From contig CAIJXH010000004.1 in NCBI GenBank assembly GCA_903824595.1, forward strand, positions 40,697 through 104,696: a stretch of DNA of 64,000 nucleotides, in the 5' to 3' direction. Numbering within the stretch: the first letter of the stretch is position 1; every line of letters begins with the position of its first letter. This stretch comes from an uncultured bacterium (GTDB lineage: Bacteria > Patescibacteriota > Minisyncoccia > Phycocordibacterales > UBA2100). Below the pieces are notes generated by a model that did no database searches, was not told the DNA's origin, and saw nothing but the letters and a program-made list of their open reading frames with translations. A program made the position numbers and the translations under genes. This document shows positions 1-64,000 of the stretch, in pieces.

Positions 1-186
1 GCCGTCGTAAACAAGAAATCAAAAAACCCTAAGTAAAATGCAACCAACACAGAAAAAGCGACGACGAGCATCGTGTATTGTATCGTCTGGGTACGGGTCG
101 GCCATGCCACGTGCTGCAATTCTGCTCGCGTATCTTTTAGATAGGTGAAAAAACTCATACGAGACAACATTATATACTATGCAATA

Positions 187-208
187 ATAAAACCCCTCGC
201 GGGGTTTA
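187..208. terminator. Short GC hairpin (aaaaCCCCtcgcGGGGttt) flanked by A/T runs. Possible intrinsic terminator; the better U-run is on the minus-strand reading.
   Basis: Read directly: 4-bp GC stem extended by A·T pairs, T-rich tract on the minus-strand side. Upstream of the first plus-strand gene. Confidence 0.3.
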
Positions 209-347
209 CGCAATACTATACGAACGCGGGAGGAAGTCAAGCAACTTGCATATTTTTAGGAACATTGTACAATAGCACCCATATCAGCGTTATGTAATCA
301 TGTCGGGCGGGCAGAGCGCAGCTCACGCCACCCACCGCACATCAGAA

Positions 348-1778
348 ATGAACGCAATAAGTCTCGAAGAGACAATCCAAAAAAATAACAAGAGAAAGAA
401 GTCTCGTACTAAGAAAAAGAAAAACGGTTACAAAAAACTGTGGCTTCTTGGGCGAGAAGACGTGAATACTGGTCACTGCGACATCTCACCCGAGGGTGAG
501 CTTATCGTCCGCGAAGGCAACTTTCAATACAACATCCACGATATCATAAAAAAATACGGATCGCCTGCAAAAATATTTTTTCCGAGCATCATCAGTAATC
601 GAGTGCGCGATCTTATAGAAACATTCAACGCGTACATAAAAGTGACGGGGTATCGTGGTCGGTTTGCATATCATTACCCAATGAAAGCAAATCAAAATCG
701 CGAATTTGTACTGCCCGCCGTTGCCGAGGGTGCAAATTTGGAAACATCATCCGCCAATGAACTTTTTTTGGTGAAACGAATGATTGAGCAAGAAAAATTC
801 AACACGAGAATCAGAGTCATTTGCAATGGCCCAAAAACGGAACGGTATATCGAACTTATCGAGGAACTGCGCGCAAAGGGACTTTCGGTCATCCCCATTG
901 TCGAAAACGCCACAGAACTCGAACGTCTCAGTAAATTCAAGGGAGAAATCGGAGTGCGCGTCGACCTGAGCGTCAAGACAAATGGTCATTGGGACAAACA
1001 ATTCAGTCAGTTCGGATTTGCAGAACACGAAATTCTCGCGTTGGGAAAAGTGCGCAATCTTGCAGTATTGCACTATCATATTTCGAGCCAAATGCAGCAC
1101 ATCACCGATTTTATTCAACTCTTGAAACGCGCTCTCGAACTATACGCGAAGCTGCGCGAGAAAAATCCTGGACTTGATACTCTCAATATTGGCAGCGGCG
1201 CTTCTGTGCCATACGACAAACGAAAACGTCTCTATTCTGGAAAATCGCTCATAAGTCAAATCATTCGATCAGCAAAAAAACAATGCGAGACGCTCGGTAT
1301 ACGTCACCCCAATCTCATCGTTGAATGGGGGCAATACGTTATGGCACCTGCACAAATGACCATCTACAAAGTCATATCGGAAAAACAAGCATACAACAAA
1401 GGCGGTAACCACTGGTACACGATCGATGGCAGCTTCATCAACGACCTCACCGATACATGGGCGATCAAACAAAAATGGCACGTGGTTCCTGTCAACCATC
1501 TGCACAATCGTAAACTAACGCATACGTGGCTCGTTGGATCGACGTGCGATAGCGACGATCGGTATACGGCAGGCGGCTCATACATTCCGTTGCCTCGTCT
1601 TGAAGACTGCGATGAACTTTTCATTGCGCTCTTCGACACGGGAGCATATCAAGACACCCTTGCGTCACATCACTGTCTTTTGTCTGCTCCCATCAAACTC
1701 ATGGCGGCAAATGGCGAGGTCAAGGTCGTGCGCAAGCGCGAAACACCAGAAGATGTTGGCAAGCAATTTGGATGGTAG
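348..1778 (+). CDS. speA: Biosynthetic arginine decarboxylase (SpeA-like, alanine-racemase-fold PLP decarboxylase).
   Basis: Motifs HYPMKANQ (PLP-lysine region), LETSSANEL and VICNGPKTERYIEL parallel E. coli SpeA VYPIKVNQ / LEAGSKAEL / IVCNGYKDREYIRL. Start chosen at an internal Met (MNAISLEE); the ORF track starts at 300. Confidence 0.7.
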   Translation: MNAISLEETIQKNNKRKKSRTKKKKNGYKKLWLLGREDVNTGHCDISPEGELIVREGNFQYNIHDIIKKYGSPAKIFFPSIISNRVRDLIETFNAYIKVTGYRGRFAYHYPMKANQNREFVLPAVAEGANLETSSANELFLVKRMIEQEKFNTRIRVICNGPKTERYIELIEELRAKGLSVIPIVENATELERLSKFKGEIGVRVDLSVKTNGHWDKQFSQFGFAEHEILALGKVRNLAVLHYHISSQMQHITDFIQLLKRALELYAKLREKNPGLDTLNIGSGASVPYDKRKRLYSGKSLISQIIRSAKKQCETLGIRHPNLIVEWGQYVMAPAQMTIYKVISEKQAYNKGGNHWYTIDGSFINDLTDTWAIKQKWHVVPVNHLHNRKLTHTWLVGSTCDSDDRYTAGGSYIPLPRLEDCDELFIALFDTGAYQDTLASHHCLLSAPIKLMAANGEVKVVRKRETPEDVGKQFGW

Positions 1779-1833
1779 TATAGTGGAAGATTTGTACAAA
1801 TTTGATCGCATTATTTTGTAATTTTGTATCATC

Positions 1834-3066
1834 ATGACAAAAAATACCGGGTGCGTCCTTATTATCGGCGCGGGCGGCGTGGGAAGCGTTGTCGCGCACA
1901 AATGCGCACAAAATAAAGATGTATTCACCAAGATTCACCTCGCAAGTCGCTCGATCGGCAAACCCAACGCAATCAAAAAAGACATCAAGAAACGCTGGGG
2001 CGTTTCCATCACCACGCACATCGTCGACGCCGACAAATCCAAGCAGGTCGCCGCACTCATTCGCAAGATAAAGCCCGCGCTCGTCATCAACGTTGCGCTT
2101 CCCTACCAAGACCTCGCCATCATGGATGCGTGTCTTGCAACTGGCGTGCACTACGTCGACACCGCCAATTACGAACCGCGCGATAAAGCAAAGTTCGAGT
2201 ACAAGTGGCAGTGGGCGTACCAGAACAAATTCAAAAAGAAAGGCATCATGGCAGTCTTGGGAGCCGGATTTGATCCTGGCGTAAGCAACGCGTACTGTGC
2301 ATACGTCTTGAAAAAACACTTTGATACGGTGCGTTTCGTCGACATTCTCGACGCCAATGCCGGCAGCCACGAGAAGGCGTTTGCGACCAATTTCAACCCA
2401 GAGATCAACATTCGCGAAGTTACCCAAACCGTACGCCACTGGGCAAACGGGAAATGGATTGAAACTCCCGCGGTGATGGATAAAGGTAGCGTACATTTTT
2501 CTTTCGACTATCCAATCGCCGGACCAAAAGAAAGTTACCTGCTCTACCATGAGGAGATGGAATCGCTCGTCAAACATCTTCCCGGACTGGAACGCATGCG
2601 TTTCTGGATGACCTTCTCCGAAAATTACCTCAACCACTTGCGCGTCATGGAAAACATTGGTATCTCGAGCATCAAGCCAATCGACTTCCAAGGTAAAAAA
2701 ATAGTGCCGATTGAATTCCTGAAAGCGATCCTCCCCGATCCAGCTTCGCTCGCCACCAAATACACCGGCAAAACGGTAATCGGCTGCATCGTCACTGGAG
2801 TGAAAGACGGAAAAGAGAGCACGAAATACATTTACAACGTCTGCGACCACGAGGAATCATTCAAAGAAGTCGGCTCACAGGCGATCTCCTACACCACCGG
2901 CGTACCCGCGATGTCGGCAGCACTGATGGTGATGAAAGGCATCTGGAGCGGCAAAGGAGTGTTCAACATCGAACAGCTCGATCCCGAACCATTCCTCGAA
3001 ACAGTATCCAAGAACGGACTCCCCTTCACCGTCGTCGATTACACGCCATTGCCGGAGAAGATATAG
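1834..3066 (+). CDS. Carboxynorspermidine/carboxyspermidine dehydrogenase (saccharopine-dehydrogenase-like, NAD(P)-binding).
   Basis: N-terminal Rossmann motif VLIIGAGGVGSVVAHK. ~410 aa, the size of the CANSDH family. Sits between polyamine decarboxylases. Confidence 0.75.
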   Translation: MTKNTGCVLIIGAGGVGSVVAHKCAQNKDVFTKIHLASRSIGKPNAIKKDIKKRWGVSITTHIVDADKSKQVAALIRKIKPALVINVALPYQDLAIMDACLATGVHYVDTANYEPRDKAKFEYKWQWAYQNKFKKKGIMAVLGAGFDPGVSNAYCAYVLKKHFDTVRFVDILDANAGSHEKAFATNFNPEINIREVTQTVRHWANGKWIETPAVMDKGSVHFSFDYPIAGPKESYLLYHEEMESLVKHLPGLERMRFWMTFSENYLNHLRVMENIGISSIKPIDFQGKKIVPIEFLKAILPDPASLATKYTGKTVIGCIVTGVKDGKESTKYIYNVCDHEESFKEVGSQAISYTTGVPAMSAALMVMKGIWSGKGVFNIEQLDPEPFLETVSKNGLPFTVVDYTPLPEKI

Positions 3067-3089
3067 CGTGTTTGTGGTATAATACAGGG

Positions 3090-3314
3090 ATGGAATTCCG
3101 CCGCTCACTCTTCTGGGACGTTGATCCCTCGACCATCGACGAGGAGAAACATGCGCGCTACATCATCGAGCGCATTCTCGATTTCGGCACCGACAAAGAA
3201 GCCCGGTGGATGTATCAGCGGTATCCGCACACCATCATTCGCGACGTACTGAATCATTCTCGCGTGCTGATTCCAAAGACACGAGCGTTATGGAACGAAC
3301 TAATTCCTCAATGA
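3090..3314 (+). CDS. Small conserved protein (LFWDVDPSTID...YIIERILDFG). Putative cognate antitoxin/partner of the downstream AbiEii-type nucleotidyltransferase.
   Basis: 74-aa ORF whose stop overlaps the next start (ATGA). The motif resembles small partners seen next to DUF1814/AbiEii genes; function inferred from context only. Confidence 0.45.
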   Translation: MEFRRSLFWDVDPSTIDEEKHARYIIERILDFGTDKEARWMYQRYPHTIIRDVLNHSRVLIPKTRALWNELIPQ

Positions 3315-3976
3315 CATTACATCTTGATGCACTGCCGGCAGCCACGCAACGCGCGTTTGAGTTTTTCTCCAACGCAAAGTGGTTAGCCGACGACACATGG
3401 TACCTTGCGGGTGGCACCGCACTCACCCTTCAGGTCGGACACCGTAGTTCTGAAGATCTTGATTTCTTCACGCAACATAAAGAATTTTCACAAACAAGCG
3501 TATTGAATCATCTGTCTGAGCCGGATTGGGTGACGAACGACATGTGGGAAGGAACAATCTACGGCGCATATAAACATGCAAAGGTGAGCTTTATCGCCTA
3601 TCCATTTTTCGTGCCGAAAGCGGAAAAAATAGCTCATGGCGCGCTTTCAATGCTATCCATGCGCGACATCGCCGTCATGAAAATTATTGCGACCAGTCAG
3701 CGCGGACGCAAACGCGATTTCCTCGACCTCTATTGGTATGCAAAAAACGCCGAGCCGCTCCTTGACATCATCCTTCGCCTGCCGGAACAGTATCCGACAG
3801 TCGCACACGACTATCAGCATATTCTCAAAAGCATGCTGTATTTCTCCGACGCCGACAACGACCCGATGCCCACCCTCTTCTTCAAAGCCGACTGGGACGA
3901 AATCAAATCCTTCTTCCGTCGCGAGATTCCTCCGATTGCGAAACGATTGATGGGATTAGAAGAAAACAACATATGA
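3311..3976 (+). CDS. Nucleotidyltransferase AbiEii/AbiGii toxin-family protein (type IV TA toxin-like).
   Basis: Motifs LAGGTALTLQVGHRSSEDLDFF (GGTAL...R.SEDLDF) typical of the DUF1814/AbiEii NTase fold. Start at MTLHL, overlapping the upstream stop; its stop overlaps the nspC start (ATGA). Confidence 0.6.
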   Translation: MTLHLDALPAATQRAFEFFSNAKWLADDTWYLAGGTALTLQVGHRSSEDLDFFTQHKEFSQTSVLNHLSEPDWVTNDMWEGTIYGAYKHAKVSFIAYPFFVPKAEKIAHGALSMLSMRDIAVMKIIATSQRGRKRDFLDLYWYAKNAEPLLDIILRLPEQYPTVAHDYQHILKSMLYFSDADNDPMPTLFFKADWDEIKSFFRREIPPIAKRLMGLEENNI

Positions 3977-5196
3977 GTATTCGTCCCGCGTCTCGCTTAA
4001 TTCCAGAGCACGTACCCACCCCCGCCTTCGTCATCGAAGAACATGTACTTCGACATAATCTTTCGATTTTGAAGCGTGTGCGGGAGGCAACGGGCTGCAA
4101 GATGTTCCAAGCGCTCAAGACGTGGGCGACGTGGGAGCTATTCCCCATCGTGCGCGAGTACCTCGACGGCACGGAGGTGAGCTCGCTCAACGAAGCGCGG
4201 CTCGGCTACGATGAATTCAACCACAACGTGCACATGTACGCGCCCGCGTACAAAGATGAGGAATTTGCCGACATTCTGAAATACTGCTCAACCATCATTT
4301 TCAACTCCTTTGGTCAGTGGAAGAAATTCAAGCCGCAGGTGGAAGCATTCGAGAAAGAGACAGGGCAAAAGCGCGAGTGCGGCTTGCGCATCAATCCCGA
4401 GCACACCGGAAAAAATGAGCATGGCGGCTTGTGGAGTCCGTGCGCACCCGGCTCGCGTCTTGGCATCCGCATCAGCGAGTTTGAAACAGCGCTTGCGGCA
4501 GATCCGCACGCACTCGACGGCATCAGCGGATTCCATTTCCACATCTTCTTCGACAAGCAGCTACCCGACCTCGCCGATGCACTGCCAGTGATTGAAGAAA
4601 AATTTGGGAAATATTTCGCAGAGATGCAGTGGATCAACTTTGGCGGCGGTCAGCAGATCACCAACGACGAGTACGACGTGGAAGGACTCATCACACTGAT
4701 TACTGAGTTTCAGAAAAAACACGGCGTTGTCGCCCACCTCGAACCGGGTGCCGCCACTGTAAAACTCGTCGGCGCACTAGTCGCTTCCGTGCTCGACATC
4801 GTGCATCGCGACGATGTTCCGTATAAAATCGCCGTGCTCGACATGTCGTTCAATGCGCACACGCCCGACTTCCTCCTCTCCCCCGATCTCGATATGCCGA
4901 TACGTGGTGCACGCATCGTGCGCACCGCTTCCGACATCACGCAGGACGAGCACGCCTACCAGCTCGCCGGAGGCACCTGTGTGACCGGCGACAAACTCGC
5001 ACAGTTCCACATCTTCGACCAGCCACTCAAGCACGGCGACCGTATCGTGATGGAAGACGGCATCCAATACAACATGGTACAGTGCACAATGTTCAACGGC
5101 GTCCAGCATCCCGCAATCTACTTTCTGAAGGAAACCGGCGAAATGCACTTGATTCGCCGCTTTACGTACGACGATTTCCGCGCGAGAATGGGCTGA
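3973..5196 (+). CDS. nspC: Carboxynorspermidine decarboxylase (NspC/CANSDC; PLP-dependent, Orn/DAP/Arg decarboxylase fold).
   Basis: ~407 aa. N-terminal PAFVIEEHVLRHNL and GGGQQ / HLEPGAA motifs of the fold III decarboxylases. Adjacent to CANSDH. Confidence 0.75.
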   Translation: MSIRPASRLIPEHVPTPAFVIEEHVLRHNLSILKRVREATGCKMFQALKTWATWELFPIVREYLDGTEVSSLNEARLGYDEFNHNVHMYAPAYKDEEFADILKYCSTIIFNSFGQWKKFKPQVEAFEKETGQKRECGLRINPEHTGKNEHGGLWSPCAPGSRLGIRISEFETALAADPHALDGISGFHFHIFFDKQLPDLADALPVIEEKFGKYFAEMQWINFGGGQQITNDEYDVEGLITLITEFQKKHGVVAHLEPGAATVKLVGALVASVLDIVHRDDVPYKIAVLDMSFNAHTPDFLLSPDLDMPIRGARIVRTASDITQDEHAYQLAGGTCVTGDKLAQFHIFDQPLKHGDRIVMEDGIQYNMVQCTMFNGVQHPAIYFLKETGEMHLIRRFTYDDFRARMG

Positions 5197-6245
5197 TGGA
5201 AAAAGATTTTGATCCCAATGGAATCGGGCAAGAAAACGCAGGCATATTTGGATTACCATTCTCACCGAGCGAAGCGCAATTGGTACTTATCCCCGCACCG
5301 TGGGGCGTGACAGTTTCATATGGTGGAGGAACGCAAGAAGGACCGCGGGCAATCTATAAAGCGTCGCCGCAAATAGATTTCTACCACCCGAGCTATGGAT
5401 CAGATTCATGGAAACTCGGTATCGCGATGCTGCCACTACACGAGTGGGACGACGCATACCAGAAAGGACTCGCGCTGCGCACGCGCGCCGAGGCATACAT
5501 TGAAGAGCTCGGTCGCGGCACACCGAGCGATATGGAAGATGCGCTCGCCTCGATCAACACAGGATGTGGAGAATTCCACGCGCGCATAGAACGCACCGCT
5601 ATTGATCTCCTCAACCAAAACAAACTCGTCGGAATTGTGGGAGGCGATCACTCCACATCACTCGGACTCATGCGGGCACTCGCCAAGAAGCACGGCGACT
5701 TCGGCATTCTTCAAATCGACGCACACTGCGATCTGCGCGACGCGTACGAAGGATTCACGTACTCACATGCCTCGATTATGCACAACGCCCTGAAAATGAA
5801 CGGGGTGCAAAAACTCACACAGGTCGGTATTCGTGATTATTCTATCGGCGAGTACGAAACCATCGCCACATCCAACGGCCGCATCCACACGTTCTTCGAC
5901 ACCGATCTCACACAGCGGCAGTTCCGCGGAGAATCCTGGCACACGATCGTGGAGAGTATCGTGGAGACACTGCCGCAAAACGTATACGTCAGTTTCGACA
6001 TCGACGGACTTGATCCTGCGCTTTGTCCGCACACCGGCACTCCTGTACCGGGCGGATTGCAATTCCATGAAGCACTGTATCTTATCCGAGCTGTCGCGGA
6101 GTCTGGAAAACACATGATTGGCTTTGATGTGAACGAAGTGTCCCCGTCGCACGCAAACGAGTGGGACGCCAACGTCGGCATGCGCATCCTCTGGAACATT
6201 GCGCTCTGGGCGGCAAAGTCCAATGGACTCAACCCGCTTTCATGA
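5196..6245 (+). CDS. speB: Agmatinase (ureohydrolase/arginase family).
   Basis: Mn-binding motifs GGDHSTSLG, DAHCDLRD, SFDIDGLDP. Start at MEKDF overlaps the nspC stop (ATGA). Confidence 0.8.
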   Translation: MEKDFDPNGIGQENAGIFGLPFSPSEAQLVLIPAPWGVTVSYGGGTQEGPRAIYKASPQIDFYHPSYGSDSWKLGIAMLPLHEWDDAYQKGLALRTRAEAYIEELGRGTPSDMEDALASINTGCGEFHARIERTAIDLLNQNKLVGIVGGDHSTSLGLMRALAKKHGDFGILQIDAHCDLRDAYEGFTYSHASIMHNALKMNGVQKLTQVGIRDYSIGEYETIATSNGRIHTFFDTDLTQRQFRGESWHTIVESIVETLPQNVYVSFDIDGLDPALCPHTGTPVPGGLQFHEALYLIRAVAESGKHMIGFDVNEVSPSHANEWDANVGMRILWNIALWAAKSNGLNPLS

Positions 6246-6301
6246 CCTCACGCGCCCATACATTGATCTCGTCGCTTGAAAATGTTGTTCGCATATTCTT
6301 T

Positions 6302-6333
6302 TCTTTTGTTAATTGACTAAGGTTAACAAAAGA
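6302..6333. other. AT-rich perfect hairpin (TCTTTTGTTAA-10 nt-TTAACAAAAGA) between speB and tRNA-Ser. Possible terminator or structured spacer.
   Basis: 11-bp perfect inverted repeat read directly. No clean U-run follows, so terminator function is uncertain. Confidence 0.25.
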
Positions 6334-6372
6334 AAGCTGTGCCCCGTGTCCACTTTTTGGGGTACAGATCAC

Positions 6373-6460
6373 TGGCGGAGGGGGTGGGATTCGAACCCAC
6401 GGTGCCTTGCGACACACCTGTTTTCAAGACAGGAGCACTAGACCACTATGCGACCCCTCC
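6373..6460 (-). tRNA. tRNA-Ser (anticodon TGA) with long variable arm and encoded CCA.
   Basis: Reverse complement folds as acceptor GGAGGGG/CCCCTCC, anticodon stem CCTGT/ACAGG with loop CTTGAAA, long variable arm, T-arm GTGGGTTCGAATCCCAC, discriminator G, CCA. Confidence 0.8.
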
Positions 6461-6503
6461 TACGAGTCTTTTGTACCATACAACCACCCACCCCACCACT
6501 GCT

Positions 6504-8477
6504 CTACCGCACCGTTACCAATGCCGTCGCGCTTCGCGTGTTGCCGCCGAGCGTCGCGCATTGAATGGCAAACGTGGTCGATGTGGCAAGAGCAGGGGTG
6601 ATCACCGTCCCGTTGACCGCAGTATTGCTTGCGTTGGAGGCAGTGAAGCTGGGCAGATCGGGACTCGACACCACGCACGAGCTCATCCCCGACGTAACCC
6701 ACCCGAGCGTCGATTTGTCGCCCGCGACGATCGCTGCTGGATTTGCCACAAATATCAGTGACACGCGCGCCACCTGCACCGAACACTGCGCCGTACCCGT
6801 GAGCCCACTGTCTGTACACGTGAGACCAAACGTCGCCGTGTTGCTGCCTGCGAGAGGATTGGGCGCTGCCACCGTAACAGGACTCGAGCTTGCCGCCGAA
6901 AACCCTCCGCCCACCGCCGTCCCCGACGAACACGAATACGATACCGTAACAGGCGCGCCCACATCCGCCACGCTTGGCGCACACGCAATAGATGCCGTCG
7001 GGGTCGTTTTGGCTGCCACCGTTGCCGACGCAGCACCAGGCACACACTGCCATCCCGATATGCACGATCCGCTATACGTCGCACGCCACGCTCCACCTGT
7101 GCACGAGCTACTATCGGGCTGCGAGGGCTGATTACCACACGACGAAGCGGAAGGATAGGGAGAATACCCATACCCGCTATTGGCATTCTTGTTGCCAGAA
7201 AAGAGCCCCGATACCATGCTTCCTATCGCATATATGCCCGCCCCCTGAATGATGCCGTTCATCAACCCTCCGCTCTCACCACCCAAAAAGCCCGAGTAGT
7301 TGCCCTTCCCAAAGTCACCGCCAGGTCCTGCACCTATCTTGATGCAATCTTTGCCAATGAGCGAGTAGCCGTCGAGCAACGTACACGCGCCTGATTGCTT
7401 GTTCCTTTTCATACACGGCACATCGGGTGTACACGCTCCACCCGTGGCACCTTCAGCAATACTCTTTCTTTCTCCATCACCATTCAACTTTGGAGGAGGT
7501 TGATTGGGATTAGCTGGAGCAGCTGGATCAGGTGAGGCTGGAGATTGAGCGGGCTTCGGTTGAATGTTTTCTGCCTGCGTGCCATTGTCTGCTTGTGTAT
7601 CACCAAGGTAAGTCTCGCGTACGTAAGATCCCTGAGGGGTCCTGCTGTTAGGATTGGTGCAGACTCCCTCTCCATTATTAGCATGATCTTTGCACACAAG
7701 TTGTGCCGGCGGAACAACGGGAGCCGGTGGACGCAAGAAATCTCCACATGTTCCTGCTGTGCGACTGGAGATTCGACTAACCGGTTCTTTTCCGTCTCCT
7801 GTGTAACGGCCTTCTTTATTATAATCTGGAATATTTGTAAACTCACACACCGTGCTAGCTCCTGAGTTGTCCTTCACCAACAATCTGCATTCTGTTGCGT
7901 TAATGTCTGCACAATCGTTGTCTTGTTTCGCACGTTCACATCTAGCTTCAAGAATATCTTTTGAATTTGAAGAAGGTGGTGTGCAGGAAACGTTTCCAAA
8001 ACTACAATAATTATTCTGATATTTTTTCCACTCCCCCCCCGTAAATACACCTCTGGAGTTCTCGCTTTCGTAGGTAACGTTGCCTAGAGTACACCTTTCG
8101 TTCCGAGAATTAGCGCTCCATTCAGGAATTAGGTTCTGATTTCCTTTTACATAATAGAAACATTGTGTCGATCTGGCTTTTGCAATAATACAATTGTTCA
8201 TTGTATCAGGTGTGTCACTTGCGAGACACTCAGTAAATTTCTGCTTGTAAATAACTCGCACCTCTCCAGGAAAACAATTCTTGATTGTAATTTTATCGTT
8301 GTTTGATATCGACGCGGCCTCTGCGGCCGCGGTCTGCGACGCGCGGTTGAGCTGTGCAAACTGCGCAGTGGCGGTGGCGCCGAGCATGCCGACAAGCATG
8401 ATACCTCCCAAGATCGAAGACCCGCGCGCTACCCGAGATGAACACCGATACATCTCGTCATGATCGCGCGAAAGCAC
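6504..8477 (-). CDS. Large secreted/membrane-anchored Gly/Ser/Thr/Cys-rich low-complexity protein (hypothetical).
   Basis: 657-aa ORF with N-terminal hydrophobic segment and many Cys. Its C-terminal ~80 aa share a module with ORF 33387..34841 (see findings). Confidence 0.5.
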   Translation of the reverse strand: MLSRDHDEMYRCSSRVARGSSILGGIMLVGMLGATATAQFAQLNRASQTAAAEAASISNNDKITIKNCFPGEVRVIYKQKFTECLASDTPDTMNNCIIAKARSTQCFYYVKGNQNLIPEWSANSRNERCTLGNVTYESENSRGVFTGGEWKKYQNNYCSFGNVSCTPPSSNSKDILEARCERAKQDNDCADINATECRLLVKDNSGASTVCEFTNIPDYNKEGRYTGDGKEPVSRISSRTAGTCGDFLRPPAPVVPPAQLVCKDHANNGEGVCTNPNSRTPQGSYVRETYLGDTQADNGTQAENIQPKPAQSPASPDPAAPANPNQPPPKLNGDGERKSIAEGATGGACTPDVPCMKRNKQSGACTLLDGYSLIGKDCIKIGAGPGGDFGKGNYSGFLGGESGGLMNGIIQGAGIYAIGSMVSGLFSGNKNANSGYGYSPYPSASSCGNQPSQPDSSSCTGGAWRATYSGSCISGWQCVPGAASATVAAKTTPTASIACAPSVADVGAPVTVSYSCSSGTAVGGGFSAASSSPVTVAAPNPLAGSNTATFGLTCTDSGLTGTAQCSVQVARVSLIFVANPAAIVAGDKSTLGWVTSGMSSCVVSSPDLPSFTASNASNTAVNGTVITPALATSTTFAIQCATLGGNTRSATALVTVR

Positions 8478-8806
8478 CGCAAGCGCAATACCACCCCAGT
8501 GGAAATCCTAGGGCGTATCCCCTCACGACATGTTCAATGATCCCGATCGTTGACATCTGTCGTATCCCCTTGCCTAATTCAAACCCCCTTGACCCGCAGG
8601 TGCAGGGGGGGTAGGGTGAACAGGTTGGGAGCGTTTCTGCATCTCGGTACCGTGTGGTGTGCCTCCGTGACAGCGAGGCATAGCGACACAATTTCTGCTT
8701 TCCCCTACGCGCAACCACACAAAAAAGGCTTATCATCGTCGGCACACAACATCCTTCCACGAGCGTGGCATGCTCGCGTGCAAGGAACCATACAGTCGGG
8801 CACGTC

Positions 8807-9850
8807 ATGCGGCGAGCTTTTTTGCTTGTGTCGATACTACTCGTATGCGGATCCGTCGTCCCATCCACGACGCACGCTTCGGCACTTTCCGACATCCTCG
8901 ACTCACTGCAAAAGAACATCCTTCCCATGCAATCGAGCACCTCATCGGATGGTAATTTGCAGACCATATCCGTTTTGAAACCTGCTTCCAACATCGACCC
9001 CGCAGCGACGCGCAACACGAGCACCGTTACCATTGTGGATGATTCGGCATTGCTGCCCGACGAAGGACCTGCGGGCACAATGGCAAGCATTGACGGATCG
9101 AGAGGCGGCACCATCAGCACATACACCGTGCGCACGGGCGATACCCTGTCGAGCATTGCGGCGATGTTCAAAATCCCCGTCAACACGATCCTCTGGGCAA
9201 ACGATCTCTCGCGGTCGTCATCGTTGCGCGTGGGTGAAACACTCACGATTCTCCCCATTCCTGGAGTGCCGTATACCGTCAAGAAGGGCGACACCATTGC
9301 GCGCATTGCCACGCGATACGGAGGTGATCCTGCTGAAATCATGAGCTACAACGGGATCGACGAAACCACGCTCGCCGTCGGCACACAGATCATCATTCCA
9401 GATGGCGAAGCACCCGCGACACCACCCAAACAAAATACGAAAGCCACGCGAAGCAACAATGAGCCTGCACACAACGTGGGACCAGCGGGCACGTTGACAC
9501 AGATTGGCTACTACATTCGCCCGATCGTTGGCGGAGTGAAGACGCAAGGCATTCACGGCTACAACGCGGTCGACCTCGCCGCTCCTATCGGCACACCTAT
9601 CCTTGCTTCTGCCGAAGGCGATGTGATCGTCGCAAAAGAAGGCGGGTGGAACGGAGGCTACGGCAGCTACATCGTCATCCAGCACGACAACGGCAGCCAG
9701 ACGCTCTATGGACACGCATCGGGCGTCGTTGTAAACAGTGGGCAGCACGTGCGGCAAGGACAAGTGATCGGCTATGTAGGATCGACAGGCAAATCGACAG
9801 GTTCGCATGTTCACTTCGAGATTCGCAACGGGATTAGGAATCCGTTCTAG
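8807..9850 (+). CDS. Secreted LysM-domain M23 family metallopeptidase (peptidoglycan hydrolase).
   Basis: Signal peptide MRRAFLLVSILLVCGS. Two LysM repeats (YTVRTGDTLSSIAAMF / YTVKKGDTIARIATRY). M23 catalytic motifs HGYNAVDLAAPIGTPI and GSTGKSTGSHVHFEI. Confidence 0.8.
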   Translation: MRRAFLLVSILLVCGSVVPSTTHASALSDILDSLQKNILPMQSSTSSDGNLQTISVLKPASNIDPAATRNTSTVTIVDDSALLPDEGPAGTMASIDGSRGGTISTYTVRTGDTLSSIAAMFKIPVNTILWANDLSRSSSLRVGETLTILPIPGVPYTVKKGDTIARIATRYGGDPAEIMSYNGIDETTLAVGTQIIIPDGEAPATPPKQNTKATRSNNEPAHNVGPAGTLTQIGYYIRPIVGGVKTQGIHGYNAVDLAAPIGTPILASAEGDVIVAKEGGWNGGYGSYIVIQHDNGSQTLYGHASGVVVNSGQHVRQGQVIGYVGSTGKSTGSHVHFEIRNGIRNPF

Positions 9851-9954
9851 CGTTCATGCGCTAAAGTACTGATTTTGTTGCCCAAACATATCTCGCTTGC
9901 TATGGTTGTCGCGGAGCGTTCTTTTGCTCTTTGACACCGTATGGGAGAAACGCG

Positions 9955-11457
9955 ATGATCGGGTTTACAAAAGATCGCACTACCATCGCCGTTGTCGGCG
10001 CACAGTGGGGCGATGAGGGCAAAGGGAAAATTGCGGACATACTCGCGAGAGACGCGCACATCGTCGCGCGAGGCACTGGAGGCAGCAATGCGGGACACAC
10101 CATCATTCACGAAGGAACTGCACACGTACTCCACCAGTTGCCATGCGGAATTCTCTACCCAAACACGTTGAGTGTTATCGGGAGAGGTGCGGCGGTAAAT
10201 CCACTCGCGCTGACGCGCGAGATCAATGCCGCCACAGACGCGGGCATGTCGTGCCACGGATTACGTATCTCAAACCATGCGCGATTAGTGACACCGATCG
10301 AGATATTGATCGACAGAATCACTGAAGCAGAGGGCAGCGCGATAGGGACGACAGGTCGCGGCATCGGTCCGACCTATACAGCGCACGTGGAACGCCGCGG
10401 ACTGTTCGTCAATGACACGCTCAACAAGGAGGAGCTGAAAAAGAAACTGCAACATTCGGTAGAGGCAGTGATGCCCTTCTTGCGAGCATTTCATCCTGGA
10501 ACTACAAGACGTATCCTTGGCGCCGACGACATGGAGAAAGGCGCATTCTACAAAGACCCAGACTCTATATTCAACATCGACGCGATTATTGATGTATATC
10601 GTGAATTCGCGCGGCGCTTCAGAGAAAGAATCGTTAATACGGACAGACTCATACAGTCCAACGTGGGGAAACAGAAAATACTGCTCGAAGGATCGCAAGG
10701 CATATTGCTTTCGATCGAGCATGGCACGTATCCATTCGTCACCTCGTCTGACAGTACGCTGCCCGGGCTTGCAGAAGGGGTCGGCATTCAGAGCAGAGAC
10801 GTTGATCACACCTATGTGGTAGCGAAAGCGCCCTACATGACTCGCGTCGGAGACGGTCCATTCCCCACCGAACTCGGCGGAAAGACCTCGGCACAGTGGT
10901 GCAAAAACAACACCAAAGAGCGAGAAATCGAGGAGTATCCCGAGCCCGATATCAATTCAGACGAAATGTTCGAGCGCGGCGTCGCCATACGCCGACTTGG
11001 TAACGAATATGGCTCTACGACGAAAAGACTTCGACGCATCGGATGGCTCGATATCCCTCTGTTGCATCATGCGCTCACGTGCGGCGGTGGATTTCAGAGC
11101 GGTCGCGCCAGCATAATACTTACCAAGCTCGACATGGGCGACACCATGGATGATGTGCGGCTATGCATTGCCTATCACTACGCTGGCAAAAAAGGATACG
11201 CCATAGGCAGCTCGCGCCTCCTCCCGGGAAAACGGATGTGCGTCGCACCTATGGATCAATACGCCCTCGCCAATTCAACACCACTCTATCGCGAGTGTCG
11301 TGGATGGAAATGTTCGTTGCGTGGCATAACCTCTGCCAATGATCTACCGCGCGCCCTGCTTGAATACATCGCGGCAATACAAGAATACGCAGGCGATGAC
11401 GTGAAGATCGATGCTATCTCTGTCGGCCCACGAGGACACGAGACAATCGCCCTATAA
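9955..11457 (+). CDS. purA: Adenylosuccinate synthetase.
   Basis: P-loop GAQWGDEGKGKI, GSNAGHT, TTGRGIGP motifs. Longer than typical PurA (~500 aa), so likely carries insertions. Confidence 0.85.
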   Translation: MIGFTKDRTTIAVVGAQWGDEGKGKIADILARDAHIVARGTGGSNAGHTIIHEGTAHVLHQLPCGILYPNTLSVIGRGAAVNPLALTREINAATDAGMSCHGLRISNHARLVTPIEILIDRITEAEGSAIGTTGRGIGPTYTAHVERRGLFVNDTLNKEELKKKLQHSVEAVMPFLRAFHPGTTRRILGADDMEKGAFYKDPDSIFNIDAIIDVYREFARRFRERIVNTDRLIQSNVGKQKILLEGSQGILLSIEHGTYPFVTSSDSTLPGLAEGVGIQSRDVDHTYVVAKAPYMTRVGDGPFPTELGGKTSAQWCKNNTKEREIEEYPEPDINSDEMFERGVAIRRLGNEYGSTTKRLRRIGWLDIPLLHHALTCGGGFQSGRASIILTKLDMGDTMDDVRLCIAYHYAGKKGYAIGSSRLLPGKRMCVAPMDQYALANSTPLYRECRGWKCSLRGITSANDLPRALLEYIAAIQEYAGDDVKIDAISVGPRGHETIAL

Positions 11458-11470
11458 CCAGTACACAAAA

Positions 11471-11500
11471 GCGGAGGACACAAACCTCCGCTTTTTCTTT
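11471..11500 (+). terminator. Intrinsic terminator after purA.
   Basis: GCGGAGG-acacaaa-CCTCCGC stem followed by TTTTTCTTT. Confidence 0.6.
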
Positions 11501-11534
11501 ACCATTCCCTCGCCCGATACTGAAGTGCTTCGAG
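11501..11534. repeat. Direct repeat copy A (33/34 nt). Duplicated 3' end of comM (encodes ...LEALQYRAREW*) delimiting an inserted segment.
   Basis: Sequence acCattccctcgcccgatactgaagtgcttcgag is identical (1 mismatch) to 12771..12804, which is the genuine comM 3' end. Confidence 0.8.
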
Positions 11535-11555
11535 CTGCGCCAATTGCATAATATT

Positions 11556-12686
11556 CTATTGCACAACATCTTCTCGCAAGAAATCGTCTGGAGTTACCAC
11601 TCGTGTGATCGCCTCGGGATAATATTTCAGGAACGTCGCAAAATTGACACTACCAGAAGTCAGCTTGCATTCGTAGGCACGCAACACACGACCATCCATT
11701 CGTATAAAATCGATTTCCTTCTTATCGCGCGTGCGCCAAAAATACGTCTTCGGCGGAAATGACACGAGAGTATCTCGTTTCATAAGCTCTATAAAGAATA
11801 GTGACTCAAATAGAATGCCGCGCTCCACGTCGTTTGTGCCACTCGAAAATCCGCCCACGAGTGCATTGCGTACGCCGAGATCCAAGAAATATACTTTGTA
11901 GGATTTCTTAAGTTCGTTGGCATAATTGCGCGCAAATGAATACACGCGCTTAATAACGAAGGACTGCTCCAAAAGCCGAATATATTTTTCCACTGTGACT
12001 TGCGTGATTCCAAGCTCTTTCGAGAGATCGTTGGTAGAAACCGTGCTTCCAATACGCATTGCCAGATGCGTGAGCAAATCTTCGAACGCTTTCGGATTGC
12101 GAATCGCCTCAAACGTAAAGACGTCTTTATACAAATAGTTCGTCGCAATGTTCTTAATCTCCTCCTGTTTTTCAAGAAAGGTGGGAGCTGTTACGACCGC
12201 AGGATACGAACCAAACGCCATAAGATCATCGAAAATTTTCTGGGTGATCTCACAAGCACGACGAATCTCGAGAAGCGACAATGGATACAATAAGTATTCC
12301 GAGGCACGGCCAGTCAATGGTTCTTTCACCTTATTGGCAAGATCAAACGCAGAAGAACCAGTCGCAATGATTTTTATATCAGGATATGTGTCATAGAATA
12401 TCTTTAATATCTTGCCTATATTTGTAATAGTTTGTGCTTCATCAAAGACCACAATTTTTTTGTCAGCTATAAGCTGCAAGAGCTTCTCTGGTTTACCAAG
12501 CGCGAAATGACGTCGGACGTCTGCATGTTCGCAATTGAAATATCCGCCACGGTCTCCGTATGGAACGAGTAGTTTTTTTGCAAGTGTTGTCTTGCCCGAC
12601 TGTCGCGGTCCTAAAATGATCACAATACCCTTCCCTTGAAGACGTTCTGTAATAGAGTTTTCTATTTCACGTTTGAAAATATGCAT
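11556..12686 (-). CDS. AAA-family ATPase with C-terminal DUF4143-like domain (ATP-binding protein often found as single-gene insertions).
   Basis: Walker A GPRQSGKTTLAK, Walker B IVVFDEAQ, C-terminal region typical of the DUF4143 ATPases. Lies between the two comM 3'-end repeats. Confidence 0.75.
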   Translation of the reverse strand: MHIFKREIENSITERLQGKGIVIILGPRQSGKTTLAKKLLVPYGDRGGYFNCEHADVRRHFALGKPEKLLQLIADKKIVVFDEAQTITNIGKILKIFYDTYPDIKIIATGSSAFDLANKVKEPLTGRASEYLLYPLSLLEIRRACEITQKIFDDLMAFGSYPAVVTAPTFLEKQEEIKNIATNYLYKDVFTFEAIRNPKAFEDLLTHLAMRIGSTVSTNDLSKELGITQVTVEKYIRLLEQSFVIKRVYSFARNYANELKKSYKVYFLDLGVRNALVGGFSSGTNDVERGILFESLFFIELMKRDTLVSFPPKTYFWRTRDKKEIDFIRMDGRVLRAYECKLTSGSVNFATFLKYYPEAITRVVTPDDFLREDVVQ

Positions 12687-12721
12687 ATTTCAACAAAAAC
12701 AACAATTTATGACTATACTCA

Positions 12722-12750
12722 TATATTGCTCTATCATCTATTTTTGTCAA
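12722..12750 (-). promoter_or_regulatory. Putative sigma70-like promoter for the AAA ATPase gene (-35 TTGACA, 17-nt spacer, -10 AATATA).
   Basis: Read on the minus strand: cTTGACAaaaatagatgatagagcAATATAtg, ~35 nt upstream of the ATG. Confidence 0.25.
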
Positions 12751-12768
12751 GCACTGTACTGTGCGTAA

Positions 12769-14313
12769 TTACAATTCCCTCGCCCGATACTGAAGTGCTT
12801 CGAGCATGTGCGCGGGCTCGATGGTGTCGGACGCGGCGAGATCGGCGACAGTACGCGCGAGTTTGATGGTGCGATGATATCCGCGTGCCGAAAGCTTCAT
12901 GGTGCGCGCCGCCTGCTGGAGTGTTTCTTCTGCCTTCCGCGACAGATTGGCAAGAGATTCGATATGTTTTGCTCTCATGTCGGCGTTGGTGGAAATGCCG
13001 GGAGACGACGCAAAGCGCGCTCGCTGACGCTCGCGCGCGCCTGCAACAGCGGCGCGCGCCGCATGCGTCTCTCCTCCTTTGCCCTTTGCATCCGCTTTGA
13101 GCGACTCGGGTGGCATCTCGCTCACATGTACCCACATGTCTATGCGGTCGGCGACAGGTCCTGAAATCTTGCGGCGATATTTTTCGATCGCATGGGGCAT
13201 GCAGCGGCAACGTGGTGTATGGGCAAATCCGCACGGACACGGATTGAGAGCAGCAATCAACATGAAGCTCGCGGGAAATATCGCGGAGCCCTTGGCGCGT
13301 GAAATGGATACAACGCGATCTTCGAGCGGCTCGCGCAACGCGTTGACCACATCGCGATGAAATTCCGGGAACTCGTCGCAAAAAAGCACTCCTCGATGTG
13401 CGAGCGTCGCTTCGCCCGGACGAATCCCCGACGATCCGCCGCCGATGAGCGACGCATAGGACGACGTGTGATGCGGAGAGCGAAAAGGAGGACGAAAGAT
13501 CGGCGCGCCCGAGAGGTTGCCAGAAAGCGAATGAATAGTCGTCACCTCGATCATTTCATCCTCAACAAGATCGGGAAGAATAGATGCAGCGGCGCGCGCG
13601 AGCAACGTCTTCCCCGTACCGGGCGGTCCGTAGAGCGCAATGTTGTGTCCGCCCGCGGCTGCGATGATCATGCCGCGTTTAGCGCTCCCTTGACCGCGAA
13701 TGTCATCGAAGGCGGTGTCGTCGAGCACACCGCGCACGGATGATTGCTTTGGCGCGTACTCTTCGTGTTCGCCTCCGAGCAACGAGAGCAATTGCTTGAG
13801 TGAAGAAACGGGATGAATACGAATGGTGGAGATGAGCGATGCTTCTTCGTAGTTATCTTCGGGAATGTAGAGATCGGTGAATCCCGCCTCGCGCGCGGCA
13901 CTCGAGATCGAGAGCGCGCCAAGAATTGGGCGCACGGTGCCATCAAGCCCCAACTCTCCTGCAAAAAGCTTGCCCGACGGATCAAACGCAACCTGCTCCG
14001 ACGCGAGCAGAAAAGCCAGCGCGAGCGACACGTCAAACACCGCGCCTTCTTTTTTGAGTGCAGCCGGCGCGAGCGAGAGGACGATTTTTTTATTGCTTCG
14101 TTTGGGCGATTCTAAATCATCGGTGTTCTTTATCGCCGCCGCAATGCGGTCTTTCGCTTCCTCAACCGATTTGTCAGGCAATCCTACGATCGTGAAGGCG
14201 TGCAATCCTTTCACAATATCGCACTCAACCGACACGACCGCCGCCTTGGGAAGCATCGGCTGCGCGCCATACACCCGCGCAAATCCCGACTCTATTTTCT
14301 GCTTCGCGTTCAC
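12769..14313 (-). CDS. comM: Mg-chelatase-like AAA+ ATPase ComM/YifB (competence-associated).
   Basis: N-terminal Lon-like domain, Walker A GPPGTGKT, FCDEFPEF, Cys cluster CPCG...C, C-terminal helix ...LEALQYRAREL. Confidence 0.85.
   Translation of the reverse strand: MNAKQKIESGFARVYGAQPMLPKAAVVSVECDIVKGLHAFTIVGLPDKSVEEAKDRIAAAIKNTDDLESPKRSNKKIVLSLAPAALKKEGAVFDVSLALAFLLASEQVAFDPSGKLFAGELGLDGTVRPILGALSISSAAREAGFTDLYIPEDNYEEASLISTIRIHPVSSLKQLLSLLGGEHEEYAPKQSSVRGVLDDTAFDDIRGQGSAKRGMIIAAAGGHNIALYGPPGTGKTLLARAAASILPDLVEDEMIEVTTIHSLSGNLSGAPIFRPPFRSPHHTSSYASLIGGGSSGIRPGEATLAHRGVLFCDEFPEFHRDVVNALREPLEDRVVSISRAKGSAIFPASFMLIAALNPCPCGFAHTPRCRCMPHAIEKYRRKISGPVADRIDMWVHVSEMPPESLKADAKGKGGETHAARAAVAGARERQRARFASSPGISTNADMRAKHIESLANLSRKAEETLQQAARTMKLSARGYHRTIKLARTVADLAASDTIEPAHMLEALQYRAREL
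12771..12804. repeat. Direct repeat copy B: the genuine 3' end of comM.
   Basis: Matches 11501..11534. Confidence 0.8.
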
Positions 14314-14334
14314 GCAAAGTATTGTACTACACGG

Positions 14335-14694
14335 TTACGCATGCGCCACGCACGTACGCGCGGCGGGATTGGCTTCGAGACGCTCGGTGGCGATTGGTTC
14401 GCCGCCCACTTCGCACACACCATAGGTGCCATTCTCAATTTTCTTGAGCGCGTCATTCACATCACCGCGACGCATTTCCAACTCTTCTACAAGTGGAACG
14501 TTGATCATCAATTCTTCTATGTTGTCGGCAGCGTCTGTCGGGTCAGCTTCTCCACCAGACACTCCGTGTATCGAACCTTGCCAATCGCCATTTTTCCGCG
14601 ACCCGTGTTGCATCAAATCTTCGTCGAGCGTATCGCGTTCCGTCAAAAGGCGCGCGCGGAACGCTTCTATATGTGCATGAGTACGTGTATTCAT
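14335..14694 (-). CDS. DksA/TraR-family protein with degenerate zinc finger.
   Basis: C-terminal GTYGVCEVGGEPIATERLEANPAARTC resembles the DksA zinc-finger region (only 2 Cys); coiled-coil N-terminal part. Start at MNTRTH. Confidence 0.5.
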   Translation of the reverse strand: MNTRTHAHIEAFRARLLTERDTLDEDLMQHGSRKNGDWQGSIHGVSGGEADPTDAADNIEELMINVPLVEELEMRRGDVNDALKKIENGTYGVCEVGGEPIATERLEANPAARTCVAHA

Positions 14695-14727
14695 ATGCTC
14701 ATATGATACCAGACTCGCGAACATCGT

Positions 14728-15990
14728 CTACAGCGCCTTCCCCACTCGCAAACGCGCCAATACTTCTTTGAGAGAATACGGGCTCTCACCTATGATCAGC
14801 AGGTGTTTTGTAGGAAACACGTAGTACAGCACGATGTCTCCAGAATCATCTTTGAGAGTGCGCGCATCATAATTTTCAAGCACGACATCACCAAAGCGAC
14901 GTTTTTCTGGCAGTCCGTTACTTCCTACAACTTGATCGGGCACGCCCGCACTTGCAGGCTGAAGATCGGCATTGATGGTTTGTTCCCACGCGAGCATACC
15001 CGCAAACGCACGCTCATACGATGTTACCGGCACCACAAACACCAACGCATTGCGATCGGTCGCATGAATGCCAAAGAAGAAGTCGTCGCCAAGCGCTCGC
15101 AAAAGATCGTCTGGAACATGGGTATCCAATGCCGTGATAAATTCTGAAAACGTCGCTGGTCGCGCCGCATTTTTACCAGAAACATCGTCTTCGGGAGACA
15201 CGGTGGGGACAATACGAACCAGTGATCCAAGCGATATGTTTGGATGTTGTCGCGCCTGCATCAGCATGTTCTTGAGATCAAATCCCGATCGATGTTGAAT
15301 AGGTAGCACCTCCGAGCGTTCGGCAAACATGAGTGAGCCATCCGACGGCGGAGGCGCTACATACAGCGACTGTATAATCCCCACACCCACAAGCAGCAGG
15401 ACGATCACACACACAATACCCATGACTTTCCACGCGATTCCCTTTTTCCCCTGTGGCACCTCGAGAGGGACTGATTGTTTTTTCTCACTATTGCGATCTT
15501 CTTCGAGTGTCGCGGCGCGCACGAGAGAAATTTTCTGTTCTTTGATGACCATCTGCAAATCATCCTTGAGCGTGTGGAGCGGGACAACCGATGAGTGATC
15601 TTGAGCGCTGCTGGCTTGTTCAACTGAATGCGCTTCATGCGCGATTGCCGTCGTACCATCTTCTGCTATCGCATGCTGATGCGGCTTTGTTGCGCCTAGT
15701 CGTGTATCGTAGACGACCATATCGCCCTGCGTGCCGACATCATCCGATACCGCACGCCTCTCTGGAAGCCGCGTCTCGCCAACCACACGTTTCATCTCGT
15801 CTTTTTCAGAGATCACGATCGGCGCGTCTATATTGACCACGTCGTTAGATTCTACGCCTAAAAGATTTTTCGCCGGTGTGTCTTGCATGATCGTGTCCTC
15901 CACCGCTATCGTCTGGGGTGAGCCCTTTGCGAGCAGCCCATTCAGGATCAGCAGCTTTGATAGAGAGATTATACCTCCCTTTTTCATCAA
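14728..15990 (-). CDS. Hypothetical membrane protein (one TM helix GIVCVIVLLLVGVGII). The track start overlaps the pnp 3' end, so the true start is probably internal (e.g. ~15795).
   Basis: Long ORF with a single TM. No recognisable motif. Confidence 0.4.
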   Translation of the reverse strand: MMKKGGIISLSKLLILNGLLAKGSPQTIAVEDTIMQDTPAKNLLGVESNDVVNIDAPIVISEKDEMKRVVGETRLPERRAVSDDVGTQGDMVVYDTRLGATKPHQHAIAEDGTTAIAHEAHSVEQASSAQDHSSVVPLHTLKDDLQMVIKEQKISLVRAATLEEDRNSEKKQSVPLEVPQGKKGIAWKVMGIVCVIVLLLVGVGIIQSLYVAPPPSDGSLMFAERSEVLPIQHRSGFDLKNMLMQARQHPNISLGSLVRIVPTVSPEDDVSGKNAARPATFSEFITALDTHVPDDLLRALGDDFFFGIHATDRNALVFVVPVTSYERAFAGMLAWEQTINADLQPASAGVPDQVVGSNGLPEKRRFGDVVLENYDARTLKDDSGDIVLYYVFPTKHLLIIGESPYSLKEVLARLRVGKAL

Positions 15991-18040
15991 TTTCTTTTAT
16001 GACAACGGGAACAATGTCACCGATCTGTACGGCATCGGTTATTTTGCCAATTCGGAATGGCGCAATCTCTGATACATGCACCAAGCCGTCGGCATTTGCT
16101 CCAATTTTCACAAACGCACCAAAGTCGAGCAAGCGTACCACCGGTCCCTCGAAACGGTCACCCACCATGTATTCGCGCGTGAGATCTTCCACCTCCTTGA
16201 GCGCTGCTTCCGCCGTGCCCTTGCTGCCGGTAATGAAGATGGTTCCGTCTTCTTCAATCGTGATGTCGTCGCACTTGGTACGCTCGCGGATACCGTTGAT
16301 CGTTTTGCCGCCAGGACCGATGACGAGTCCGATCTGATCGACTTTCACGTGCGTTGTGAGGATTTTTGGCGCACGCGGCGAAATATCGGCACGCGGCGCG
16401 GGGATCGCTTTCGTGATAACGTCAAGAATCTGGAGACGCGCTTTTTTCGCCTGCGCAAACGCCTGCGAGAGCACGAGGAGCGGCACACCTTCTACCTTTA
16501 CGTCCATCTGCACGCCCGTTACGCCTTCTGACGTACCTGCAACCTTGAAATCCATATCGCCATGATGGTCTTCTGGACCTTGGATGTCGGTGAGAACTTT
16601 GTACTGCTTTGAAGCCGCGTCCGACATCATACCCATCGCGATACCAGCCACAGGACGCGTGATCGGTACGCCCGCATCCATGAGCGCGAGCGTCCCTGCA
16701 CATACCGTTGCCATTGAAGTGGATCCATTTGACGCAAGACATTCCGAGACGATGCGGATGGTGTATGGGAAAACATCTTTCGTCGGCAATACCGAGCGCA
16801 GTGATTTTTCCGCGAGCGCACCATGCCCAATCATACGGCGATTCATGCCACCCACACGACCCGTTTCTCCCACGGAGAACGGCGGGAAGTTGTAGTGCAA
16901 CATGAACGTCTTTTTTGTCTCCTGAAATTCGATCGTATCGAGAAGCTGTGCGTCTCCAGGACCGCCCAAGGTAAGCGCAGCCAAGACGTGTGTTTGTCCG
17001 CGGAAGAAAAGTCCTGTGCCGTGGATCACTGGCGAGATGCCGCCTGCTTGTGCCGAGAGCTGTCGAATCTCATCAAAGGCGCGACCGTCCACGCGCTTGC
17101 CTTCTTTGATCGCAATATCGTGCACATACTCATCCATTTTCTGCTCGTACAAATCGCCGACGATTGAGGGCGAAGCCGTTGGAAATTTTTCGAGTGCGGC
17201 CTTCACCCATTCCTGTTTCCAGCCGGTGATGTCATTTTTCGCAATGAGACCGTTCGATGATTTCATTTTCGGCTCTACCAATTCCGCAAACGCTGCTTTC
17301 AGCTCATCGCTCGCTTCCGGCGTCTTGAAATCAATCTTCTTTTTACCCATCTCGGCGACGATTTTCGCCTGCCACACCTGGATTTTTTCTATTTCTTCGC
17401 TTGCTTTTGCGAGCGCTTTTTCAAGCACGTCCTCGCCCACTTCGCGAGAGTTTACCTCGATCATGTTGATCATGCCGTCTTTGCCGCAAACCGTGAGATC
17501 AATCTTGGCACGGGGCGGCAATTCTTCGCTGCGCTGCGCATACGTGGGCATGACGATCAGCTCGGGATTTTCTTCGTCGAGTCCGATACGGATTGCCGAC
17601 ACAGGACCGTTCCACGGTATGTTGGACGTGGCAAGCGCGAGTGACGCCGCGTTGACCGCGAGAATGTCGTTGTCGTACTCTTCCATCGAGAGCACCGTAA
17701 TGATCACTTGCACGTCGCGCTTGAGTCCTTTTGGAAAGAGCGGGCGGATCGTACGATCGACAATACGACCAGAGAGCACCGCTTCATCCGATGGACGACC
17801 TTCGCGGCGCATGAAACGGCTTCCGAGAATCGCGCCTGCGGCATAAAATTTCTCCTCGTATTCCACCGAGAGAGGAAAATAATCAAGATTCGACTCTTTA
17901 CTCCCCATTACGGCAGTCGCCAAAACAGCACTGTTGCCATACCGCACCAACACCGACCCGTTTGCCTGATCCGCCCACTCATTGAATTCAGCGGATAATT
18001 CTTTCCCCGCAATATCGAGGGAAAACACTTTTTTTTCCAT
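15845..18040 (-). CDS. pnp: Polyribonucleotide nucleotidyltransferase (PNPase).
   Basis: Two RNase PH-like domains plus C-terminal KH and S1 domains (GGKTINGIRE...; MVGDRFEGPVVRLLDFGAFVKI). Start at MEKKVF. Confidence 0.9.
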   Translation of the reverse strand: MEKKVFSLDIAGKELSAEFNEWADQANGSVLVRYGNSAVLATAVMGSKESNLDYFPLSVEYEEKFYAAGAILGSRFMRREGRPSDEAVLSGRIVDRTIRPLFPKGLKRDVQVIITVLSMEEYDNDILAVNAASLALATSNIPWNGPVSAIRIGLDEENPELIVMPTYAQRSEELPPRAKIDLTVCGKDGMINMIEVNSREVGEDVLEKALAKASEEIEKIQVWQAKIVAEMGKKKIDFKTPEASDELKAAFAELVEPKMKSSNGLIAKNDITGWKQEWVKAALEKFPTASPSIVGDLYEQKMDEYVHDIAIKEGKRVDGRAFDEIRQLSAQAGGISPVIHGTGLFFRGQTHVLAALTLGGPGDAQLLDTIEFQETKKTFMLHYNFPPFSVGETGRVGGMNRRMIGHGALAEKSLRSVLPTKDVFPYTIRIVSECLASNGSTSMATVCAGTLALMDAGVPITRPVAGIAMGMMSDAASKQYKVLTDIQGPEDHHGDMDFKVAGTSEGVTGVQMDVKVEGVPLLVLSQAFAQAKKARLQILDVITKAIPAPRADISPRAPKILTTHVKVDQIGLVIGPGGKTINGIRERTKCDDITIEEDGTIFITGSKGTAEAALKEVEDLTREYMVGDRFEGPVVRLLDFGAFVKIGANADGLVHVSEIAPFRIGKITDAVQIGDIVPVVIKEIDEKGRYNLSIKAADPEWAARKGLTPDDSGGGHDHARHTGEKSFRRRI

Positions 18041-18215
18041 TACTTTTTTGGGTGACGTTCGGATTTCAGCATGAGTTCTCGTGCTTTGCACTCAACTCAT
18101 TCTGCCTATCCGAGCGCCACGATTACAATAATACATGCACGATACCACGCCACCACCGATTCGCCAAAAACACCAGCACAGAATGCAAAATCCTCGAGCG
18201 CAACACATTCGACCG

Positions 18216-21200
18216 CTACATAAACTGTTCGGCAACATCATCGACAACTCGATTCACATCCACTGTTCTACCCGCGCGAATATCGGCGGAAAACGCCATG
18301 AGCATATCCTGAACACCCGTGATCACCGCGGGAAGCTTTTCTTCTTCTACTATACCCTTGAGTCTCGATGTCGCAATGGATGGTATCGATTCCCACAGAT
18401 TGGTAAAGGTTTTCTGCCACGGCGCGTCTGGATCCGCCACGATTGCGCGAACTTCCCTCGATTTCAGAAACGCCGCGGCTTTTCTCTGAAGCTCATCGTT
18501 TTTGCCTACCAACCGATCACGATCTTTGAGTGTGACCATCGGCGCGCGGGCGACTTCATCGCCAAATTCAGCCAGGCTTGCCAGAATTTCTTTTTTCTTC
18601 GCGACAACCTTGTTGGTCGCTTTTTGTATCTCTTCAACCTCCTTACTATACCCGCCCTCACGTTCTACTTTGACAGGAATCGCGCGCACAAGCGCTTCCG
18701 CCATCTTCACTTTGGACAATATTTCCGATCTTGCCTGTATCGCTTCGCGAGCTTCCACGCTCCGTTCGACGGAAGAAGACGCAACAACATCCGCACGGAT
18801 TGCCTCCGTCTTTGATGTCGCCTGCCCTTCTTGCTTGTCCCATTTTTTTGCGCGAGTGAAAGCTTCGGCAAACACTCCAGGTCCGCTCGTCCCCGCACTC
18901 GCGATCACTGTCCCCTCATCGCCCACATACCCAAGCCGCGCCGCGGCATGCGCGCCAACCGCACCACTATATCCCGCGAGCTCGCTCTGAAGTCGCATCA
19001 AGATGCGACGCGCTCCATCCGGATCAAACGCAACGCGAGCACGCAGCGACGCGTTCGGATCCAGGCGCTGCTGCGCCTCTTGCAAATCACTTCTCATGCG
19101 AGACTCTGTTTCCCCGTAGATGCCATACATAGGCGCATTGTTGAGTTTTCCGTTTGCAATCGCATATACCGAGTCATACAGAGAACGCGTGTCCGACAAT
19201 ATATTCATACGCCTTTCAACCTCACCCGGCATGGCACGAAGAGTCTGCTGTACTTCTTCAAATAGCGCGATGGCACCGCGAGGATCAGCATCTGCACGGA
19301 TGCGCCCGTGCCGTTCGAGCAACGCAACCGCTTTCGAATATAGTTGCGTCAATGCGAAAAAATCATCGGCAGTCATACCCGAACGATGAATCATCACAGG
19401 ATCAGCTTTTGCTTCAGCAACAGCATCTTCAACGGATTTCATGAGTGTGCGAGCCGGCTCGAGCAACACCTCCCTGTCTTTCCGCTGACGCTCTTGCTCA
19501 TTATCAGCTTCTTTTTGTTGTTCCGCATCGCGCTGATTACGCAACGCTTCTTCTTGTGTTTGGAAATATCGCACGATGTATCGATGTTCAAACACACCTG
19601 CCATGCTGTCGTACGTCTGATACGTGACGATTGCAGGATACGCATACAGCGCCTCACCACTGCGTCTCTCGGCGTATTTCATTGGAGACATGCCGAGACT
19701 CTCGACTGACGGCAGCGGACGCAACGCGACAGCCTCTACTACTTTCTCAGATCTGCCCGACCACCACGCTTCCCACTCCGCATTACATCGGTGCTCGTCA
19801 ATCGCATTTTTCAGCGACTCGATATCCTTCTGCTCGAAGCTCGTGCGTCCGATAGTGGTCCTATAGCGCACCTGCAAATCGGTGCCATGCACACCAATGA
19901 CTGGCATATCAGAATTCTCAATGCTCAGTACCGCATCAGCGGGAATAGTTATGACTGCACCGAATGTTTCCGGAGTGTTGTGCCACGGCGAATGGATAGC
20001 GGGAGTGAGATGATACTTCACCGAACATACGAAATCTCGCATGCGCACGCTTGTAGGATAGTAGTTGTTTAATTCCTCTTGCATCGTCTCATCGCAATAG
20101 TCTCGCAATGAAAGCCTGAGCCGATCATCGATACGCACCGCATCTTCTTTCGTCGAAATGCCGCCAAGACGATCTGCATACCATTGATCCATATTCGGCT
20201 TCTGTACGCGACCTCGCGAGCGAGCGTACAGCGCGTCAAGCTGTCCCAGCACATCACGATTGTATGATTCGCACGGGAGACCGATTATTCCGCTACTCAT
20301 CGCGCGCGCAAATACCTCAACAGCGCGCGCGCCCGCGATAACACGCTTCTCAACACCGAGCTGCACGCCACCACGTACCGTAGTGTACGTAACACTCGCA
20401 ACACATGTGTCCGTTGAAGGATCGTACGCTGGACTCGATTCTTGTTCGCGCACCAAATGCGGATGTATCTCACGCAGCAGCACTCCCGACACAGGATGTA
20501 CATCCGACGCGTAATTTCTCGTGATTTCGTGTCCACCGTGGGTGCCACGTCCCTCCGCTATAGAACCTGCCACACACAGCGCAGGTCTGGCATGAAACGC
20601 CGCCGATCCCGGCGAAAGCGTGATTTCTTGGTTGCCCCCCAGTGCTCGTATATAAGTCGGGAGACCGTATCCACTAGTCAGACACAACACATCAGCGGGA
20701 TATCCTGCCACAATCGCAGCTCCAAGGGACTCATCGTCGACCGTGCGCAACGAATCACCTAGCATCGAATAATCCAGACGCATCCCCGCATAGTGGGCAT
20801 AATCCTGGAGCCGATACGCGATATGCTCCAATGCTGATGCTTTTAGATAATACTTGTTGCACCACGCACGAAATTGATTTCGAGCAACTATTCCTTCGGG
20901 GATACCATCGCTTCGCATCGCCTCGATTACCCCGTTATCGATAGCAGCAATGAATATGTTGAGAGACTGGAGCAGATCGGAATTACCGCGCGAGAACACA
21001 TTTCGGATATCGCGGATGCGATCTTGCGCGCCCCGTCTCTTGTCCTGCCATGATACCCCCGCGGTACGCTCTATATCGGCATGCGATGGCAAAAGGAGTA
21101 CATTCTGCTCACGCTCAAACGCCGCAATGACCAACGCTGCCTCAATACATCCACGCCGCTGCGCTTCCACAACCATGCGGGCGATATGCGGCTCAAACGG

Positions 21201-22619
21201 CAGCTCCTTCATCTTCAATCCAATGTCGGTCAAGTGCTCCTGCTCATCAAGCGCGCCAACCATGATGAGTGTCTTGATGCCATGATCAATCGCCCCCTCC
21301 TGCGGCGCCTCCATAAATGGAAACGTACGAGGATCAATGCCCTCTCCCTTCAGACGCATCACCACCTGACTTAGATTTGCCCTCCTTATTTCCGACGCCG
21401 GATACTCCGGCAGCGCGTCGAATTCCTGCGCTGACAGTATGCGATAACACACCCCCGGCGCAACGCGACCAGCACGACCGGCGCGCTGAATCGCTTGAGA
21501 GCGAGAAATGAGCCCTGTCCCTCGCTCCACGATACCGGTGCTAGGATTGAAGACGACGGAGCGTTCGCGACAGGAGTCCACGACAATCTTGATACCGGGC
21601 ACCGTGACCGATGTCTCTGCGATATTCGTCGATACGATCACCCGCCTGCGACCGCCCTCATGTATCGACAATGCAAAATCGCGATCCTGCGGGCTCAAGC
21701 TGCCGTGAAGCGGCAATACGTCCGCCGCATCGGTCTGAATGCCAGCTCGCACGCCATTGATTACTTGCTGAATCTCACGCATACCAGGCATGAACACCAG
21801 CACATCTCCTTCTTGATCCGAACGACATACTTCAATCACCTTATCCACAACCAGGCTAATATATCCGTATTTGACACCACGATCATCCAATACCGGACGC
21901 TCGCCAGGCGAACAGTGCCGATGATCAATCGGATGCGATCTGCCCTCGACTTCCATGTGATCATCGCCTTGTGAACCAAAAAATGCATGCATTCGCTTCG
22001 CGTCAAACGTTGCACTTGTCAAGAGCACCGGCGGCGCACTACCTTGTTCGCGCATATATTTGATAAGACCGAGTGCAAGATGATTATCGAGTGAGCCTTC
22101 ATGCACTTCATCGAGTATCAAAGCGCCGATACTATCTTTTGAAACTGCACCTTCCTGGAGGTACCGGAGGAGAACACCCGGTGTCACAACCACAATGGCG
22201 CTATCCGACTTTCCAACCTTCGCTTCCGACGTACGAAATCCGACACCCTTGCCTAATTCTTCCCGCGACACTGCGGCAACTGCGCGAGCAATGCCACTTG
22301 CCGCATCGCGACGTGGCTGCATCATGAGTATTCGATCAGGCAATCCGAGCTGCTGTATTGCCGCGCGCACGGCAACGGGAGAAAAGACGGATTTTCCCGA
22401 CCCTGTGGGTGCAAGGAGTGTGAAAACACCAGATCCACAAGCGGCAGCTGCGAATCTATCGGTCAATTCGCGCATACGATGTCGTATCGGCAAGTCCTGC
22501 GCTTCAATGCGTCGCCGTAATTCTTCTTGACGATCGAAACTCGCGTACTTCATTTCTCCCGTCTCAAACGAAACCGTATTACGTCCCATTCTATTGGGTC
22601 TTGCCTCAAGTCCATCCAT
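18216..22619 (-). CDS. HrpA-like DEAH-box ATP-dependent helicase with long coiled-coil-rich C-terminal extension (~1470 aa).
   Basis: Motifs APTGSGKS (I), ILDEVHEGS (II, DEVH), SATFD (III), TNIAETSVTVPG (V), QRAGRAGR (VI), followed by an HA2-like region and ~650 aa of Glu/Arg/Gln-rich sequence. Start uncertain (22619 or 22679). Confidence 0.7.
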   Translation of the reverse strand: MDGLEARPNRMGRNTVSFETGEMKYASFDRQEELRRRIEAQDLPIRHRMRELTDRFAAAACGSGVFTLLAPTGSGKSVFSPVAVRAAIQQLGLPDRILMMQPRRDAASGIARAVAAVSREELGKGVGFRTSEAKVGKSDSAIVVVTPGVLLRYLQEGAVSKDSIGALILDEVHEGSLDNHLALGLIKYMREQGSAPPVLLTSATFDAKRMHAFFGSQGDDHMEVEGRSHPIDHRHCSPGERPVLDDRGVKYGYISLVVDKVIEVCRSDQEGDVLVFMPGMREIQQVINGVRAGIQTDAADVLPLHGSLSPQDRDFALSIHEGGRRRVIVSTNIAETSVTVPGIKIVVDSCRERSVVFNPSTGIVERGTGLISRSQAIQRAGRAGRVAPGVCYRILSAQEFDALPEYPASEIRRANLSQVVMRLKGEGIDPRTFPFMEAPQEGAIDHGIKTLIMVGALDEQEHLTDIGLKMKELPFEPHIARMVVEAQRRGCIEAALVIAAFEREQNVLLLPSHADIERTAGVSWQDKRRGAQDRIRDIRNVFSRGNSDLLQSLNIFIAAIDNGVIEAMRSDGIPEGIVARNQFRAWCNKYYLKASALEHIAYRLQDYAHYAGMRLDYSMLGDSLRTVDDESLGAAIVAGYPADVLCLTSGYGLPTYIRALGGNQEITLSPGSAAFHARPALCVAGSIAEGRGTHGGHEITRNYASDVHPVSGVLLREIHPHLVREQESSPAYDPSTDTCVASVTYTTVRGGVQLGVEKRVIAGARAVEVFARAMSSGIIGLPCESYNRDVLGQLDALYARSRGRVQKPNMDQWYADRLGGISTKEDAVRIDDRLRLSLRDYCDETMQEELNNYYPTSVRMRDFVCSVKYHLTPAIHSPWHNTPETFGAVITIPADAVLSIENSDMPVIGVHGTDLQVRYRTTIGRTSFEQKDIESLKNAIDEHRCNAEWEAWWSGRSEKVVEAVALRPLPSVESLGMSPMKYAERRSGEALYAYPAIVTYQTYDSMAGVFEHRYIVRYFQTQEEALRNQRDAEQQKEADNEQERQRKDREVLLEPARTLMKSVEDAVAEAKADPVMIHRSGMTADDFFALTQLYSKAVALLERHGRIRADADPRGAIALFEEVQQTLRAMPGEVERRMNILSDTRSLYDSVYAIANGKLNNAPMYGIYGETESRMRSDLQEAQQRLDPNASLRARVAFDPDGARRILMRLQSELAGYSGAVGAHAAARLGYVGDEGTVIASAGTSGPGVFAEAFTRAKKWDKQEGQATSKTEAIRADVVASSSVERSVEAREAIQARSEILSKVKMAEALVRAIPVKVEREGGYSKEVEEIQKATNKVVAKKKEILASLAEFGDEVARAPMVTLKDRDRLVGKNDELQRKAAAFLKSREVRAIVADPDAPWQKTFTNLWESIPSIATSRLKGIVEEEKLPAVITGVQDMLMAFSADIRAGRTVDVNRVVDDVAEQFM

Positions 22620-22621
22620 AC

Positions 22622-23284
22622 CTATTGCATCAGGATACTGTCTTCGTACCACACAGACTTCGACCCGACAGCAAACCAATCAAACGCGAGCAGCGCGGGT
22701 AGTGTCGGGCACACACCACGCAACATAACGTGCTCTTTGTATGGTGAGCTCTGATAGAGAATCGTGAGAAATGCACGCAGACGATCACCCGAACCACTCA
22801 TCCCTGCCTCATCCCATATTTCATGCAACAACATGACACATTCACCATTTTTCTTGTCGACATCTTGCGCCGCAACAAAGGAAAGCAGTTCGTCTTTCGT
22901 CCATTCTGTCGGGAGAATGACGTCAAGCGGCTGGATACATGCACCGGTATCCATCAGAGAATACAGCAGTGTGGCGGGGGCGGTGTCGGTATTTCGATAC
23001 GTGCACGCCGCCGCAATGTTCTTCACCGCAGCAAACAGCGGCATCATGAAGAGAAGCGGCGCATCACCACACAACTCAACCGCCTCGCTCGAAATTGAAC
23101 GCACGAGCATATCTATTTCATATCGCACGCGCGCCGCATCATGCACCCATGCACCTGCAACGCCAGGGATACGTACTGTACAGTATTCAACAAGAGACTC
23201 CGTACATACAGAATTCCCCATATCGCACCAGTATATCACGCACCGCTTGTGTCTCGAGTATTCTGCACCTCTCCGCCTCCACAC
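22622..23284 (-). CDS. Hypothetical protein (no recognisable motif), co-directional and overlapping upstream of the helicase.
   Basis: ORF only. The real start may be the internal Met at ~23221. Confidence 0.3.
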   Translation of the reverse strand: MWRRRGAEYSRHKRCVIYWCDMGNSVCTESLVEYCTVRIPGVAGAWVHDAARVRYEIDMLVRSISSEAVELCGDAPLLFMMPLFAAVKNIAAACTYRNTDTAPATLLYSLMDTGACIQPLDVILPTEWTKDELLSFVAAQDVDKKNGECVMLLHEIWDEAGMSGSGDRLRAFLTILYQSSPYKEHVMLRGVCPTLPALLAFDWFAVGSKSVWYEDSILMQ

Positions 23285-23835
23285 ATATTATCTTGATAAT
23301 ATCGGAACATCGGACTCTCGCGCAAATTTTGTTCAAGCTCCATAAAACGCTGGAACTTGTCGCAAAATTGCCGCGCGATGTTTTTGAACTCATCGCTTTG
23401 CCTCTCATCGACTTCGAGGAAAGAATCGTCAGCGCCACACGCAAGCTGGTCGCATTCTTCAGAAATCACAGCGATCTGTCTGATGTCTTTGCGAAACCTG
23501 AACAGTGTCCTCTGATTTACTGTCGTAGAACCATGAAGAGGATCGATAAAATTACCATTGACCATCTGGTACATCGGGAAGATTTCTTTCGCGAAAGACG
23601 ACATGTGTCGGATGCTTTCTACCATATGATCAAAAGCCTCAATAGGCCTCATGGTTTCCGGAATGGTCAGTTTCTCGGCGATCGAAGTCGATTCGCCCAT
23701 TTCGCTTTCCGGAACAGTACGCAAGTGACGTGCAGTATCCATCGTATGTGCACCAAGAGCTGCTGCTCCAAAACCAACCATACCAGCTGCCTTAATAAAC
23801 TGACGACGATTCAAATGTTCACCCTCAATACTCAT
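23236..23835 (-). CDS. Hypothetical exported protein with twin-arginine (Tat) signal peptide.
   Basis: N-terminus NRRQFIKAAGMVGFGAAALGAHT fits the S/T-R-R-x-F-L-K Tat consensus plus an h-region and AxA site. Confidence 0.45.
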   Translation of the reverse strand: MSIEGEHLNRRQFIKAAGMVGFGAAALGAHTMDTARHLRTVPESEMGESTSIAEKLTIPETMRPIEAFDHMVESIRHMSSFAKEIFPMYQMVNGNFIDPLHGSTTVNQRTLFRFRKDIRQIAVISEECDQLACGADDSFLEVDERQSDEFKNIARQFCDKFQRFMELEQNLRESPMFRYYQDNMCGGGEVQNTRDTSGA

Positions 23836-24086
23836 GCAATCATAGTATCATATAATTTCGCATCGATGAGTGCTGCCCGCATATCCCACGTGGAAGCAAA
23901 GACGAGCGCGGGCTGCGCGAGGATGAGGCAGAGGGCAAGGGTGGTGAGGTGAGGAAGGGTTTCGTTGGGTTATTTTCCGAATGTATTTTTGTATTCATCA
24001 GCATGTTTCTGAAAAAAGGTCAAAAATACTTCTATGGGGATAGTAGCATTGGAAAATACGGTGGGTTCTACGATAGATATCTCGCT

Positions 24087-24947
24087 CTACCGCTGTAATA
24101 CCTGCACTCTTTTGCCATCCGACTGAAACGTGATGGTACCCTGATCGCACGTATCAAGCGCCTGAACACCAAACCGATGGAAGATCGCTACCGTCTCCGC
24201 ATGCGGAAAACCATAGGTATTTTTGCATGCTCGCGAATACACCACATACTGCGGATCAACATATCCGACAAACAGAGGCGATGATGATGTTCTTGAACCA
24301 TGATGCCCTGCTTTGAGCACATTTGATTTGAGTGTCGCGCCGTCCAGAGAAGCTATGTAATTTTCAACCGCTCGCGGCGCGTCGCATGAAAACATGAACG
24401 ACGTCGTCCCATACACGAGCCGTGCGATCACGCATCCCACATTCGTGTCCACCGATGATACACGACGATCAGGCGACAGTATTTCGAGATACGCTCCCTT
24501 TCCTAAATCGATAATTTGTCCGCGCTGTGCCGTCACACGCAACGCACCCTCCTCATCTGCTTCTTTTTCAAACGTATTCCACGCCGCAGTACTACCCTGT
24601 ACGCTCGATTGCATAATCATGCCTATTCGATAACGAGGCAACACATCGATAAGTCCACCGATATGATCCATGTCTGGATGCGTCGCAATCATCACGTCTA
24701 TCGAGCGACTCCTCCAGGACATACGCGCACCGAGCTCGCGTACTACGCTCACATCCGGTCCGCCGTCGATAAGCACAGTCCTCCCAGACGGACTCACCAT
24801 AAACACCGCATCACCTTGCCCTACATCAAGAAACGATACGGTGAGCAATGTGCCATTTTCTTGCGACAATACGACATACCAAATACACACAACCCCCAAC
24901 GCCAATATCCCCACTACGATTCCTGCAACGCGAGCACTCGTGCGCAT
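24087..24947 (-). CDS. Membrane-anchored metallo-beta-lactamase-fold protein of the ComEC/Rec2 C-terminal type.
   Basis: One N-terminal TM, then VSFLDVGQGDAVFM...IDGG and the HPDMDHIGGL motif typical of the ComEC MBL domain. Confidence 0.65.
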   Translation of the reverse strand: MRTSARVAGIVVGILALGVVCIWYVVLSQENGTLLTVSFLDVGQGDAVFMVSPSGRTVLIDGGPDVSVVRELGARMSWRSRSIDVMIATHPDMDHIGGLIDVLPRYRIGMIMQSSVQGSTAAWNTFEKEADEEGALRVTAQRGQIIDLGKGAYLEILSPDRRVSSVDTNVGCVIARLVYGTTSFMFSCDAPRAVENYIASLDGATLKSNVLKAGHHGSRTSSSPLFVGYVDPQYVVYSRACKNTYGFPHAETVAIFHRFGVQALDTCDQGTITFQSDGKRVQVLQR

Positions 24948-24992
24948 CCTTGTATCATATACCCACGCGAACGCGAAACATCACCCAATCGC

Positions 24993-25259
24993 CTATTTCG
25001 TGATCACGGCAATGCGTTTCGTTATGCGCGATTTTATGCGTGCACCTGCGTTTTTCTTGATAAGACCCTGCTTTACCGCTTTATCTACCGCCTGATAGAG
25101 CGACGGGAGCTGTTTTTCTGCTTCGCTGCCTTTTTTGGAGACAATAGATTTTGAAACTTCTTTGATAGAAGTCTTCATGGTTTTCTTGCGGCGCGCATTG
25201 AATACGGCGCGGCGATCCGCCACGCGCTGTGCTTTCTTTGCCGAACTGGTATGTGCCAT
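24993..25259 (-). CDS. rpsT: 30S ribosomal protein S20.
   Basis: MAHTSSAKKAQRVADRRAVFNARRKK... basic, ~88 aa. Confidence 0.85.
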   Translation of the reverse strand: MAHTSSAKKAQRVADRRAVFNARRKKTMKTSIKEVSKSIVSKKGSEAEKQLPSLYQAVDKAVKQGLIKKNAGARIKSRITKRIAVITK

Positions 25260-25312
25260 GCCGAGACTGTACACGAAATGCGCTTCTCGCGCAACCGCGC
25301 TATGATAGTGGC

Positions 25313-25885
25313 ATGATCGGACACATACAGGGCACGGTTTTTGCCGCTCGAGCGGGGTTTGTTATTGTCTCCGCGGGGGACGTTGGATACAAAGTGGCAG
25401 CTACCAACGAAACCATACGCCAATCCCCCCCGGGGGCACGCGTCGGACTATGGACGTATCTTGCGGTACGCGAAACAGCGCTCGATCTCTACGGGTTTGC
25501 AGATGAATCGGAACTCCGCATATTTGAATTACTTCTCACCGTCTCCGGGATCGGCCCCAAGTCGGCACTTGCCATCCTAGACATTTCTCACGCTGAAACA
25601 CTTCGAAGCGCCATTGCCAGCGGTAACGCAGGATACCTTACGAAAGTCTCTGGTATCGGCAAGAAGACTGCCGAGAAGATCGTCCTTGAACTTCGCGACA
25701 AGATCGGTGCCAGCATCGATACACGCGGGCACACGCTGTCGGGCGACGAAGAAGCACTCGAAGCTATGAAGGCGCTTGGCTATGCGAGCACTGAAGCGCG
25801 CGATATATTACGAACCGTCCCCCCCACTTTCGTCACGGGAACAGAACGTTTGCGAGAAGCGCTTCGTATTGCAGGAAGAGCATAA
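25313..25885 (+). CDS. ruvA: Holliday junction branch migration protein RuvA.
   Basis: MIGHIQGTV...GYKVAATNET...LYGFADESELRIFELLLTVSGIGPKSALAIL (HhH motifs). Confidence 0.85.
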   Translation: MIGHIQGTVFAARAGFVIVSAGDVGYKVAATNETIRQSPPGARVGLWTYLAVRETALDLYGFADESELRIFELLLTVSGIGPKSALAILDISHAETLRSAIASGNAGYLTKVSGIGKKTAEKIVLELRDKIGASIDTRGHTLSGDEEALEAMKALGYASTEARDILRTVPPTFVTGTERLREALRIAGRA

Positions 25886-25892
25886 CCACGGT

Positions 25893-27167
25893 ATGCAACC
25901 CAACACCACCGCGTTCAAGAAAATCATTCACTCGTGCGGGCGCATGATTCAAACGGCATATCACTATGCGCTTGCGTGGCTTGGCGATGTCGTCTACGAA
26001 CATCCTTCCGCGTCGATCATGGTAATTGCAGTAACAGGCACCAAAGGCAAATCGAGTGTGACGGAAATGATCAATGCGATTCTTGAAGCCGATGGGCGCG
26101 TTACGGCAGTCTCAAATTCAATTCGTTTCAAAATCGCCCGTACATCTACACCCAACACAACACGCATGTCGATGCCGGGGCGTTTCGCTCTGCAGAGATT
26201 CCTCTCCGACGCAGTCGATGCGGGATGTTCGGTTGCTATCGTGGAAATGACATCGGAGGGTGCGCGACAATATCGGCATCGATTCATAGAGCTCGACGCG
26301 CTCGTATTTACCAATCTCGCGCCAGAACACATTGAATCGCACGGATCATTCAGTGCATACGCCGATGCAAAATATCGCATCGGATCCAATCTTGTTCGAT
26401 CGTCCAAGCGGCCGCGCATAGTGGTTGCAAATGCAGACGATCCAGAAAGCACGCGTTACCTCACCCTACCCATCGAGCAACCACTTCCCGTTACCCTCAA
26501 AGACGGCTCGCCCTATAGCGCCGATGGAAGAGGGGCGACGTTCACATTTGATAACACAAGCATTCATATTTCGTTTCCCGGGGAATTTTCGATTCGCAAC
26601 GCGCTCGCCGCAGCAACACTCACGCGCGCTCTTGGCATATCCACCGCAACAATCGCGCGTGGACTACGCGCGCTCACAATCATACCGGGCAGAGCAGAAC
26701 GCATCGAAGCGGGGCAGAACTTTACCGTCATCGTCGACTACGCGCACACGCCCGACTCGCTCGAGGCTCTCTATTCCGCGTATGGCAGCATGCGCAAAAT
26801 TTGCGTGCTTGGCTCATGCGGCGGCGGACGCGACACATGGAAAAGACCGCTCATGGGTCACATCGCGAGTACTCATTGCGATACCGTTATTCTCACCAAT
26901 GAAGATCCGTACGATGAGGATCCGAGAGTCATCGTAGGCGACCTCTCGCATGGCATGGGAAGCAAAACACCAGAGATCATCATGGATCGCCGTCTTGCCA
27001 TTCGCCGCGCGCTCGAACTCGCTCACGCCAGTGATGTGGTATTGATAACAGGCAAAGGAACCGACCCGTCGATCATGGGACCACGCGGCACTCACTCTCC
27101 ATGGAGTGACGCAGAAGTTACACGATCAGAAATAGAATCACTCCTCAAGAAAAGGAGCGCGCTATAA
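25893..27167 (+). CDS. Mur ligase family protein, MurE-like (UDP-MurNAc-tripeptide synthetase), short form.
   Basis: ATP-binding VIAVTGTKGKSS, DYAHTPDSLEAL, CGGGRDTWKRPLMG (MurE-type GGDRDKGKRP region). Confidence 0.65.
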   Translation: MQPNTTAFKKIIHSCGRMIQTAYHYALAWLGDVVYEHPSASIMVIAVTGTKGKSSVTEMINAILEADGRVTAVSNSIRFKIARTSTPNTTRMSMPGRFALQRFLSDAVDAGCSVAIVEMTSEGARQYRHRFIELDALVFTNLAPEHIESHGSFSAYADAKYRIGSNLVRSSKRPRIVVANADDPESTRYLTLPIEQPLPVTLKDGSPYSADGRGATFTFDNTSIHISFPGEFSIRNALAAATLTRALGISTATIARGLRALTIIPGRAERIEAGQNFTVIVDYAHTPDSLEALYSAYGSMRKICVLGSCGGGRDTWKRPLMGHIASTHCDTVILTNEDPYDEDPRVIVGDLSHGMGSKTPEIIMDRRLAIRRALELAHASDVVLITGKGTDPSIMGPRGTHSPWSDAEVTRSEIESLLKKRSAL

Positions 27168-27175
27168 TACGCACC

Positions 27176-27514
27176 ATGATACTCAAGATTTTGAAGTGGA
27201 TCGTTATCACCATAGTCGTCGGACTGTTTCTGCTGTGGCTCGGCACAGGAGGCTTCAGTGCCATAATTGCCAATGCAAAAAAATTCTCAAACCCGATACA
27301 AAGCGTACCCGATGTTGGCTCTCTCGTTGCCAAAGGATTGCAGTGGAATTTTGTATTGCCGTGGCAGCCCGACCTGACTCAACTCGGAGCCCACCTCTCT
27401 CCCGATACCACCGATTCGAGCACTTCCCTCGACAGCGCCGCGATTCAAGAAGAAGTGTCGTCCATAAAAAACCAGGTTGATTCCCTTGAGTCGTATATCA
27501 ACCACAAAAACTGA
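27176..27514 (+). CDS. Small hypothetical membrane protein (N-terminal TM).
   Basis: ORF with hydrophobic N-terminus WIVITIVVGLFLLWLG. Confidence 0.35.
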   Translation: MILKILKWIVITIVVGLFLLWLGTGGFSAIIANAKKFSNPIQSVPDVGSLVAKGLQWNFVLPWQPDLTQLGAHLSPDTTDSSTSLDSAAIQEEVSSIKNQVDSLESYINHKN

Positions 27515-27965
27515 AGAGAATAACGCCTGCCGCAACAGAAACATTGAGTGATTCCTTTTGCCCGTGCATGGGAATTTCGATGAGTGCGTCGCACCGATCG
27601 CGGAGTGCGGGAGCGATACCACGCACTTCGTTGCCAAAAATAAACAGTGTGCGCGCAGCGGCGACAAACTTCCGATAGTCGATTGATCGCGCGTCTTGCT
27701 CCACTCCCACGATTGTCCATCCTTCTTTCTTGAGTCGTTCAATAACGACGACAGGCGACGTGGCATATTCCCAGCGCATAGATGTCTCCGCACCGAGCGC
27801 CGTTTTTGCAATCTCCTTTTGCGGACGACCGAAGCGATCCACGGGCACTGGCGTATAGCCCGAAAGATAGACGGCAGACGCACCGGCGCCGTCGGCACTC
27901 CGAAGCACCGATCCCACATTGTGAGCGCTTCGCACATTATGCAACAGCACCGCGATTTCACGCAT
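27498..27965 (-). CDS. SpoU/TrmH-family RNA 2'-O-methyltransferase.
   Basis: LHNVRSAHNVGSVLRSADGAG, IFGNEVRGI, NVSVAAGVILF (SPOUT motifs). Start at MREIAV. Confidence 0.75.
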   Translation of the reverse strand: MREIAVLLHNVRSAHNVGSVLRSADGAGASAVYLSGYTPVPVDRFGRPQKEIAKTALGAETSMRWEYATSPVVVIERLKKEGWTIVGVEQDARSIDYRKFVAAARTLFIFGNEVRGIAPALRDRCDALIEIPMHGQKESLNVSVAAGVILFSFCG

Positions 27966-27999
27966 GGCGACACAGTACCATGCCGTGTATAATCGTGAC

Positions 28000-28335
28000 A
28001 TGTTTGCGATATTTCCAAATATTCTATTCCTCGCGCCGCTTGCGCCACTCATCATCCGCGTCGCTCTTGCGGTGGTTTTTGTCTACTGCGCATGGCAACA
28101 CATGAAAACACGCAGTCTCTTGGCGTCGGCACTCATTGAAACAATCATCGCCACCGCTCTTGCCGCCGGCGCATGGACACAGCCCGCCGCACTGCTCGCT
28201 CTTTTTGTCCTTGGCACTATGCTGTTGCAATCCAGTCGCCCCCTCGCCCGCCCCACTCTTTTCCTCGCACTCGTCATGTGCCTCTCCCTCATCCTCACCG
28301 GCGCAGGAGCGCTCGCTTTCGATCTACCGCTCTGA
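28000..28335 (+). CDS. Small polytopic membrane protein (DoxX-like, hypothetical).
   Basis: ~110 aa, 3-4 predicted TM helices. Confidence 0.35.
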   Translation: MFAIFPNILFLAPLAPLIIRVALAVVFVYCAWQHMKTRSLLASALIETIIATALAAGAWTQPAALLALFVLGTMLLQSSRPLARPTLFLALVMCLSLILTGAGALAFDLPL

Positions 28336-28350
28336 TTCGCGCCGACGCAA

Positions 28351-31300
28351 TCACGCCGCTTCTGTATGCACAGTCTGATTCTTCTGTCTGTCAGCGACGC
28401 TCTTTAGATACTCCTGAATGACGGGTATCTTGCTGATGTACTTTTCGTACATGTCGACATACTGGGAATTTTTGATATTGGGCGTGCCTGCATATTCACC
28501 CGCTTGATCGCTATACTCATACCGCGGAGTAACAAGATCTCCGGCTTCAACCCATTTGTTCTGAAGACCCATAGAATTTACCCGATTCGTTTTATTCACC
28601 TTCATCTCAATGTGACCTATCCACGCCCTGCCCGATTCATCTCGGCAAAACGTATATCGGAACCGCCCATCTTTCGAATCGAAAGTTTCCATGAACATTT
28701 TTCCATAAAGTTCATTGCTTACTTCCCAGCTACCGACCGGTTTAGCGAACACTGGGGATTCTTTTTCTTGTATCACGAGCTGTTCCGGTGCTATTTTGCC
28801 ATCACGCGAAATTGAGACATCTTTTAATTTCACGCTGTCATCTGTGACCTGACCATAGAACGTAGCTTCTTCCTCATCGCGAGCTATTGCCCTCGCAGTA
28901 CCGGCAAAGACAAACTCCGGATTAATATCCGAGAGTACTTTTTGTACTCCTTGTTTACTGATTCCGGACAGTGCTTTTTGCAGATCGGATGGCAACGTTA
29001 CACTTTCTTCTCGATAACCTTTACTGAACCAGCGCATAACGCCGTTCGTCGCAACATATTGCGGCAAGTACCGCCACATACTCTGCGAATTACTCAAATA
29101 ATATGACCGTGCGACATATTTATCTCTCTCCTCGGGTATATATGCAATCACGGCTACGCGACCGCCACCCAATTCATAACACGAAGAAAATCGTATCTTC
29201 TTATTACCACCAATAGTAACCTCGTATTTCGGACCAAGACCGGCACGAGCAATCGCGCCGGAATCCAACGTGACACCATTGAACGCACTACCATTGATTG
29301 AAAGTTTTTTCAGTATTCGAGAACTAACTTTTTCATCAATTTGTTTCGGTATCCCTGTGTTCAGGTTGTCATTTGCTTCGATACCGACCATCGATGTCCG
29401 TGGTGCGGATTCTTCGACAGGTGCCTCCACAGAAGACACGCGTGGGATATTATTCTCTGCAATATTTTCATTTCCTTCTGTGACAGACGCTTCCGATTGT
29501 TCCACCTGAGGTGGCGAAGACACATCTTGCGCTTCGACAGAAGGATTTACCCCGCGCACACGCTCCATCGCGCGACGCGACACAAACGGAATGAGCCACG
29601 GCGTCTCAATCGCGAGCCCGCGCGCAACGGGAATCTGCGGAGCCGGAGGCACTGGCAAAGACGGCGGGAGCGGTACGGTGGTTGTCTCTTGATGCGATTC
29701 GGTTATTGTGCTTGTGATAGTGCGTATCGCATTAGCTCCGCGATCAGTCGCCCATATACGCGCCGCAAGACCGCGCGGTGTATTCCTGAATTCCCCAACC
29801 TCCGCGGCTTTTCCTTGGAATTGGAAGATGTGCCGACCACCCGATCCAACATCCTTGAAAAGAAGCTTACCTGCTTCACTGTCTACCGGAATGCGCGCCC
29901 TACCATTGGCATCAAACTTGAAATCAAACGCTCTGCCCTGCGTATCACCCGAGAGTGTGAGCAGGAGTCTGAAATCCGCATGAGACTGGTGTAAGCGTGC
30001 CAAACCAGCGCGATGCATGCCGCGCATACTCATCTCGTAGTATTGCTTGCCGTCTGCACCGGTGATCAGCTTTGCCCCTTCCTTGCCCCCGCCACTCAGA
30101 CCAAGCTCGTCGAAATCGGGATGACGCGTCCCCCAATCCTGCCAGCCAAACCTGCGATTCACATCAATCATACCGTGCCTTTGAACGGCATACTGTTGTG
30201 GATTTAGAGATATGTCTCGAGTCGACTGTATGGTGACGGTACGCGTCGTCGGTGCTTGAACCGAAGCTTCAACCGAAACAACAGGTGCAGCATTGACTGT
30301 CGAATCTCCGTGAAGCCATGCGCCCAAGCTCTTCAAGAATGTCTGCTTGCCCGCGCCCGACTCAAACACCCCGACCTGATCCGCACTTACCGCCGCCACG
30401 GCTTCCTGCGCCGCCGTCCCCACCGTGAGACCAACCGCGGTACCGATCACCCCCATCTTCCACGCGCGCTTCTTGCGCATGGCGTCGAAGAGCTTGTCTT
30501 TTGCATTGATGCCTTTCTCGTGGCCGGTGAGATAATGCTTCGCATGGAAGATACGTTGATCAATACTCGTAGGCGTAAGACCTGGATACTCCTTGAGCCG
30601 GGCCTTTGCCGTCGCACGTGCTATATCGAGTGCCAGACGCTCCTGCGCGACACTTGATACACCCGAATACGATATCAGGTCTATCTTCTGACGATCAGAA
30701 AGCTGAATACGCGCTTCGATCTCGCACAGCGTTGCCAATACGCTCTCAGCATCGCCTTCGTCCACAGCCGTATTGAGCGTATTCGTGAGTACGATCGCGG
30801 GTATCATCTCGTGCGCATACCGCTCCATGTCGGCGCGACGCGGACGCATAGTCTCGGGAACACCCGCCACATCCTTGCCCACCGCCTTTTCACGCGCATG
30901 CATGCGACGTTCTTCCTTGAATCGCTTTGACTCCTGCGCATACGCCAACGCACCCGCTCCCGCGCCGGCGGCGCCAAATGTCGCCCACGCCATCGCCCTG
31001 CTGAATGCCGCCTTGCTCGCAATGGTCGCCACCGCCGCTGCAGCACCCACGGCAAGCGGACTTGCAATCGCCGCTCCAAATCGGGTGCTCTGCATTTTCT
31101 CGAGTATCCTATCGGCGGTATTGAATCCCGCTTCTGTACGCGCTCCCAATCGAGCACGCCCGATCACGATTTCGTAGTCCTTCTTGATGTCCTCGACTCC
31201 TTCGTAGTGAGCTATATTTGCGCGAATGTGAGTGGCGACCTCGACGATATTGTCGGCAAACATCGTTCCCTGATCCAACACATTCTTGTCGCCAAGCTGC

Positions 31301-31824
31301 TGGACAGCGATCTTTACATTCTCACGCAAATGATTCTTTATGACATCTTCCTGACCAGGATCAGTCGCATCAATCGGCCGCGTCGCGAAATCATAGAGCG
31401 CATTGTAAATCTGCTTCTGAAGTCTGCTCTCCTCCAAAACCTTTCTCATCTCGCCCGCCTCTTGATGAATAGCCGCCTCGACGGCATCCGAGCTAAACTG
31501 CTCGACCACCGCTTTCATGGTCGCCTCGTGCTGCTCTTCCGTACCACCATCTCTGACATAGATATTTCCTTTCTCGGCGATTTCCTTCCGCGCGGCGACG
31601 ATCTCCTTCTGGCGATAGTACTCGCGAGCAAGATTGTTCTTCCATATATTCCTCCCCATGTCTTTCCATCCCTTTGCCGTGAGAAGACTCGCCTTTTCAT
31701 TGGAATCGACGGTGAGCGACGCATCTGCCGCATCGCGTGCGGCACTCTCGAGCGCGTGCGATACGTCGGCGATGACGATTTTTTTCTTCACCCCCTCACG
31801 TTTGTTATACGAAGGTCTTTCCAT
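28351..31824 (-). CDS. Giant hypothetical protein (1157 aa) with central hydrophobic/TM segment. No identifiable catalytic motif.
   Basis: Continuous ORF with a central Ala/Gly-rich TM pair (AIASPLAVGAAAAVATIA...WATFGAAGAGAGALAYA). Confidence 0.55.
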   Translation of the reverse strand: MERPSYNKREGVKKKIVIADVSHALESAARDAADASLTVDSNEKASLLTAKGWKDMGRNIWKNNLAREYYRQKEIVAARKEIAEKGNIYVRDGGTEEQHEATMKAVVEQFSSDAVEAAIHQEAGEMRKVLEESRLQKQIYNALYDFATRPIDATDPGQEDVIKNHLRENVKIAVQQLGDKNVLDQGTMFADNIVEVATHIRANIAHYEGVEDIKKDYEIVIGRARLGARTEAGFNTADRILEKMQSTRFGAAIASPLAVGAAAAVATIASKAAFSRAMAWATFGAAGAGAGALAYAQESKRFKEERRMHAREKAVGKDVAGVPETMRPRRADMERYAHEMIPAIVLTNTLNTAVDEGDAESVLATLCEIEARIQLSDRQKIDLISYSGVSSVAQERLALDIARATAKARLKEYPGLTPTSIDQRIFHAKHYLTGHEKGINAKDKLFDAMRKKRAWKMGVIGTAVGLTVGTAAQEAVAAVSADQVGVFESGAGKQTFLKSLGAWLHGDSTVNAAPVVSVEASVQAPTTRTVTIQSTRDISLNPQQYAVQRHGMIDVNRRFGWQDWGTRHPDFDELGLSGGGKEGAKLITGADGKQYYEMSMRGMHRAGLARLHQSHADFRLLLTLSGDTQGRAFDFKFDANGRARIPVDSEAGKLLFKDVGSGGRHIFQFQGKAAEVGEFRNTPRGLAARIWATDRGANAIRTITSTITESHQETTTVPLPPSLPVPPAPQIPVARGLAIETPWLIPFVSRRAMERVRGVNPSVEAQDVSSPPQVEQSEASVTEGNENIAENNIPRVSSVEAPVEESAPRTSMVGIEANDNLNTGIPKQIDEKVSSRILKKLSINGSAFNGVTLDSGAIARAGLGPKYEVTIGGNKKIRFSSCYELGGGRVAVIAYIPEERDKYVARSYYLSNSQSMWRYLPQYVATNGVMRWFSKGYREESVTLPSDLQKALSGISKQGVQKVLSDINPEFVFAGTARAIARDEEEATFYGQVTDDSVKLKDVSISRDGKIAPEQLVIQEKESPVFAKPVGSWEVSNELYGKMFMETFDSKDGRFRYTFCRDESGRAWIGHIEMKVNKTNRVNSMGLQNKWVEAGDLVTPRYEYSDQAGEYAGTPNIKNSQYVDMYEKYISKIPVIQEYLKSVADRQKNQTVHTEAA

Positions 31825-31827
31825 ACC

Positions 31828-32139
31828 TCAAGCGATTCCCAAGTACGCGTTTCTAAAGACAAGCAGCTCTTGAGCGATCCGCTCTTCGAGATCGGGAATT
31901 GTGGTTTTGCAAAAAGCTTGCACGTCTTCTTCTTTGCCACTATCGAGCAGCGTCTCAAATTCTTCATGCTTGTCGGCTGGCATCTCGGCAACAATCATCG
32001 CATTGATCCGATCATGCACGCGCACAGCAAGATCAGACTCGAGCTGCGCTTTTACATCGACATCCATTTCGAGCTGATCGATACCCTGCTCGGCGAGAAG
32101 CTTTCTGACAAACACGTGTACATTTTCGTCTGGATTCAT
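31828..32139 (-). CDS. Small acidic hypothetical protein immediately upstream (co-transcribed) of the giant protein.
   Basis: 103-aa ORF whose stop abuts the giant ORF start (4-nt gap). Confidence 0.4.
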   Translation of the reverse strand: MNPDENVHVFVRKLLAEQGIDQLEMDVDVKAQLESDLAVRVHDRINAMIVAEMPADKHEEFETLLDSGKEEDVQAFCKTTIPDLEERIAQELLVFRNAYLGIA

Positions 32140-32289
32140 ACGTTATTCATTTTTATATAAACTCATAAAAATCACGAGAGCGACCTGTGACACAGGATAG
32201 CACCCCCCCCAATTTCAACAACGCAATTCTTCACACCTTGCTCCGCGAAAAATGCAAACCCGCCCGACAAGTGGTATATTCTTCCCTAT

Positions 32290-32362
32290 CCGCCCGTAGC
32301 TCAGTCGGTAGAGCAGCTCCCTTTTAAGGAGACGGTCGTTGGTTCGATTCCAACCGGGCGGA
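32290..32362 (+). tRNA. tRNA-Lys (anticodon TTT). 3'-CCA not encoded.
   Basis: Acceptor CCGCCCG/CGGGCGG, D-arm GCTCAGTCGGTAGAGC, anticodon stem-loop CTCC-CTTTTAA-GGAG, T-arm GTTGGTTCGATTCCAAC. Confidence 0.75.
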
Positions 32363-32433
32363 CAATCAGGAGCGAAGCGGATGATTGTCCGCCCGAGCAG
32401 GGTGCCTGCGCACCCTGCGTGTTGGAATCGAAG
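32352..32433. repeat. Inverted partial copy of the tRNA-Lys 3' half (T-arm + acceptor strand) with an inserted 9-bp-stem hairpin. Forms a 14-bp hairpin with the tRNA's own 3' end.
   Basis: cgggcggacaatca...tgattgtccgcccg; gttggaatcgaa is the revcomp of the T-arm ttcgattccaac; internal GCAGGGTGC/GCACCCTGC hairpin. Confidence 0.6.
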
Positions 32434-32451
32434 CCCGGAACTATTTCTAGT

Positions 32452-33390
32452 TTATTTTTTGTTGATCAATCCACCAACGGCAACAAGTAAATCTTTTGCC
32501 GAAGCCAAACTTGATTTCACCGACTCGATGAGTTTACTCACCAGAGCAAGACTTGCCGTAGCAATGCCGATGACAGATTGCGGCTGATTTGGAACACTAC
32601 CCGTTGATACGATTACACCCGATTGAGCAGTTCCTGCTGATGACACGCTTGTGGCTCCTGACAACGGACTTGTTTGAGATGATGCCCCATAATCAGACGG
32701 CATACTGTAATTGAGCATCGACGTCGAGAGCACCGAGGATACCGTCGCGGGCGCGGCGGCGGTAACGACAGACGTCGCGACAGTCGATACCGTCGTAGAA
32801 GAAACCGCAACACGTGAGGCGGTTGACCCTGATAATCCTCCCGATAACGAAGACAAAAGACTCGACACCGCACTGTTGGCATCAGATGCCGCTGATGAGC
32901 TATTGAGTAACGCGCTAGAACCAGAAACGTTTGCCGTGCTTCCAAGAAGTGTGCTTGCCACGCTATCGGCAAGAGGTTGGGGTCCGCCAAACGCCTGTAC
33001 CACCGCGTTGTTGGCATCGTTGGCGCTCGATCCAGAAAGACCGCCGCCGCTCAAACCCATAGCCAGCACACCTGCGCCGACCACATACGAAAGACCGAGA
33101 CAAAATTGTGGAAACGCGCAAATGCCAATCACTCCGAGCGGATCGTAACATGGAAGCTCTGGGCAAAACGGCGGAGTTTGTATTTCTGGATCCATTTGAC
33201 ACACGCACTGCGCATCTGCCACCGTACTCGCCGCCCCTCCCGCTGCACCAGAACTAACGCTAGTCATTGCCGCATCACCACCAGTCACGAAATTGCCACC
33301 ACCCACTAATGTAGGATTATACTGTGCGCATGTAATCATGGGCATCCCCACAAGCAAAAGCAGTGCGATGAATCGATGCGTCATACTCAA
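32452..33390 (-). CDS. Secreted Ser/Gly/Ala/Thr-rich low-complexity protein (hypothetical).
   Basis: Signal peptide MSMTHRFIALLLLVGMPMITCA, extreme S/G/A/T bias. Confidence 0.45.
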   Translation of the reverse strand: MSMTHRFIALLLLVGMPMITCAQYNPTLVGGGNFVTGGDAAMTSVSSGAAGGAASTVADAQCVCQMDPEIQTPPFCPELPCYDPLGVIGICAFPQFCLGLSYVVGAGVLAMGLSGGGLSGSSANDANNAVVQAFGGPQPLADSVASTLLGSTANVSGSSALLNSSSAASDANSAVSSLLSSLSGGLSGSTASRVAVSSTTVSTVATSVVTAAAPATVSSVLSTSMLNYSMPSDYGASSQTSPLSGATSVSSAGTAQSGVIVSTGSVPNQPQSVIGIATASLALVSKLIESVKSSLASAKDLLVAVGGLINKK

Positions 33391-34841
33391 ATCGCCAAAT
33401 CAACCTCCGTACTATCGGTAATCGTCGTCCCGTCGAGCGTCGTGCATGTTGCGGTAAATGTAGTAGCATCGGTGATAGGAACAGTCGATGCGCCACCCGA
33501 AAGTGTCGTTTCGTGAAAACTCCCGTCCGACGATGTCACCACGCATGATGCCGTATCTTTTGAATTCCAAAATATTGAGGTACGTCCCGAGAGCGCGACG
33601 TGGGTAGGCGAAGCCCATATGACAATCTCTGGATGCAGCCCTGTAGGAGTCGTGGTGGCAGTTGGCTTCGCGACGATTCTCTTGCGCGCGATAGATGGAG
33701 TGGTCGTCGCAGAGGAATCCCCCACGCGGTAGCCGCCCCATGAACACAGTCCGTCAAAAAATGAAGGAGGAATGACGAAAGAAATAATGGAGTTTGCCCA
33801 CGGTCGCCACTGACACAAACTGCCAATAAATCCTTTGGGAGTATCGCTCAATGTATCGCCGCCATAAAATCCAGCCACTTCGGTATTTGCATCAAGATCG
33901 CGCGAATTGGCAACAATAGTACCGCCTAGTTTCGTATATACAATCGAACCCGTGAGCTTGGAAACCACCGATGTGGTGCCGATGGCGCCCGCGGACACTC
34001 GCACTGCCGGCTGACCATTGGTGGTTGTCGCATCTTCTGCCGGAAGCCCCAACAAACTATCGCTCACCGAGCTCGCGTCGGATCCCGTGTCTGTATATTG
34101 TGAAAGATAGTCACTCGCGCCAGAGCTTGCGTCGACAAGATCGCTCGACACAGTCGTCGTGTCCAGACCTCCCAACAAATCGGACGACACGCCTCCCGTG
34201 CCTCCAGGGACATAGTAAGCGCACGGGTCTGCCGATGGCACCGACACGGCATAGTACGACGAGCATCCCGATTGAATGTCGGCGTAGGGATTTGATCCAT
34301 ATCCGCTCGTATCGTTACTTCCTTTCGACCCACTTCCGCTGAACAACGACATGAGTTGCGACGCGGCGACAGAACCAATGATTTGTCCGATGGTGCCACT
34401 AGAACCGCCCAAACCGAGAGAATCGAGAAAACTAAATCCAACAGCATGACACGTGAGTGGCGCCACGCATTCTCCCCACACTTTGCCTCCCGGCATCGTT
34501 TGACCACACGGACACAGGTGCATGTTTGCTTTTGGTCCTGCCGGCGATGACACACATCCACCGTTTCCTTCAATAAATCCACATGGACACTTTATATTTA
34601 CAACGGCACACTCCACATTTGCCGCCTGTTGGGCTGCTGTATCAATAGCTTGGCTCGCCGCAGCACTACTTGCGGCATCTCCCGCCGCAGCAGCAGGTGC
34701 TTGGGCTGCATTACTTACTCCTGGTACATATGTATATTGTTTGATGTCTACACTACTGATGAAAGGACTTGTGTCCGCAGCCCCTACAGTAGGAGGAAAA
34801 ATCATCATCAAAAAAAACAACACGCATATACGCATCCACAT
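33387..34841 (-). CDS. Secreted Gly/Ser/Thr-rich protein with conserved C-terminal ~80-aa module (hypothetical).
   Basis: Signal peptide MWMRICVLFFLMMIFPPTVGA. C-terminus (...WNSKDTASCVVTSS...TTFTATCTTLDG...) is shared with ORF 6504..8477. Confidence 0.45.
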   Translation of the reverse strand: MWMRICVLFFLMMIFPPTVGAADTSPFISSVDIKQYTYVPGVSNAAQAPAAAAGDAASSAAASQAIDTAAQQAANVECAVVNIKCPCGFIEGNGGCVSSPAGPKANMHLCPCGQTMPGGKVWGECVAPLTCHAVGFSFLDSLGLGGSSGTIGQIIGSVAASQLMSLFSGSGSKGSNDTSGYGSNPYADIQSGCSSYYAVSVPSADPCAYYVPGGTGGVSSDLLGGLDTTTVSSDLVDASSGASDYLSQYTDTGSDASSVSDSLLGLPAEDATTTNGQPAVRVSAGAIGTTSVVSKLTGSIVYTKLGGTIVANSRDLDANTEVAGFYGGDTLSDTPKGFIGSLCQWRPWANSIISFVIPPSFFDGLCSWGGYRVGDSSATTTPSIARKRIVAKPTATTTPTGLHPEIVIWASPTHVALSGRTSIFWNSKDTASCVVTSSDGSFHETTLSGGASTVPITDATTFTATCTTLDGTTITDSTEVDLAI

Positions 34842-34885
34842 ATCTTCATGCTACAAGACACAGGGCTTTCCGCAACGTACAAACA

Positions 34886-35524
34886 TTAGGCTTTGTTGAT
34901 ACCCAAAACATACCGTTCCAGCGCGTATTCAAGATCGCATCCGCGACGTCGTGCTTCATGCGGCAGCTCGGCGAGGGAGGCAATGAGGCGGGAGGCGCGA
35001 CCCCGCTCCGTGGGTCGCGACTTGAGGAACATGTCTTTCGCACCCCAAAAGAGCACCCCGTGAATCGCCTCTGGCACGTCGCCGCGAGCAAGTGCGCGCT
35101 GGTATTCCACCCAGAGCGTCTTTTTGTCGCCACGCTTGAGCGCATCCGCCAAAACAAAAATGCCACTGTCTTTTTTCTTTCCACCCGGCAGATCAAACAC
35201 TTCTATCTTCTCCGCATACTTCCCCACCGTTTTTTTCGTCACCGCATCCATCTTTTCTTCGAGAATGAAGAATTCATCGGGCGACGATTTCATCACGGGC
35301 ATCATGCCAAGGACGGTCCTTGATAAGTCGTCGTTGCACAGTACGCCGTCCAAGACCACCGCCCATTGCTCGCCAAACATTCCCGCGCCTTGCAATCCAG
35401 CGCGCACATCATCGAGAGAATGTGCATCGGTAATGCGCACAATTTTCAGTCCGCTTTTTTCCACCGCCGCATTCATCGCCGCGCGCGACTTCTCCCGATC
35501 GGTGCCTGTGTAGACATACAACAT
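34886..35524 (-). CDS. Possible DNA polymerase III delta subunit (HolA-like), short.
   Basis: N-terminal LYVYTGTD... and overall helical clamp-loader-like composition. Weak. Confidence 0.35.
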   Translation of the reverse strand: MLYVYTGTDREKSRAAMNAAVEKSGLKIVRITDAHSLDDVRAGLQGAGMFGEQWAVVLDGVLCNDDLSRTVLGMMPVMKSSPDEFFILEEKMDAVTKKTVGKYAEKIEVFDLPGGKKKDSGIFVLADALKRGDKKTLWVEYQRALARGDVPEAIHGVLFWGAKDMFLKSRPTERGRASRLIASLAELPHEARRRGCDLEYALERYVLGINKA

Positions 35525-35565
35525 ACCTCCATCATACCGCATCACATTCCCGCACGAAAAAAGAA

Positions 35566-35595
35566 AACCGCCTCCGAGGAGGCGGTTGAGTTTCG
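35566..35595 (-). terminator. Intrinsic terminator (minus strand) downstream of the small membrane protein gene 35667..36041.
   Basis: AACCGCCTCC-gag-GAGGCGGTT perfect stem followed on the minus strand by TTTTCTTTTTT. Confidence 0.55.
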
Positions 35596-35666
35596 CGAGG
35601 TAAGACAGCCAGCGAGAAGATATCAGATTTCTTTTTGAAAATCAAATTTATTACTAGCTACTTCGA

Positions 35667-36041
35667 TCAAACTCGCGCTCTTACCATCGCTGGTATGCTG
35701 TAGAAAGACACGATTCCCGTGCCAATCCACAGCCACGAAACCCACGACCCCACTCTACATACCATCACCACTCCTGTGATGGTCATGACTGTGCCCGCCA
35801 TAAGAGCGCATGTCATGAAAATCATAAACCGGAGGAAAATTTCACATTCACACCCGCCTATCCATGTTTCCATGGATTTCATTTCTAGATAGATGACCGC
35901 CGCTGACGCGACACTGCCAAACATCCACCAATACAAAAACCATGTAATTCCGCTTTGCGGAAGAACAAATACTCCACCGAGTGACCCGAGGATCACTTCC
36001 GCGACGACAAATGACACAAGTCCGCTCATCAAGCCCTCCAC
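35667..36041 (-). CDS. Small polytopic membrane protein (hypothetical).
   Basis: 124-aa ORF, 3-4 TM segments. Confidence 0.35.
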   Translation of the reverse strand: MEGLMSGLVSFVVAEVILGSLGGVFVLPQSGITWFLYWWMFGSVASAAVIYLEMKSMETWIGGCECEIFLRFMIFMTCALMAGTVMTITGVVMVCRVGSWVSWLWIGTGIVSFYSIPAMVRARV

Positions 36042-36134
36042 AGTTACCCATTGAAACTAAATACACTATGCCACGTATGCAATCATCTTGCAATCTTCCC
36101 CGCATCCATCCTAGAGGCGACACCTCTAGGATTT

Positions 36135-38522
36135 TCAGAATCTTGTCATCTCCCCCCAATTTTTCCCCACTGCAATCTCGGCGACGATGGGCACGCCGCC
36201 GAGCAGGGCGGGTGCGACGACGGATTCCATGATGCCGCGCAGCTCGCGTGCGATTGGTTCGGCTTCATTCTCCGCGACTTCGTAGACGAGTTCGTCGTGC
36301 ACTTGGAGAAGGAGTTTCGCTTTGTCGCGCCAGTCATTTTTTTCTATCAACGCATCGGTCGCTACCATCGCAAGCTTGATGATGTCGGCTTGCGTGCCTT
36401 GGATCGGCGCGTTGGTCGCCATACGTTCGGCTTGCGCACGCATGGTGGGCAACGCAGATGTGAGCGCAGGAAAATAGCGACGACGACCGAAAAGTGTCTC
36501 GGTGTAGCCGAGGCGCGCCGCGTCTTGTTTCGTCTTCTCGATGTATTTCTTCACACCAGAAAACCGCTCAAAATACTGCGCAAGAAAATCCGCCGCCTCC
36601 GCGCGGGTCACTTCCGCTCCCAAATTCGCGCGGAGCGCGTTGACACCCATGCCGTAGAGGATACCGAAGTTGATCACCTTGGCACGACGGCGCATTTCGT
36701 AGTCAACCTTCTCGTGTGGCACACCAAACACGCCAGATGCGACCGCCGTGTGCACGTCGCCACCCTCCTTGAACGTGTGAATCAGCGTCTCGTCGCCCGA
36801 AAGCCCCGCCGCGATGCGAAGCTCGATTTGCGAGTAATCAATCGCCGCGAACAGCTTGCCCTCGGGCGCGACAAACGCGCGGCGGATTTTTTTGCCGTGC
36901 TCGGTTTTCACGGGAATGTTCTGAAGATTTGGATTCTGGCTCGCCATGCGCCCTGTCGTCGTCCCCGCCTGCAAAAATTCCGCGTGCAACCTGCCATCGC
37001 TTGCCACGAGCCCGGGGATTTTTTCGATGTAGGTGGAGAGCAGTTTCTGCAGCTCGCGATACGCGAGCACATCGGCGATGATCGGATGCTGATCGCTTAT
37101 CTTGGCTAATTCTTCTTCGCGCGTGGTACGCGCGCCGGTTGCCGTTTTCTTTTGTTTTTCCGGCACGATTTTGAGCTCGTCGTACAGCACAACACCGAGC
37201 TGCTTGGGAGAATTGATGTTGAAATCATGCCCTGCATGCGCGACGATCTTCCCAACCGCATTACCAAGCTCTTTACCATACTCTTTTGCGAGCGTCGCAA
37301 GATAGGCAGTGTCGATCGCTACGCCGGTTGCGTTCATCCGCTCCACTACCGAAATAAGAGGTTTCTCGATGTCCTCGTACACTGCCGCGAGTCGCCCTGT
37401 CTTGTGTAGTTCCGCAAAGAGATTCTTGCGCGCCGTGGCAAAATCGTTCGCATGCCCATCGCGCAAAATATCGTCGAGCACCGGACTGGTCGTATCGGAA
37501 TGCAAAAGCCAAAGCGCGATCGCCGTTTCCTTCTGCTCGCGCGCATCAATCTCCTCCCTCATTACTGACTGCGGCTCCTGCGGCACGCCGGATGAGCGTT
37601 CCACGGCGGCGAACACGCGGCTCTTGAGCGAACCGAATTCCAGCTCTTCGCACAAAGCGATGATCGTGTCGACATGCTCACTCATACGCCACGAATGATC
37701 GGGCAGTGAGAATGAAATTGGCGCATCGGTGCGTATGGTAGCGAGATGTTTGGAAAGTTTCGCTGCCTCCTCGCCTTCGCGGATTTTATCCGCCATCTTT
37801 CCTTTCACACCCGACTCTTCGAGCGCCTTTGGATCGGCGTTGATCGCGCGGTACATATCTTCGATCGATCCGAATATCCCAATGAGCTCTTCGGCGGTCT
37901 TCTCACCTACGCCCTTGATGCCGGGGATATTGTCGGAAGGATCGCCGCGAAGCGCCTTGTAATCCACTACATGCTCCGGTCCAAAACCGTATCGTTCGCG
38001 CACACGATCAGCATCATAAAGAATCGTATCCGCCAAACCTTTGCGAAGCGTGTACACTCGCGCACGATCCGACACCAATTGCAGTGCATCGAGATCGCCC
38101 GTCGCAATGACTGATTCAATGTCGGCGCGATCTTTGAGCGCATGCACGATCGTCCCGATGCAGTCGTCTGCCTCAAACCCCGGTGCGGAGTACACAGGAA
38201 TGCCAAACGCCGTGAAGATCTCGGGCGCTTTCTGAAGCTGCGCGATGAGCTCTGGCTCGGCTTTCGCGCGCGTACCTTTGTAGTCTTCAAACACCTCGTG
38301 CCGCATCGTCTTCCCCGGCAGATCGCGACACGCCACCACATAGTCGGGCTTGAGATCGTCGATGATTTTCAGGAGCATGGAGACGAGTCCGTAGAGCGCA
38401 CCCGTCGGCTCGCCTTTAGATGTAGAAAAATCCGGCACCGCATGGTACGCGCGATGCAGAATCGCGTGCGAGTCGAGGATGACGAGGCGTTTGGTGTCAG
38501 TGCGTTTGTTAGTTGATTTCAT
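36135..38522 (-). CDS. polA: DNA polymerase I (5'-3' exonuclease + polymerase domains).
   Basis: N-terminal 5'-nuclease motifs (LVILDSHAILHRAYHA, GIPGIKGVGEKTA). C-terminal Pol A motifs (DYSQIELR, RRRAKVINFGILYG, QVHDELV). Confidence 0.9.
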   Translation of the reverse strand: MKSTNKRTDTKRLVILDSHAILHRAYHAVPDFSTSKGEPTGALYGLVSMLLKIIDDLKPDYVVACRDLPGKTMRHEVFEDYKGTRAKAEPELIAQLQKAPEIFTAFGIPVYSAPGFEADDCIGTIVHALKDRADIESVIATGDLDALQLVSDRARVYTLRKGLADTILYDADRVRERYGFGPEHVVDYKALRGDPSDNIPGIKGVGEKTAEELIGIFGSIEDMYRAINADPKALEESGVKGKMADKIREGEEAAKLSKHLATIRTDAPISFSLPDHSWRMSEHVDTIIALCEELEFGSLKSRVFAAVERSSGVPQEPQSVMREEIDAREQKETAIALWLLHSDTTSPVLDDILRDGHANDFATARKNLFAELHKTGRLAAVYEDIEKPLISVVERMNATGVAIDTAYLATLAKEYGKELGNAVGKIVAHAGHDFNINSPKQLGVVLYDELKIVPEKQKKTATGARTTREEELAKISDQHPIIADVLAYRELQKLLSTYIEKIPGLVASDGRLHAEFLQAGTTTGRMASQNPNLQNIPVKTEHGKKIRRAFVAPEGKLFAAIDYSQIELRIAAGLSGDETLIHTFKEGGDVHTAVASGVFGVPHEKVDYEMRRRAKVINFGILYGMGVNALRANLGAEVTRAEAADFLAQYFERFSGVKKYIEKTKQDAARLGYTETLFGRRRYFPALTSALPTMRAQAERMATNAPIQGTQADIIKLAMVATDALIEKNDWRDKAKLLLQVHDELVYEVAENEAEPIARELRGIMESVVAPALLGGVPIVAEIAVGKNWGEMTRF

Positions 38523-39012
38523 ACGAGAACGATCGCACAAACTCATCGAGCGTGTCGAGTGTCACGTACAGTGTACCAGGCGGCAATGCTTCACTCACCC
38601 TCTCCGGCCATTCGATGAGAATGAGATTGCCCGGATCGGCGAGTAATTCTGCCCAACCGAGCTTTTTCAATTCATGCGCGCCTTCGAGGCGATACGCGTC
38701 GACGTGCACGAGACGATCAAAAGATTGCCCTGCCGCGCGAGATTCCGCGCCGAGGACATTGTTCGAGCGAAGCGAGTCCCGCAGGCGCGGAATCTCGCGC
38801 GGCAGGGCATAGACTTTTTGTATGACAAACGTGGGACTCACGACCACCTCTTCCACCCCGAGCGCTCGCGCCACATGCTGCGTGAAGGTGGTCTTCCCCG
38901 CACCCAAATCGCCCGAGAGCGCGACCACCGTCGCCCGCTCCCCGCGCGCAAGTCGCGCGAGCAATGCTTCTGCTTCGGAAGCAAGATCGTCGTGATGGAC
39001 TCGTTTCTGCAT
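38509..39012 (-). CDS. tsaE: tRNA threonylcarbamoyladenosine biosynthesis protein TsaE.
   Basis: VVALSGDLGAGKTTF...SPTFVIQKVY...HVDAYRLE...LIEW. Start at MQKRVHH; the track ORF extends further as an unlikely N-terminal tail. Confidence 0.75.
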   Translation of the reverse strand: MQKRVHHDDLASEAEALLARLARGERATVVALSGDLGAGKTTFTQHVARALGVEEVVVSPTFVIQKVYALPREIPRLRDSLRSNNVLGAESRAAGQSFDRLVHVDAYRLEGAHELKKLGWAELLADPGNLILIEWPERVSEALPPGTLYVTLDTLDEFVRSFSYEIN

Positions 39013-39045
39013 GCGAGCAGTGTAGCGCAAAAAAGAAGCGGGCGC

Positions 39046-39080
39046 CTTCGGCGCCCGCTTCTTTTTTATATCATTCAAAA
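39046..39080. terminator. Strong bidirectional intrinsic terminator between rpsG and tsaE.
   Basis: GAAGCGGGCGCC-ttcg-GCGCCCGCTTC with A-run upstream and TTTTTTAT downstream. Confidence 0.6.
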
Positions 39081-39082
39081 CA

Positions 39083-39544
39083 TTACCACGCGAAGTGGGC
39101 AAACGCTTTGTTGGCTTCTGCCATCCTATGAGTCGTTTCTTTCTTGGTGACAGCGGCGCCTTCACCCTTGTGAGCGGCTTTGATTTCGGCGAGGAGTGAT
39201 TCGTGCATCGGTTTGCCCTTGGTGCCTTCTGCAGCATCAACGATCCAACGCAAACCAAGCGCCAAACGACGCTCCGGACGTACTTCGCGAGGAACTTGGT
39301 AATTTGCACCACCCACGCGACGCGAACGAACCTCGACGGTTGGCGACGCCTTATCAAGCGCTTCTTCGAGAATCACGAGCGGATCACCTTCTTTTTTTAG
39401 CTCATCCATCACCTTGTATACAATTTTTGTGGCGGTATCTTTCTTGCCACGTTCCATCACGTAGTTGATGAGCTTGGACACCTTCACCGAGCCATACACA
39501 GCATCTGGCGAAGGCATATTACGATTTTTTACGGGGCGACGCAT
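39083..39544 (-). CDS. rpsG: 30S ribosomal protein S7.
   Basis: ...VEVRSRRVGGANYQVP...LRWIV... canonical S7 sequence. Confidence 0.9.
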   Translation of the reverse strand: MRRPVKNRNMPSPDAVYGSVKVSKLINYVMERGKKDTATKIVYKVMDELKKEGDPLVILEEALDKASPTVEVRSRRVGGANYQVPREVRPERRLALGLRWIVDAAEGTKGKPMHESLLAEIKAAHKGEGAAVTKKETTHRMAEANKAFAHFAW

Positions 39545-39565
39545 AGGATTTTAGATTGTTTTACA

Positions 39566-39979
39566 TTATTTCGCCGCCTTCGGTTTCTTCGCTCCATAGA
39601 GCGAACGACCACGACGACGTTTCTCTATACCGGCAGTATCGAGCTTGCCACGGACGATTGTATAGCGCAAGCCGATGTCTTTTACGCGGCCACCGCGCAC
39701 TAAAACGACGGAGTGCTCCTGCAAGTTGTGCCCCTCTCCCGGAATGTACGCCGTGATTTCCATACCGTTGGTGAGACGCACGCGGGCGATTTTACGAATG
39801 GCGGAGTTTGGCTTGCGGGGCGTCTTGGTGGTAACGCGCGTACACACACCGCGCTTGAAAGGCGCAGGATAGAACGACGGACGGTTTTTGAGCGTATTGA
39901 AACCGCGCGAAAGCGCGATGGTCTTGGTGCGCCACGTCTTCTGTGTGCGACCTTTGCGAGCAAGTTGATTGATAGTTGA
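39566..39979 (-). CDS. rpsL: 30S ribosomal protein S12.
   Basis: [58 protein letters not shown]. Start at MSTINQL. Confidence 0.9.
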
Positions 39980-40257
39980 CATGATTGACAATGAAAAATC
40001 CCCATGAGGGTACGCGGAGCATACTATCAATCCATATTTCACGCAAGCTTCTCGCCAGACGGATCCTAAAAAGCTAGTGCACGTCGGTTATGCACGTGCG
40101 CGCGTAGGGAGAGCAAAGCTTGTAGTGCTGTCCTGTACTTTCGTAACGATATGCACTCATGTCGGCTGGAGGCAGCGCAACATCGGACATTTGAATATCT
40201 GAAGCAACAATACTCCAATCTGCAGCAAGTTTAGATAATGTCGTCCCAAAAAATCGT

Positions 40258-40276
40258 CCGCAGGTTTAACCTGCGG
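40258..40276. repeat. REP-like palindrome copy 1 (CCGCAGGTTTAACCTGCGG).
   Basis: Exact 19-nt hairpin-forming repeat, 13 nt upstream of the HuH transposase start. Confidence 0.8.
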
Positions 40277-40289
40277 AATTGGTGTTAGA

Positions 40290-40985
40290 ATGGATAGCAT
40301 GTCTACCCGACCACCCATGGCGATTGGCGAATGGTACCACTGCTACACTCGCGGGGTCGACAAGCGAAAAGTATTTGAATCGCAGGAAGATTATGATCGT
40401 TTTCTGGTGCATCTTTACGTCGCCAATGGAACGCGAAATATTCGCGTATCCGATATGCGCGACACGCGACTTAAGAGGGTTTTGGAGGATGAATCGCTCG
40501 ATCGAGGTCATCCGATTGTTGAAATTGGAGCGTACTCGCTCATGCCAACCCATGTTCATTTTCTGTTGCGGGAAATCAGAGACGGCGGTATTGCGCTTTT
40601 CATGCAAAAGACCTTCACCGGGTATACGATGTATTTCAATAACAAGAACGAGCGCACTGGGGCGCTTTTTTCCGGCACGTTCAAATCGAAACACGTAAAC
40701 GAAGATCGGTATCTGAAACAAGTCATTCCCTACATACTCCTCAACCCCGTGGAATTGTTCTATCCCGACTGGAAGAACGGCATCGGCGATATTGATTCCG
40801 TGGAGAAAAAATTGCTCGCGTACCCCTACTCAAGTTTGCAAGAGTTTCAGAGTGTTAGCATCGAACGCCCGCATAAAAAAATCGTGAACGGCTCCTTTGA
40901 AATGTATTACGAGCAACTCCCCACACTCTCACAAATGCTCAGTGACGCGCAAGAGTATTATCGGGAACGCCGTCCGCAGGTTTAA
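40290..40985 (+). mobile_element. IS200/IS605-family HuH (Y1) transposase of the REP-associated (RAYT, TnpA_REP) type.
   Basis: EWYHCYTRG...YSLMPTHVHFLL (HuH motif) and C-terminal Tyr-containing helix. 231 aa. Flanked by identical REP palindromes; its stop codon TAA is the loop of REP copy 2. Confidence 0.75.
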
Positions 40986-40993
40986 CCTGCGGA
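40975..40993. repeat. REP-like palindrome copy 2.
   Basis: Exact repeat; encodes the transposase C-terminus RPQV* (stop lies in the hairpin loop). Confidence 0.8.
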
Positions 40994-41071
40994 AGCTGAA
41001 AACTCTCCATGTTTTACTATCTATCATAAAACTACGACCTGGAACTTTCGTTCCAGGTCGCCTCCAATCTC

Positions 41072-41674
41072 TCAATCAGAGAGAGGAGCTAGTTTCCTCA
41101 ACACATCGAGGTCGTCTTCAATATCCCATCCGTGTTCACGCAGCCCTTCCGCGATTCGGATGACCAACTCGTGATCCATCAATTCAGACAACCCCGAGAA
41201 CGACAGAATGATCCACTCGGATATTCGACCCTCACCATGACGCGCGCACACGGTAATTGCACCGGCATATTTTTCAGTCGCCCGATCCCGCGATTGACAG
41301 GATGCTCGATGTTGCTCATTGAAAAACCCTCCATATAGGCGCAGAGCTTTTTCCGTCGCAAATCGGATATATTTTTCCATTTTGCCCCGGTTTACTCCAT
41401 CAAAACAACATGCGAACAAGGGCTCTGGGGTAGTGATCGAACCTCGATTGCATGGCACTGGGGTCACATGGAATACCTGCAAACAACCACCCTTACCTTG
41501 TTCTGTCTCGTTTCCTGCGACCAATTTAACCAGAGCTTGCTCGGCAACGTCTCGTACAAGACGAGACCGTTCTTCAGTGAGGCGCATATCCATCTCCTCC
41601 AAATCACAAAATGCCCAACCTCCACAGCTGGAGATTTCTCCAGCAACAATATCGCATAACGGCACATGGGTCAA
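41072..41674 (-). CDS. Hypothetical protein located between REP copies 2 and 3.
   Basis: 200-aa ORF, no recognisable motif. Confidence 0.35.
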   Translation of the reverse strand: MTHVPLCDIVAGEISSCGGWAFCDLEEMDMRLTEERSRLVRDVAEQALVKLVAGNETEQGKGGCLQVFHVTPVPCNRGSITTPEPLFACCFDGVNRGKMEKYIRFATEKALRLYGGFFNEQHRASCQSRDRATEKYAGAITVCARHGEGRISEWIILSFSGLSELMDHELVIRIAEGLREHGWDIEDDLDVLRKLAPLSD

Positions 41675-41687
41675 AACTACGAATCCT

Positions 41688-41706
41688 TTTCCCGCAGGTT
41701 TAACCT
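41688..41706. repeat. REP-like palindrome copy 3.
   Basis: Exact repeat. Confidence 0.8.
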
Positions 41707-41721
41707 GCGGATTTTGTTCAA

Positions 41722-41841
41722 CTTACTACCACTCAATCTCCTTCTGCCCGTGCTCTTTCAGGTACGCATTCGCCTTTGAAAAGGGTTTGGATCCGAAGAA
41801 ACCGGAGTGGGCGGAAAAGGGCGACGGGTGCGGCGATTCGA
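41722..41841 (-). pseudogene. Diverged duplicate of the ung 3' end (fragment encoding ...[39 protein letters not shown]).
   Basis: ~65 nt almost identical (ggtttggatccgaagaaaccggagtgggcggaaaagggcgacgg(g/a)tgcggcgattcgatgacga) to 43362..43425 inside ung, then ~55 nt of diverged but alignable sequence including a stop codon. Confidence 0.65.
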
Positions 41842-41855
41842 TGACGAAAGGAGTG

Positions 41856-43196
41856 TCAGTAGATCGGGACACAATTCGAGTCAAATTGAGATAAGTCGAC
41901 AGTCTGATTATTCCAGATCTTCAAGTCACCAGATCTCGGAAGACAGCAGTTACGACGCATAGTATTCGATGGATTGCTCTCCACGCGTGCCCGCTCTCGA
42001 CAACTTACTTGCCACTGGATGGAACCGACAAAATGGGCTAAGCAGTAATGCTCACCAGCTTGCCAATCGGACCAGGTAGCGTTTGCAAGATTATTTTCTT
42101 TAAATATACAGAGTGTTGGATCATTATTCTGAGTTGCTTTAAATGTTCGATTGCGAGAGACACATCTTATATAGTACCTCTGTGCATTCTTCATATTCAC
42201 CTCCATATCCTCGTTATCCATGTTATCAGCATCAATAATCGATACCGCAGGGTTGTTTTGAGGTACATCCTGTACTTGATCCCACCCATCTTTCATTATT
42301 ATCGTCGCCGATGGGATAACTTCGAGACCCGTCACGCCAGGATAAAGCGCTTCACAATTTGACTGCCCCGATTGTGCAGCAGCCTGTGATTTTGAATCCT
42401 TACAATTGAGATTATATTGATTGTCTCGCAGCGTACAGTCTTTTAGATTTTGTTCATACTGCGGATCCGCCTGATCAAGACACTGGGTCAACTGCCTGCG
42501 CCCTTCCTGAACCACCACGCCCTCCGTATCTCCACCCGAAAGATAGCATAGTGATGGCAGATGTATCTTCGTAGCAATGGCAAATATGAGATCTCGTCCC
42601 CCCATTACAGGTGCGAAAGGCCCCACGATCACTACGATCATGAGTGCGGTCAGGACGGACGCGTATTGTGTGCGTCGTATCGGATACTGCGCGCCACGTA
42701 TCACTCTCGATACTAGTATCGAAAGACCCGCAAAAAGCGCTATCAGCAAGCAAGCGGCCATGTTTCTAAAAACAAATACTACTTCACCGGCAGCAGCCAT
42801 TGCTGCAATGAGAGGAAATGGAAGTCTAGTGCCGCTGCCAAGACGTACATCTACATCTGCGAGGAGGAGGAATAAACATGAAGACAATACCAGCACCAAT
42901 AGAGTTAAGAAAACTGAAACCAATCCCCCAACTGAATAAACAAGTGCATCCGATACCGGACGGGAAGTATCAGGAGATATAGAGCGTGCGACGAGGAATG
43001 GTCCGCAGAGCGCCAATATGACTAAACCAAGATAATAAACTTCCTCCCCTATTACCCGATATAAGACAAGGTGTGCGATTGTATACACTGGCAAGAAAAC
43101 AAAGATAAAAAAGAAAGTTAGCGCGCTGAAAAAAAGTATGTGTCTATATTTTTTTTTCATCAGCACAAATATAGCACGGGTGCATGCACGAGACAA
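41856..43196 (-). CDS. Polytopic membrane protein with Cys-rich C-terminal extracellular domain (hypothetical). Cargo gene between the ung 3' fragment and ung.
   Basis: 446-aa ORF, ~6 N-terminal TM helices, C-terminal domain with ~10 Cys. Confidence 0.45.
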
Positions 43197-43252
43197 ACAT
43201 GACTCCCCTGTCGCCGCGCGACGATGAATCCCGCTTTCGTCCGCAGGTCGTC

Positions 43253-43271
43253 CGCAGGTTTAACCTGCGGT
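43253..43271. repeat. REP-like palindrome copy 4 (preceded by a partial tandem half-copy gtccgcaggtc).
   Basis: Exact repeat, 30 nt downstream of the ung stop. Confidence 0.8.
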
Positions 43272-43300
43272 TTTTGATCCGATACTTGAATGTGCAAAAG

Positions 43301-43966
43301 CTACCACTCTATGGGCGCTTTCCCGTGTTTGCCGAGGTCGGTATTTGCTCTGGAGAACGGTTTGGATCCGAAGAAACCGGAGTGGGCGGAAAAGGGCGAC
43401 GGATGCGGCGATTCGATGACGAGATGGCGCGCGCGGTCGATGTGCGCGCCTTTGTGCCTCGCGTAGTTGCCCCAGAGGATGAAGACGATATGTTCGCGCT
43501 CTTCGGCAAGTTTTTGTATCGCCGCGTCGGTGAATTGTTCCCAGCCTTTGCCTTGGTGCGAGCAGGCTACGCCGGCTCGCACCGTGAGCGTCGCATTCAG
43601 AAGCAGCACACCCTGCTTCGCCCAGCGCGACAGATCGGTATCGCGACTCACCGGATGCCCGAGGTCGGATGCTAGTTCCTTGAATATATTTTGAAGCGAT
43701 GGTGGCGTCGCTACACCCGAACGCACCGCAAAACACAGCCCGTTCGCCTGTCCTTCTCCATGATACGGATCTTGCCCGAGAATCACCACTTTCACCTCAT
43801 CAAACGGACACTCATCAAATGCACGGAACACCTGCTTGGGCGGCGGAAACACTCGCGCACTCTTGTATTCCTCACGCACGAAACTCGCAAGTGATTGAAA
43901 GTACGACTGTTCGAACTCTGCCGCCAGTCTCTCTCTCCATCCTCCACTTATTTTTACTTCTACCAT
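43301..43966 (-). CDS. ung: Uracil-DNA glycosylase, family 1.
   Basis: GQDPYH (water-activating loop), [11 protein letters not shown] (Leu-intercalation/His motif). Start at [10 protein letters not shown]. Confidence 0.85.
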
Positions 43967-44031
43967 CGTATCATCGTACGACACTCGACAAATTTTGCCA
44001 TGCCAATACACCAATGCTACACTCCCCGTAT

Positions 44032-44622
44032 ATGAACACCACAGCACAAATGCTCGTGCCGATGGTCGTCGAGAAGACGTCTATGGGCGAACGGGCGTAC
44101 GATATTTATTCGCGTTTGCTCAAGGAGCGCATTGTCTTTCTCGGCGGCCCCATCGACAGCGACGTCGCCAACCTCGTCGTTGCACAGCTCTTATTCCTCG
44201 CCAGCGAAGACCCTAAGAAAGATATTTCGTTCTACATAAATTCCCCGGGCGGACACGTCTCGGCAGGACTTGCCATTCTCGACACTATGAATCACATCCA
44301 GCCCGCAGTTTCTACGGTATGCGTTGGCATTGCCGCTTCTATGGGTGCCGTGTTGCTTTCTGCGGGCGAAAAAGGTAAGCGATTTGTGTTGCCCAATGCC
44401 GAAGTGATGATCCACCAACCATCGGGCGGCGCGGAAGGACAGGCGACCGATATCGAAATAACCGCCAAGCACATCATCGCCACACGCGCCCGTCTCAACA
44501 AAATCCTTGCAAAAAACACATCCCAGAAACTCGACAAGATAGAACAAGACGTTGATCGCGACTTTTTCATGACTGCCGAAGAGGCAGTTACATACGGCAT
44601 TGTGGATAGCGTGCTCGTATAA
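44032..44622 (+). CDS. clpP: ATP-dependent Clp protease proteolytic subunit.
   Basis: [20 protein letters not shown], catalytic Ser in GIAASMGA, His in MIHQP. Confidence 0.9.
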
Positions 44623-44683
44623 AACCACCCTCAACGTGCTGATGTGATTTTGAAAATAGCTCTACATATGGTACATAGACAGG

Positions 44684-45151
44684 ATGGAATCTAAATCTAT
44701 CCTAAAAGAATTGCTCGAATCTGCCGGATTGCTTCATTCCGACATCCTTATAACAGAGCTCGCGGGACAAACGATACTCACTATCGAGACCGAAGATGCG
44801 CCCGCTATTATCGGCTCACACGGTGACGCGCTGCACGCTCTCGATCATCTCGTGCGCAAGATTGTCGAGAAACGCACCGTTTCTTCCGAACATGCACCTC
44901 ACGACACGCATCATCCACTCGTAGACGTTGACGGGTATCGCACCAAACAAATCAAAGATTTGCAAGCAAAAGCAATCATGATGGCAGAGCGCGCTCGCTC
45001 GTTCCAATACGACGTCGAGCTGACACCCATGAGTTCCTACGAGCGTCTCATCGTGCACACCACACTTGCCGATGCCCCACACGTAAAGACAGAATCCCAA
45101 GGAGAAGGTCGCGACCGACGAGTCGTCATCCGATATCGCGAGCACGCATAA
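44684..45151 (+). CDS. khpB: Jag/KhpB-type RNA-binding protein (KH + R3H domains).
   Basis: IIGSHGDALHALDHLV (KH-like) and C-terminal R3H motif LTPMSSYERLIVHTTL. Confidence 0.65.
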   Translation: MESKSILKELLESAGLLHSDILITELAGQTILTIETEDAPAIIGSHGDALHALDHLVRKIVEKRTVSSEHAPHDTHHPLVDVDGYRTKQIKDLQAKAIMMAERARSFQYDVELTPMSSYERLIVHTTLADAPHVKTESQGEGRDRRVVIRYREHA

Positions 45152-45169
45152 CCAAAACCGTTACGGCAT

Positions 45170-45604
45170 TCACGTGCGCGCAGGCAAGTACGTCTGCAGA
45201 TCGAGTATGTGCGGATTGATTTGATTGAGAATAATCCATACCGCAATAAGAAGGACGATGCCGAGCATCGTGTCTTTGATTATTTGCTTTGCTTTTTCTT
45301 TGTCTGTCCACAAATCACTTGCCATATATTCATATCCTGCCCACACAAGACGAATGACCGCCAACATGCCACCAATCGAGATCGAGGCGAAGAAGAATCT
45401 GTTTACAAACCCGCTCAAATCGCCCATAGCGCCTTGGTTGTATAGCGCATCAAGCTTGGTTCCTGAATAACATACCAGCGACACAAATCCATCGGTCCTC
45501 TGATTTTCACATGAATCACCGTACACGCCGTATGGTATGCCACACAAGAATGAGGCGACACCTGTCATACAGAAGATCACAAAGTAATTGAGTGTCTTTT
45601 TCAT
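45170..45604 (-). CDS. TrbC/VirB2-like pilin-type membrane protein (putative T4SS pilin). Start assigned to an internal Met.
   Basis: Signal/TM segment, conserved central region, C-terminal TM (MLGIVLLIAVWIILNQI). First gene of a minus-strand T4SS-like cluster. Assignment by architecture and context. Confidence 0.4.
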   Translation of the reverse strand: MKKTLNYFVIFCMTGVASFLCGIPYGVYGDSCENQRTDGFVSLVCYSGTKLDALYNQGAMGDLSGFVNRFFFASISIGGMLAVIRLVWAGYEYMASDLWTDKEKAKQIIKDTMLGIVLLIAVWIILNQINPHILDLQTYLPART

Positions 45605-45608
45605 TGTG

Positions 45609-46814
45609 TTATGCGTCAATGCGCAGCGACCACAGAGATTGATCGATTGCATTCTTGAAGATAAGATACTTTCCGCGCACGTCAATAGAAGGGTCTTGCA
45701 CATCCACGGGCGTATCGGGCACAAACAAAGTTTCCACGACTCCCGTACGAACGTCAATCTTCCACCACTGATCAGCAAGATGCACCTCACCACGATACCA
45801 CATATCGAGAAAACCATGATTCATAATAGGTGGTGCTGCACAAAATACGACAAATTGATCCGTCGGCGACCATACACATTTATCAGCTATTGTCTTGAGC
45901 GAGACGGGTGTCGTCGTACCATTCACGCGAACAAACAGGGTTGGCTGCTCATCAAAGGTGCTGTACACCATTGACGTGGAAGAGGCGCGCGGCAATACCG
46001 CAAGACCATTACCTCGCGCAAGCGGAACAAGAACATTGTTTTTTTGTACCTCATACGCGTATCCCGCAACACCATCAGCAGGATTTTGTGCGACGATGAT
46101 ACGCCCGTCGGCAAGCCACCGTACGTTCCACCCTACAATATTTGATGAAAATATCTGCATAGGCTTCGATCCGTCGACCCCAGAACGCACGCCCACTAGT
46201 TTGCCTTGTGACGGCAAGAGCGCGACAATTTCTTTTCCAGAAGCACTAAACGCGACAGACTGTACAGTTTTGGCAAGCGGTTTGACGATGAGGGGAGCTA
46301 TTTCAGCGCTCGTGATCTGAACCGTGCCCATACTCGCGCCATCAGCGTTGCGTTCAATTACTCGTCCATCAGAGCTGATAATCGCATCGTATACCGATGG
46401 GACGAGGGTGTTGGTAACACGGACGACCGTGTTCGTATCTAAAAACGCATCAAACACGTTGCCCGTTGCCCGTTCCACAAATCTCACCCGTGTTGAAGAT
46501 GTACCCATGGCGACAAAACCATCCCCTGCGACTGGCTCCGCCGCAATATGCCACGCGCGCGGGAGCGTCGAAGACGCAACAACGTGCGGCGACACATCGC
46601 GCACAGACTGGGCACCACTCGACGATGAGACGAGTTCTTTCGTTCTTTGAGTAGGTCCAAATGACACATCGCCGCCAAGCGCACTCCCCGTGTGGTCATT
46701 CTGAATCCCACGAATTTTTGATTGCAAGAATATATACCACCCGGCAAGCGCCACCACACTCAACACCGTCATGCTGATGAGAAATATTTTTGAGTATTTG
46801 ATGAGAGATTCCAT
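45609..46814 (-). CDS. Membrane-anchored hypothetical protein (N-terminal TM), T4SS-cluster member.
   Basis: 401-aa ORF, single N-terminal TM, beta-rich repeat-like body. Confidence 0.4.
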   Translation of the reverse strand: MESLIKYSKIFLISMTVLSVVALAGWYIFLQSKIRGIQNDHTGSALGGDVSFGPTQRTKELVSSSSGAQSVRDVSPHVVASSTLPRAWHIAAEPVAGDGFVAMGTSSTRVRFVERATGNVFDAFLDTNTVVRVTNTLVPSVYDAIISSDGRVIERNADGASMGTVQITSAEIAPLIVKPLAKTVQSVAFSASGKEIVALLPSQGKLVGVRSGVDGSKPMQIFSSNIVGWNVRWLADGRIIVAQNPADGVAGYAYEVQKNNVLVPLARGNGLAVLPRASSTSMVYSTFDEQPTLFVRVNGTTTPVSLKTIADKCVWSPTDQFVVFCAAPPIMNHGFLDMWYRGEVHLADQWWKIDVRTGVVETLFVPDTPVDVQDPSIDVRGKYLIFKNAIDQSLWSLRIDA

Positions 46815-46824
46815 ACGCTGAGTA

Positions 46825-47877
46825 TTATCGTGCTACGTTCGAAAATAAAATAGTTCCCGCGCCCGATGAATTGAGAAACATGTTGGCGGAAGACGTGAGA
46901 GATACACGCACTTGAGCTTCGTGAGTCTTTGCTCCCTCCGCGCCAATAGTCAGACGATTTGGCTGTGAGCGATTGAAAGGCACCTGCGCACCATTGAGCG
47001 TCCAATCGTACTGAAGCGATGCGTCTCTGGGATCAGATGCAAGATAATACGGGACCGCCACAAGCGACATTTCCACATCATGTGCATCTTCTTGCGCGCC
47101 AATGGCACGATAATAGGTAACGCCGAGCAACGGATCGTCCTGATATAAAACAATATATGGCTCTTTCGATGCAATACGCACCGATGATTCTGTGGCAAGC
47201 GTCCCATCTGTCGTGTGCGCCTCCACCGAAATAGTGTCCGATCCAAACAACACGGGACTTGGAATAATCGCTGATGATTTTCCCACACCAGATACCGACT
47301 GAAGCACCGACACCCCTTTGCGCCACGTAAATATAATGTCTTGTAGCGGCACGAGATGACCATCAGGACGCTTGAAACGCGGGATTGCTTCGAGATGAAG
47401 CATTGAACCAGCAGAAGGAAGCGCACGGCCGCGGAAAGCTTGCGGTACGTACGAGTCTGATTCCCACAATAAATCGAGTTCGGTGGGGCGAATCACCGTG
47501 CTCGCTCGCCCCACTCCATCGACTACTGCATCGACTGCTGTCTCCGATCCAAGGGGACCTGCGGTTACGTCGATTGCGCGCGAGGTGTTTGCGCTTTTTT
47601 TTCCATTGACAACCCATGTCACCGTTCCACTTCCAGCGCCATCAGTAACACTATCAACCGTGATATGAACACTATCACCGGGCCGCGGATATTTCGGCGA
47701 TACTGTCAAAGACACGTCGCCCCCGTCAATCGCTTGCGCATGTGCCAATACAGTCAACATCGCCCACATAAACACACCGTACATCATCATCTGTCGTCTT
47801 CGTGCCATGCGTCTAGTATATCGCGCCGCCAGCAATACCGAGTGATAGGTAAAGTCAAATAGGGTAACTGTGCCCAT
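46825..47877 (-). CDS. Secreted hypothetical protein, T4SS-cluster member.
   Basis: 350-aa ORF with hydrophobic N-terminus MMYGVFMWAMLTVLAHA. Confidence 0.4.
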   Translation of the reverse strand: MGTVTLFDFTYHSVLLAARYTRRMARRRQMMMYGVFMWAMLTVLAHAQAIDGGDVSLTVSPKYPRPGDSVHITVDSVTDGAGSGTVTWVVNGKKSANTSRAIDVTAGPLGSETAVDAVVDGVGRASTVIRPTELDLLWESDSYVPQAFRGRALPSAGSMLHLEAIPRFKRPDGHLVPLQDIIFTWRKGVSVLQSVSGVGKSSAIIPSPVLFGSDTISVEAHTTDGTLATESSVRIASKEPYIVLYQDDPLLGVTYYRAIGAQEDAHDVEMSLVAVPYYLASDPRDASLQYDWTLNGAQVPFNRSQPNRLTIGAEGAKTHEAQVRVSLTSSANMFLNSSGAGTILFSNVAR

Positions 47878-47884
47878 CTACACA

Positions 47885-49111
47885 TTATTGTACTGTGCAA
47901 AGATGGTTTATTCTGCTTACACTGAACCGAAAAGATTGCAAAAATGTACACCTTGGCAATGAAGCAGGGACAGTTCCATCAATATAGGTAAAAGTACCCT
48001 CAGTCAAACTACCTGTTGTTCCTGATAATGGTTTATAAGAATACGTGTTCGGTTGCTGTTTTGGAACACTCACAGAATCGCCAATGTTCACAACATCTCC
48101 AACAAAATATCTTTGTGTTAAATCTCTCAGACCAGATCCGTTTTGCATTGATTGAACTGTTTGCAATCCCACAATCCCATCTACTGTTAAATTATGTGCT
48201 TGTTGATATTGCCTTACCGCTGCTTCAGTTTTTGGACCAAATACACCATCTGATTTGCCGGTATTATATCCATTAGCTGTCAGAAAATCTTGCAAATTAG
48301 ATACATTTTTACCACGATCCCCAACACTCAACACATCCCCGTTGTTCTGGATATCGTTTAGAGTTTGCCCTATGGCACTTGGAGAAACTGGCTTCGCTGT
48401 TCTGGCAGCTTGTGGTATCGGGGCGAATCCCGCCTTCTTGCACTGCGCATCCACCAAAGCCTGGACTTGTTTGATACACGTCGCACACACAGTATTAATC
48501 TCCCTGAATTCTTCTTTAAAACCATTGCCTTTGTACACACCATTCTCCGATCCATCGGTACACCTACACTCCTCGGCGGTTGAATCTGATAACACGGCGA
48601 CATTTGGCTTGAGCCACAAAAACCACACCGCTCCATATCCTTGTTGCGCTTGCTCTTCGGAAAGGTGGTACTGGGTGCCACATAGATCCATGCTCTCTTT
48701 GCTTATCATGGCCCCTGCTTCATTATTCGACAATGTCAGACGACTTTTTATATTTGTATTCTTGTCAGCCCGATACGCACCTTTCGCATCACGAGATGAG
48801 ACACGAAAACACTCAAGATTCTTTGCTAAGCTAGCTGGCCTATCCTGAAAATCCCTTGAAACAGCAACTACTCTCCCCACCTTGATTCCGACAGACTTTC
48901 CCTCAAAATTCTCCGCAATATGTTCGTGACACCTGAACAAGCTCTGGAGCAGATTCGCATCAACACCCGATGTACTCGCCCCCCCCGCCACCTGACCCGC
49001 ACTCGGCACCGACTGCGAAGAAACGGCGATGGTGAAGAAAAGCGCGGCGGCAATGATACCAGCGGGGAGCGTGGGAAGGATGGTGGTTTTATATCGCACG
49101 GTGTTACTCAT
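47885..49111 (-). CDS. Secreted protein with C-terminal peptidoglycan-binding (PG_binding_1-like) domain.
   Basis: LQDFLTANGYNTGKSDGVFGPKTEAAVRQYQQAHNLTVDGIVGLQT matches the PGRP/PG-binding_1 repeat consensus. Confidence 0.5.
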   Translation of the reverse strand: MSNTVRYKTTILPTLPAGIIAAALFFTIAVSSQSVPSAGQVAGGASTSGVDANLLQSLFRCHEHIAENFEGKSVGIKVGRVVAVSRDFQDRPASLAKNLECFRVSSRDAKGAYRADKNTNIKSRLTLSNNEAGAMISKESMDLCGTQYHLSEEQAQQGYGAVWFLWLKPNVAVLSDSTAEECRCTDGSENGVYKGNGFKEEFREINTVCATCIKQVQALVDAQCKKAGFAPIPQAARTAKPVSPSAIGQTLNDIQNNGDVLSVGDRGKNVSNLQDFLTANGYNTGKSDGVFGPKTEAAVRQYQQAHNLTVDGIVGLQTVQSMQNGSGLRDLTQRYFVGDVVNIGDSVSVPKQQPNTYSYKPLSGTTGSLTEGTFTYIDGTVPASLPRCTFLQSFRFSVSRINHLCTVQ

Positions 49112-49166
49112 GCCGTATATACTATCATTGTTGCGCTCGCGCTACCACCCCCATGTGTATTACGAA

Positions 49167-49286
49167 GTGCCTATCCCCTCACGACATGTTCGACGAGGTC
49201 TTTGCAGCGCGACGGCGCGAAACAGAGGGATTTTTCAGCAGAAAAATCCCGACCTCGGAGAATCGTGTCGTGAGGGGATAGGCACC
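49167..49286. mobile_element. MITE-like palindromic element copy 1 (120 bp; 21-bp terminal inverted repeats GTGCCTATCCCCTCACGACA; flanked by TATTACGAa / TATTACGAc).
   Basis: Near-perfect long hairpin with nested stems. A second near-identical copy at 52489..52608 has a different flanking duplication. Confidence 0.7.
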
Positions 49287-49307
49287 TATTACGACACGCG
49301 TATCCCA

Positions 49308-51272
49308 TTACGACGTGGGAGCAGTATCAGCGCGCGCCACTTTTGCCGCTGACGCAATGTTCCCACTGTCGGGAACAGCAGAAAGACGTGAGTGTGGAGG
49401 TTGTATGCGCGAAGAAGAAATCGGAGCGGAAGAGGTCTCTACAGCTGCTGCGTTCGTTTCTTGCGTCGCTTCCATTTCTTGTTTTGCTTTTTTGATTGCG
49501 AGAATCTGCGACGGATCGGAGGTTATGATCTGATCTTCGGTGTACGATGCGACCACCTTGATCGCGACATGCTTCAATCCCGCAAAGAAAATCCCCTCTC
49601 CCACATCACTTTCGAGCAGAAGGTACTTCTCTTCATCGGAAAGCTTGAAGGTGCTCTGTACAAGATCCACCGAAGTCGGCGACTGACGCAACAGCATCTG
49701 GATTGAGGAGTTGGTAATCATCGGGACGCCGTACGGAGAATTGAGGAAGTCGGAGACGTCTTGCGTGATCGTGGAGACGCCGAGGAAATATTTGCGTCCG
49801 CGCTTGATGATGCCGAAAAGGAATGAGGCGGTATCTTGGCTTCTCATCATCCACCATGCCTCGTCGATGATGAGGAGGCGTTTGCGTAGCTCTTTTCTCA
49901 CCGTGTTCCAAATATGATGCGTGATGATGTACATGGCGACCGGCTTGAGATCGTCTTCCATGTCGCGCACCGAGAAGACGACGAGCTTTTTGTTCATGTC
50001 GACATTGGTCGGACGATTCATAAAGCCAGACCACGTGCCTTTTGTATATTTCGAGAGGCGCGCAACGAGCGAGTCACTCCCCTCCATACCCGACAGCACG
50101 AGTTCGAAATCGGAGAGAAGAGGCGGTTCGACTGCGGCAAAATTAGAATCCGGGGTTATGTCTTTGAGCGCGTAGGTCTCGGTGATGGCTTTATCGATCA
50201 CGGCATCTTCTTCTGGAGTGAGTCCGCCGAGCATGATGCGGAAAAGTCCCACAAGCGTGATAATGTTGTTGCGCAACACATCGGACGGAGCTTCGTCTTC
50301 GCGCGGGATCGGAAGATCGAAAGGATTGATATGGTGTTCGGACGAAAGCGAAATATTGAAGTAACGTCCGCCCACCGTCTCGGCGAGATACTCATACTCA
50401 CGCTCTGGGTCGATGACGATCACCTCCACGTCAAACATGAGCGAGCGCAAAATCTCGAGCTTGGTCATGTATGACTTCCCTGCGCCCGATTTCGCAAAGG
50501 TGACGGAGTTGTAGTTTTCGAGCGAGAAACGATCGAACAGGATGAGTGAAGAATTGTGACGATTGATGCCGTAGAGAATGCCGCGATCCGAGGTGAGGTC
50601 AAAAGATATGAAAGGAAAGATCGACGACAATGGCGCTGAATTTAGTTTTGTATGCACGTCAAGCTCATCAGTACCAAGCGGCAACGTGGAACGAAATCCC
50701 TGCTCCTGCTGAAACAGCGCCGGACGTATATACACAAGCCGCGACTCCAAAACCGATCGCACATCACTTTCTATTTTGTCGAGCTCGTCTCGCGTTGCCG
50801 CGTAAATCGTGATGTACAAACCAACATCAAAGATACGTTCCTGTGCTTGCTGTAAACTATCGCGAAGCTGTTCAATATCCGCATACGCCGTGTCGAGCAT
50901 CGGATCACGCACCATGCCCGATTCTTCACGCGTGGAAATCTGACTTTGCACCTCCGCCACCTTTTTCTGGAATTTGCGCAACATTTCATTGGTATCCATG
51001 GGGTGAATGAACACTGAAATATCTATCACCTTGTCCATGTTGATGATCGGCGCAAACCATCCTGTCGTGAGAAAACGCGGATACGAGATGACAAAAAATG
51101 TACGAGCTATTTTTTCGCCAAGATCAAGCTCGCGCGAATGTATCTTGAGCGCATGCGGCGCAATAACATCTTGTAAATCCAAAATACCCGTGCGATAAAT
51201 CTCCTCGGGCAATATAGGCAATATCTTCGCCGTATCCTGCTTCTTTGTGACAAATAAATCAAGAAATGACAT
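49308..51272 (-). CDS. VirB4/TrbE/CagE-like type IV secretion ATPase (ATPase domain; N-terminal domain encoded by the separate upstream ORF).
   Basis: Walker A FAKSGAGKSYMTK, Walker B VIVIDPEREYEY..., C-terminal motifs of the VirB4 family. Confidence 0.7.
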   Translation of the reverse strand: MSFLDLFVTKKQDTAKILPILPEEIYRTGILDLQDVIAPHALKIHSRELDLGEKIARTFFVISYPRFLTTGWFAPIINMDKVIDISVFIHPMDTNEMLRKFQKKVAEVQSQISTREESGMVRDPMLDTAYADIEQLRDSLQQAQERIFDVGLYITIYAATRDELDKIESDVRSVLESRLVYIRPALFQQEQGFRSTLPLGTDELDVHTKLNSAPLSSIFPFISFDLTSDRGILYGINRHNSSLILFDRFSLENYNSVTFAKSGAGKSYMTKLEILRSLMFDVEVIVIDPEREYEYLAETVGGRYFNISLSSEHHINPFDLPIPREDEAPSDVLRNNIITLVGLFRIMLGGLTPEEDAVIDKAITETYALKDITPDSNFAAVEPPLLSDFELVLSGMEGSDSLVARLSKYTKGTWSGFMNRPTNVDMNKKLVVFSVRDMEDDLKPVAMYIITHHIWNTVRKELRKRLLIIDEAWWMMRSQDTASFLFGIIKRGRKYFLGVSTITQDVSDFLNSPYGVPMITNSSIQMLLRQSPTSVDLVQSTFKLSDEEKYLLLESDVGEGIFFAGLKHVAIKVVASYTEDQIITSDPSQILAIKKAKQEMEATQETNAAAVETSSAPISSSRIQPPHSRLSAVPDSGNIASAAKVARADTAPTS

Positions 51273-51289
51273 ACGGTAATGATAACGTA

Positions 51290-51934
51290 TTACGCTTCAA
51301 GCGGCATCGGTTTTCCTTCTTCTCCAGGATTGAACATTTTGTAGAGGAGCTCGATCGTCTCTTCAGTCCCCAAACGCACCGTGCGCACTCCCGTGCGTAT
51401 CAGCCCCTGTTGCACAACACTGATTCGCTGCTCAAGCTGAGAAAGCTGTTCTTCGAACGATCGATTTGCAGCCTCTGTGCTGCTTTCTTTTTTGAACGAG
51501 AAAAACGACGCCGCTTCCGCGACAGTCGTCGCGCCGCCCGCATAAGGAATGACGACAAAGAAATTCTTGGTCATGATACTTGCTGCTTCAGTGAAGTTTT
51601 TTATGAACTCGATGTATTCGCGGATTTGAATGCGCATGAGGTCGTTGAGCTGTGCTTTGTATGCTTCCTCCAGCGTGGCAACATACGGACGGATGTCGAG
51701 CATGCGCGATTGCACAAAAATTTGTATGGTGAAATCGAGCGCATTGAGACAATTTTGAAACTGCACGATGAACGCCGTCTGCTCGTCTTCAGACTTGAGT
51801 GCGAAGTTGATCGACGACGCAAGAAGAATGGCGCGGAGACTCCCGTCTTTCAAAACGATGATCCCATCACGGACTTCACGCACAGGGACGAAATCTTGAG
51901 TCGATTTGCTTGCGTTTGTGGTGGAATGCGGCAT
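51290..51934 (-). CDS. VirB4 N-terminal-domain-like protein (split from the ATPase domain by a 17-nt gap and a frame change).
   Basis: DFVPVREVRDGIIVLKDGSLRAILLASSINFALKSEDE matches the conserved N-terminal CagE/TrbE/VirB4 segment. Confidence 0.5.
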   Translation of the reverse strand: MPHSTTNASKSTQDFVPVREVRDGIIVLKDGSLRAILLASSINFALKSEDEQTAFIVQFQNCLNALDFTIQIFVQSRMLDIRPYVATLEEAYKAQLNDLMRIQIREYIEFIKNFTEAASIMTKNFFVVIPYAGGATTVAEAASFFSFKKESSTEAANRSFEEQLSQLEQRISVVQQGLIRTGVRTVRLGTEETIELLYKMFNPGEEGKPMPLEA

Positions 51935-51946
51935 AGGTATATACGA

Positions 51947-52435
51947 TTATACACGCATCGTCCGCGATGCTGGCAATGGCACGCCATCCATGCCGCGCTC
52001 CTCGTCTCGCGCAATACCCCCCGCGACTCGCTCCTTGATATCGAGTGACCACGCCAAATCACGAAGCTTGCTTTCAGACAGTTTGGGCACATACGTTTCC
52101 GTCGTAACGATCCCCGCTTTTTTCTGCTCCCCCACGCCATCTTTCCACTTCATGCGACGCTGATTGCTCCAGAGGTAGAATTTTGTTCGCATAAGGTACC
52201 GCAAACCATTTTCGAGCGCGTCGATAAACGGGCGATCGTTGTATGTGATAAACGCAAGCGCAAGCGCGAAAGCTGCGAGTATAATCATGCACGGGATCGC
52301 GATCAAAGACGGGAGCAACCTCCACACCAGGTACGACGCCCCCGCCCCTCCCACCACAAACACAAACTGCTTGAACGTAAGAGGACCAAAAATCTTGTCC
52401 TCGACTTCAATAAACTGCGGAACCTGAAACTGCAT
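51947..52435 (-). CDS. VirB3/PrgI-like small membrane protein (putative).
   Basis: MQFQVPQFIEVEDKIFGPLTFKQFVFVVGGAGASYLVW: N-terminal motif plus two TM helices, as in VirB3-like proteins preceding VirB4. Confidence 0.4.
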   Translation of the reverse strand: MQFQVPQFIEVEDKIFGPLTFKQFVFVVGGAGASYLVWRLLPSLIAIPCMIILAAFALALAFITYNDRPFIDALENGLRYLMRTKFYLWSNQRRMKWKDGVGEQKKAGIVTTETYVPKLSESKLRDLAWSLDIKERVAGGIARDEERGMDGVPLPASRTMRV

Positions 52436-52488
52436 ATTGCCAGTATACCAAGCGTATCGACGTGCTCATGACCTGTTTGTGCGTATCA

Positions 52489-52608
52489 GTGCCTATACCC
52501 TCACGACATGTTCGACGAGGTCTTTGCAGCGCGACGGCGCGAAACAGAGGGATTTTTCAGCAGAAAAATCCCGACCTCGGAGAATCGTGTCGTGAGGGTA
52601 TAGGCACC
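52489..52608. mobile_element. MITE-like palindromic element copy 2 (flanked by a perfect 9-bp duplication TGCGTATCA). An adjacent partial third copy lies at ~52623..52666.
   Basis: Identical to copy 1 except one compensatory pair of substitutions in the terminal stem (C->A on the left arm, G->T on the right arm). Confidence 0.7.
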
Positions 52609-52671
52609 TGCGTATCACCATCACACGACGCGTTCGACGAGGTCTTTGCAGTGCGACGACGCACAGGTTAT

Positions 52672-53202
52672 TCACGCCGCTTCTCGATACGGGTCGTCGG
52701 CGACCGAGGCACGCGACACACTCGTCTCTCCCGGTCGATACCCATCGTTGACTATCGGCACACGCATGACACGCATGGCGTGAGGCGCGGGAGGGGGTGT
52801 CGCGGGCACAGGAGGAGCTGGCGCGACCACCGACTCACGCGACGAAACGGGCGCGCTCGGCAATGGTGCCGCCTCTTTCTTTTCAAGCTCATGTTCAAGC
52901 GCTACGCGAATCGGCTCGAACACAACGCGTGAAATATCTCGCACAAGCGCGGTTGCCACATCGGCAGGAACGCCCACTTCCTTTTCCACGTTTGCCGCGA
53001 GAGCATCTACCGACTGAATGCCCAGCATCGCGAGCATCACCTCGTTCTCGAGTTGCTCCCATTGATCAATATGAAGTTTGTATAGAGTGGAAAGCTCGCG
53101 CAAATGATGCTCGACATCGGCAGACACAATCGCCTCTTGCACAATGCGTGGCAACGTGGAGAAACGCTCTTGCAATTGTTGTTGAATATCCGACGTGGTC
53201 AT
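52672..53202 (-). CDS. Hypothetical helical protein with Pro/Ala-rich tail (T4SS cluster).
   Basis: 176-aa ORF. Confidence 0.35.
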   Translation of the reverse strand: MTTSDIQQQLQERFSTLPRIVQEAIVSADVEHHLRELSTLYKLHIDQWEQLENEVMLAMLGIQSVDALAANVEKEVGVPADVATALVRDISRVVFEPIRVALEHELEKKEAAPLPSAPVSSRESVVAPAPPVPATPPPAPHAMRVMRVPIVNDGYRPGETSVSRASVADDPYREAA

Positions 53203-53225
53203 AGAAGATGAATATGGTAAGTATA

Positions 53226-55514
53226 TTATTTTTTAGCGGACGTTGGGTCTTTGGTCTCTTTCAGTTTCTCTCTCAATCCTTCGAGAAGTCTGTCCGCCTC
53301 TTTCTTCTCCTTACCCTTTTTTACCTGATCGCGTGCAAGCTGCGCCAGAGAATCATCAGACTCGTTGCCGAGAAGCCCAAATAATCTCGCGGCGCGCCCA
53401 TGCGCCAGTGTAGCAGCGTTGTCTGCAACGGAGTACTCCAGATTACCTCCTTCGGTGACCCGTAGCGCACGATACTTGTCTGCAACCGCATTTTTGAGTA
53501 CGTCTGTTTCAACACGCGTCTTGTCGCGTTGCGCATTCTCGTATATTTTCTGCGCATTCTCGAGTACCTGCTTCGTTGCCGCAGACGCGTCTTCAATATT
53601 TTTTGCTGCGGCTTTTATCCTGCTATCAACTGCGTCAATTTCGCCTTGCTTTTTGCTTATTGTTTTTTTATCCGCACCATTACGCTTGAGCTTGAGGTCG
53701 TTGAGCTCCGCTTCTTTTTTATTTTTCTCCAATTCGGCAGCCGCCTTTTCTGATTTATGTTGCCGAACTTCACGACTAGATTCGACATCATCGTGAGCCG
53801 CTCTTACGGTCACCAGATTTTTCGCGGCTTGTTCGAGGTGTGTACTTGCAACGCCAAGTCTCTCGTCATGTGATTGTTTGATAATTTTATCCCGAATCAC
53901 CTGTGTATTTGGCTTGAGACGTTCCGCTTGAGCGGCATATCCCTTCGCCTTCTCCGTGCGTACACCCTTGAACCCTCCATACGTGGTGATACCCGCGCCA
54001 TCCAAGCCCGAGAGTTTGGCAAGCTGTTTGCCCGCGGCGGTGTTCATGAAATTGAAATCGCTTTTGGCAACCGCACTGGTCGGTTTATGAAACAATTCAT
54101 CGACCATGCGTGCGCGCACGTTTTTCCCTTGTCCTGCAAGGTTACCTCTCCACCTCTCCGTTCTATTTGCTAAGCTCGAGCTCATCCCCCCCAGTACCGT
54201 ACGACCCGCAAACCCGCCAAACTTTGCCGCACCAAGCACGGGCACCATCAGCGACGCGGCACTCAGTACGCGCGAAAGCCCCCCGCCCGCCACACTGCCC
54301 GACACCATACTGGCGACGCGAAGCGAGACGAACAAGAGTGCAATAATAATCGTTGCGTTGACCAGCGCAGGGACCGATTGTTCCGCTTGCCCCGACGCCA
54401 GCAACTGACCAAGCGTCGACACGTTCCACGTACTATGCGCGTAATCTGAAAAAGCGTGCGCGATCATCAAGTTTGCCCACAAAAGCATCATGAGCAGCGG
54501 GGCGAGTACGGCGTTGTGAATAAGCGATCTCCACCATCGTTCCCACCCAAGCTCGATAAAGTCACCGGGAATAAGCCAGCTTGCAAACGCGATCGCCGAT
54601 ACCAACATGAGAAAAATAAGTGACACCGCTCGATACACGAGAAGAAATGATCCAAACACAAACACACACGCAATTGCCGCGAGAATGACGAACGATACAA
54701 GACCATACAGCAGACCGACCCACGCGTTTTGCGCCGAATATCCTACGCTAATCGCACTGCTATCGAATATGCCATTCACTCCTATGTATTGCATGAATTT
54801 CGCCGCAATGCCGCCCGTACCGGGAGACACAACGGTATTGGACGACGTGCGAGTGACGGGAGTGGCGATGTCATCACTTTTCAACATGCTCGTGTAAAAT
54901 TGCGCCGCGGTGAAATTGGAAACATCGACAATCATCTTGGTAAACAAAAGACTGAAATTGAGCAAGATTGCGATAATGAGCACGCGCGCGATGCGACGCT
55001 TGTCACCAAACTGAGTTATACCGAGAATGAGACACACGGCGGTAAATACGAACATACCAATGATGATAATGTCGGCAATATCGCGGAAAAATGTCCACCC
55101 CACGTCGATTCCGTTGGTAATAGCGCTGAACAACGAACCGAATCCGACCACCACGTGTCCCAGTAAAAACTCAAACATTCTTCCCGAAAATTCCGCAAAA
55201 AATACACCGACGGCGACAAGAATATTCCCGATCCCTCCTGTGATCCATCGCAGCCAACACCCCCCATCTACCCAACTCTTTGCACCAGTACACGCGCTCG
55301 ACGAAAGCACAGACGACGCATCGGCAGTATTGTAGTTAGCCGATCCTGTGCCGTTTGGGTCGAATGGTGTTTCCTGGGCTTGAGATTGCGTCTGTGCATA
55401 TGCAACGCGTGCGGGCACGAGTACCACGCTTGCAAACAAGAACGCAAGTATCACAAGCACAAAACCAGCTCGTATTCGCACTGCTCTCGTCGCGTGTGTC
55501 GTCATAATTTCCAT
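53226..55514 (-). CDS. Large polytopic membrane protein, VirB6/TrbL-like (putative T4SS inner-membrane channel component) with C-terminal coiled-coil.
   Basis: >=8 TM helices over ~450 aa followed by a Lys/Glu/Ala-rich coiled-coil tail. The topology and position next to VirB4 fit VirB6-like proteins. Confidence 0.45.
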   Translation of the reverse strand: MEIMTTHATRAVRIRAGFVLVILAFLFASVVLVPARVAYAQTQSQAQETPFDPNGTGSANYNTADASSVLSSSACTGAKSWVDGGCWLRWITGGIGNILVAVGVFFAEFSGRMFEFLLGHVVVGFGSLFSAITNGIDVGWTFFRDIADIIIIGMFVFTAVCLILGITQFGDKRRIARVLIIAILLNFSLLFTKMIVDVSNFTAAQFYTSMLKSDDIATPVTRTSSNTVVSPGTGGIAAKFMQYIGVNGIFDSSAISVGYSAQNAWVGLLYGLVSFVILAAIACVFVFGSFLLVYRAVSLIFLMLVSAIAFASWLIPGDFIELGWERWWRSLIHNAVLAPLLMMLLWANLMIAHAFSDYAHSTWNVSTLGQLLASGQAEQSVPALVNATIIIALLFVSLRVASMVSGSVAGGGLSRVLSAASLMVPVLGAAKFGGFAGRTVLGGMSSSLANRTERWRGNLAGQGKNVRARMVDELFHKPTSAVAKSDFNFMNTAAGKQLAKLSGLDGAGITTYGGFKGVRTEKAKGYAAQAERLKPNTQVIRDKIIKQSHDERLGVASTHLEQAAKNLVTVRAAHDDVESSREVRQHKSEKAAAELEKNKKEAELNDLKLKRNGADKKTISKKQGEIDAVDSRIKAAAKNIEDASAATKQVLENAQKIYENAQRDKTRVETDVLKNAVADKYRALRVTEGGNLEYSVADNAATLAHGRAARLFGLLGNESDDSLAQLARDQVKKGKEKKEADRLLEGLREKLKETKDPTSAKK

Positions 55515-57130
55515 GCCGCCGACCATCGGTTTATCACCGCAGGATTTTTGATGTTGCACCAGCCAACCGTCGCGTCGGTGTTGTCTCCCCATGCCGTGAC
55601 CGTATCTTTGAGGAGCGTGTTCATGGCATTTTGCGTATCGCTTTGTTTTTGTGCAGCGTTCTGTGCATCATACTGCGTATGCAGAGCCCCTTGCGCGACA
55701 AGCTGATCGAGCATCTGCAGCGATGCCTGCTGTTCGGCAACCGTCTTTGCATTGGCTATACCCGAGATCATCGTGTTGATTCTTGCGAGTGCCGTTTGTG
55801 ATGTGTGAATGTTGTCGATCGTTGTCGAAGCAAGAGGAGCAATTTGCGCGTCGATGACGCCTTGCGACGCGAGTGTCGACGTTGCGATCTTTTCTTTCGG
55901 AGCTTCTTGCGAAACACTTCCATCGGAAGCAGGTGTTGTCGAACCCATACACACGCTGTCTACAGGAGGCGCAACACACACATGCCTTTCTGGATGATCA
56001 TCTTTCTGATACGTGATCAAATCCCAGCATTTCGTTTCTGCAGCTCGTAACTGCCCGATTGTTTGCGTAAGATTTTGTGCGGTTGCATTCATTGCCGACA
56101 AATACTTGAGTTCATTCTGACGCGCCGCTGTCAGAATGCCAAGCGCCGCGTTGCCTGTGGCACCCACGACACCATTGCTCGATGCGGTGGTCATAGCATC
56201 CAGGAACGATGGTCCGCCGTTGTTTTGTGCAAGTCCTTTTAGTCCTTGCGCACTTGTCATCACTTGCGTCGAAACACCTGCGTACAGCGAACTAATCATC
56301 TGTCCGATATCGGTAGCATTTTCGAGTTGAGAAAACCCTGACTGTACGAGCTGATTTGCATTGCTCGCAACCATCGCACCAGGCGTAACCGTGATGGTAT
56401 TTCCATTATCGTCAAGCTGTTCGACTCCATAAATGCCATTGCCCGTTTGGAGTTTGAACAGCATCTGACCAACCGAGGTGTCTACTTGACGGTCGACCGC
56501 ATTTCGCACCAGCGATGCCGCACCCAATGGATTACATGCGGGATTCATGAAATTGTGAAAATCGTCAAACGAGAACGGGCGCGACGTGGGGTTGGTAATG
56601 TCTGCTTTGAGATCACCGCCGTAATTGCATACCAGCTGGTTGTTGGTGCGTGTTTCTGCCATGTATTGACGCGCGACAGTTGAGCGCACTTGATTGCGGA
56701 ACGCTGGATTGACTTCGTTGATGTTCATAAGCTGTGAAAGCGCCGCCTTATCCCCTGCTGCCACAATATCGGCATTTAGATCGACAGGCCACATAGGATT
56801 GCCGTTACGACCCGTGAGGAATCCTGAAAGACCTTTTTTCGTGAACGAAGCGGTCGCGCTTTCACGCAGACGACTCACCAGCGGGCGCAAGACGCACTGG
56901 AGATAATCCATAATTCCAGAATTGAGCGTCACCGCCGCGTCGTTGACAGGGACGAACGTGCCGCCCATCGCTGCAAACGTTCCAGAGCTTATACTCGCAC
57001 CACCAATGTTGCTGCACCCAAATATTCCATTACTTTGATACTGATACCCAGCGGTTTGCGCCGACACAGACGACGTCGTCAGCATCAAGCCGACCATTAT
57101 GATTCCCACGGTGCGAATGATCTGGCTCAT
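55502..57130 (-). CDS. Secreted hypothetical protein (signal peptide), T4SS-cluster member.
   Basis: MSQIIRTVGIIMVGLMLTTSSVSAQT signal. 542 aa, Asn/Gln/Ala-rich. Confidence 0.45.
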   Translation of the reverse strand: MSQIIRTVGIIMVGLMLTTSSVSAQTAGYQYQSNGIFGCSNIGGASISSGTFAAMGGTFVPVNDAAVTLNSGIMDYLQCVLRPLVSRLRESATASFTKKGLSGFLTGRNGNPMWPVDLNADIVAAGDKAALSQLMNINEVNPAFRNQVRSTVARQYMAETRTNNQLVCNYGGDLKADITNPTSRPFSFDDFHNFMNPACNPLGAASLVRNAVDRQVDTSVGQMLFKLQTGNGIYGVEQLDDNGNTITVTPGAMVASNANQLVQSGFSQLENATDIGQMISSLYAGVSTQVMTSAQGLKGLAQNNGGPSFLDAMTTASSNGVVGATGNAALGILTAARQNELKYLSAMNATAQNLTQTIGQLRAAETKCWDLITYQKDDHPERHVCVAPPVDSVCMGSTTPASDGSVSQEAPKEKIATSTLASQGVIDAQIAPLASTTIDNIHTSQTALARINTMISGIANAKTVAEQQASLQMLDQLVAQGALHTQYDAQNAAQKQSDTQNAMNTLLKDTVTAWGDNTDATVGWCNIKNPAVINRWSAAWKL

Positions 57131-58014
57131 GGTGTTCGTGAGCGCTCGTATTGCGCGAGGTCGTTGAACGCATTGAGCATCACTTGTTCCTTGTCCTGGT
57201 AGGTGCGCAAAAGCGCCGCGCTCGCAAACGGATCATCAACATGCGCGATCATCGCATCGAGTGTTGCCGAAAACGCCGCAAGCGCATTGATAATTGCAAC
57301 ATGGAACGAGAGAAGGTTTGCAGGGACGACAACAGCGCTCACGCCTCGAACAGCGAGCTGATAATTCGCAACCTCTTCCTTGAGCTGATCGAGATACGAA
57401 ACATCGTGTGACGCAATGTAATTGGCATAAAGCTTCAATTCGTAGTCGGGATTTTTGAGGAGTGGTGCGAGTGCCTCCCGCATATCACTCCGATACGTAA
57501 GCATGCGCTGATATGACGTATCGGGACTTGAAGAGAAGTCTGAAGCGGTATAAGTAGGATGCGAGACGTTTGCCTGAAGCGTCTGTGCAATATTTTGTGC
57601 AATAAGCGCTCCTTTTTCTGGAGTGAAACTGCCGCTTTTTTGCAGCACCGCATACGTTTCTGCGAACGTGCCCACCACATTGCCCGCAATGTTCGCAATG
57701 CCGTCAGGATCGTGAGTGTCGTGCAGCACAACAGGCGACGAACTTGAAATATCGAGCAGATCTCTCTGCCATGGCTCATCGTTTGATGGCGATGCTTCTT
57801 CAGACGTCACGCTTGATGTTGCCGCGAACACATTAGTGGCGACTACCATAGAACGTGCCGAAACAATGCGTCCCACAGCCACAATCAAAAGCGTGCAAAA
57901 AGAAATCGCGGCGAGAATTGCCATTGGAGAAAGCGCCTCGGTATGCGAGCGTTCGTCATTCATCTCCTGATTATACCAGTACAAGCACTGCAGTGCGTCT
58001 TCGCCCCAGAACAA
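57127..58014 (-). CDS. Membrane-anchored hypothetical protein, T4SS-cluster member.
   Basis: One TM (AILAAISFCTLLIVAV), 295 aa. Confidence 0.4.
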   Translation of the reverse strand: MFWGEDALQCLYWYNQEMNDERSHTEALSPMAILAAISFCTLLIVAVGRIVSARSMVVATNVFAATSSVTSEEASPSNDEPWQRDLLDISSSSPVVLHDTHDPDGIANIAGNVVGTFAETYAVLQKSGSFTPEKGALIAQNIAQTLQANVSHPTYTASDFSSSPDTSYQRMLTYRSDMREALAPLLKNPDYELKLYANYIASHDVSYLDQLKEEVANYQLAVRGVSAVVVPANLLSFHVAIINALAAFSATLDAMIAHVDDPFASAALLRTYQDKEQVMLNAFNDLAQYERSRTP

Positions 58015-58020
58015 GAACGC

Positions 58021-58869
58021 CTAAAATTGCGACGCGGAAAAAGAGAAAACCTTGCCGGGATCAGTGTCCCCGAACGACACGTCGTACGCCGAAAACATAT
58101 TCGCAAGCCCCACAACGGCACGTATATAATCATCCGCCGCTGTATCATAGGCGAGCATGGCATGTACGCGTTCGGTATCGGTCGTTGCGCGTGGAACCGA
58201 TGTGAGCTTTTCTGCCATGTGAACATATCCGACTGAAAGCTGCGTTGCAATCGACGTAATCTCGGGAGGCGCATCATACAGTGCAAGCGCGTGACCAAGA
58301 GACGCGTATTCGTCTGCGAGAGACTCCACCGCATGGCGAGCCGCACTATCGGCAGGGTGATCAATTTGATCTTTGATCGTCGAGAGAATGGCAGGGTGTG
58401 ACACCTCAAATTCATGAAGCTTCGCGCCTATCGCATTACCATACTCATAGAGTTTCTGTTGTTGCGGTGTACGCACTTTCTCAACAGGTATGGTCGCAAG
58501 CCCTCCAGGGATGAGCGCGTATTCTGGCATATCAAGACCAAAAGCAGCAGAACTCGATGCATGTTCAGAGGTGGAATCGTGCGTATGCACCATATCAGTG
58601 AGAGTTTCAGTATCGCCAGATACGATCGACACATGATCTGAATTGGTGGTGACAATTCCTACCGTGCGCACGTCTCCTACAACAGGAAGAGAAGGAGTGT
58701 GGTAGGTCTCTGATATCGTATGAGCAAATATCGCGTCGCTATGTTCCCATGACTGCACTGACGCAATCGGCACGGGAATTGTTTTCACAACAAAGATACA
58801 CAGAAACACCCCAAGTATTCCACCTATACCTACGCCATAGGGTCGCATGTATTTCCACGACATACACAC
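58021..58869 (-). CDS. Membrane-anchored hypothetical protein, first gene (5'-most) of the minus-strand T4SS-like cluster.
   Basis: N-terminal TM GVGIGGILGVFLCIFVV, 282 aa. Confidence 0.4.
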   Translation of the reverse strand: MCMSWKYMRPYGVGIGGILGVFLCIFVVKTIPVPIASVQSWEHSDAIFAHTISETYHTPSLPVVGDVRTVGIVTTNSDHVSIVSGDTETLTDMVHTHDSTSEHASSSAAFGLDMPEYALIPGGLATIPVEKVRTPQQQKLYEYGNAIGAKLHEFEVSHPAILSTIKDQIDHPADSAARHAVESLADEYASLGHALALYDAPPEITSIATQLSVGYVHMAEKLTSVPRATTDTERVHAMLAYDTAADDYIRAVVGLANMFSAYDVSFGDTDPGKVFSFSASQF

Positions 58870-58895
58870 AGTATATAGGAATTACAAATCAAGAC

Positions 58896-59243
58896 ATGGC
58901 GCGATGGTACAATGCACTCATGCAATGGATGCGCACAATGGGAATCACGCTACTTATGATCTTGTGTATAACCCCCTCAACGGCACGGGCTTTCCCCTTT
59001 GGCGGTACAGCAGGCGTTGTGCTCCCCTGCTTCAACGCGACCATCTACGTAGCCGTGGGACCTCCGCTTGGAGGCAGCTTCATCTGGACTACTGCAACAA
59101 AGACGTTCCCCAATGGCCCTCCCACACACAGCGGGCAAAAACTTCTCGGGCTTGCGGGACCTCCGTACTACTGCATTTTTTCTATCGCACCTGTTATTAC
59201 GTGGGCTGGCATTGCGATGACGATGGTCGGCACAAGCAAGTAA
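58896..59243 (+). CDS. Small secreted/membrane protein (possible pilin-like). Plus-strand ORF between the T4SS-like cluster and ksgA.
   Basis: N-terminal hydrophobic signal MGITLLMILCITPSTARA and a C-terminal hydrophobic segment. Overlaps the ksgA 3' end on the opposite strand. Confidence 0.3.
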   Translation: MARWYNALMQWMRTMGITLLMILCITPSTARAFPFGGTAGVVLPCFNATIYVAVGPPLGGSFIWTTATKTFPNGPPTHSGQKLLGLAGPPYYCIFSIAPVITWAGIAMTMVGTSK

Positions 59244-60039
59244 TAGAGGTGGTGAATCGTTTCCAATCAAGAATGGTGAGACGTTCAGCGCGTATGCACG
59301 GATCTATATTTACGCTACCACACGCGCGATGCACAATCTCCTTATCATAGAGGTGCGTCATATTACTTCCAAACATCTTCCGTTTTGCCGCAAATCCCGC
59401 GTGCACGATTTTGAAAAAATCACGCTCGGTGATGTCTGAAAAGAAATCGCGTGTAATGTCTTCGATGAGCAAAATCGCGGAATCCACCGATGGCGGTGGG
59501 GAGAAATTGCCGCGCCCGACTTTTGCGACAATCTTCGGCACACCATACACCTTTACCGAAAGTGACAGCATGCTTTCTTTCTTATCGCGCGCAATAATGC
59601 GTTCCGCGACTTCTTTCTGAACAAGCAGCGCCATCGCACGTGGCTGCATTTCCGCGGTGAGAAATTGTTTGATGATTTCGCCGGTAATGTAGTACGGAAT
59701 ATTCGCCGCAACAACATATGCTCCCGACGGCGTGAAATCGCGCACGTCACCTATCACAATAGTGAGCTTCCCCGCCACAACGTCTGACGCAAACGTTGTA
59801 TGTAGTTCTTCCGCAAGCGCCTCGTCTTTTTCTATCGCGATGACGCGCGCGCCCGTCGCGAGCAGTTTTTGTGTGAGAGCGCCCTTGCCAGGACCGATCT
59901 CGACGATCGTCTCCCCCTCGCGTACCGCCACCGACTTCGCAAGCACGTCCGCATAGTGCGTGTTCGTCAAAAAATGCTGCCCCAGCCGCGCACCCCGCTT
60001 TTTCACGGTTGCTTTATGACTTTGGTAAAGTCTGACCAT
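59197..60039 (-). CDS. rsmA: 16S rRNA (adenine1518/1519-N6)-dimethyltransferase.
   Basis: LGQHFL, IVEIGPGKGALT, AANIPYYIT motifs of KsgA/RsmA. Confidence 0.85.
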   Translation of the reverse strand: MVRLYQSHKATVKKRGARLGQHFLTNTHYADVLAKSVAVREGETIVEIGPGKGALTQKLLATGARVIAIEKDEALAEELHTTFASDVVAGKLTIVIGDVRDFTPSGAYVVAANIPYYITGEIIKQFLTAEMQPRAMALLVQKEVAERIIARDKKESMLSLSVKVYGVPKIVAKVGRGNFSPPPSVDSAILLIEDITRDFFSDITERDFFKIVHAGFAAKRKMFGSNMTHLYDKEIVHRACGSVNIDPCIRAERLTILDWKRFTTSITCLCRPSSSQCQPT

Positions 60040-60284
60040 TGTTCAATACGGAACGCGCGAATATCGCGCACGGAGAGCGTAAACCATGGCAGAGCTTTGA
60101 GCGCGATGATCGCCTGAAACAAATTCGCCATGTCTTCGCTCTTTGTTACATACACACTGCCCTGTATCCTCTCAAAATCAAAATGCTCAAGTGTCGCGGC
60201 GATGTCCGTGTATGCCTGCGTGACGTTCTTGGGATGATGCTTGCTCGCATCGGCGACGACAAGATCGAACGTAATGGCGAACAT
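60003..60284 (-). CDS. vapD: VapD-family endoribonuclease (Cas2-like fold).
   Basis: MFAITFDL...IQGSVYV...WF..SVRDIRAFRI...DFT parallels H. influenzae VapD (MYAIAFDL...TQGSVYV...WFKKSVRDIRAFKV..DFT). Confidence 0.75.
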   Translation of the reverse strand: MFAITFDLVVADASKHHPKNVTQAYTDIAATLEHFDFERIQGSVYVTKSEDMANLFQAIIALKALPWFTLSVRDIRAFRIEQWSDFTKVIKQP

Positions 60285-60286
60285 AC

Positions 60287-60466
60287 CTATTCGACGGGGT
60301 CTGTGGCAATGTCTTTGATCGGGTATGCTGTCTCCTCTCCGGTTTCCAATACGCGGATTCGCGCGGATTTTTCGTCTATTTCTTTCAACACTTCGTAAAG
60401 CACCCCGTAAGACCCGAAGCGCCGGATGGAACCGACAAGTCGATCAGAAGTTACAACGTGATTCAT
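60287..60466 (-). CDS. 59-aa ORF immediately upstream of vapD (not in the >=60-aa ORF track). Putative VapX-like partner/antitoxin.
   Basis: Translated by hand: MNHVVTSDRLVGSIRRFGSYGVLYEVLKEIDEKSARIRVLETGEETAYPIKDIATDPVE*. Ends 2 nt before the vapD start. Confidence 0.35.
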   Translation of the reverse strand: MNHVVTSDRLVGSIRRFGSYGVLYEVLKEIDEKSARIRVLETGEETAYPIKDIATDPVE

Positions 60467-60517
60467 ACGGTGAGTGTAGCATTGTCTTTGGTGGATGCAA
60501 TCTAATCGCCCAAAATT

Positions 60518-62419
60518 CTACAACAACTCAATCATCCGCTCGCCTTCTTCGGGACGTCGATTTGGACTCGCCCACTCGATGAGTCGTTGATCGATCTCGC
60601 CGAGGAATTCCGACGGAAGCGCGTGTTCGCGCGAACCGTACTTCATGCGCTCATTTGCATACGAGAGGAAAAGCCGCTTGCGCGCACGCGTAACGGCGAC
60701 ATAAAAGAGGCGGCGCTCTTCTTCGGAATCCCGATCGTTGTCGCTCTCACGCATGGAAGGGAAAAGCCCCTGCTCAAGCCCCGTGACAAACACCGCATCA
60801 AACTCCAACCCTTTTGACGCATGCACCGTCATGAGCGATACCGCATCTTGCCGCTCATCCAGATTGTCTTGATCACTCTGAAGTGCCGCTTCTTCAAGCA
60901 AACGCTCCACGCCTTCGGGCGGCGGAGCGTCGTTGTACCGGGCGGCGAGGTTGACCAATTCGTGGACGTTGCCGATGCGCTCCATTCCCTCTTCCGTATC
61001 TTTTTTCAAAAAAGCCTCGATGCCGCTGATTTCAAACGCAAAGCGCACCGCGTCGGCACACGGCACCGTCTCGATCGCTTTTTTGATCGCCGCAAGCATA
61101 TCGCGAAACGCTGCCGCCTTCGCACCCGCCGCGCCGGGAAGTGCCTCTCCGGCAATCATCTTATCGACCGTCACCTTGCCGATGCCGCGCGGCGGTACCG
61201 CAATGATGCGGCGGATGTCGACGCCGCTTTTCGGGTTGAGCGCCGCACGCAGATACGAGAGTACGTCTTTCACTTCTTTGCGCTCAAAGAATCGCGTGCC
61301 GAGAATCCGGTACGGAATCCCCGACGCAAGCAGTGCTTCTTCGAGTGCGCGCGACTGGAAATTCTCGCGGTACAGAACGGCGATTTCGCGCGGAGAAATC
61401 CCCTGCCGTATGAGCTCTTCCGTTTTCGCCGCGACGAACCACGCCTCATCCGTCTCATTGAATGCGCCATACAGGAGAATCGGGTCGCCGGTCGGATTCT
61501 CGGTGAAAAGATGCTTTGGCTTGCGGCGCACATTTTTCTCGATCACCGAATTTGCGGCGGAGAGAATCGTGCGCGTCGAGCGATAGTTCTGTTCGAGCAA
61601 CACAACGGCAGTGCCCGGAAACGCATCTTCAAATGATAAAAAGTTTTCAATATCTGCTCCACGCCACCCGTAGACCAGTTGGTCCCCATCGCCCACTACA
61701 CATAGATTCCGCCGCTCCCCGGCCAACAATCGCGCGATTTCGTACTGTGAACGATTCGTATCTTGATACTCGTCGATCGTAATATGCGTCCAGCGGTTTT
61801 GAAGAAGCGACAAAACCGACGGATTGTCGCGAAGCAGGGTGAGTGTCCGCAGGAGCAAATCGTCGAAATCCAGTGCACCCTCATCCCGCATCGTTTTCTC
61901 GTACGCATCCCACACCCGAGCGATCGTCTGTTCGCGGAAACTGCTCGCGCGTTCGGCATACGCCGCACCCGACATACCATCACCCTTCTTGCGCGAGATC
62001 ACGCCGAGCGCGCTCTTTGCCTGCAAATCCCCAAACCCAAGACTCTCGATAATTCTCTTGATCGCTTTCATACTGTCGTCGCGATCCCAGATGGAAAAAT
62101 TGCGCTCTATCCCTGCTTCCTGATGAAACTCGCGCAAAAGCCGCACGCCAAGTGAGTGAAACGTCGCCAGAAACGGCATCCCGCCCGATCGCTCCCCAAG
62201 TAATCGCATCACGCGTTCGCGCATTTCTCCCGCAGCCTTATTCGTAAAGGTGACCGCAAGTATATTTCTGCCCGGCACGCCGCTTTCTATGAGATGCGCG
62301 ATGCGGTGCGTAATTGTTTTTGTTTTCCCAGCTCCCGCACCCGCAACAATGAGAACGGGTCCTTCCATTTTCAACACAGCCTCTCGCTGGCGATCATTCA
62401 ATCCATCAACATACGTCAT
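60518..62419 (-). CDS. pcrA: UvrD/PcrA-type ATP-dependent DNA helicase.
   Basis: LNDRQREAV...GPVLIVAGAGAGKTKTITHRIAHLI (motif I), TFTNKAAGEMRER, DEYQDTN, VGDGDQLVYGWRGA, C-terminal VTRARK motifs. Start at MTYVDG. Confidence 0.85.
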   Translation of the reverse strand: MTYVDGLNDRQREAVLKMEGPVLIVAGAGAGKTKTITHRIAHLIESGVPGRNILAVTFTNKAAGEMRERVMRLLGERSGGMPFLATFHSLGVRLLREFHQEAGIERNFSIWDRDDSMKAIKRIIESLGFGDLQAKSALGVISRKKGDGMSGAAYAERASSFREQTIARVWDAYEKTMRDEGALDFDDLLLRTLTLLRDNPSVLSLLQNRWTHITIDEYQDTNRSQYEIARLLAGERRNLCVVGDGDQLVYGWRGADIENFLSFEDAFPGTAVVLLEQNYRSTRTILSAANSVIEKNVRRKPKHLFTENPTGDPILLYGAFNETDEAWFVAAKTEELIRQGISPREIAVLYRENFQSRALEEALLASGIPYRILGTRFFERKEVKDVLSYLRAALNPKSGVDIRRIIAVPPRGIGKVTVDKMIAGEALPGAAGAKAAAFRDMLAAIKKAIETVPCADAVRFAFEISGIEAFLKKDTEEGMERIGNVHELVNLAARYNDAPPPEGVERLLEEAALQSDQDNLDERQDAVSLMTVHASKGLEFDAVFVTGLEQGLFPSMRESDNDRDSEEERRLFYVAVTRARKRLFLSYANERMKYGSREHALPSEFLGEIDQRLIEWASPNRRPEEGERMIELL

Positions 62420-62494
62420 GGGCGTACTATACCAAACAAACCTATCTTGTGATTCACGATCTTCGTCGCATAACAAAAATGCTATCATGATTCT

Positions 62495-62962
62495 ATGAAC
62501 ACGGATGAGCATAGGCTTCGATGGAAAGCCCGAGAATACGAACATGTTGAACGTCCACGCGATTGGTATTGGGCACTGAGCATAGTTGCCTCCAGCCTCG
62601 CTCTCGTCAGCGTGTTTTTCAACGATTATTTTTTCGCCATCATCATACTTGTCTCTGCGGGCACATTTGCACTCCTGGCGCACCATCCATCACCTCTTGT
62701 CGACATCGAACTCCTCGAGCGCGGCATTATGATCGACGGTTCTTTGTATCTTTTTGAGGATATCGTCGCGTTTTGGATAACATATGAAGAGCCTGTTCCT
62801 CTCCTGCTCATCGACACTACCAAAATTTGGTCTCCAAATATCGTTATACCACTCGTTGATGTCGACCCTGATGAGGTGCAAGAATTTCTTGCCGAACGTT
62901 CCGAGGAGCGCCCCATGAAAGAGCCTATTCAGTACAAACTCATCGCCATGCTCGGACTGTGA
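62495..62962 (+). CDS. Hypothetical membrane protein (2 TM).
   Basis: 155-aa ORF, WYWALSIVASSLALVSVFF / FAIIILVSAGTFALLA. Confidence 0.35.
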   Translation: MNTDEHRLRWKAREYEHVERPRDWYWALSIVASSLALVSVFFNDYFFAIIILVSAGTFALLAHHPSPLVDIELLERGIMIDGSLYLFEDIVAFWITYEEPVPLLLIDTTKIWSPNIVIPLVDVDPDEVQEFLAERSEERPMKEPIQYKLIAMLGL

Positions 62963-63000
62963 TAGGAAAAAACAAAGTTTATGGTACATTAGTCAGCACT

Positions 63001-63077
63001 GCCCTCGTCGTTCAATGGATAGGACGCATCCTTGCGGAGGATGTAATGTGGGTTCGATTCCTGCCGAGGGCACCAAA
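63001..63077 (+). tRNA. tRNA-Arg with anticodon GCG (as read), encoded CCA.
   Basis: Acceptor GCCCTCG/CGAGGGC, D-arm GTTC-AATGGATA-GGAC, anticodon stem CATCC/GGATG with loop TTGCGGA, T-arm GTGGG-TTCGATT-CCTGC, discriminator A, CCA. Confidence 0.7.
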
Positions 63078-63110
63078 AGAAGAAGTGTTGCGCTGTGTTA
63101 TACTCAACGC

Positions 63111-63710
63111 ATGCAAGAATATCAGGTGCGTGATTTTCTATTACCTGCCCTTGAGGGGATTTCAGACACATCAGTAAAAGCTCATGTGGAATTGTATGCG
63201 GGATACGTAAAGAATTTCAATGCGATCACGACACTCATCAACACTCTTGCGACATCCAACGACACAAGCAGCACGCTTGCAATTGCTGAACTAACACGTC
63301 GGCAATCGTTTGAATGGGGAGGAATGCGCTTGCACGAGCTGTATTTCGAGCAATGTGAAGGTGGCGCAACCGCGCTATCAAAAGAAAGCGCATGCGCCAT
63401 GGCAATCAATACTCAATACGGAAATCTCGATACGCTCATTGCACAGCTAGTCCGCACGGGAATGATGCGCGGTCCTGGATGGTCCATAGCATATTACGAT
63501 GCACATGCGCAGAAGTTTCATATTGGCTTTTCCGAAGAACAGCACGTCGGTCATTTTGCTTCACTTCCTGTTATCCTCGCACTCGACGTATGGGAACACG
63601 CCTATCTTCTTGATCACGGAACACAAGGAAAGAGGGCGTACATCGACGCTTTTTTCAAGAATGTGAATTGGGAGGTGGTGGAGAAGAGGTTTGCGAAAGC
63701 GCAGCCGTAA
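63111..63710 (+). CDS. Fe/Mn superoxide dismutase.
   Basis: C-terminal DVWEHAYLLDHGTQGKRAYIDAFFKNVNWEVV (canonical DxWEHAYY...NW.VV). ~199 aa. Confidence 0.85.
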   Translation: MQEYQVRDFLLPALEGISDTSVKAHVELYAGYVKNFNAITTLINTLATSNDTSSTLAIAELTRRQSFEWGGMRLHELYFEQCEGGATALSKESACAMAINTQYGNLDTLIAQLVRTGMMRGPGWSIAYYDAHAQKFHIGFSEEQHVGHFASLPVILALDVWEHAYLLDHGTQGKRAYIDAFFKNVNWEVVEKRFAKAQP

Positions 63711-63996
63711 CACTGAACAGCATCCCGTAAACGATCGCGAGCCACCACGCGCCAAATGCGGGGATGGAAAGTGAGGCAAACGGAAGAGAGGCGAACAGTC
63801 GCGCAACTCCGATGACGTAGCCAAGGAGCGCATATGCAGGAAAGCCAATGAGCGGCGCGAGTGGACCAGCAGCCCATCCGGCAAGTGCGGCGATACCGGA
63901 GAAAAACATCGCGAGCGGCATTACAGGGAGAGCAAGAAGATTGGCAGGAAGTGCATACAGAGATAGCTGACCATTTTGATACAGAAGCAGCGGCAA
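63655..63996 (-). CDS. Polytopic membrane protein, probably partial (continues beyond the window end).
   Basis: Hydrophobic ORF running to the window edge. The first Met is at 63996 but the true start may be further right. Confidence 0.3.
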   Translation of the reverse strand: MPLLLYQNGQLSLYALPANLLALPVMPLAMFFSGIAALAGWAAGPLAPLIGFPAYALLGYVIGVARLFASLPFASLSIPAFGAWWLAIVYGMLFSVTAALSQTSSPPPPNSHS

Positions 63997-64000
63997 GACA

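Follow-up and report, generated by a model that had tools for sequence, protein, structure and literature searches.

Gene Content and Organization of the Locus

The window analyzed here (the whole 64,000-nt stretch of DNA) belongs to a Kaiserbacteria-like, uncultivated patescibacterium, and encodes four spermidine-pathway enzymes on one strand, in the order speA-CASDH-CASDC-speB (Table 1). The gene identities point to an operon of the alternative (carboxyspermidine) pathway type, with spermidine or norspermidine as the predicted product. It is interrupted by a pair of genes, located between the carboxy(nor)spermidine dehydrogenase gene (CANSDH/CASDH) and nspC, which encode a small protein with a DUF6922 domain and a nucleotidyltransferase (NTase). 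The CANSDH C-terminus (...PLPEKI) and the NspC N-terminus (MSIRPAS...), which face the pair from either side, both agree with those of relatives. At least three samples yielded contigs with the same pair-in-operon arrangement. An earlier note on this DNA had placed a small ORF and an NTase with the AbiEii signature between these two genes, and this description is borne out by Pfam matches for both proteins and by homologues numbering from hundreds to thousands.

Table 1. Features of the polyamine operon and the inserted gene pair, with coordinates in the window.
Feature	Coordinates	Strand	Evidence and remarks
speA-like biosynthetic arginine decarboxylase, first operon gene	300..1778	+	Pfam Orn_Arg_deC_N; NCBIfam arginine decarboxylase, E 2e-61, score under curated cutoff
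Carboxy(nor)spermidine dehydrogenase/synthase (CANSDH/CASDH)	1834..3066	+	NCBIfam NF043000 (carboxynorspermidine synthase), E 2e-122, 409.1 bits, under curated cutoff of 800; Sacchrp_dh_NADP and Sacchrp_dh_C
Predicted extended -10 element, TGGTATAAT	3075..3083	+	Sequence reading; ends 6 nt before ATG 3090
DUF6922 protein, 74 aa, candidate antitoxin/regulator of the NTase	3090..3314	+	ATG start, MEFRRSLFWDVDPSTID...; Pfam PF21956, E 5e-18, 64.7 bits (cutoff 27)
ATGA overlap, small-ORF stop/NTase start	3311..3314	+	Sequence reading
DUF1814 (AbiEii/MenT-type) nucleotidyltransferase, predicted toxin, 221 aa	3311..3976	+	Pfam AbiEii PF08843, E 3.4e-17, 63.6 bits (cutoff 22.5); 14 PADLOC AbiEii models, best E 7e-8
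NTase motifs I and II, G34-G35 ... R45-S46-S47-E48-D49-L50-D51	3410..3463	+	
NTase motif III (K124 ... R131) and motif IV (R135-D136-F-L-D139, '+DxxD' pentad)	3680..3727	+	Invariant or nearly so
ATGA overlap, NTase stop/nspC start; right-hand insertion edge	3973..3976	+	Sequence reading
nspC, carboxy(nor)spermidine decarboxylase	3973..5196	+	TIGR01047, E 9e-121, 402.8 bits, just under curated cutoff of 409.05
TGATG junction, nspC stop/speB start, 1-nt overlap	5194..5198	+	Sequence reading
speB-like agmatinase, last operon gene	5196..6245	+	Pfam Arginase, E 8e-58; NCBIfam TIGR01230, E 7e-48, score under curated cutoff
tRNA-Ser(TGA), convergent with the operon end	6373..6460	-	Context only, outside the system as defined

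Several details of the gene boundaries differ from the earlier description. The small ORF had been started at 3072, which is an upstream TTG that would give an 80-aa version of the protein; the ATG at 3090 is favored instead, given an alignment with 29 homologues and the position of the -10 box. The 256-aa version of the NTase is simply a GTG-extended ORF beginning at 3206. At its other end, the NTase has a C-terminal tail (…GLEENNI) that exceeds those of most homologues by ~4-5 residues. ATGA junctions had been reported on both sides of the NTase gene and between nspC and speB; the first two, among them the NTase/nspC overlap, are present, while the third reads TGATG. Nor is the pair joined to the operon by overlaps throughout, since 23 nt separate the CANSDH stop codon (3064-3066) from ATG 3090. 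The 4-nt overlap within the pair is identical in three homologous cassettes (L004, L044, and L045), and longer overlaps are called in five others (L010, L050, L056, L058, and L062). Overlaps of 4 nt are the commonest class in compact prokaryotic operons.

The Nucleotidyltransferase

The NTase is predicted to be a toxin of the AbiEii/MenT (DUF1814) family, and has 2220 homologues, with 55-67% identity across distant lineages of Parcubacteria. Motifs I and II of these enzymes follow the definition hG[GS]x(9-15)DhD, motif II also containing an Arg that is specific to the family, and two further motifs, III and IV, are recognized (PMC3985639). The NTase conforms to this definition (L-A-G34-G35 ... 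R45-S-S-E-D49-L-D51), and in an alignment of 38 homologues, residues G35, R45, S47, D49, L50, and D51 are invariant. Motif III reads V-M-K124-I-I...R131, with a Lys among hydrophobic residues and an Arg ~7 residues on, and the motif III/IV stretch aligns with the sequence 'TKARDLFDL' of JHP933. The R-x-S-x-D-L-D pattern of motif II fits R63/T65/D67/D69 of AbiEii and R76/S78 of MenT3, and the invariant S47 sits at the phospho-acceptor position, two residues after the motif-II Arg (R+2). The NTase has thus lost none of the four catalytic motifs, and the phospho-acceptor position (R-x-S) known from MenT3/AbiEii is also kept.

The AlphaFold2 (AF2) model of the NTase (pLDDT 95) has a predicted bilobed fold like that of the MenT structures. 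In a Foldseek search against the PDB, the top matches were 8AN5_B, 6Y56, and 8AN4_A (MenT1 for 8AN5 and 8AN4, MenT4 for 6Y56), with a probability of 1.00, E-values of 2e-5 to 1e-4, and TM-scores of 0.45-0.56, which represent moderate similarity. Non-toxin nucleotidyltransferases, namely ANT(2''), CCA-adding enzymes, and poly(A) polymerases, follow close behind. A better fit to such non-toxin enzymes had been named as the outcome that would count against a toxin, and the best matches in both sequence family and fold are to the toxin family. The placement of the NTase in the AbiEii family, paired in toxin-antitoxin (TA) style with a conserved small upstream ORF, is thus upheld.

The DUF6922 Partner Protein

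The small ORF matches DUF6922 in Pfam, with no hit in PADLOC or NCBIfam. It had been proposed for comparison with AbiEi and other antitoxin families, and it proves to be a DUF6922 protein instead of an AbiEi homologue. Clustering at 50% identity leaves about 2,100 representatives of the domain, and its conservation, on which the TA interpretation had been made to depend, is high: homologues share 58-81% identity and 15 invariant residues. DUF6922 is at least as conserved as its NTase partner, which is unusual for an antitoxin. The AF2 model (pLDDT 91.8) predicts a compact domain of four helices with no meaningful match among solved folds, and searches of PDB sequences, with the single sequence and with a profile, returned chance-level hits only (Pumilio and similar). 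No DNA-binding or known antitoxin fold was detectable by sequence or fold searches, and comparison with solved antitoxin chains, including those of 8AN5 and 6Y8Q, revealed neither sequence nor structural similarity.

The function of DUF6922 is further suggested by the company it keeps in other genomes. Domain fusions of three kinds occur elsewhere: HTH_17+DUF6922, AbiEi_2+DUF6922, and DUF6922-AbiEii, the last as natural single-chain proteins (P0432 and P0450). The fusions to HTH_17 and AbiEi_2 have the usual antitoxin architecture, and the DUF6922-AbiEii fusion connects the domain to the toxin in Rosetta-stone fashion. Both suggest an antitoxin role, in which DUF6922 may serve as an alternative neutralizing module. 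On balance, we lean toward the view that DUF6922 is a fourth, previously unrecognized neutralizing (antitoxin) domain for DUF1814/MenT-type NTase toxins, which in Patescibacteria would be a stand-alone protein and in other organisms would be attached to HTH_17, to AbiEi_2, or to the toxin itself. A literature search for DUF6922 in the library used found no mention of the domain, and one for NTase toxin-antitoxin systems in Patescibacteria found no description of its pairing with these enzymes.

A Predicted Promoter of the Cassette

In addition to its conserved proteins, the pair has a predicted promoter of its own. An extended -10 element of the form TGnTAnnnT lies 6-9 nt ahead of the start codon in 11/11 distinct homologous cassettes, against a background rate of 0.75% for any ATG; in the window, -10-like elements occur at 6 of 46 putative gene starts, a rough background rate obtained from a crude census of selected ORFs. 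The element was found by sequence reading and by comparison with the homologous cassettes, and a scan for consensus sigma-70 promoters did not list it, as it has no -35 match. Its consistent position, 6-9 nt before the ATG in all 11 cassettes, implies a transcript predicted from the consensus to be leaderless or nearly so. Because this predicted promoter is common to all of the homologous cassettes, the cassette is still to be regarded as an autonomous unit, of which only the 3' end is fused to nspC.

Probable Insertion at an Operon Junction and Mobility of the Cassette

The junction at which the pair lies was compared with that of related operons, as the earlier note had advised. Relatives with the same gene order without the pair include L034, L029, L032, and L064, and when the junction is empty (L034, L029, L032, L016, L040, L042, and L038) it measures 4-19 nt. 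The DUF6922 and NTase genes are absent from all of the ~30 related CANSDH-nspC junctions examined. In the closest relatives, other cargo occupies the site: an ANT(2'')-like NTase in L013 and a 274-aa ORF in L035, with an EamA transporter and two ORFs in L064 and an insertion sequence (IS) in L031; the cargo of L013 and L064 includes genes on the opposite strand. Given that the junction is a spacer of 4-19 nt when empty and holds unrelated cargo in the closest relatives, sequence comparison indicates that it is an insertion hot spot, so that the position of the pair is no sign of a functional connection to polyamines.

The age and mode of the insertion are constrained to a lesser extent. No flanking direct or inverted repeats above chance level were found around the insert in the window, and no insertion scars are visible there. 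Since the G+C content and GC3 of the pair are within the range of the neighboring operon genes, composition gives no evidence of recent foreign origin, and the insertion is undatable by this means. The nearest relative found via nspC has 77% identity in NspC, and the insertion is therefore bracketed loosely.

Mobility is evident from the homologous copies. Pairs of DUF6922 and AbiEii genes with 58-81% identity are spread over the Patescibacteria in unrelated neighborhoods: behind a sortase gene (L004, L044, and L045, where the copies are bordered by duplicated sortase 3' ends), beside Fic (L008), beside fmt/def (L010), and after pstB (L056). Others lie in toxin-antitoxin islands, one of which (L050) contains the cassette along with a second AbiEii pair, MNT-HepT, and YafQ, and another (L062) three AbiEii pairs, a PIN gene, and a Gp49/HTH pair. 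One copy, in L062, is truncated (154 aa). These homologous cassettes are without polyamine neighbors. As is generally expected of chromosomal TA modules, the conserved pair travels together between unrelated surroundings and is grouped with other such modules. A search of a phage collection gave two weak hits only (29-35% identity) and one of a plasmid collection gave no hit for DUF6922; carriage on known mobile replicons thus finds no evidence in these collections.

Interpretation of the Inserted Pair

Taken together, we consider it likely that the segment from ~3067 to 3972 is a self-contained, two-gene TA-like cassette that was inserted, presumably recently, in this lineage only, with the 4-19-nt spacer between CASDH and nspC as its landing site in a Kaiserbacteria-like patescibacterium. 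By analogy with characterized members of its family, the NTase would block translation by adding nucleotides to the 3' ends of tRNAs. DUF6922 would most likely be the cognate neutralizer of the NTase encoded by the overlapping gene, and may act by binding the enzyme, possibly inducing auto-phosphorylation of Ser47, as MenA1, MenA3, and AbiEi do to their own toxins. The cassette promoter would start transcription at or beside the ATG, yielding a leaderless mRNA. As the cassette is without a terminator and its stop overlaps the nspC start, nspC-speB would be co-transcribed with it, and their translation is probably coupled to that of the NTase gene. Such coupling would replace the ancestral tight linkage of CASDH and nspC, and probably made the insertion tolerable.

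An alternative is that the pair, as a conserved patescibacterial NTase and its accessory protein, is beneficial and non-toxic, with a role for example in tRNA/RNA 3'-end modification, in small-molecule nucleotidylation, or as a defense sensor fused to an effector. The identity of 58-67% among NTases across Parcubacteria also fits a beneficial enzyme, and conservation over distant Parcubacteria is shared by both proteins (55-67% for the NTase and 58-81% for DUF6922), with the partner conserved at least as well as the enzyme. The natural DUF6922-AbiEii fusions, and the ANT(2''), CCA-adding, and poly(A) polymerase folds that rank close behind MenT, are likewise compatible with it. We nonetheless regard such a role as unlikely, given that the toxin family provides the best matches in both sequence and fold, that the NTase keeps the phospho-acceptor along with every residue linked to toxicity, and that the pair varies in location, occurs in tandem or multiple copies and in TA islands with a truncated copy among them, and is, at any one site, absent in the majority of related genomes.

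A TA-like cassette could also have acquired a role in its present operon. The earlier note had reasoned that a pair translationally coupled to pathway genes is not a free-standing addiction module, and had offered regulation of polyamine synthesis or domestication of the NTase as candidate explanations. The first point is not supported for a pair with its own predicted promoter, a 23-nt spacer on its left side, and mobile homologues. Recruitment of the pair to gate polyamine synthesis, or domestication of the NTase for the pathway, would be in keeping with the ATGA overlap of the NTase and nspC genes, the lack of a terminator, and the location of the cassette promoter right upstream of nspC-speB, as well as with the fixation of this arrangement in contigs from several samples. 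We found no evidence for regulation, however, in the ~30 related operons whose junctions are without the pair, in the homologous cassettes lacking polyamine neighbors, or in the sister lineages with unrelated cargo at the same junction; 4-nt overlaps are in any case commonplace. Evidence for domestication is similarly absent, as all of the toxin motifs are intact and show no relaxed or altered constraint. We therefore consider recruitment or domestication very unlikely, and any physiologically meaningful link of the cassette to polyamine output improbable. Equally doubtful is the joint proposition that DUF6922 acts as an antitoxin and that nspC-speB is controlled by the transcription and translation of the cassette.

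Also very unlikely is an anchoring of the cassette by the operon, in which imprecise deletion would abolish nspC-speB expression and a selfish cassette would be stabilized by position instead of, or besides, post-segregational killing: the tight 3' fusion with nspC and the ancestral junction of 4-19 nt, which makes it probable that nspC depends on upstream translation, agree with this idea, but the argument is purely positional, and opposite-strand cargo at the junction (L013 and L064) indicates that insertions are tolerated without coupling.

The inserted pair is thus best interpreted as a TA-like cassette, and the insertion itself as an ordinary one, into a permissive operon junction of a very compact genome, with the nspC overlap best read as the price of keeping the operon unbroken. 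The predicted leaderless-type promoter and the cargo hot spot in a spermidine operon are small points that bear on gene flow in Patescibacteria.

Comparison With Known Toxin-Antitoxin Systems

The closest parallels are found in the MenAT systems of Mycobacterium tuberculosis (MenT1-4 with MenA), whose toxins belong to the same Pfam family (PF08843). Like the pair described here, these systems are bicistronic with a small upstream partner gene, and the toxins share motifs I-IV with the NTase, which has Ser at the position of S78 in MenT3 and T39 in MenT1. The partner is where they differ: DUF6922 has no sequence or fold match to solved structures, including those of AbiEi and MenA type (the MenA comparison covered the solved antitoxin chains), and its predicted compact four-helix domain contrasts with MenA1, which acts through a single extended helix. 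Membership of the partner in a known MenA family (MenA1, MenA2, or MenA3/4, the last being AbiEi-like) is therefore not supported by these comparisons with solved chains. MenA antitoxins themselves come from three unrelated families, a pattern into which a further partner family would fit. The host also differs, being a member of the Patescibacteria, in which tRNA modification, toxicity, and phosphorylation are predicted by analogy.

A second relative is AbiE (AbiEi-AbiEii), an abortive infection system assigned to type IV and now proposed as type VII. The NTase shares with AbiEii the G-G, R-x-[ST]-x-D-x-D, K...R, and +DxxD elements, and in both systems the partner gene comes first and overlaps the NTase gene in a two-gene operon, which here has a predicted promoter of its own. 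The AbiEi gene (COG5340, with a wHTH and a CTD) is not part of the pair, and PADLOC accordingly finds the AbiEii half only. As the DUF6922 partner has no detectable DNA-binding domain, autoregulation of the AbiEi type at inverted repeats would not be expected. A more distant comparison is with JHP933 of Helicobacter pylori (PDB 4O8S/4OK0), the sole solved structure found by sequence profile (E 0.014), which shares the stretches 'R-x-S-E-D-L-D-F' and 'R-D-x-F-D-L' with the NTase; it is a plasticity-zone DUF1814 NTase, very distant in sequence and without a DUF6922 partner.

Toxin and antitoxin are also known as fused proteins, as in CapRel(SJ46) and EzeT. The natural DUF6922-AbiEii fusions (P0432 and P0450) resemble these, whereas in the window the two are separate proteins. 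Among the systems compared, DUF6922 stands out in that its gene, in Patescibacteria, consistently precedes one for a MenT/AbiEii-type NTase. If its role is confirmed, it would constitute a new neutralizer family for a toxin class studied for antitoxin-induced auto-phosphorylation, and, at 74 residues, could provide a minimal model for that process.

Operon Structure

The CASDH (carboxy(nor)spermidine dehydrogenase) and nspC (carboxy(nor)spermidine decarboxylase) genes of the window belong to a row of six same-strand genes (300-6245), identified from the called ORFs and the underlying sequence, in which a 74-aa DUF6922 gene and a 221-aa AbiEii-type nucleotidyltransferase (NTase) gene, together termed the cassette, occupy the CASDH-nspC junction (see the table). 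Against their NCBIfam models, the dehydrogenase (409 bits; carboxynorspermidine synthase) and NspC (402.8 bits) score strongly, yet fall short of the curated thresholds (800 and 409.05, respectively). Given the presence of speA and speB, the predicted pathway is the alternative spermidine route, which leads from arginine through agmatine, putrescine, and carboxyspermidine to spermidine.

An earlier note on this DNA described the pair as spliced into the operon by ATGA overlaps. These are present between the small ORF and the NTase gene (3311-3314) and between the NTase gene and nspC (3973-3976). The nspC-speB junction, reported there as a further ATGA, is a TGATG with a 1-nt overlap, and the left edge of the pair is not an overlap, since a 23-nt spacer lies between the dehydrogenase stop and the ATG at 3090. 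The 256-aa protein also mentioned is merely the maximal GTG-started ORF; homologues begin at its M36 (ATG 3311).

The operon end faces a convergent gene for tRNA-Ser(TGA). tRNA genes are frequent integration targets and tRNA-Ser is the preference of MenT3; its position here is probably a coincidence. Beyond it, a minus-strand ORF encodes a 657-aa product with a high S, T, G, A, and P content, possibly a secreted or surface protein; the 3' part of this ORF (especially 6450-7200) has a G+C content of 0.61-0.64, compared with ~0.52 in the window.

Features of the window and of the loci compared with it
Locus	Feature	Coordinates	Strand	Basis or remark
Window	speA-like arginine decarboxylase	300-1778	+	Pfam, NCBIfam
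Window	CASDH	1834-3066	+	Pfam, NCBIfam carboxynorspermidine synthase
Window	Extended -10 box	3075-3083		
Window	74-aa ORF	3090-3314	+	Pfam DUF6922
Window	221-aa ORF	3311-3976	+	Pfam AbiEii/PF08843, PADLOC AbiEii
Window	nspC	3973-5196	+	Pfam, NCBIfam
Window	Agmatinase (speB)	5196-6245	+	Pfam, NCBIfam
Window	tRNA-Ser(TGA)	6373-6460	-	
Window	657-aa ORF	6504-8477	-	
Window	Further genes with TGnTAnnnT	14335-14724, 40290-40985, 41856-43196, 47885-49111, 57127-58014, 60039-60398		
L013	ANT(2'')-like NTase	3944-4462	-	CASDH-nspC junction
L013	Methyltransferase	5695-6405	+	Between nspC and speB
L035, L036	274-aa ORF	L035:2663-3487	+	No Pfam match; ATGA overlap with nspC
L064	EamA-type transporter, two minus-strand ORFs	4064-5784		Closest relative (77%)
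L031	IS4-type transposase	4365-5921		Alphaproteobacterium
L060	DUF6922 gene (89 aa), 70-aa and 223-aa ORFs	4001-5429		No Pfam match recorded for the latter two
L050	Island: DUF6922-AbiEii, second small-ORF-AbiEii pair, MNT-HepT, YafQ-type pair	3801-7637		
L062	Island: three AbiEii pairs, PIN gene, Gp49/HTH pair	632-4692, 7301-7904		
L004	Second small ORF	3641-3841		
L004	Sortase repeats	3495-3624 / 5432-5558		
L044	Sortase repeats	1239-1309 / 2220-2290		
L045	Sortase repeats	4935-4960 / 5880-5905		

The Nucleotidyltransferase

By all sequence and fold criteria tested, the 221-aa protein is a member of the DUF1814/AbiEii/MenT family. It matches Pfam AbiEii far over threshold, along with 14 PADLOC AbiEii models, and in a 38-sequence alignment all motifs described for the AbiEii family (PMC3985639) vary little or not at all: motif I (G34-G35), motif II (R45-x-S47-x-D49-L-D51), motif III (K124...R131), and motif IV, or +DxxD (R135-D136-x-x-D139). 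With S47 two residues past the motif-II arginine, the protein has a serine where MenT3 (S78 in R76-x-S78; PMC11375011) and AbiEii (T65 in R63-x-T65; bioRxiv 10.64898/2026.01.19.700257) have their phospho-acceptors. The confident AlphaFold model (pLDDT 95) finds its best solved-structure matches, at moderate TM-scores of about 0.5, in MenT1 (8AN5, 8AN4) and MenT4 (6Y56), with ANT(2''), poly(A) polymerases, and CCA-adding enzymes ranking behind; the DUF1814 protein JHP933 is the sole PDB entry detectable by sequence profile. The earlier note's toxin-antitoxin interpretation, which a better fit to non-toxin NTases would have undone, is thus not contradicted by these matches. The C-terminus (…GLEENNI) extends 4-5 residues beyond that of most homologues; a stop codon shifted so as to create the nspC overlap would fit this, but tail length varies in the family.

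The DUF6922 Partner

The 74-aa protein belongs to Pfam DUF6922 (E 5e-18) and has zero matches in NCBIfam and PADLOC. It is predicted to form a compact four-helix domain with high confidence, and solved structures searched by sequence and by fold yielded no meaningful relative; it is therefore not a homologue of AbiEi. Conservation of the small ORF, on which the toxin-antitoxin interpretation had been made to depend, is strong, with homologues 58-81% identical and 15 invariant residues.

An exhaustive profile search returned 2120 DUF6922 representatives, mostly stand-alone proteins of about 75-100 aa. Proteins of 140-165 aa (P0444, P0481, P0424, P0402) place DUF6922 behind an N-terminal DNA-binding domain of the HTH_17 family, one (P0495) has an AbiEi_2 antitoxin domain in that position, and two (P0432, P0450) are single-chain DUF6922-AbiEii fusions. 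In the classical antitoxin layout, a DNA-binding domain precedes the domain that binds the toxin. On the basis of these layouts and the Rosetta-stone fusions to the NTase, DUF6922 is probably an NTase-interacting, neutralizing module. The alternative, that the pair constitutes a non-toxin system, is kept in consideration, as the conservation of DUF6922 is unusually high for an antitoxin. The stand-alone form in the window is the minimal version, with no DNA-binding domain.

Cassette Mobility and the Insertion Site

The two genes form a mobile cassette. Homologues of the NTase fall into 2220 clusters, many of them from named Parcubacteria groups, and in nine of ten other versions examined the DUF6922 gene lies directly upstream of the AbiEii gene, the overlap usually being at least 4 nt. 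The exception, L060, has no recognizable AbiEii gene; its downstream ORFs could encode a divergent NTase or a different partner. Neighborhoods are unrelated to each other across loci: the cassette lies behind sortase genes (L004, L044, L045), adjoins a Fic gene and glycan genes (L008) or fmt/def (L010), and follows pstSCAB (L056) or a CsgG-like gene (L058). On either side of the sortase-linked copies, the 3' end of the sortase gene is duplicated as direct repeats (L004, 83 nt at 99% identity; L044, 71 nt at 82%), an integration scar and a hint at the cassette's mode of movement. Two loci, L050 and L062, are toxin-antitoxin islands of parcubacterial hosts, with a YafQ/ParE-type pair among their contents; the DUF6922-linked NTase of L062 is truncated (154 aa). 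The second small ORF of these islands encodes 64-66 aa, belongs to no Pfam family, and occurs also in L004.

NspC scans recovered relatives at 22 genome loci, 9 metagenome loci, and one further contig, the nearest being Kaiserbacteria-like (NspC 72-77% identical). The pair is missing from the CASDH-nspC junction in all of them, a comparison the earlier note had proposed. The junction spans just 4-19 nt in nine loci (L034, L029, L032, L016, L040, L042, L038, L020, L033), which argues that tight coupling of nspC to its upstream gene is the ancestral state. In several of the closest relatives (L013, L035, L036, L064, and L031; see the table) this junction holds other cargo of mutually unrelated kinds; it is thus a gene-insertion hot spot, with the toxin-antitoxin cassette among the genes it has received. 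Neither flanking repeats nor a compositional contrast with the surroundings was found around the pair in the window. The identical arrangement on contigs from at least three samples indicates that it is fixed in this population.

At 65-77% identity, the patescibacterial CASDH and NspC of the window (1834-5196) resemble those of Hyphomicrobiales/Rhodomicrobium-type alphaproteobacterial MAGs (L014-L023, L027, L028, L030, L031, L033, L037, L038) as closely as they do those of other Patescibacteria, a pattern suggestive of spermidine gene transfer between phyla.

A Predicted Promoter Within the Cassette

The sequence TGGTATAAT is a perfect extended -10 box ending 6 nt before the ATG at 3090. A standard -35/-10 scan overlooked it because there is no -35 match, and a Shine-Dalgarno sequence is absent upstream of the cassette. 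TGnTAnnnT ends 6-9 nt before the start codon in all 11 distinct cassettes, which, being homologous, are not independent cases; as a base rate, 0.75% of all ATGs in these sequences have it, and 6 of 46 putative gene starts in the window pass a lenient test. Retention of this element within otherwise diverged, unalignable flanks implies selection. In bacteria the transcription start usually falls about 7 nt downstream of the -10 hexamer, so that the mRNA from the predicted promoter should be leaderless or nearly so. In six further putative genes the motif lies 6-8 nt before a candidate start codon, and some genes of this organism may therefore use leaderless-type promoters.

Proposed Mechanism

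We propose that the NTase would act as a toxin that modifies tRNA 3' ends, blocking translation like MenT1, MenT3, and AbiEii, and that DUF6922 would neutralize it by binding, possibly via induced auto-phosphorylation of S47. The cassette would be transcribed from its own leaderless promoter and by operon read-through. With no terminator, and with the NTase stop overlapping the nspC start, nspC-speB would share a transcript with the NTase gene, and their translation would probably be coupled to that of the NTase. A speculative rival view is that a selfish element is anchored by its position within the operon. For domestication of the NTase or a specific regulatory link to polyamines, both raised in the earlier note, we saw no evidence.

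Comparison With Known Systems

Insertion into a polyamine operon is ordinary; the modestly interesting part is the uncharacterized DUF6922 family together with its conserved, predicted leaderless promoter. DUF6922 is unmentioned in the literature searched, which likewise yielded no description of a DUF6922-AbiEii variant. AbiEi-AbiEii has been reported in a patescibacterium (bioRxiv 10.1101/2024.03.08.584096). While the NTase falls within the DUF1814/AbiEii/MenT family by sequence and fold, the pair lacks AbiEi and is therefore not a canonical AbiE system. MenT toxins are known with three unrelated antitoxin families; DUF6922 belongs to no known MenA family, and would be a further antitoxin family for MenT-type toxins.

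Follow-up and report, generated by a model that had tools for sequence, protein, structure and literature searches.

A probable recombinase-free mobile cassette encoding an ATPase-nuclease at the 3' end of comM in a Patescibacteria genome

In a Kaiserbacteria-like (Patescibacteria) genome, a single gene for an AAA ATPase lies between the convergent genes comM and purA, and the end of comM is found on both sides of it (Table 1). How did this gene arrive while comM stayed intact? The original prediction was that the gene had integrated site-specifically, at an att core within the C-terminus of ComM. We analyzed the 64-kb stretch of DNA that contains the locus (the window) and compared it with related loci. 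The explanation that we favor, with some reservations, is that the inserted segment is a mobile single-gene cassette with its own promoter/operator and that it represents an "insertion with long target duplication," with no dedicated integrase or att site.

Table 1. Features of the comM-purA locus, in window coordinates.
Feature	Coordinates	Strand	Evidence or remarks
purA (adenylosuccinate synthetase)	9931..11457	+	4.3e-120; convergent with comM, on the other side of the insertion site
Bidirectional intrinsic-terminator hairpin	11467..11495	.	Folding; originally common to purA and comM
Distal vestigial copy of comM 3' end	11499..11535	-	36/37 identical to the proximal copy
Inserted cassette	11536..12768	-	1233 bp, GC 42.3%; 82-nt promoter/operator region, ATPase ORF, and 20-nt 3' flank
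AAA_14/DUF4143 ATPase gene	11556..12686	-	376 aa; Pfam and PADLOC profiles
Cassette-borne region upstream of the ATPase gene	12687..12768	-	Read from sequence; putative function
comM-proximal repeat copy	12769..12805	-	Last 34 coding nt of comM and TAA stop; encodes ...LEALQYRAREL*
comM/yifB	12769..14313	-	514 aa, intact host gene; Mg_chelatase 4.9e-79, ChlI, Mg_chelatase_C

The repeat and the origin of the insert

The insert had been described as bounded by a 31-bp direct repeat, and the repeat turned out to be real and somewhat longer. The 31-mer occurs exactly twice in the window (11504-11534 and 12774-12804); no double occurrence is expected, and none of 100 shuffles yielded even two copies. 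The longest exact repeat is 32 nt (11504-11535 and 12774-12805). If one mismatch is allowed, it extends to 37 nt (11499-11535 and 12769-12805), with the TAA stop codon within both copies. The repeat has no third copy in the window, even when up to 3 mismatches are allowed, so it does not behave there as a dispersed repeat. The copies start 1270 bp apart, with 1233 bp between them, and the single mismatch is a T-to-G change in the distal copy that turns the final Leu into Trp. At the edge of the repeat, past a 3-bp indel, there is a further match, TGCGC, which may reflect chance or junction microhomology.

The distal copy is contained in a dead mini-ORF (11499-11549 on the minus strand, MQLAQLEALQYRAREW*) that directly adjoins the terminator hairpin at 11467-11495, as had been noticed earlier. 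The hairpin has a folding energy of -17.2 and -20.8 kcal/mol on the two strands (z of -6.6 and -5.9), and 0 of 200 shuffles gave an equally good fold. With the insert in place, it follows the ATPase gene and the vestigial copy, and the insertion point is between the comM stop codon and this hairpin, which was originally common to purA and comM. A scan for consensus promoters and terminators overlooked both the hairpin and the promoter-like site that is discussed below; the hairpin was confirmed by folding.

The insert differs in composition from its neighbors, with a GC content of 42.3% vs 57.9% for comM and 54.1% for purA, and a GC3 of 45% vs 59-62%. Also, the gene is a newcomer by its distribution: far from all relatives carrying the ATPase gene at the comM junction, 0 of 42 related genomes do, and the upstream synteny (orf420-dksA-comM) is conserved. 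These observations support the earlier view of a foreign and minimal insertion: one gene, with no integrase, at the 3' end of comM, whose reading frame is kept. As to direction, the C-terminus of ComM matches the family consensus (...YRAREL*, 120 orthologues), and the final W of the distal copy (REW*) is found in none of the 120. The consensus ending (...REL*) on one side and the unique W abutting the terminator on the other support the comM-side copy as the original and the distal copy as the duplicate.

Every contig that we found from the window's species carries the insert. Searches for proteins identical to the ATPase, the DksA-like protein, and the purA product gave either filled contigs of the same strain (L043, L044, L138, and L139) or nothing, and a search for comM homologues gave no variant between 100% and 83% identity. 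The nearest comM relative (83% identity) has different downstream genes, and the orthologous comM sites that lack the insert have comM identities of 69-83%. Because no same-species empty site was found, the pre-insertion state of the window has to be reconstructed from orthologues: it would be ...GGAATTGTAA joined directly to AGAAAAAGCGGAGG... The junction of a hypothetical circle would be ...CAATTGGCGCA, one 37-bp copy, and TTACGCACAG...

The ATPase-nuclease and its relatives at other sites

Profile searches agree with the gene identities that were first proposed for comM, purA, and the DUF4143-type ATPase. The ATPase matches the PADLOC profile for PDC-S01 (PDLC04789) over its full length (3.7e-117, residues 4-370 of 376) and the Pfam models for DUF4143 (118.7 bits, cut-off 28.1) and AAA_14 (99.7 bits, cut-off 27). 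It contains Walker A (GPRQSGKT) and Walker B (VVFDE) motifs, a central winged helix, and then a C-terminal PD-(D/E)XK motif (D326 ... E339-x-K341). The Walker and D...ExK residues are invariant. The fold resembles AAA+ / wHTH / VRR-NUC-like proteins, and a sequence search of solved structures gave only P-loop noise. PDC-S01, which is an ATPase plus a PD-(D/E)XK domain, is a "guilt-by-embedding" candidate defence gene whose validation is pending (PMC12988326), and DUF4143 (COG1373) has been entered in the PD-(D/E)XK superfamily (PMC3424549). The ATPase is a candidate anti-phage defence protein. We found no relative of it in the viral contigs that we searched.

The 82 nt upstream of the ATPase start contain a promoter-like pair (-35-like TTGACA at 12750-12745, a 17-nt spacer, and -10-like AATATA at 12727-12722), consistent with the putative promoter of its own that the gene had been credited with. 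There is also an imperfect palindrome, TATGAGTATAGTCATA, at 12723-12708, followed by AATTGTTG. The pair and the palindrome were read by eye and are absent from the output of the consensus scan. Related cassettes have a palindrome or a direct-repeat operator-like motif at the equivalent position, and the ATPase may regulate its own expression through the palindrome.

The closest relatives of the ATPase (76-80% identity) adjoin genes for UDG, a xer-like protein, HicAB, a prephenate-dehydratase-domain protein, or a SNF2 helicase (this last locus also has a second ATPase), and never comM. Flanking direct repeats (SW score of at least 45; inverted and cross-locus controls were mostly at or below 31) surround 19 of 75 homologous ATPase ORFs vs 7 of 546 other ORFs (P = 1.4e-13, Fisher test), or roughly a 20-fold difference, but the comparison is unfair in that the other genes are mostly core genes, which have never moved. 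Including the window, there are 22 repeat-bounded loci. Their repeats are 24-232 bp long and 76-99% identical, and in 15 of the 22 loci the copies start 1227-1370 bp apart.

The repeats at the other loci are unrelated to the comM repeat, and each copies the end of the adjacent host gene (the 3' end in about 13 cases and the 5' end in about 5). For most of the 3'-end repeats, no more than about 5 nt separate the outer edge from the stop codon. Comparison of the 22 flanking repeats gave no common core, with k-mer sharing at the level of shuffled sequences, except within the xer-like group. The limits of the cassette as judged by cassette-to-cassette homology agree with those defined by the repeats. 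In all 22 cassettes, the scores for terminal inverted repeats equal those of shuffled controls, and the junctions have no conserved termini. In most cassettes, the 3' flank ends only -15 to +35 nt from the stop codon, and it has no conserved sequence.

One cassette can be compared with an empty orthologous site. The filled locus (L068) consists, in order, of Elp3, the cassette, a 70-bp duplicate, and a set of downstream genes that is also present at the empty locus (L143), where the target is single-copy and synteny holds on both sides. (A same-strain empty site was not obtained: no Elp3 variant was closer than 82%.)

Some of the long repeats are nearly identical (69/70, 87/89, and 123/126), which fits duplication in situ. 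In older pairs, 101 of 163 mismatches are in one codon phase, vs 74.5 if they were uniform. A model of decayed duplicates gives 85.6 (95th percentile 94), and we rejected it for these older repeats. The concentration in one codon phase points to later recombination with diverged alleles. A single mechanism may not hold for all cases.

Some targets were used more than once. The 3' end of the xer-like gene was used in four events, with similar inner boundaries in two of them (L059 and L146), and the 3' end of the UDG gene was also reused. There are small arrays of cassettes at single targets, and the one at L146 is next to a tyrosine recombinase gene. At L059 and at the window's UDG locus, an identical repeat block is followed by a diverged but still coding-like tail. 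Other kinds of cargo can be flanked by repeats as well: a GH20 glycosidase behind comM (L022), Phd/ParE and Fic behind fusA (L045), and a 446-aa ORF behind UDG within the window itself. Finally, the four plasmid-borne relatives that we examined (24-40% identity; from Rhizobium, Thermus, Treponema, and Trichlorobacter) all lack flanking repeats.

How the cassette may have moved

Because this layout of a cassette between repeats recurs among the relatives at more than 20 other, unrelated sites, the segment looks like a recombinase-free mobile gene rather than an integrase-driven island. We infer the molecular steps that make the duplication as follows. The cassette would have entered exactly between the comM stop codon and the comM/purA terminator, when host recombination or repair acted on external DNA that the cell had taken up. 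The event could have been guided by short homology or microhomology, Campbell-like, or a template switch, at a gene end that is flanked by a hairpin. The last 37 bp of comM would end up on both sides of the insert, and because of this duplication, comM retains its complete frame and purA retains its terminator. The repeat would then be a copy of the local target, with neither an att site nor a dedicated integrase involved. In compact genomes, presumably only events that regenerate the flanking genes survive, and the repeat-flanked unit could later be lost precisely, or move between lineages, by ordinary homologous recombination. The same signature is known from restriction-modification (RM) systems, one of the examples being a lone mcrA gene; most of the species concerned are naturally competent, and there is no known mechanism (PMC2853133). 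Saccharibacteria have been shown to be naturally competent and to carry out homologous recombination, and the CPR as a whole has conserved com genes (PMC10633639).

Three observations do not sit easily with insertion by host recombination or repair. The repeated use of some targets argues for a preference for sites or for homology, which a purely random process does not predict. Passive capture of random DNA fragments gives no obvious explanation for the tight, near-constant limits of the cassette. And the four distant plasmid-borne family members have no flanking repeats.

A second possibility, which we consider rather doubtful, is that the cassette mobilizes itself. Its ATPase-nuclease would bind the operator by the winged helix and cut at variable distances, making staggered breaks in the target and perhaps excising itself, and fill-in by the host would give target duplications of variable length. 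It would then be a one-gene, recombinase-free selfish element, as has been suggested for restriction enzymes. This would suit the minimal, near-constant unit (promoter and ORF, 1.23-1.37 kb between repeats) that is seen at more than 15 independent sites, and also the enrichment of repeats around the ATPase genes, if one accepts other genes as the control. The PD-(D/E)XK residues are intact and invariant, the near-identical long repeats suggest duplication in situ, and Furuta, Abe, and Kobayashi (2010) suggested that DNA breaks made by the cargo account for the same signature in RM systems (PMC2853133). But a hydrolytic nuclease is incapable of strand transfer, the cassettes have no conserved ends for it to recognize, and the distant plasmid-borne members lack repeats. 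The same architecture is also found with the three kinds of non-nuclease cargo described above.

Third, there is the classical site-specific integration of the original prediction: a tyrosine or serine recombinase that is encoded elsewhere would join an att core in the 3' end of comM to an identical core on a circular cassette, and the element would supply a replacement comM end. We judge this to be improbable. The layout, in which a 32-bp block is identical and the copies differ only at its edges, does resemble attL and attR at a conserved gene's 3' end; the coding-like tails at L059 and the window's UDG locus could be taken for surrogate gene ends; and the xer-like 3' end was reused with similar boundaries, next to a recombinase gene. 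But more than 20 mutually unrelated repeats surround one family of cassettes, and these are copies of local host sequence and not borne by the element; their length varies from 24 to 232 bp, and the nearest relatives of the ATPase are at other genes, with 0 of 42 comM loci carrying the cassette. An att core was rejected given that the repeats share no k-mers beyond the shuffle level. It had also been proposed to look through the genome for a recombinase and for more copies of the repeat. Within the 64-kb window, the repeat has its two copies, and no tyrosine or serine recombinase or DDE transposase was found, either in the window (two xer-like proteins as tblastn queries; about 35 ORFs scanned against Pfam) or in the insert.

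Two other types of element were considered and rejected. A transposon does not fit the lack of a transposase domain, the terminal inverted repeats at shuffle level, the unconserved termini, or duplications of 24-232 bp. As for an integron cassette, there is no attC-type structure, conserved 3' flank, or integrase in the window, and Rfam gave no match over positions 9000-15000.

Finally, it is most improbable that there was no insertion, with the ATPase gene being ancestral here and the repeat a local duplication or chance: although a same-species empty site was not found, none of the shuffles yields the 31-mer twice, the composition of the insert is foreign, its gene is absent here in all relatives, and repeat-bracketed homologues occur at unrelated loci, one with an orthologous empty site.

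Significance and comparison with known systems

The boldest reading of these data, which we offer tentatively, is that PDC-S01 genes are autonomous one-gene mobile elements whose own ATPase / winged-helix / PD-(D/E)XK protein drives excision or insertion of the promoter-and-ORF unit at conserved gene ends, with long and variable duplications and with neither a transposase nor a recombinase. If so, this would give the mechanism of insertion with long target duplication, and one of the most common candidate defence genes of prokaryotes would at least in part be a selfish mobile nuclease. "Insertion with long target duplication" of restriction-modification genes was reportedly described by Nobusato et al. 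2000. The signature has been on record for RM genes for 25 years. A second and very different nuclease-type defence gene now shows an RM-like signature. PDC-S01 is reported to be the fourth most common defence candidate in prokaryotes, and about one in four of the copies sampled shows the signature, around a minimal unit of 1.25 kb. The targets are unrelated and number more than 20, and the host phylum is naturally competent and has few classical mobile elements. There are many natural replicates for working out the mechanism. It is also a possible route by which streamlined Patescibacteria gain or lose defence genes without disrupting tightly packed core genes. More generally, when a long direct repeat is found where a conserved gene ends (3'), this by itself is not evidence of an integrase-type att site.

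Like other PDC-S01 genes (AAA_14 plus DUF4143, COG1373), the cassette gene is a single gene with an ATPase fused to a PD-(D/E)XK domain, often beside toxin-antitoxin, Fic, or defence-type genes. In the literature that we found, PDC-S01 is not described as a discrete mobile cassette with long target duplications.

As with the integrase-borne islands at tRNA, tmRNA, and protein genes, including those associated with comM, the target is the 3' end of a conserved gene, there are direct repeats, and the host frame is kept. Unlike those islands, the cassette has no integrase and a cargo of only about 1.2 kb, and its repeat is derived from the target and specific to each site, with no common att core.

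IS1634 is an IS element with long, variable direct repeats. Long, variable target duplications are likewise shared by the cassette and IS elements with long direct repeats (such as the Mycoplasma transposon in PMC2853133), but such elements encode a DDE transposase and are bounded by terminal inverted repeats, and the cassette has neither.

Like integron cassettes, these are single-gene units that are sometimes in small arrays split by repeated sequence and, at L146, beside a tyrosine recombinase gene. Unlike integron cassettes, they have their own promoter and no attC-like end, the window has no integrase, and the sequence repeated between units is that of a host gene's 3' end.

The closest parallel is with the RM genes. 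Furuta et al. looked for a duplication of over 30 bp, an insert of under 20 kb without mobility genes, a related genome whose empty site can be aligned with both copies, and a repeat that is not dispersed. At comM, the duplication is 37 bp (36/37 identical, 32 exact), and the insert is 1233 bp with one ORF, no recombinase or transposase domains, and no terminal inverted repeats. For the cassette family, the related empty site is provided by L143 (vs the filled L068, with synteny on both sides); for the window, comM orthologues at 69-83% identity lack the insert, and the same-species contigs are all filled. The repeat has just its two copies in the window. As in the RM inserts (PMC2853133), a small nuclease-encoding defence unit with neither transposase nor integrase is bounded by direct repeats of over 30 bp that copy a single-copy target, and in many cases there is overlap with a host gene's 3' end. 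The repeats are about 45 to over 400 bp long in RM inserts vs 24-232 bp in the cassette family. Both have a deviant GC content and occur mostly in naturally competent lineages, and the RM examples include the lone Type IV nuclease gene mcrA. Unlike in the RM inserts, the cargo is a single ATPase / wHTH / PD-(D/E)XK gene (PDC-S01) and the host belongs to the Patescibacteria (CPR). Also unlike them, one gene family shows the signature repeatedly (in about 25% of sampled copies), with small arrays at one target.

Insert between comM and purA

The host is a bacterium of the Patescibacteria (CPR), near Kaiserbacteria. The original prediction described a 31-bp repeat of the end of comM on both sides of an ATPase gene, and this observation is confirmed: the 31-mer has exactly two copies in the window (11504-11534 and 12774-12804), where none is expected by chance. 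The exact repeat is 32 nt, or 37 nt with one mismatch, and both 37-nt copies contain the TAA stop codon. The predicted gene identities are borne out by Pfam (see the table). The distal copy lies within a dead ORF of 17 codons (MQLAQLEALQYRAREW, then a stop codon) and directly abuts a strong bidirectional hairpin.

Three observations support the prediction of a mobile insertion. First, the orf420-dksA-comM block is kept in 42 related genomes, where it is followed by a variable gap and a convergent M23 peptidase gene; the ATPase gene is behind comM in none of the 42. (In several relatives, among loci L001-L025, the M23 gene comes directly after comM, so the comM-M23 gap is variable in this clade, independent of the ATPase.) Second, the 1233 bp between the copies have a GC content of 42.3% (versus 57.9% for comM and 54.1% for purA), and GC3 contrasts in the same sense. 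Third, the comM-attached copy is the normal gene end, because 50 of 120 comM orthologues end in ...EALQYRAREL, others have endings that include REI and REM, and none of the 120 has REW. The distal copy would be either a duplicate with one later base change or an odd original end.

The cassette lies exactly at the boundary between the comM stop codon and the shared terminator with its A-tract and stem. Judging from these sequences, the empty site would have had the stop codon followed immediately by that A-tract and stem. A same-species empty site was not found (every contig of this strain is filled, and no other comM is more than 83% identical). After the insertion, comM would be intact and without its own terminator, so transcription probably runs on into the cassette. 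The ATPase gene would use the old shared hairpin, purA would retain its terminator, and recombination between the two 37-bp copies could allow precise loss of the cassette. The purA of the window is unusually long (508 aa) and has only 28% identity to the purA-like gene at the corresponding place in locus L025.

Features of the window and of the compared loci (L022, L045, L059, L118, L146)
Locus	Feature	Position	Strand	Remark
Window	Saccharopine-dehydrogenase-like gene	1834-3066		
Window	Orphan AbiEii-type toxin gene	3206-3976		Pfam, 5.4e-17
Window	Decarboxylase gene	3973-5196		
Window	purA	9931-11457	+	Pfam
Window	Bidirectional hairpin	11467-11495		
Window	Distal comM-end copy	11499-11535		
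Window	AAA_14 + DUF4143 ATPase gene	11556-12686	-	Pfam
Window	Operator-like motif	12708-12723		
Window	Proximal comM-end copy	12769-12805		
Window	comM/yifB	12769-14313	-	Pfam
Window	DksA-type zinc-finger gene			upstream of comM; Pfam
Window	Second long target duplication	40258-43422		
Window	Palindrome CCGCAGGTTTAACCTGCGG	40258, 40974, 41692, 43252		19 nt
Window	IS200-like Y1 match	40290-40985		weak
Window	200-aa ORF	41072-41674		
Window	Repeat of UDG 3' end + hairpin	41692-41847		
Window	446-aa ORF	41856-43196		no Pfam match
Window	UDG 3' end + terminator hairpin	43252-43422		
Window	UDG-family gene	43301-44047	-	
L022	Repeat-bounded GH20 region	9392-11307		
L022	comM 3'-end copies	9392-9500, 11199-11307		
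L022	GH20 beta-hexosaminidase gene	9536-11188		
L045	fusA 3'-end copies	9095-9226, 11011-11142		
L146	xer-like 3'-end target	2041-5295		
L059	xer-like 3'-end target	4832-7123		
L118	xer-like 3'-end target	3347-4805		

Homologous cassettes at other loci

The ATPase is a full-length match (3.7e-117) to the PADLOC candidate defence family PDC-S01, a very common single-gene ATPase-nuclease candidate that is still unvalidated (PMC12988326). DUF4143/COG1373 has been placed in the PD-(D/E)XK superfamily (PMC3424549). Across 24 homologues, neither the Walker A and Walker B residues nor a C-terminal D...ExK motif varies, and the AlphaFold model (pLDDT 78) resembles AAA+, wHTH, and VRR-NUC-like folds. 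The cassettes also share a palindromic or direct-repeat operator-like motif that overlaps a promoter-like site directly ahead of the start codon, which suggests autoregulation via the protein's winged helix. (The motif was seen in L077, L082, L083, L096, L100, L111, L116, L118, L128, L130, and the window. In one subgroup it is ACAATTTGC, about 11 nt, then GCAATTTGTTATAAT; the window's subgroup has a short palindrome instead, such as TATGAGTATAGTCATA, then AATTGTTG.)

We aligned the upstream flank against the downstream flank at 80 metagenomic loci with ATPase homologues (51-78% identity), with inverted-orientation and cross-locus controls. Direct-orientation scores were 47-237 in 20 loci and the window, while control scores were mostly at or below 31. 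With 450-nt flanks, a direct repeat scoring at least 45 bounded 19 of 75 ATPase ORFs versus 7 of 546 other ORFs of at least 200 aa (odds ratio 26, p = 1.4e-13).

The repeats (24-232 bp, 76-99% identical) are copies of host gene ends: about 13 correspond to 3' ends (in most of these, the outer edge lies no more than about 5 nt from the stop codon) and about 5 to 5' ends. The insertion recurs at many unrelated targets, and the repeats are mutually unrelated except for a group in an xer-like 3' end. In 15 of the 22 repeat-bounded loci, the two copies start 1227-1370 bp apart. Independently, cassettes at different sites are homologous at the nucleotide level over a stretch that begins about 40-170 nt before the ATG and ends close to the stop codon, which gives a matching unit of about 1.25-1.3 kb. 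Many homologues lie on contigs of only 1.2-2.5 kb, roughly cassette size. Assembly breaks at a repeated or polymorphic element would have this effect, but short contigs are usual in that collection anyway.

One pair of orthologous loci (78% identical) shows the filled and the empty state. In L068, the cassette directly follows the Elp3 stop codon and is followed by a 70-bp duplicate of the Elp3 end (69/70). In L143, Elp3 and a single copy of this sequence are followed by a terminator hairpin and then by the downstream genes seen in L068. The geometry of L068 is that of the window: the insert separates stop codon and terminator, and the coding sequence before it is duplicated.

Gene ends that are used repeatedly

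The xer-like target, the last ~35 codons of a tyrosine recombinase gene (...LLGHANIxTTQVYTHVTDKHLREVHKAFHGKRRG, then stop), was used in four events. These include a tandem array in L146, in which three copies of the segment separate two ATPase genes whose products are only 29% identical, an integron-like arrangement at the 3' end of a recombinase gene. The inner repeat boundary is nearly the same in L059 and L146.

Other gene ends carry unrelated cargo. The comM 3' end was used again in L022, a Bacteroidaceae MAG, where a GH20 glycosidase gene lies immediately 3' of the comM stop codon between 109-bp duplicates (93% identical, both ending in TAA). The architecture is that of the window and so is the gene end, but neither the cargo nor the phylum is related. 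In L045, the rpsG-fusA junction is interrupted by HicAB, a UDG gene, and an ATPase cassette at the UDG 3' end; copies of the fusA 3' end (132 nt, ~75% identical, differing chiefly at third codon positions) flank a Phd/ParE toxin-antitoxin pair and a Fic gene.

The UDG 3' end was also used in the window, with its terminator hairpin, around the 446-aa ORF. This repeat has a ~70-nt near-identical block and a diverged tail that still encodes ...KPFSKAN...IEW and a stop. The 19-nt palindrome has four copies, all in this region. Between UDG and rpsL, it separates three ORFs (the weak Y1 match, the 200-aa ORF, and the 446-aa ORF), and this region looks like a small cassette array from repeated insertion at one gene end. 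Such repeated use implies that conserved gene ends act as landing pads. Elsewhere in the window, the AbiEii-type toxin gene, between the saccharopine-dehydrogenase-like and decarboxylase genes (see the table), looks like another inserted toxin-antitoxin or defence gene; it has no flanking repeat with a score of at least 40.

Origin of the duplication and known parallels

We infer the way the duplication arises from the repeats, which point in different directions. The near-identical long repeats (69/70, 87/89, and 123/126) would most simply be in-situ duplications made at insertion, perhaps by staggered breaks and fill-in, or alternatively by a replication template switch that leaves at the hairpin and returns upstream. 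In contrast, mismatches in the older pairs fall mostly in one codon phase (101 of 163; 74.5 expected if uniform, 85.6 if one copy decayed neutrally), and some vestigial copies still encode a recognizable protein end. So, at least part of the diverged pairs would reflect recombination with a functional allele that had diverged: homologous recombination may have carried the filled allele from one lineage to another, or DNA bearing a foreign copy of the gene end may have integrated Campbell-style. On balance, we favor a recombinase-free insertion with long target duplication, in which host recombination or repair acted on incoming DNA and selection filtered the outcome.

A second, rather unlikely possibility is that the cassette's own nuclease takes part. 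The limits of the ATPase unit are tight and nearly constant at more than 15 sites, which is hard to reconcile with passive capture of random fragments. However, GH20, Phd/ParE with Fic, and the 446-aa ORF show that a nuclease cargo is not strictly required, which argues against self-mobilization in its pure form.

Third, a site-specific recombinase could act in trans. The original prediction had read the repeat as an att core in comM, and this reading is unsupported. Searches of the window (tblastn with two xer-like proteins and Pfam on ~35 ORFs) revealed no recombinase or transposase, and the sole hint of a mobility gene there is the weak Y1 match. The cassettes have no terminal inverted repeats or conserved termini, and their flanking repeats have no common core motif. 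Also, the closest ATPase relatives are in other contexts: in a SNF2/second-ATPase array (P0003, 80% identity), behind a UDG-family gene (P0004, 78%), near HicAB (P0007, 77%), beside an xer-like recombinase gene (P0008, 77%), and beside a gene with a prephenate-dehydratase domain (P0011, 76%). Several also have, on both sides, direct repeats copied from the end of the adjacent host gene. We consider action in trans very improbable. Finally, that there was no insertion at all is hardly credible beside the observations at comM.

The event that we favor for the window, insertion by host recombination or repair, is an "insertion with long target duplication" as named by Furuta, Abe and Kobayashi. 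The matching parts are a small defence unit of the nuclease type, the absence of a mobility gene, direct repeats that copy the target and are long and variable, frequent location at the 3' ends of genes, and deviant GC. Their examples cover Type I-IV restriction systems and include an mcrA gene on its own; most are from naturally competent species, and the mechanism is unknown (PMC2853133). Natural competence and DNA integration through homologous recombination are known for Saccharibacteria, the cultivated Patescibacteria, and CPR phyla share conserved com genes (PMC10633639). In the literature searched, we found no report on mobility of PDC-S01, and the recurrent pattern across the family is unreported as far as that literature shows. 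PDC-S01 in a CPR bacterium joins a known, mechanistically unsolved kind of gene mobility.

Follow-up and report, generated by a model that had tools for sequence, protein, structure and literature searches.

Prophages, ICEs, genomic islands and CIMEs that integrate at tRNA genes insert into the 3' part of the gene with a junction in the T-loop, leave the tRNA intact and are followed downstream by a direct repeat, and they may accumulate in tandem at one tRNA. Williams is said to have set out in 2002 a sublocation scheme for the integrative elements that target tRNA genes. A second group, made up of REP/REPIN sequences with RAYT, RPEs, Correia/NEMIS elements and MITEs, consists of short, non-coding, hairpin-forming multicopy sequences, which lie mostly at the 3' ends of genes, keep their hairpins through compensatory changes and occur in reduced, symbiont-like genomes; RPEs are also found inserted in frame into coding genes. 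In the CTX-phi attP(+) hairpin (IMEX) and in the integron attC site, sense and inverted target-like copies lie near each other and can fold into a duplex that mimics the site. The guide sequences of group I introns (P1/P10), group II introns (EBS/IBS), the IS110 bridge RNA and IS200/605 are internal segments beside a scaffold which complement the flank of the insertion, and in the bridge RNA the guide segments flank a stem. Finally, 3'ETS sRNAs and the HDV-like theta ribozymes of phages are structured RNAs located directly 3' of a tRNA and on the same strand.

Here we describe a structure behind a tRNA-Lys(UUU) gene in a 64-kb stretch of DNA, called the window throughout, and a family of elements to which it appears to belong. 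The elements resemble the tRNA-integrating elements in their insertion at the tRNA 3' part, the T-loop junction, the intact tRNA, the downstream direct repeat and the tandem accretion at one tRNA (at locus L003), but their units are only 130-250 nt long, no integrase or ORF was found in them, a single design serves 34 isoacceptors as well as protein genes, and each unit has a hairpin-split antisense copy of its target, unlike att sites. With the REP/REPIN, RPE, Correia/NEMIS and MITE group they share the traits named above, including in-frame insertion into a coding gene (tsaE in the window), and they are short, non-coding, hairpin-forming, multicopy and variably present, as MITEs, REPINs and RPEs are. 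Unlike those sequences, their arms match the 3' end of each host gene and are not terminal inverted repeats of fixed sequence, between 7 and 75 nt of the target 3' part are duplicated, there is a conserved multi-helix core, and no RAYT or transposase was found in the neighbourhoods. Integration of the CTX-phi or attC type would yield the order seen here (repeat, inverted copy, cargo, repeat), but the elements have no dif-like or attC consensus and many different target genes. The arm is split round a hairpin, as in the IS110 bridge RNA; unlike mobile ribozymes and guide RNAs, however, the elements have no group I or group II catalytic core, no Rfam intron match and no recombinase gene that we could find, their arms are up to 26 nt long and pair with just one strand, and the functional gene end is the upstream and not the downstream copy of the repeat. 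They differ from 3'ETS sRNAs and theta ribozymes in giving no match to HDV-like or other Rfam ribozymes, in their antisense arm and direct repeat, and in standing behind protein genes too.

The family lacks defining features of both the tRNA-integrating elements and the REPIN/RPE/MITE group, namely an integrase and terminal repeats of fixed sequence. Nor does it belong to the introns, the terminators or any family of Rfam, and we file it among the small non-autonomous insertion elements; it was not found in Rfam 15, nor was any description of such elements found in the literature searched. Our reading, to which we give a probability of roughly 0.55, is that positions 32364-32444 of the window are a truncated, core-less remnant of an insertion element, small, non-coding and common in Patescibacteria, whose family is likely selfish and non-autonomous.

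Structure behind the tRNA-Lys(UUU) gene

Table 1. Features of the tRNA-Lys site and related features elsewhere in the window (positions refer to the 64-kb window)
Feature	Position	Strand	Remarks
tRNA-Lys(UUU) gene	32290-32363	+	ARAGORN (ttt); Rfam RF00005 match 32290-32362, 69.6 bits; CCA not encoded
3' part of tRNA-Lys, to which the downstream arms are antisense	32343-32362	+	T-loop, 3' T-stem strand, acceptor 3' strand, discriminator
Trailer/spacer CAATCA	32363-32368	+	pairs with antispacer TGATTG, 32382-32387
Exact inverted repeat, 14 nt, CGGGCGGACAATCA / TGATTGTCCGCCCG	32355-32368 / 32382-32395		acceptor 3' strand, discriminator and 6 nt of trailer
Exact inverted repeat, 12 nt, TTCGATTCCAAC / GTTGGAATCGAA	32343-32354 / 32421-32432		T-loop and 3' T-stem strand
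Apical loop GGAGCGAAGCGGA	32369-32381	+	recurrent loop motif GARCGAAGYGA; contains GCGAAGC
Antispacer and anti-acceptor arm, TGATTG-TCCGCCCG	32382-32395	+	reverse complement of 32355-32368, 14 nt, 100%
Module hairpin GCAGGGTGC-CTGC-GCACCCTGC	32397-32418	+	9-bp stem, 32397-32405 / 32410-32418, loop CTGC; at the acceptor/T-stem junction of the antisense arm
Anti-T arm GTTGGAATCGAA	32421-32432	+	reverse complement of T-loop and 3' T-stem strand, 32343-32354
Vestige of first core helix	32433-32444	+	GC-CCGGAAC-TAT in the window, CG-GCGGAGC-GAT in intact elements
Convergent ORF	32452-33390	-	stop codon 32452-32454
Palindrome in tsaE	38726-38809		perfect over 84 nt
Near-copy of the tRNA end	44239-44254		inside the clpP ORF

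Downstream of the tRNA there is a perfect reverse complement of 26 consecutive nucleotides (32343-32368), the first arm of which begins 19 nt past tRNA-Lys, and this complement is split exactly at the acceptor/T-stem junction by 25 nt (32396-32420). The inverted, hairpin-interrupted copy of the tRNA-Lys 3' half reported in the preliminary description is confirmed in all its parts, namely the exact repeats of 14 and 12 nt and the 9-bp hairpin. The second arm had been taken for the complement of the T-arm; this holds for the T-loop and the 3' strand of the T-stem and not for the T-arm as a whole. Within the 64-kb window both arms are unique to their own pair, the sequence of the module hairpin has a single occurrence, and there are just 7 inverted repeats of at least 13 nt spaced by at most 150 nt. 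No comparable inverted copy lies behind either the tRNA-Ser or the tRNA-Arg gene of the window.

The folding check that had been proposed for the site gave a predicted RNA structure far more stable than expected (-84 kcal/mol for 32290-32470 against -56.6 ± 4.4 for shuffles, z = -6.2), none of the 200 shuffles being as stable. Such a fold, the position between convergent genes, where termination is needed, and a weak AT hairpin with a T-run at 32440-32461 might all be taken to indicate a local structure only, that is an intrinsic terminator, a processing hairpin or a one-off template-switch palindrome. The strong stems (14, 9 and 12 bp) precede GAGC, GTGT and GCCC, however, and not a T-run, and the T-run at 32455-32460 lies about 22 nt past the last of them; a scan of 32100-32600 gave 0 terminator-like sites, and the same module, with a covarying hairpin and a conserved core, is present in distant genomes (L016, L003 and the metagenome loci described below). 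We regard a purely local structure as extremely improbable. The processing or termination structure of the preliminary description, in the sense of a simple terminator, is not supported: no hairpin followed by a T-run was found, and the covariation is that of a multi-helix element and not of a single stem.

Genes for a DUF5663 protein, polA and tsaE, together with three large ORFs without a Pfam match, are neighbours of the site. A search for homologues of the DUF5663 neighbour returned the query only. The PolA of the window is nearest to those of Kaiserbacteria/Paceibacteria, the best relative having 79% identity.

The tRNA-Lys site in related genomes

When the final 22 nt of the window tRNA-Lys were searched for in a single genome of each species, 19 loci were found, nearly all of them in Patescibacteria MAGs. 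At two of these, L016 and L003 (Saccharibacteria MAGs), a homologous module stands behind tRNA-Lys, with a loop that has GAGCRARAGCGA, an anti-acceptor arm, a covarying hairpin and GTTGGAATCGAA, and in both it runs on for about 100 nt beyond the anti-T arm into a structured core. The module of L003 closes with a direct repeat of the tRNA 3' part, GATTCCAACCGGGCGGA, and this locus has two tandem units with three copies of the repeat. The window can be aligned with both loci by way of the spacer, the loop motif, the anti-acceptor arm, the hairpin, the anti-T arm and about 10 nt of core. The loop motif is found at the same position in L016 (GAGCAAAGCGA), L003 (GAGCGAGAGCGA) and many long-type metagenome copies (e.g. 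GAACGAAGTGA); the anti-acceptor arm has its counterparts in GCCGCCCG (L016) and GTCGCCC (L003); and the module hairpin has compensatory variants in L016 (GCAATGTGC/GCACATTGC) and in L003. Hairpins with ..GTGCCTGCGCAC.. or a CUGC loop precede the arm in many metagenome copies, and the spacer and antispacer differ by locus with their complementarity kept (CTTG/CAAG, CATG/CATG, CAGTCGC/GCGACTG, CAAAAG/CTTTTG, ACAC/GTGT). A kissing pair between the CUGC loop of the hairpin and a GCAG loop of the core was also considered, and was rejected as no covariation was seen by eye across the loci.

The window copy is best read as a truncated remnant, because its core is mostly absent and it has no direct repeat. 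An unfiltered covariance-model search of the 64-kb window did not find the core (model R1, described below), the best match (12.5 bits, E = 0.28) not being at the site; homology to the elements ends 8 nt short of the stop codon of the convergent ORF; no direct repeat of the tRNA 3' part follows position 32444, and the near-copy of the tRNA end inside clpP is the only one in the window. Four of the six features of the family are present and the core and the direct repeat are missing: the copy lies directly 3' of a co-oriented gene, its arm is the reverse complement of the 3' part of that gene, and it has the loop motif GARCGAAGYGA and a hairpin that splits the arm at the acceptor/T-stem junction. 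Since the core is reduced to a vestige of about 10 nt, we file the copy as a truncated derivative and not as a full member. A later deletion in the window genome would have taken out the core and the direct repeat, and what remained would fold, with the 3' half of the tRNA as one part, into a stable three-way hairpin. Such a remnant is probably just tolerated in the tRNA-Lys trailer without having a function itself, and the window structure would then be the scar of an element and not a regulatory device. Three further assemblies contain the window copy unchanged, and nothing therefore points to a decay still in progress. In L180, an assembly of a close strain, the sequence departs from that of the window right after the T-stem and continues with another acceptor 3' strand and cargo and with an anti-T arm of its own, which represents either a second element at the same site or an assembly chimera; if it is a real alternative insertion, a displaced CGGGCGGA copy is expected behind the cargo.

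Units of a shorter type are present at L005, L008, L010, L012 and L017, where the last 3-5 nt of the tRNA and the spacer pair with the antispacer. This pairing spans a terminator-like hairpin, after which the conserved region common to the long type follows, and RNAalifold predicts 50 pairs for the five units, 29 of the 50 with compensatory changes. The tRNA-Lys site is found empty (L009, L186 and others), with a short-type unit (L184 and L005), with a long-type unit (L016 and L003) or, in the window, with a remnant. As L009, L005 and L016 alike have uppP downstream, we conclude that the site is variably occupied. L184, whose PolA is 68% identical to that of the window, bears behind tRNA-Lys a unit of the short type whose core is intact, and behind tRNA-Arg a class-2 unit; a relative with 74% PolA identity has no tRNA-Lys close to polA. 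According to the preliminary description, a mobile element would not be needed if the same structure were found at every tRNA-Lys with covariation for a simple terminator only. The opposite was found, since occupancy of the tRNA-Lys site varies among relatives.

The repeats that extend from the T-loop to the 3' end of the tRNA and the tandem accretion in L003 are hallmarks of tRNA-integrating elements, and the sequence of L180 departs precisely past the T-stem, its acceptor 3' strand being different, all of which would fit a decayed attL of an integrase-mediated island or prophage once present in tRNA-Lys, the inverted repeat being a palindrome of core-type binding sites. We consider this highly unlikely. 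No integrase was found near the window site or the related loci, where the flanks are conserved core genes (polA, holA, spoU, uppP), and a test of the window for an att site showed neither a direct tRNA-end copy bounding an insert nor an integrase among the neighbours. Units of merely 130-250 nt and one design with matched arms at 34 isoacceptors also speak against an attL, as does the sole other near-copy of the tRNA end in the window, which is inside clpP. The tRNA 3' 22-mer is in no phage contig (0 matches in viral contigs), and the arm and core patterns gave chance matches only in viral contigs, mostly in coding regions, without any phage link. Of the decayed inverted att site proposed in the preliminary description there remains the direct repeat of the tRNA 3' part that intact relatives bear; the inverted copy itself proved to be an integral and conserved part of the elements, without an integrase. 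An island at 32364-44253, bounded by a second copy of the tRNA end, was likewise rejected, as the near-copy lies inside clpP and the interval contains core genes.

A family of elements behind many genes

A metagenome scan with a pattern derived from the core gave at least 120 loci. Among the at least 120 matches listed, 85 have a same-strand tRNA 36-130 nt upstream of the core, representing 34 isoacceptors and 16 amino acids, frequencies that are biased in that the loci were chosen by the core pattern. The search at other tRNA loci which had been recommended for the motif was rewarded, the family being present behind many tRNA types elsewhere, and of the origins considered in the preliminary description a tRNA-derived mini-element came closest: the structure is the 5' module of a small element that recurs behind many tRNAs. 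Further copies stand at the end of rpsI and behind the last ~75 nt of topA, with arms that match those genes, and the two repeat copies of topA differ chiefly at synonymous sites.

Intact long-type elements, whose host is usually a tRNA gene, have the order host gene, spacer, loop motif, antispacer, hairpin-split antisense arm, core of about 90 nt and direct repeat, the anti-T arm directly adjoining the core. The antisense arm of each copy is the reverse complement of the 3' part of its own host gene, and for 104 copies the 16 nt preceding the core have a median exact complement of 10 nt upstream, compared with 5.1 nt for shuffled arms. The direct repeat is above shuffled controls in 36/92 copies, with a length of 13-54 nt, and begins 15-16 nt after the core motif, which for tRNAs corresponds to T-loop position ~56. 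Downstream copies of the repeat are often shortened or mutated, and the upstream copy is the working gene end. An intron with the downstream repeat as the true exon was rejected on account of these altered downstream copies, the intact upstream tRNA end and the lack of a catalytic core; the core is about 90 nt long with two hairpin domains, neither the window nor 8 loci gave a match to intron families, and permissive scans gave none either. The group I introns described at position 35/36 of the anticodon loop of Patescibacteria tRNAs (PMC13011429) are unrelated to the elements.

An alignment of 80 sequences gives the core a two-domain structure with two hairpin domains, in which 92.8% of cells are paired and the covariation score is 0.624; shuffles score 0.208, and slid partners do not exceed 0.145. 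Model R1, which represents this core over about 87 nt, detects 147 cores (121 + 26) in the at least 120 listed metagenome loci, with up to 4-5 cores/arrays per locus, and 9 cores in the genome loci; tandem arrays are seen at L003, L101, L151 and L167. The core is strongly conserved across Saccharimonadia and Paceibacteria, and at least three other, unrelated cores are found on the same platform of arms and repeats. Every core checked has the same orientation as the upstream gene. A link between orientation and replication strand was rejected, as cores occur on both strands within single loci, each behind its own gene. The mean core identity is 0.690 for pairs with the same isoacceptor versus 0.689 for different ones, and the nearest-neighbour core has the same isoacceptor in only 5 of 83 cases; the idea that element lineages are tied to particular tRNAs was dropped, as there is no association.

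No recurrent ORF family was found within 3 kb on either side of the 120 listed cores, nor in the 19 genome loci, and when 1276 flanking ORFs were clustered, the groups obtained consisted solely of housekeeping genes in synteny or of spurious ORFs. With Rfam 15 at gathering thresholds, only tRNA was matched in the window and in 8 loci, and neither the window module nor the R1 core nor two other core classes had a credible match in permissive Rfam scans.

Selfish DNA or cellular RNA

The strong conservation of the core could mean a cellular RNA function instead of selfish DNA, and the co-orientation of cores with their genes and the excess of G-U pairs (73 versus 40 A-C pairs on the sense strand) are at least as compatible with a transcribed RNA as with DNA. 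The main rival to a selfish element is a cellular non-coding RNA module made from tRNA or mRNA 3' trailers, the arm of which pairs in cis with the 3' part of the precursor. The arm would serve to tether, delay or steer the processing of the 3' end or to shield that end, the core would bind a protein, and the window copy would be a reduced version that still shapes the tRNA-Lys trailer. Such a role would be in line with a core that in every case shares the strand of the upstream gene and immediately follows it, with the tandem G-A motifs and small capped hairpins, which are typical of protein-binding RNAs, with an arm that tracks the functional upstream copy even within the coding sequence of topA, and with the high predicted stability of the window structure as RNA. 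On the other hand, the terminator-like A-run/stem/U-run hairpin between tRNA and core in short-type units should block co-transcription, and a pairing of 26 nt with the tRNA would compete with tRNA folding. The degenerate downstream direct repeats, moreover, resemble insertion scars, and the patchy occupancy among relatives, the several unrelated cores on one platform and a hairpin with the same loop motif in frame and antisense within tsaE are not what a trailer RNA would lead one to expect. Overall, we judge the trailer RNA somewhat unlikely.

A SINE-like retro-element, in which an RNA of arm, core and tRNA-like 3' end anneals at a nick in the T-loop and is copied by a reverse transcriptase acting in trans, is in our opinion clearly unlikely, although several features would agree with it. 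Staggered cleavage of the second strand would produce a duplication of the tRNA 3' part of variable length, such as is seen with the target-site duplications of retro-elements, and the right junction is indeed fixed, with the repeat starting 15-16 nt after the core motif at T-loop ~56; the host gene is intact in all cases, core similarity is uncoupled from target identity, and arm and repeat can close the core into an end resembling a tRNA minihelix. No reverse transcriptase was found near any copy, however, and group II introns are reported as absent from Patescibacteria (PMC13011429). The perfect antisense arms, including the trailer, are left unexplained by this model alone, and the differences between the topA repeat copies, which are mainly synonymous, are not those of a fresh duplication.

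The family most likely consists of non-autonomous hairpin insertion elements, whose mechanism of integration is one that we infer, since no insertion intermediate, no enzyme and no recent filled/empty pair in near-identical genomes was observed. The element would be a selfish hairpin DNA like a MITE, REPIN or RPE, its arm would pair with the 3' part of the target and so direct insertion, and the insertion would duplicate this part and leave the host gene intact. Both a folded single-strand intermediate, as for CTX-phi and attC, and a retro-type mechanism with staggered nicks would yield the order of parts that is observed. Since core similarity is unrelated to the identity of the host tRNA, targets change often relative to core divergence, and the arms must therefore be re-matched after each move. 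Quasi-palindrome correction, in which a hairpin serves as template, is a known mutational process, and it may be responsible for the perfect match of the arms, with the near-universal T-loop complement GGAATCGAA as its point of nucleation.

Whichever way the elements are maintained, they represent an abundant, multicopy, structured non-coding family in the reduced genomes of the CPR, whose targets, essential genes, are left intact. Should insertion be guided by the arms, the elements would be a compact and programmable cargo without a protein gene, and genome engineering would have an interest in the partner enzyme. Should the cores instead be cellular RNAs, a major class of RNA linked to tRNA expression would have escaped annotation in a phylum with a large share of bacterial diversity. 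In either case the elements enlarge the 'intergenic' space and make palindromes and chimeric-looking tRNA ends in MAG assemblies, and they merit annotation.

Palindromes elsewhere in the window

It is tempting to speculate that the elements form part of a Patescibacteria superfamily of target-matched hairpin cassettes, in which a constant platform of loop motif, hairpin and slots for the antisense arms would bring any one of several structured cores of about 90 nt to the 3' ends of tRNA genes and some few conserved protein genes, with duplicated gene ends that let the host gene survive and arms rewritten for each target. We advance this tentatively, at somewhat less than even odds. If this is true, we would be dealing with a novel mechanism of nucleic-acid-guided integration or with a novel class of cis-tethered RNA, together with an enzyme acting in trans, and the window would have a decayed copy and two further kinds of related palindromic insertions.

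The tsaE gene of the window has an in-frame insertion of 69 nt, corresponding to 23 codons, which forms the palindrome listed in Table 1. Its loop, GAGCGAAGCGA, has the same loop motif as the structure behind tRNA-Lys, and its arm resembles a tRNA 3' half in antisense orientation to tsaE. Further palindromic elements are present in the window at 49.2 kb and 52.5 kb.

A hairpin insertion within tsaE and other palindromic elements

The tsaE gene of the window contains a perfect inverted repeat whose 32-nt centre carries the loop motif GAGCGAAGCGA, identical to that of the tRNA-Lys module (the truncated, core-less hairpin element directly 3' of tRNA-Lys(UUU)), and whose arm GATTCCGCGCCGAGGACA resembles a tRNA 3' half. 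Folded as DNA, the palindrome reaches -44.5 kcal/mol (z = -10), and comparison with two homologues shows it as an in-frame insertion of 23 amino acids in TsaE. It is probably a transposed hairpin module, similar to the RPE-type insertions. The second palindrome in the annotated 282-aa tsaE ORF is probably a bidirectional terminator that precedes the conserved part of the gene, which suggests that the ORF is too long at its 5' end.

The two copies of the ~122-nt intergenic element both have perfect inverted repeats of 20 nt at their ends (GTGCCTATCCCCTCACGACA / TGTCGTGAGGGGATAGGCAC), each lie just 3' of the stop of a (-) strand gene, and differ from each other by a single compensatory difference. 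Internal hairpins, whose loops read CAGCAG and GCGACGGCG, resemble those of the R1 core (the ~90-nt conserved structured core of intact family members) but follow one another in another order.

Features in the window and in loci from other assemblies (L-numbers)
Feature	Location	Details
Perfect 26-bp inverted repeat	window 38726-38809	TGCCCTGCCGCGCGAGATTCCGCGCC / GGCGCGGAATCTCGCGCGGCAGGGCA; inside tsaE, ORF 38509-39357 (-)
Perfect 18-bp palindrome	window 39029-39067	AAAAAAGAAGCGGGCGCC / GGCGCCCGCTTCTTTTTT, 3-nt loop; upstream of conserved part of tsaE
~122-nt element, two near-identical copies	window 49166-49287, 52488-52609	intergenic
Extended -10-like boxes	window 32273-32281, 6475-6483 (- strand), 62981-62989	
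Copy of CCGCCCGA	window 32260-32267	30 nt upstream of tRNA-Lys
Cores at topA	L142, L162, L173	inserted at 3' end
Cores at rpsI	L077/L083, L148, L157	inserted at stop codon
Second-core copies	L173:11975-12130, L014:3398-3500, L017:6457-6560	
Second-core copy	L184 16929-17040	after tRNA-Arg
Second-core copy	L060	after tRNA-Tyr
tRNA-Lys cassette orientation groups (Saccharibacteria)	L003/L017 vs L016/L005/L009	

Other cores and other hosts

Cores are also found at the ends of protein genes. At topA, the final ~75 nt of the gene are present twice, and the copies are only ~80% identical in DNA yet encode nearly the same peptide (as read by eye in L142), on which ground one of them seems to derive from another lineage. 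The platform, that is, an antisense arm matched to the host gene 3' part together with a downstream direct repeat of the same part, carries a second conserved core (..GGGGTCGGGAAA..TTTCCCGTGGAG..GGAAAACCGTGGGTTTCC..) behind several tRNAs, and additional core classes with a GAATCTGTAAGATTC hairpin occur in L081, L095, L145 and L012. Neither the second core nor the GAATCTGTAAGATTC-hairpin classes gave a match in Rfam.

Surroundings of tRNA-Lys

In a close strain (L180:1-391) the upstream flank is identical to window 32140-32354, and the match ends at the T-stem (..GGTTCGATTCCAAC). The sequence that follows, TAGGCGCACAAG.., would mismatch the 5' acceptor strand of the tRNA, and farther on there is an AT-rich stretch and an anti-T arm, CCTAATTGGAATCGAAC. 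Either a different element has gone into the same T-loop here, or the contig is an assembly chimera. Measured against its neighbours uppP, a DoxX-like gene and spoU, the cassette of tRNA-Lys and its elements has opposite orientations in different Saccharibacteria species (L003/L017 versus L016/L005/L009).

The tRNA-Lys 5' acceptor strand, CCGCCCGA, which is also the anti-acceptor arm, recurs upstream of the gene in the window, and L009 has, ~90 nt 5' of tRNA-Lys, a mini-hairpin (CACTTGCGCCCG-TATAAGAT-GCGGGCGC) that is a duplicate of the 5' end of the tRNA; these upstream copies may be due to chance or may be more scars. A sigma-70 consensus scan, which covered only 32100-32600 around tRNA-Lys, found no promoter there. 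All three tRNA genes of the window have an extended -10-like box in front of them; its sequence is similar throughout (TGGTATATT, or TATGGTACA in two cases), and it ends about 8-12 nt short of the mature tRNA 5' end.
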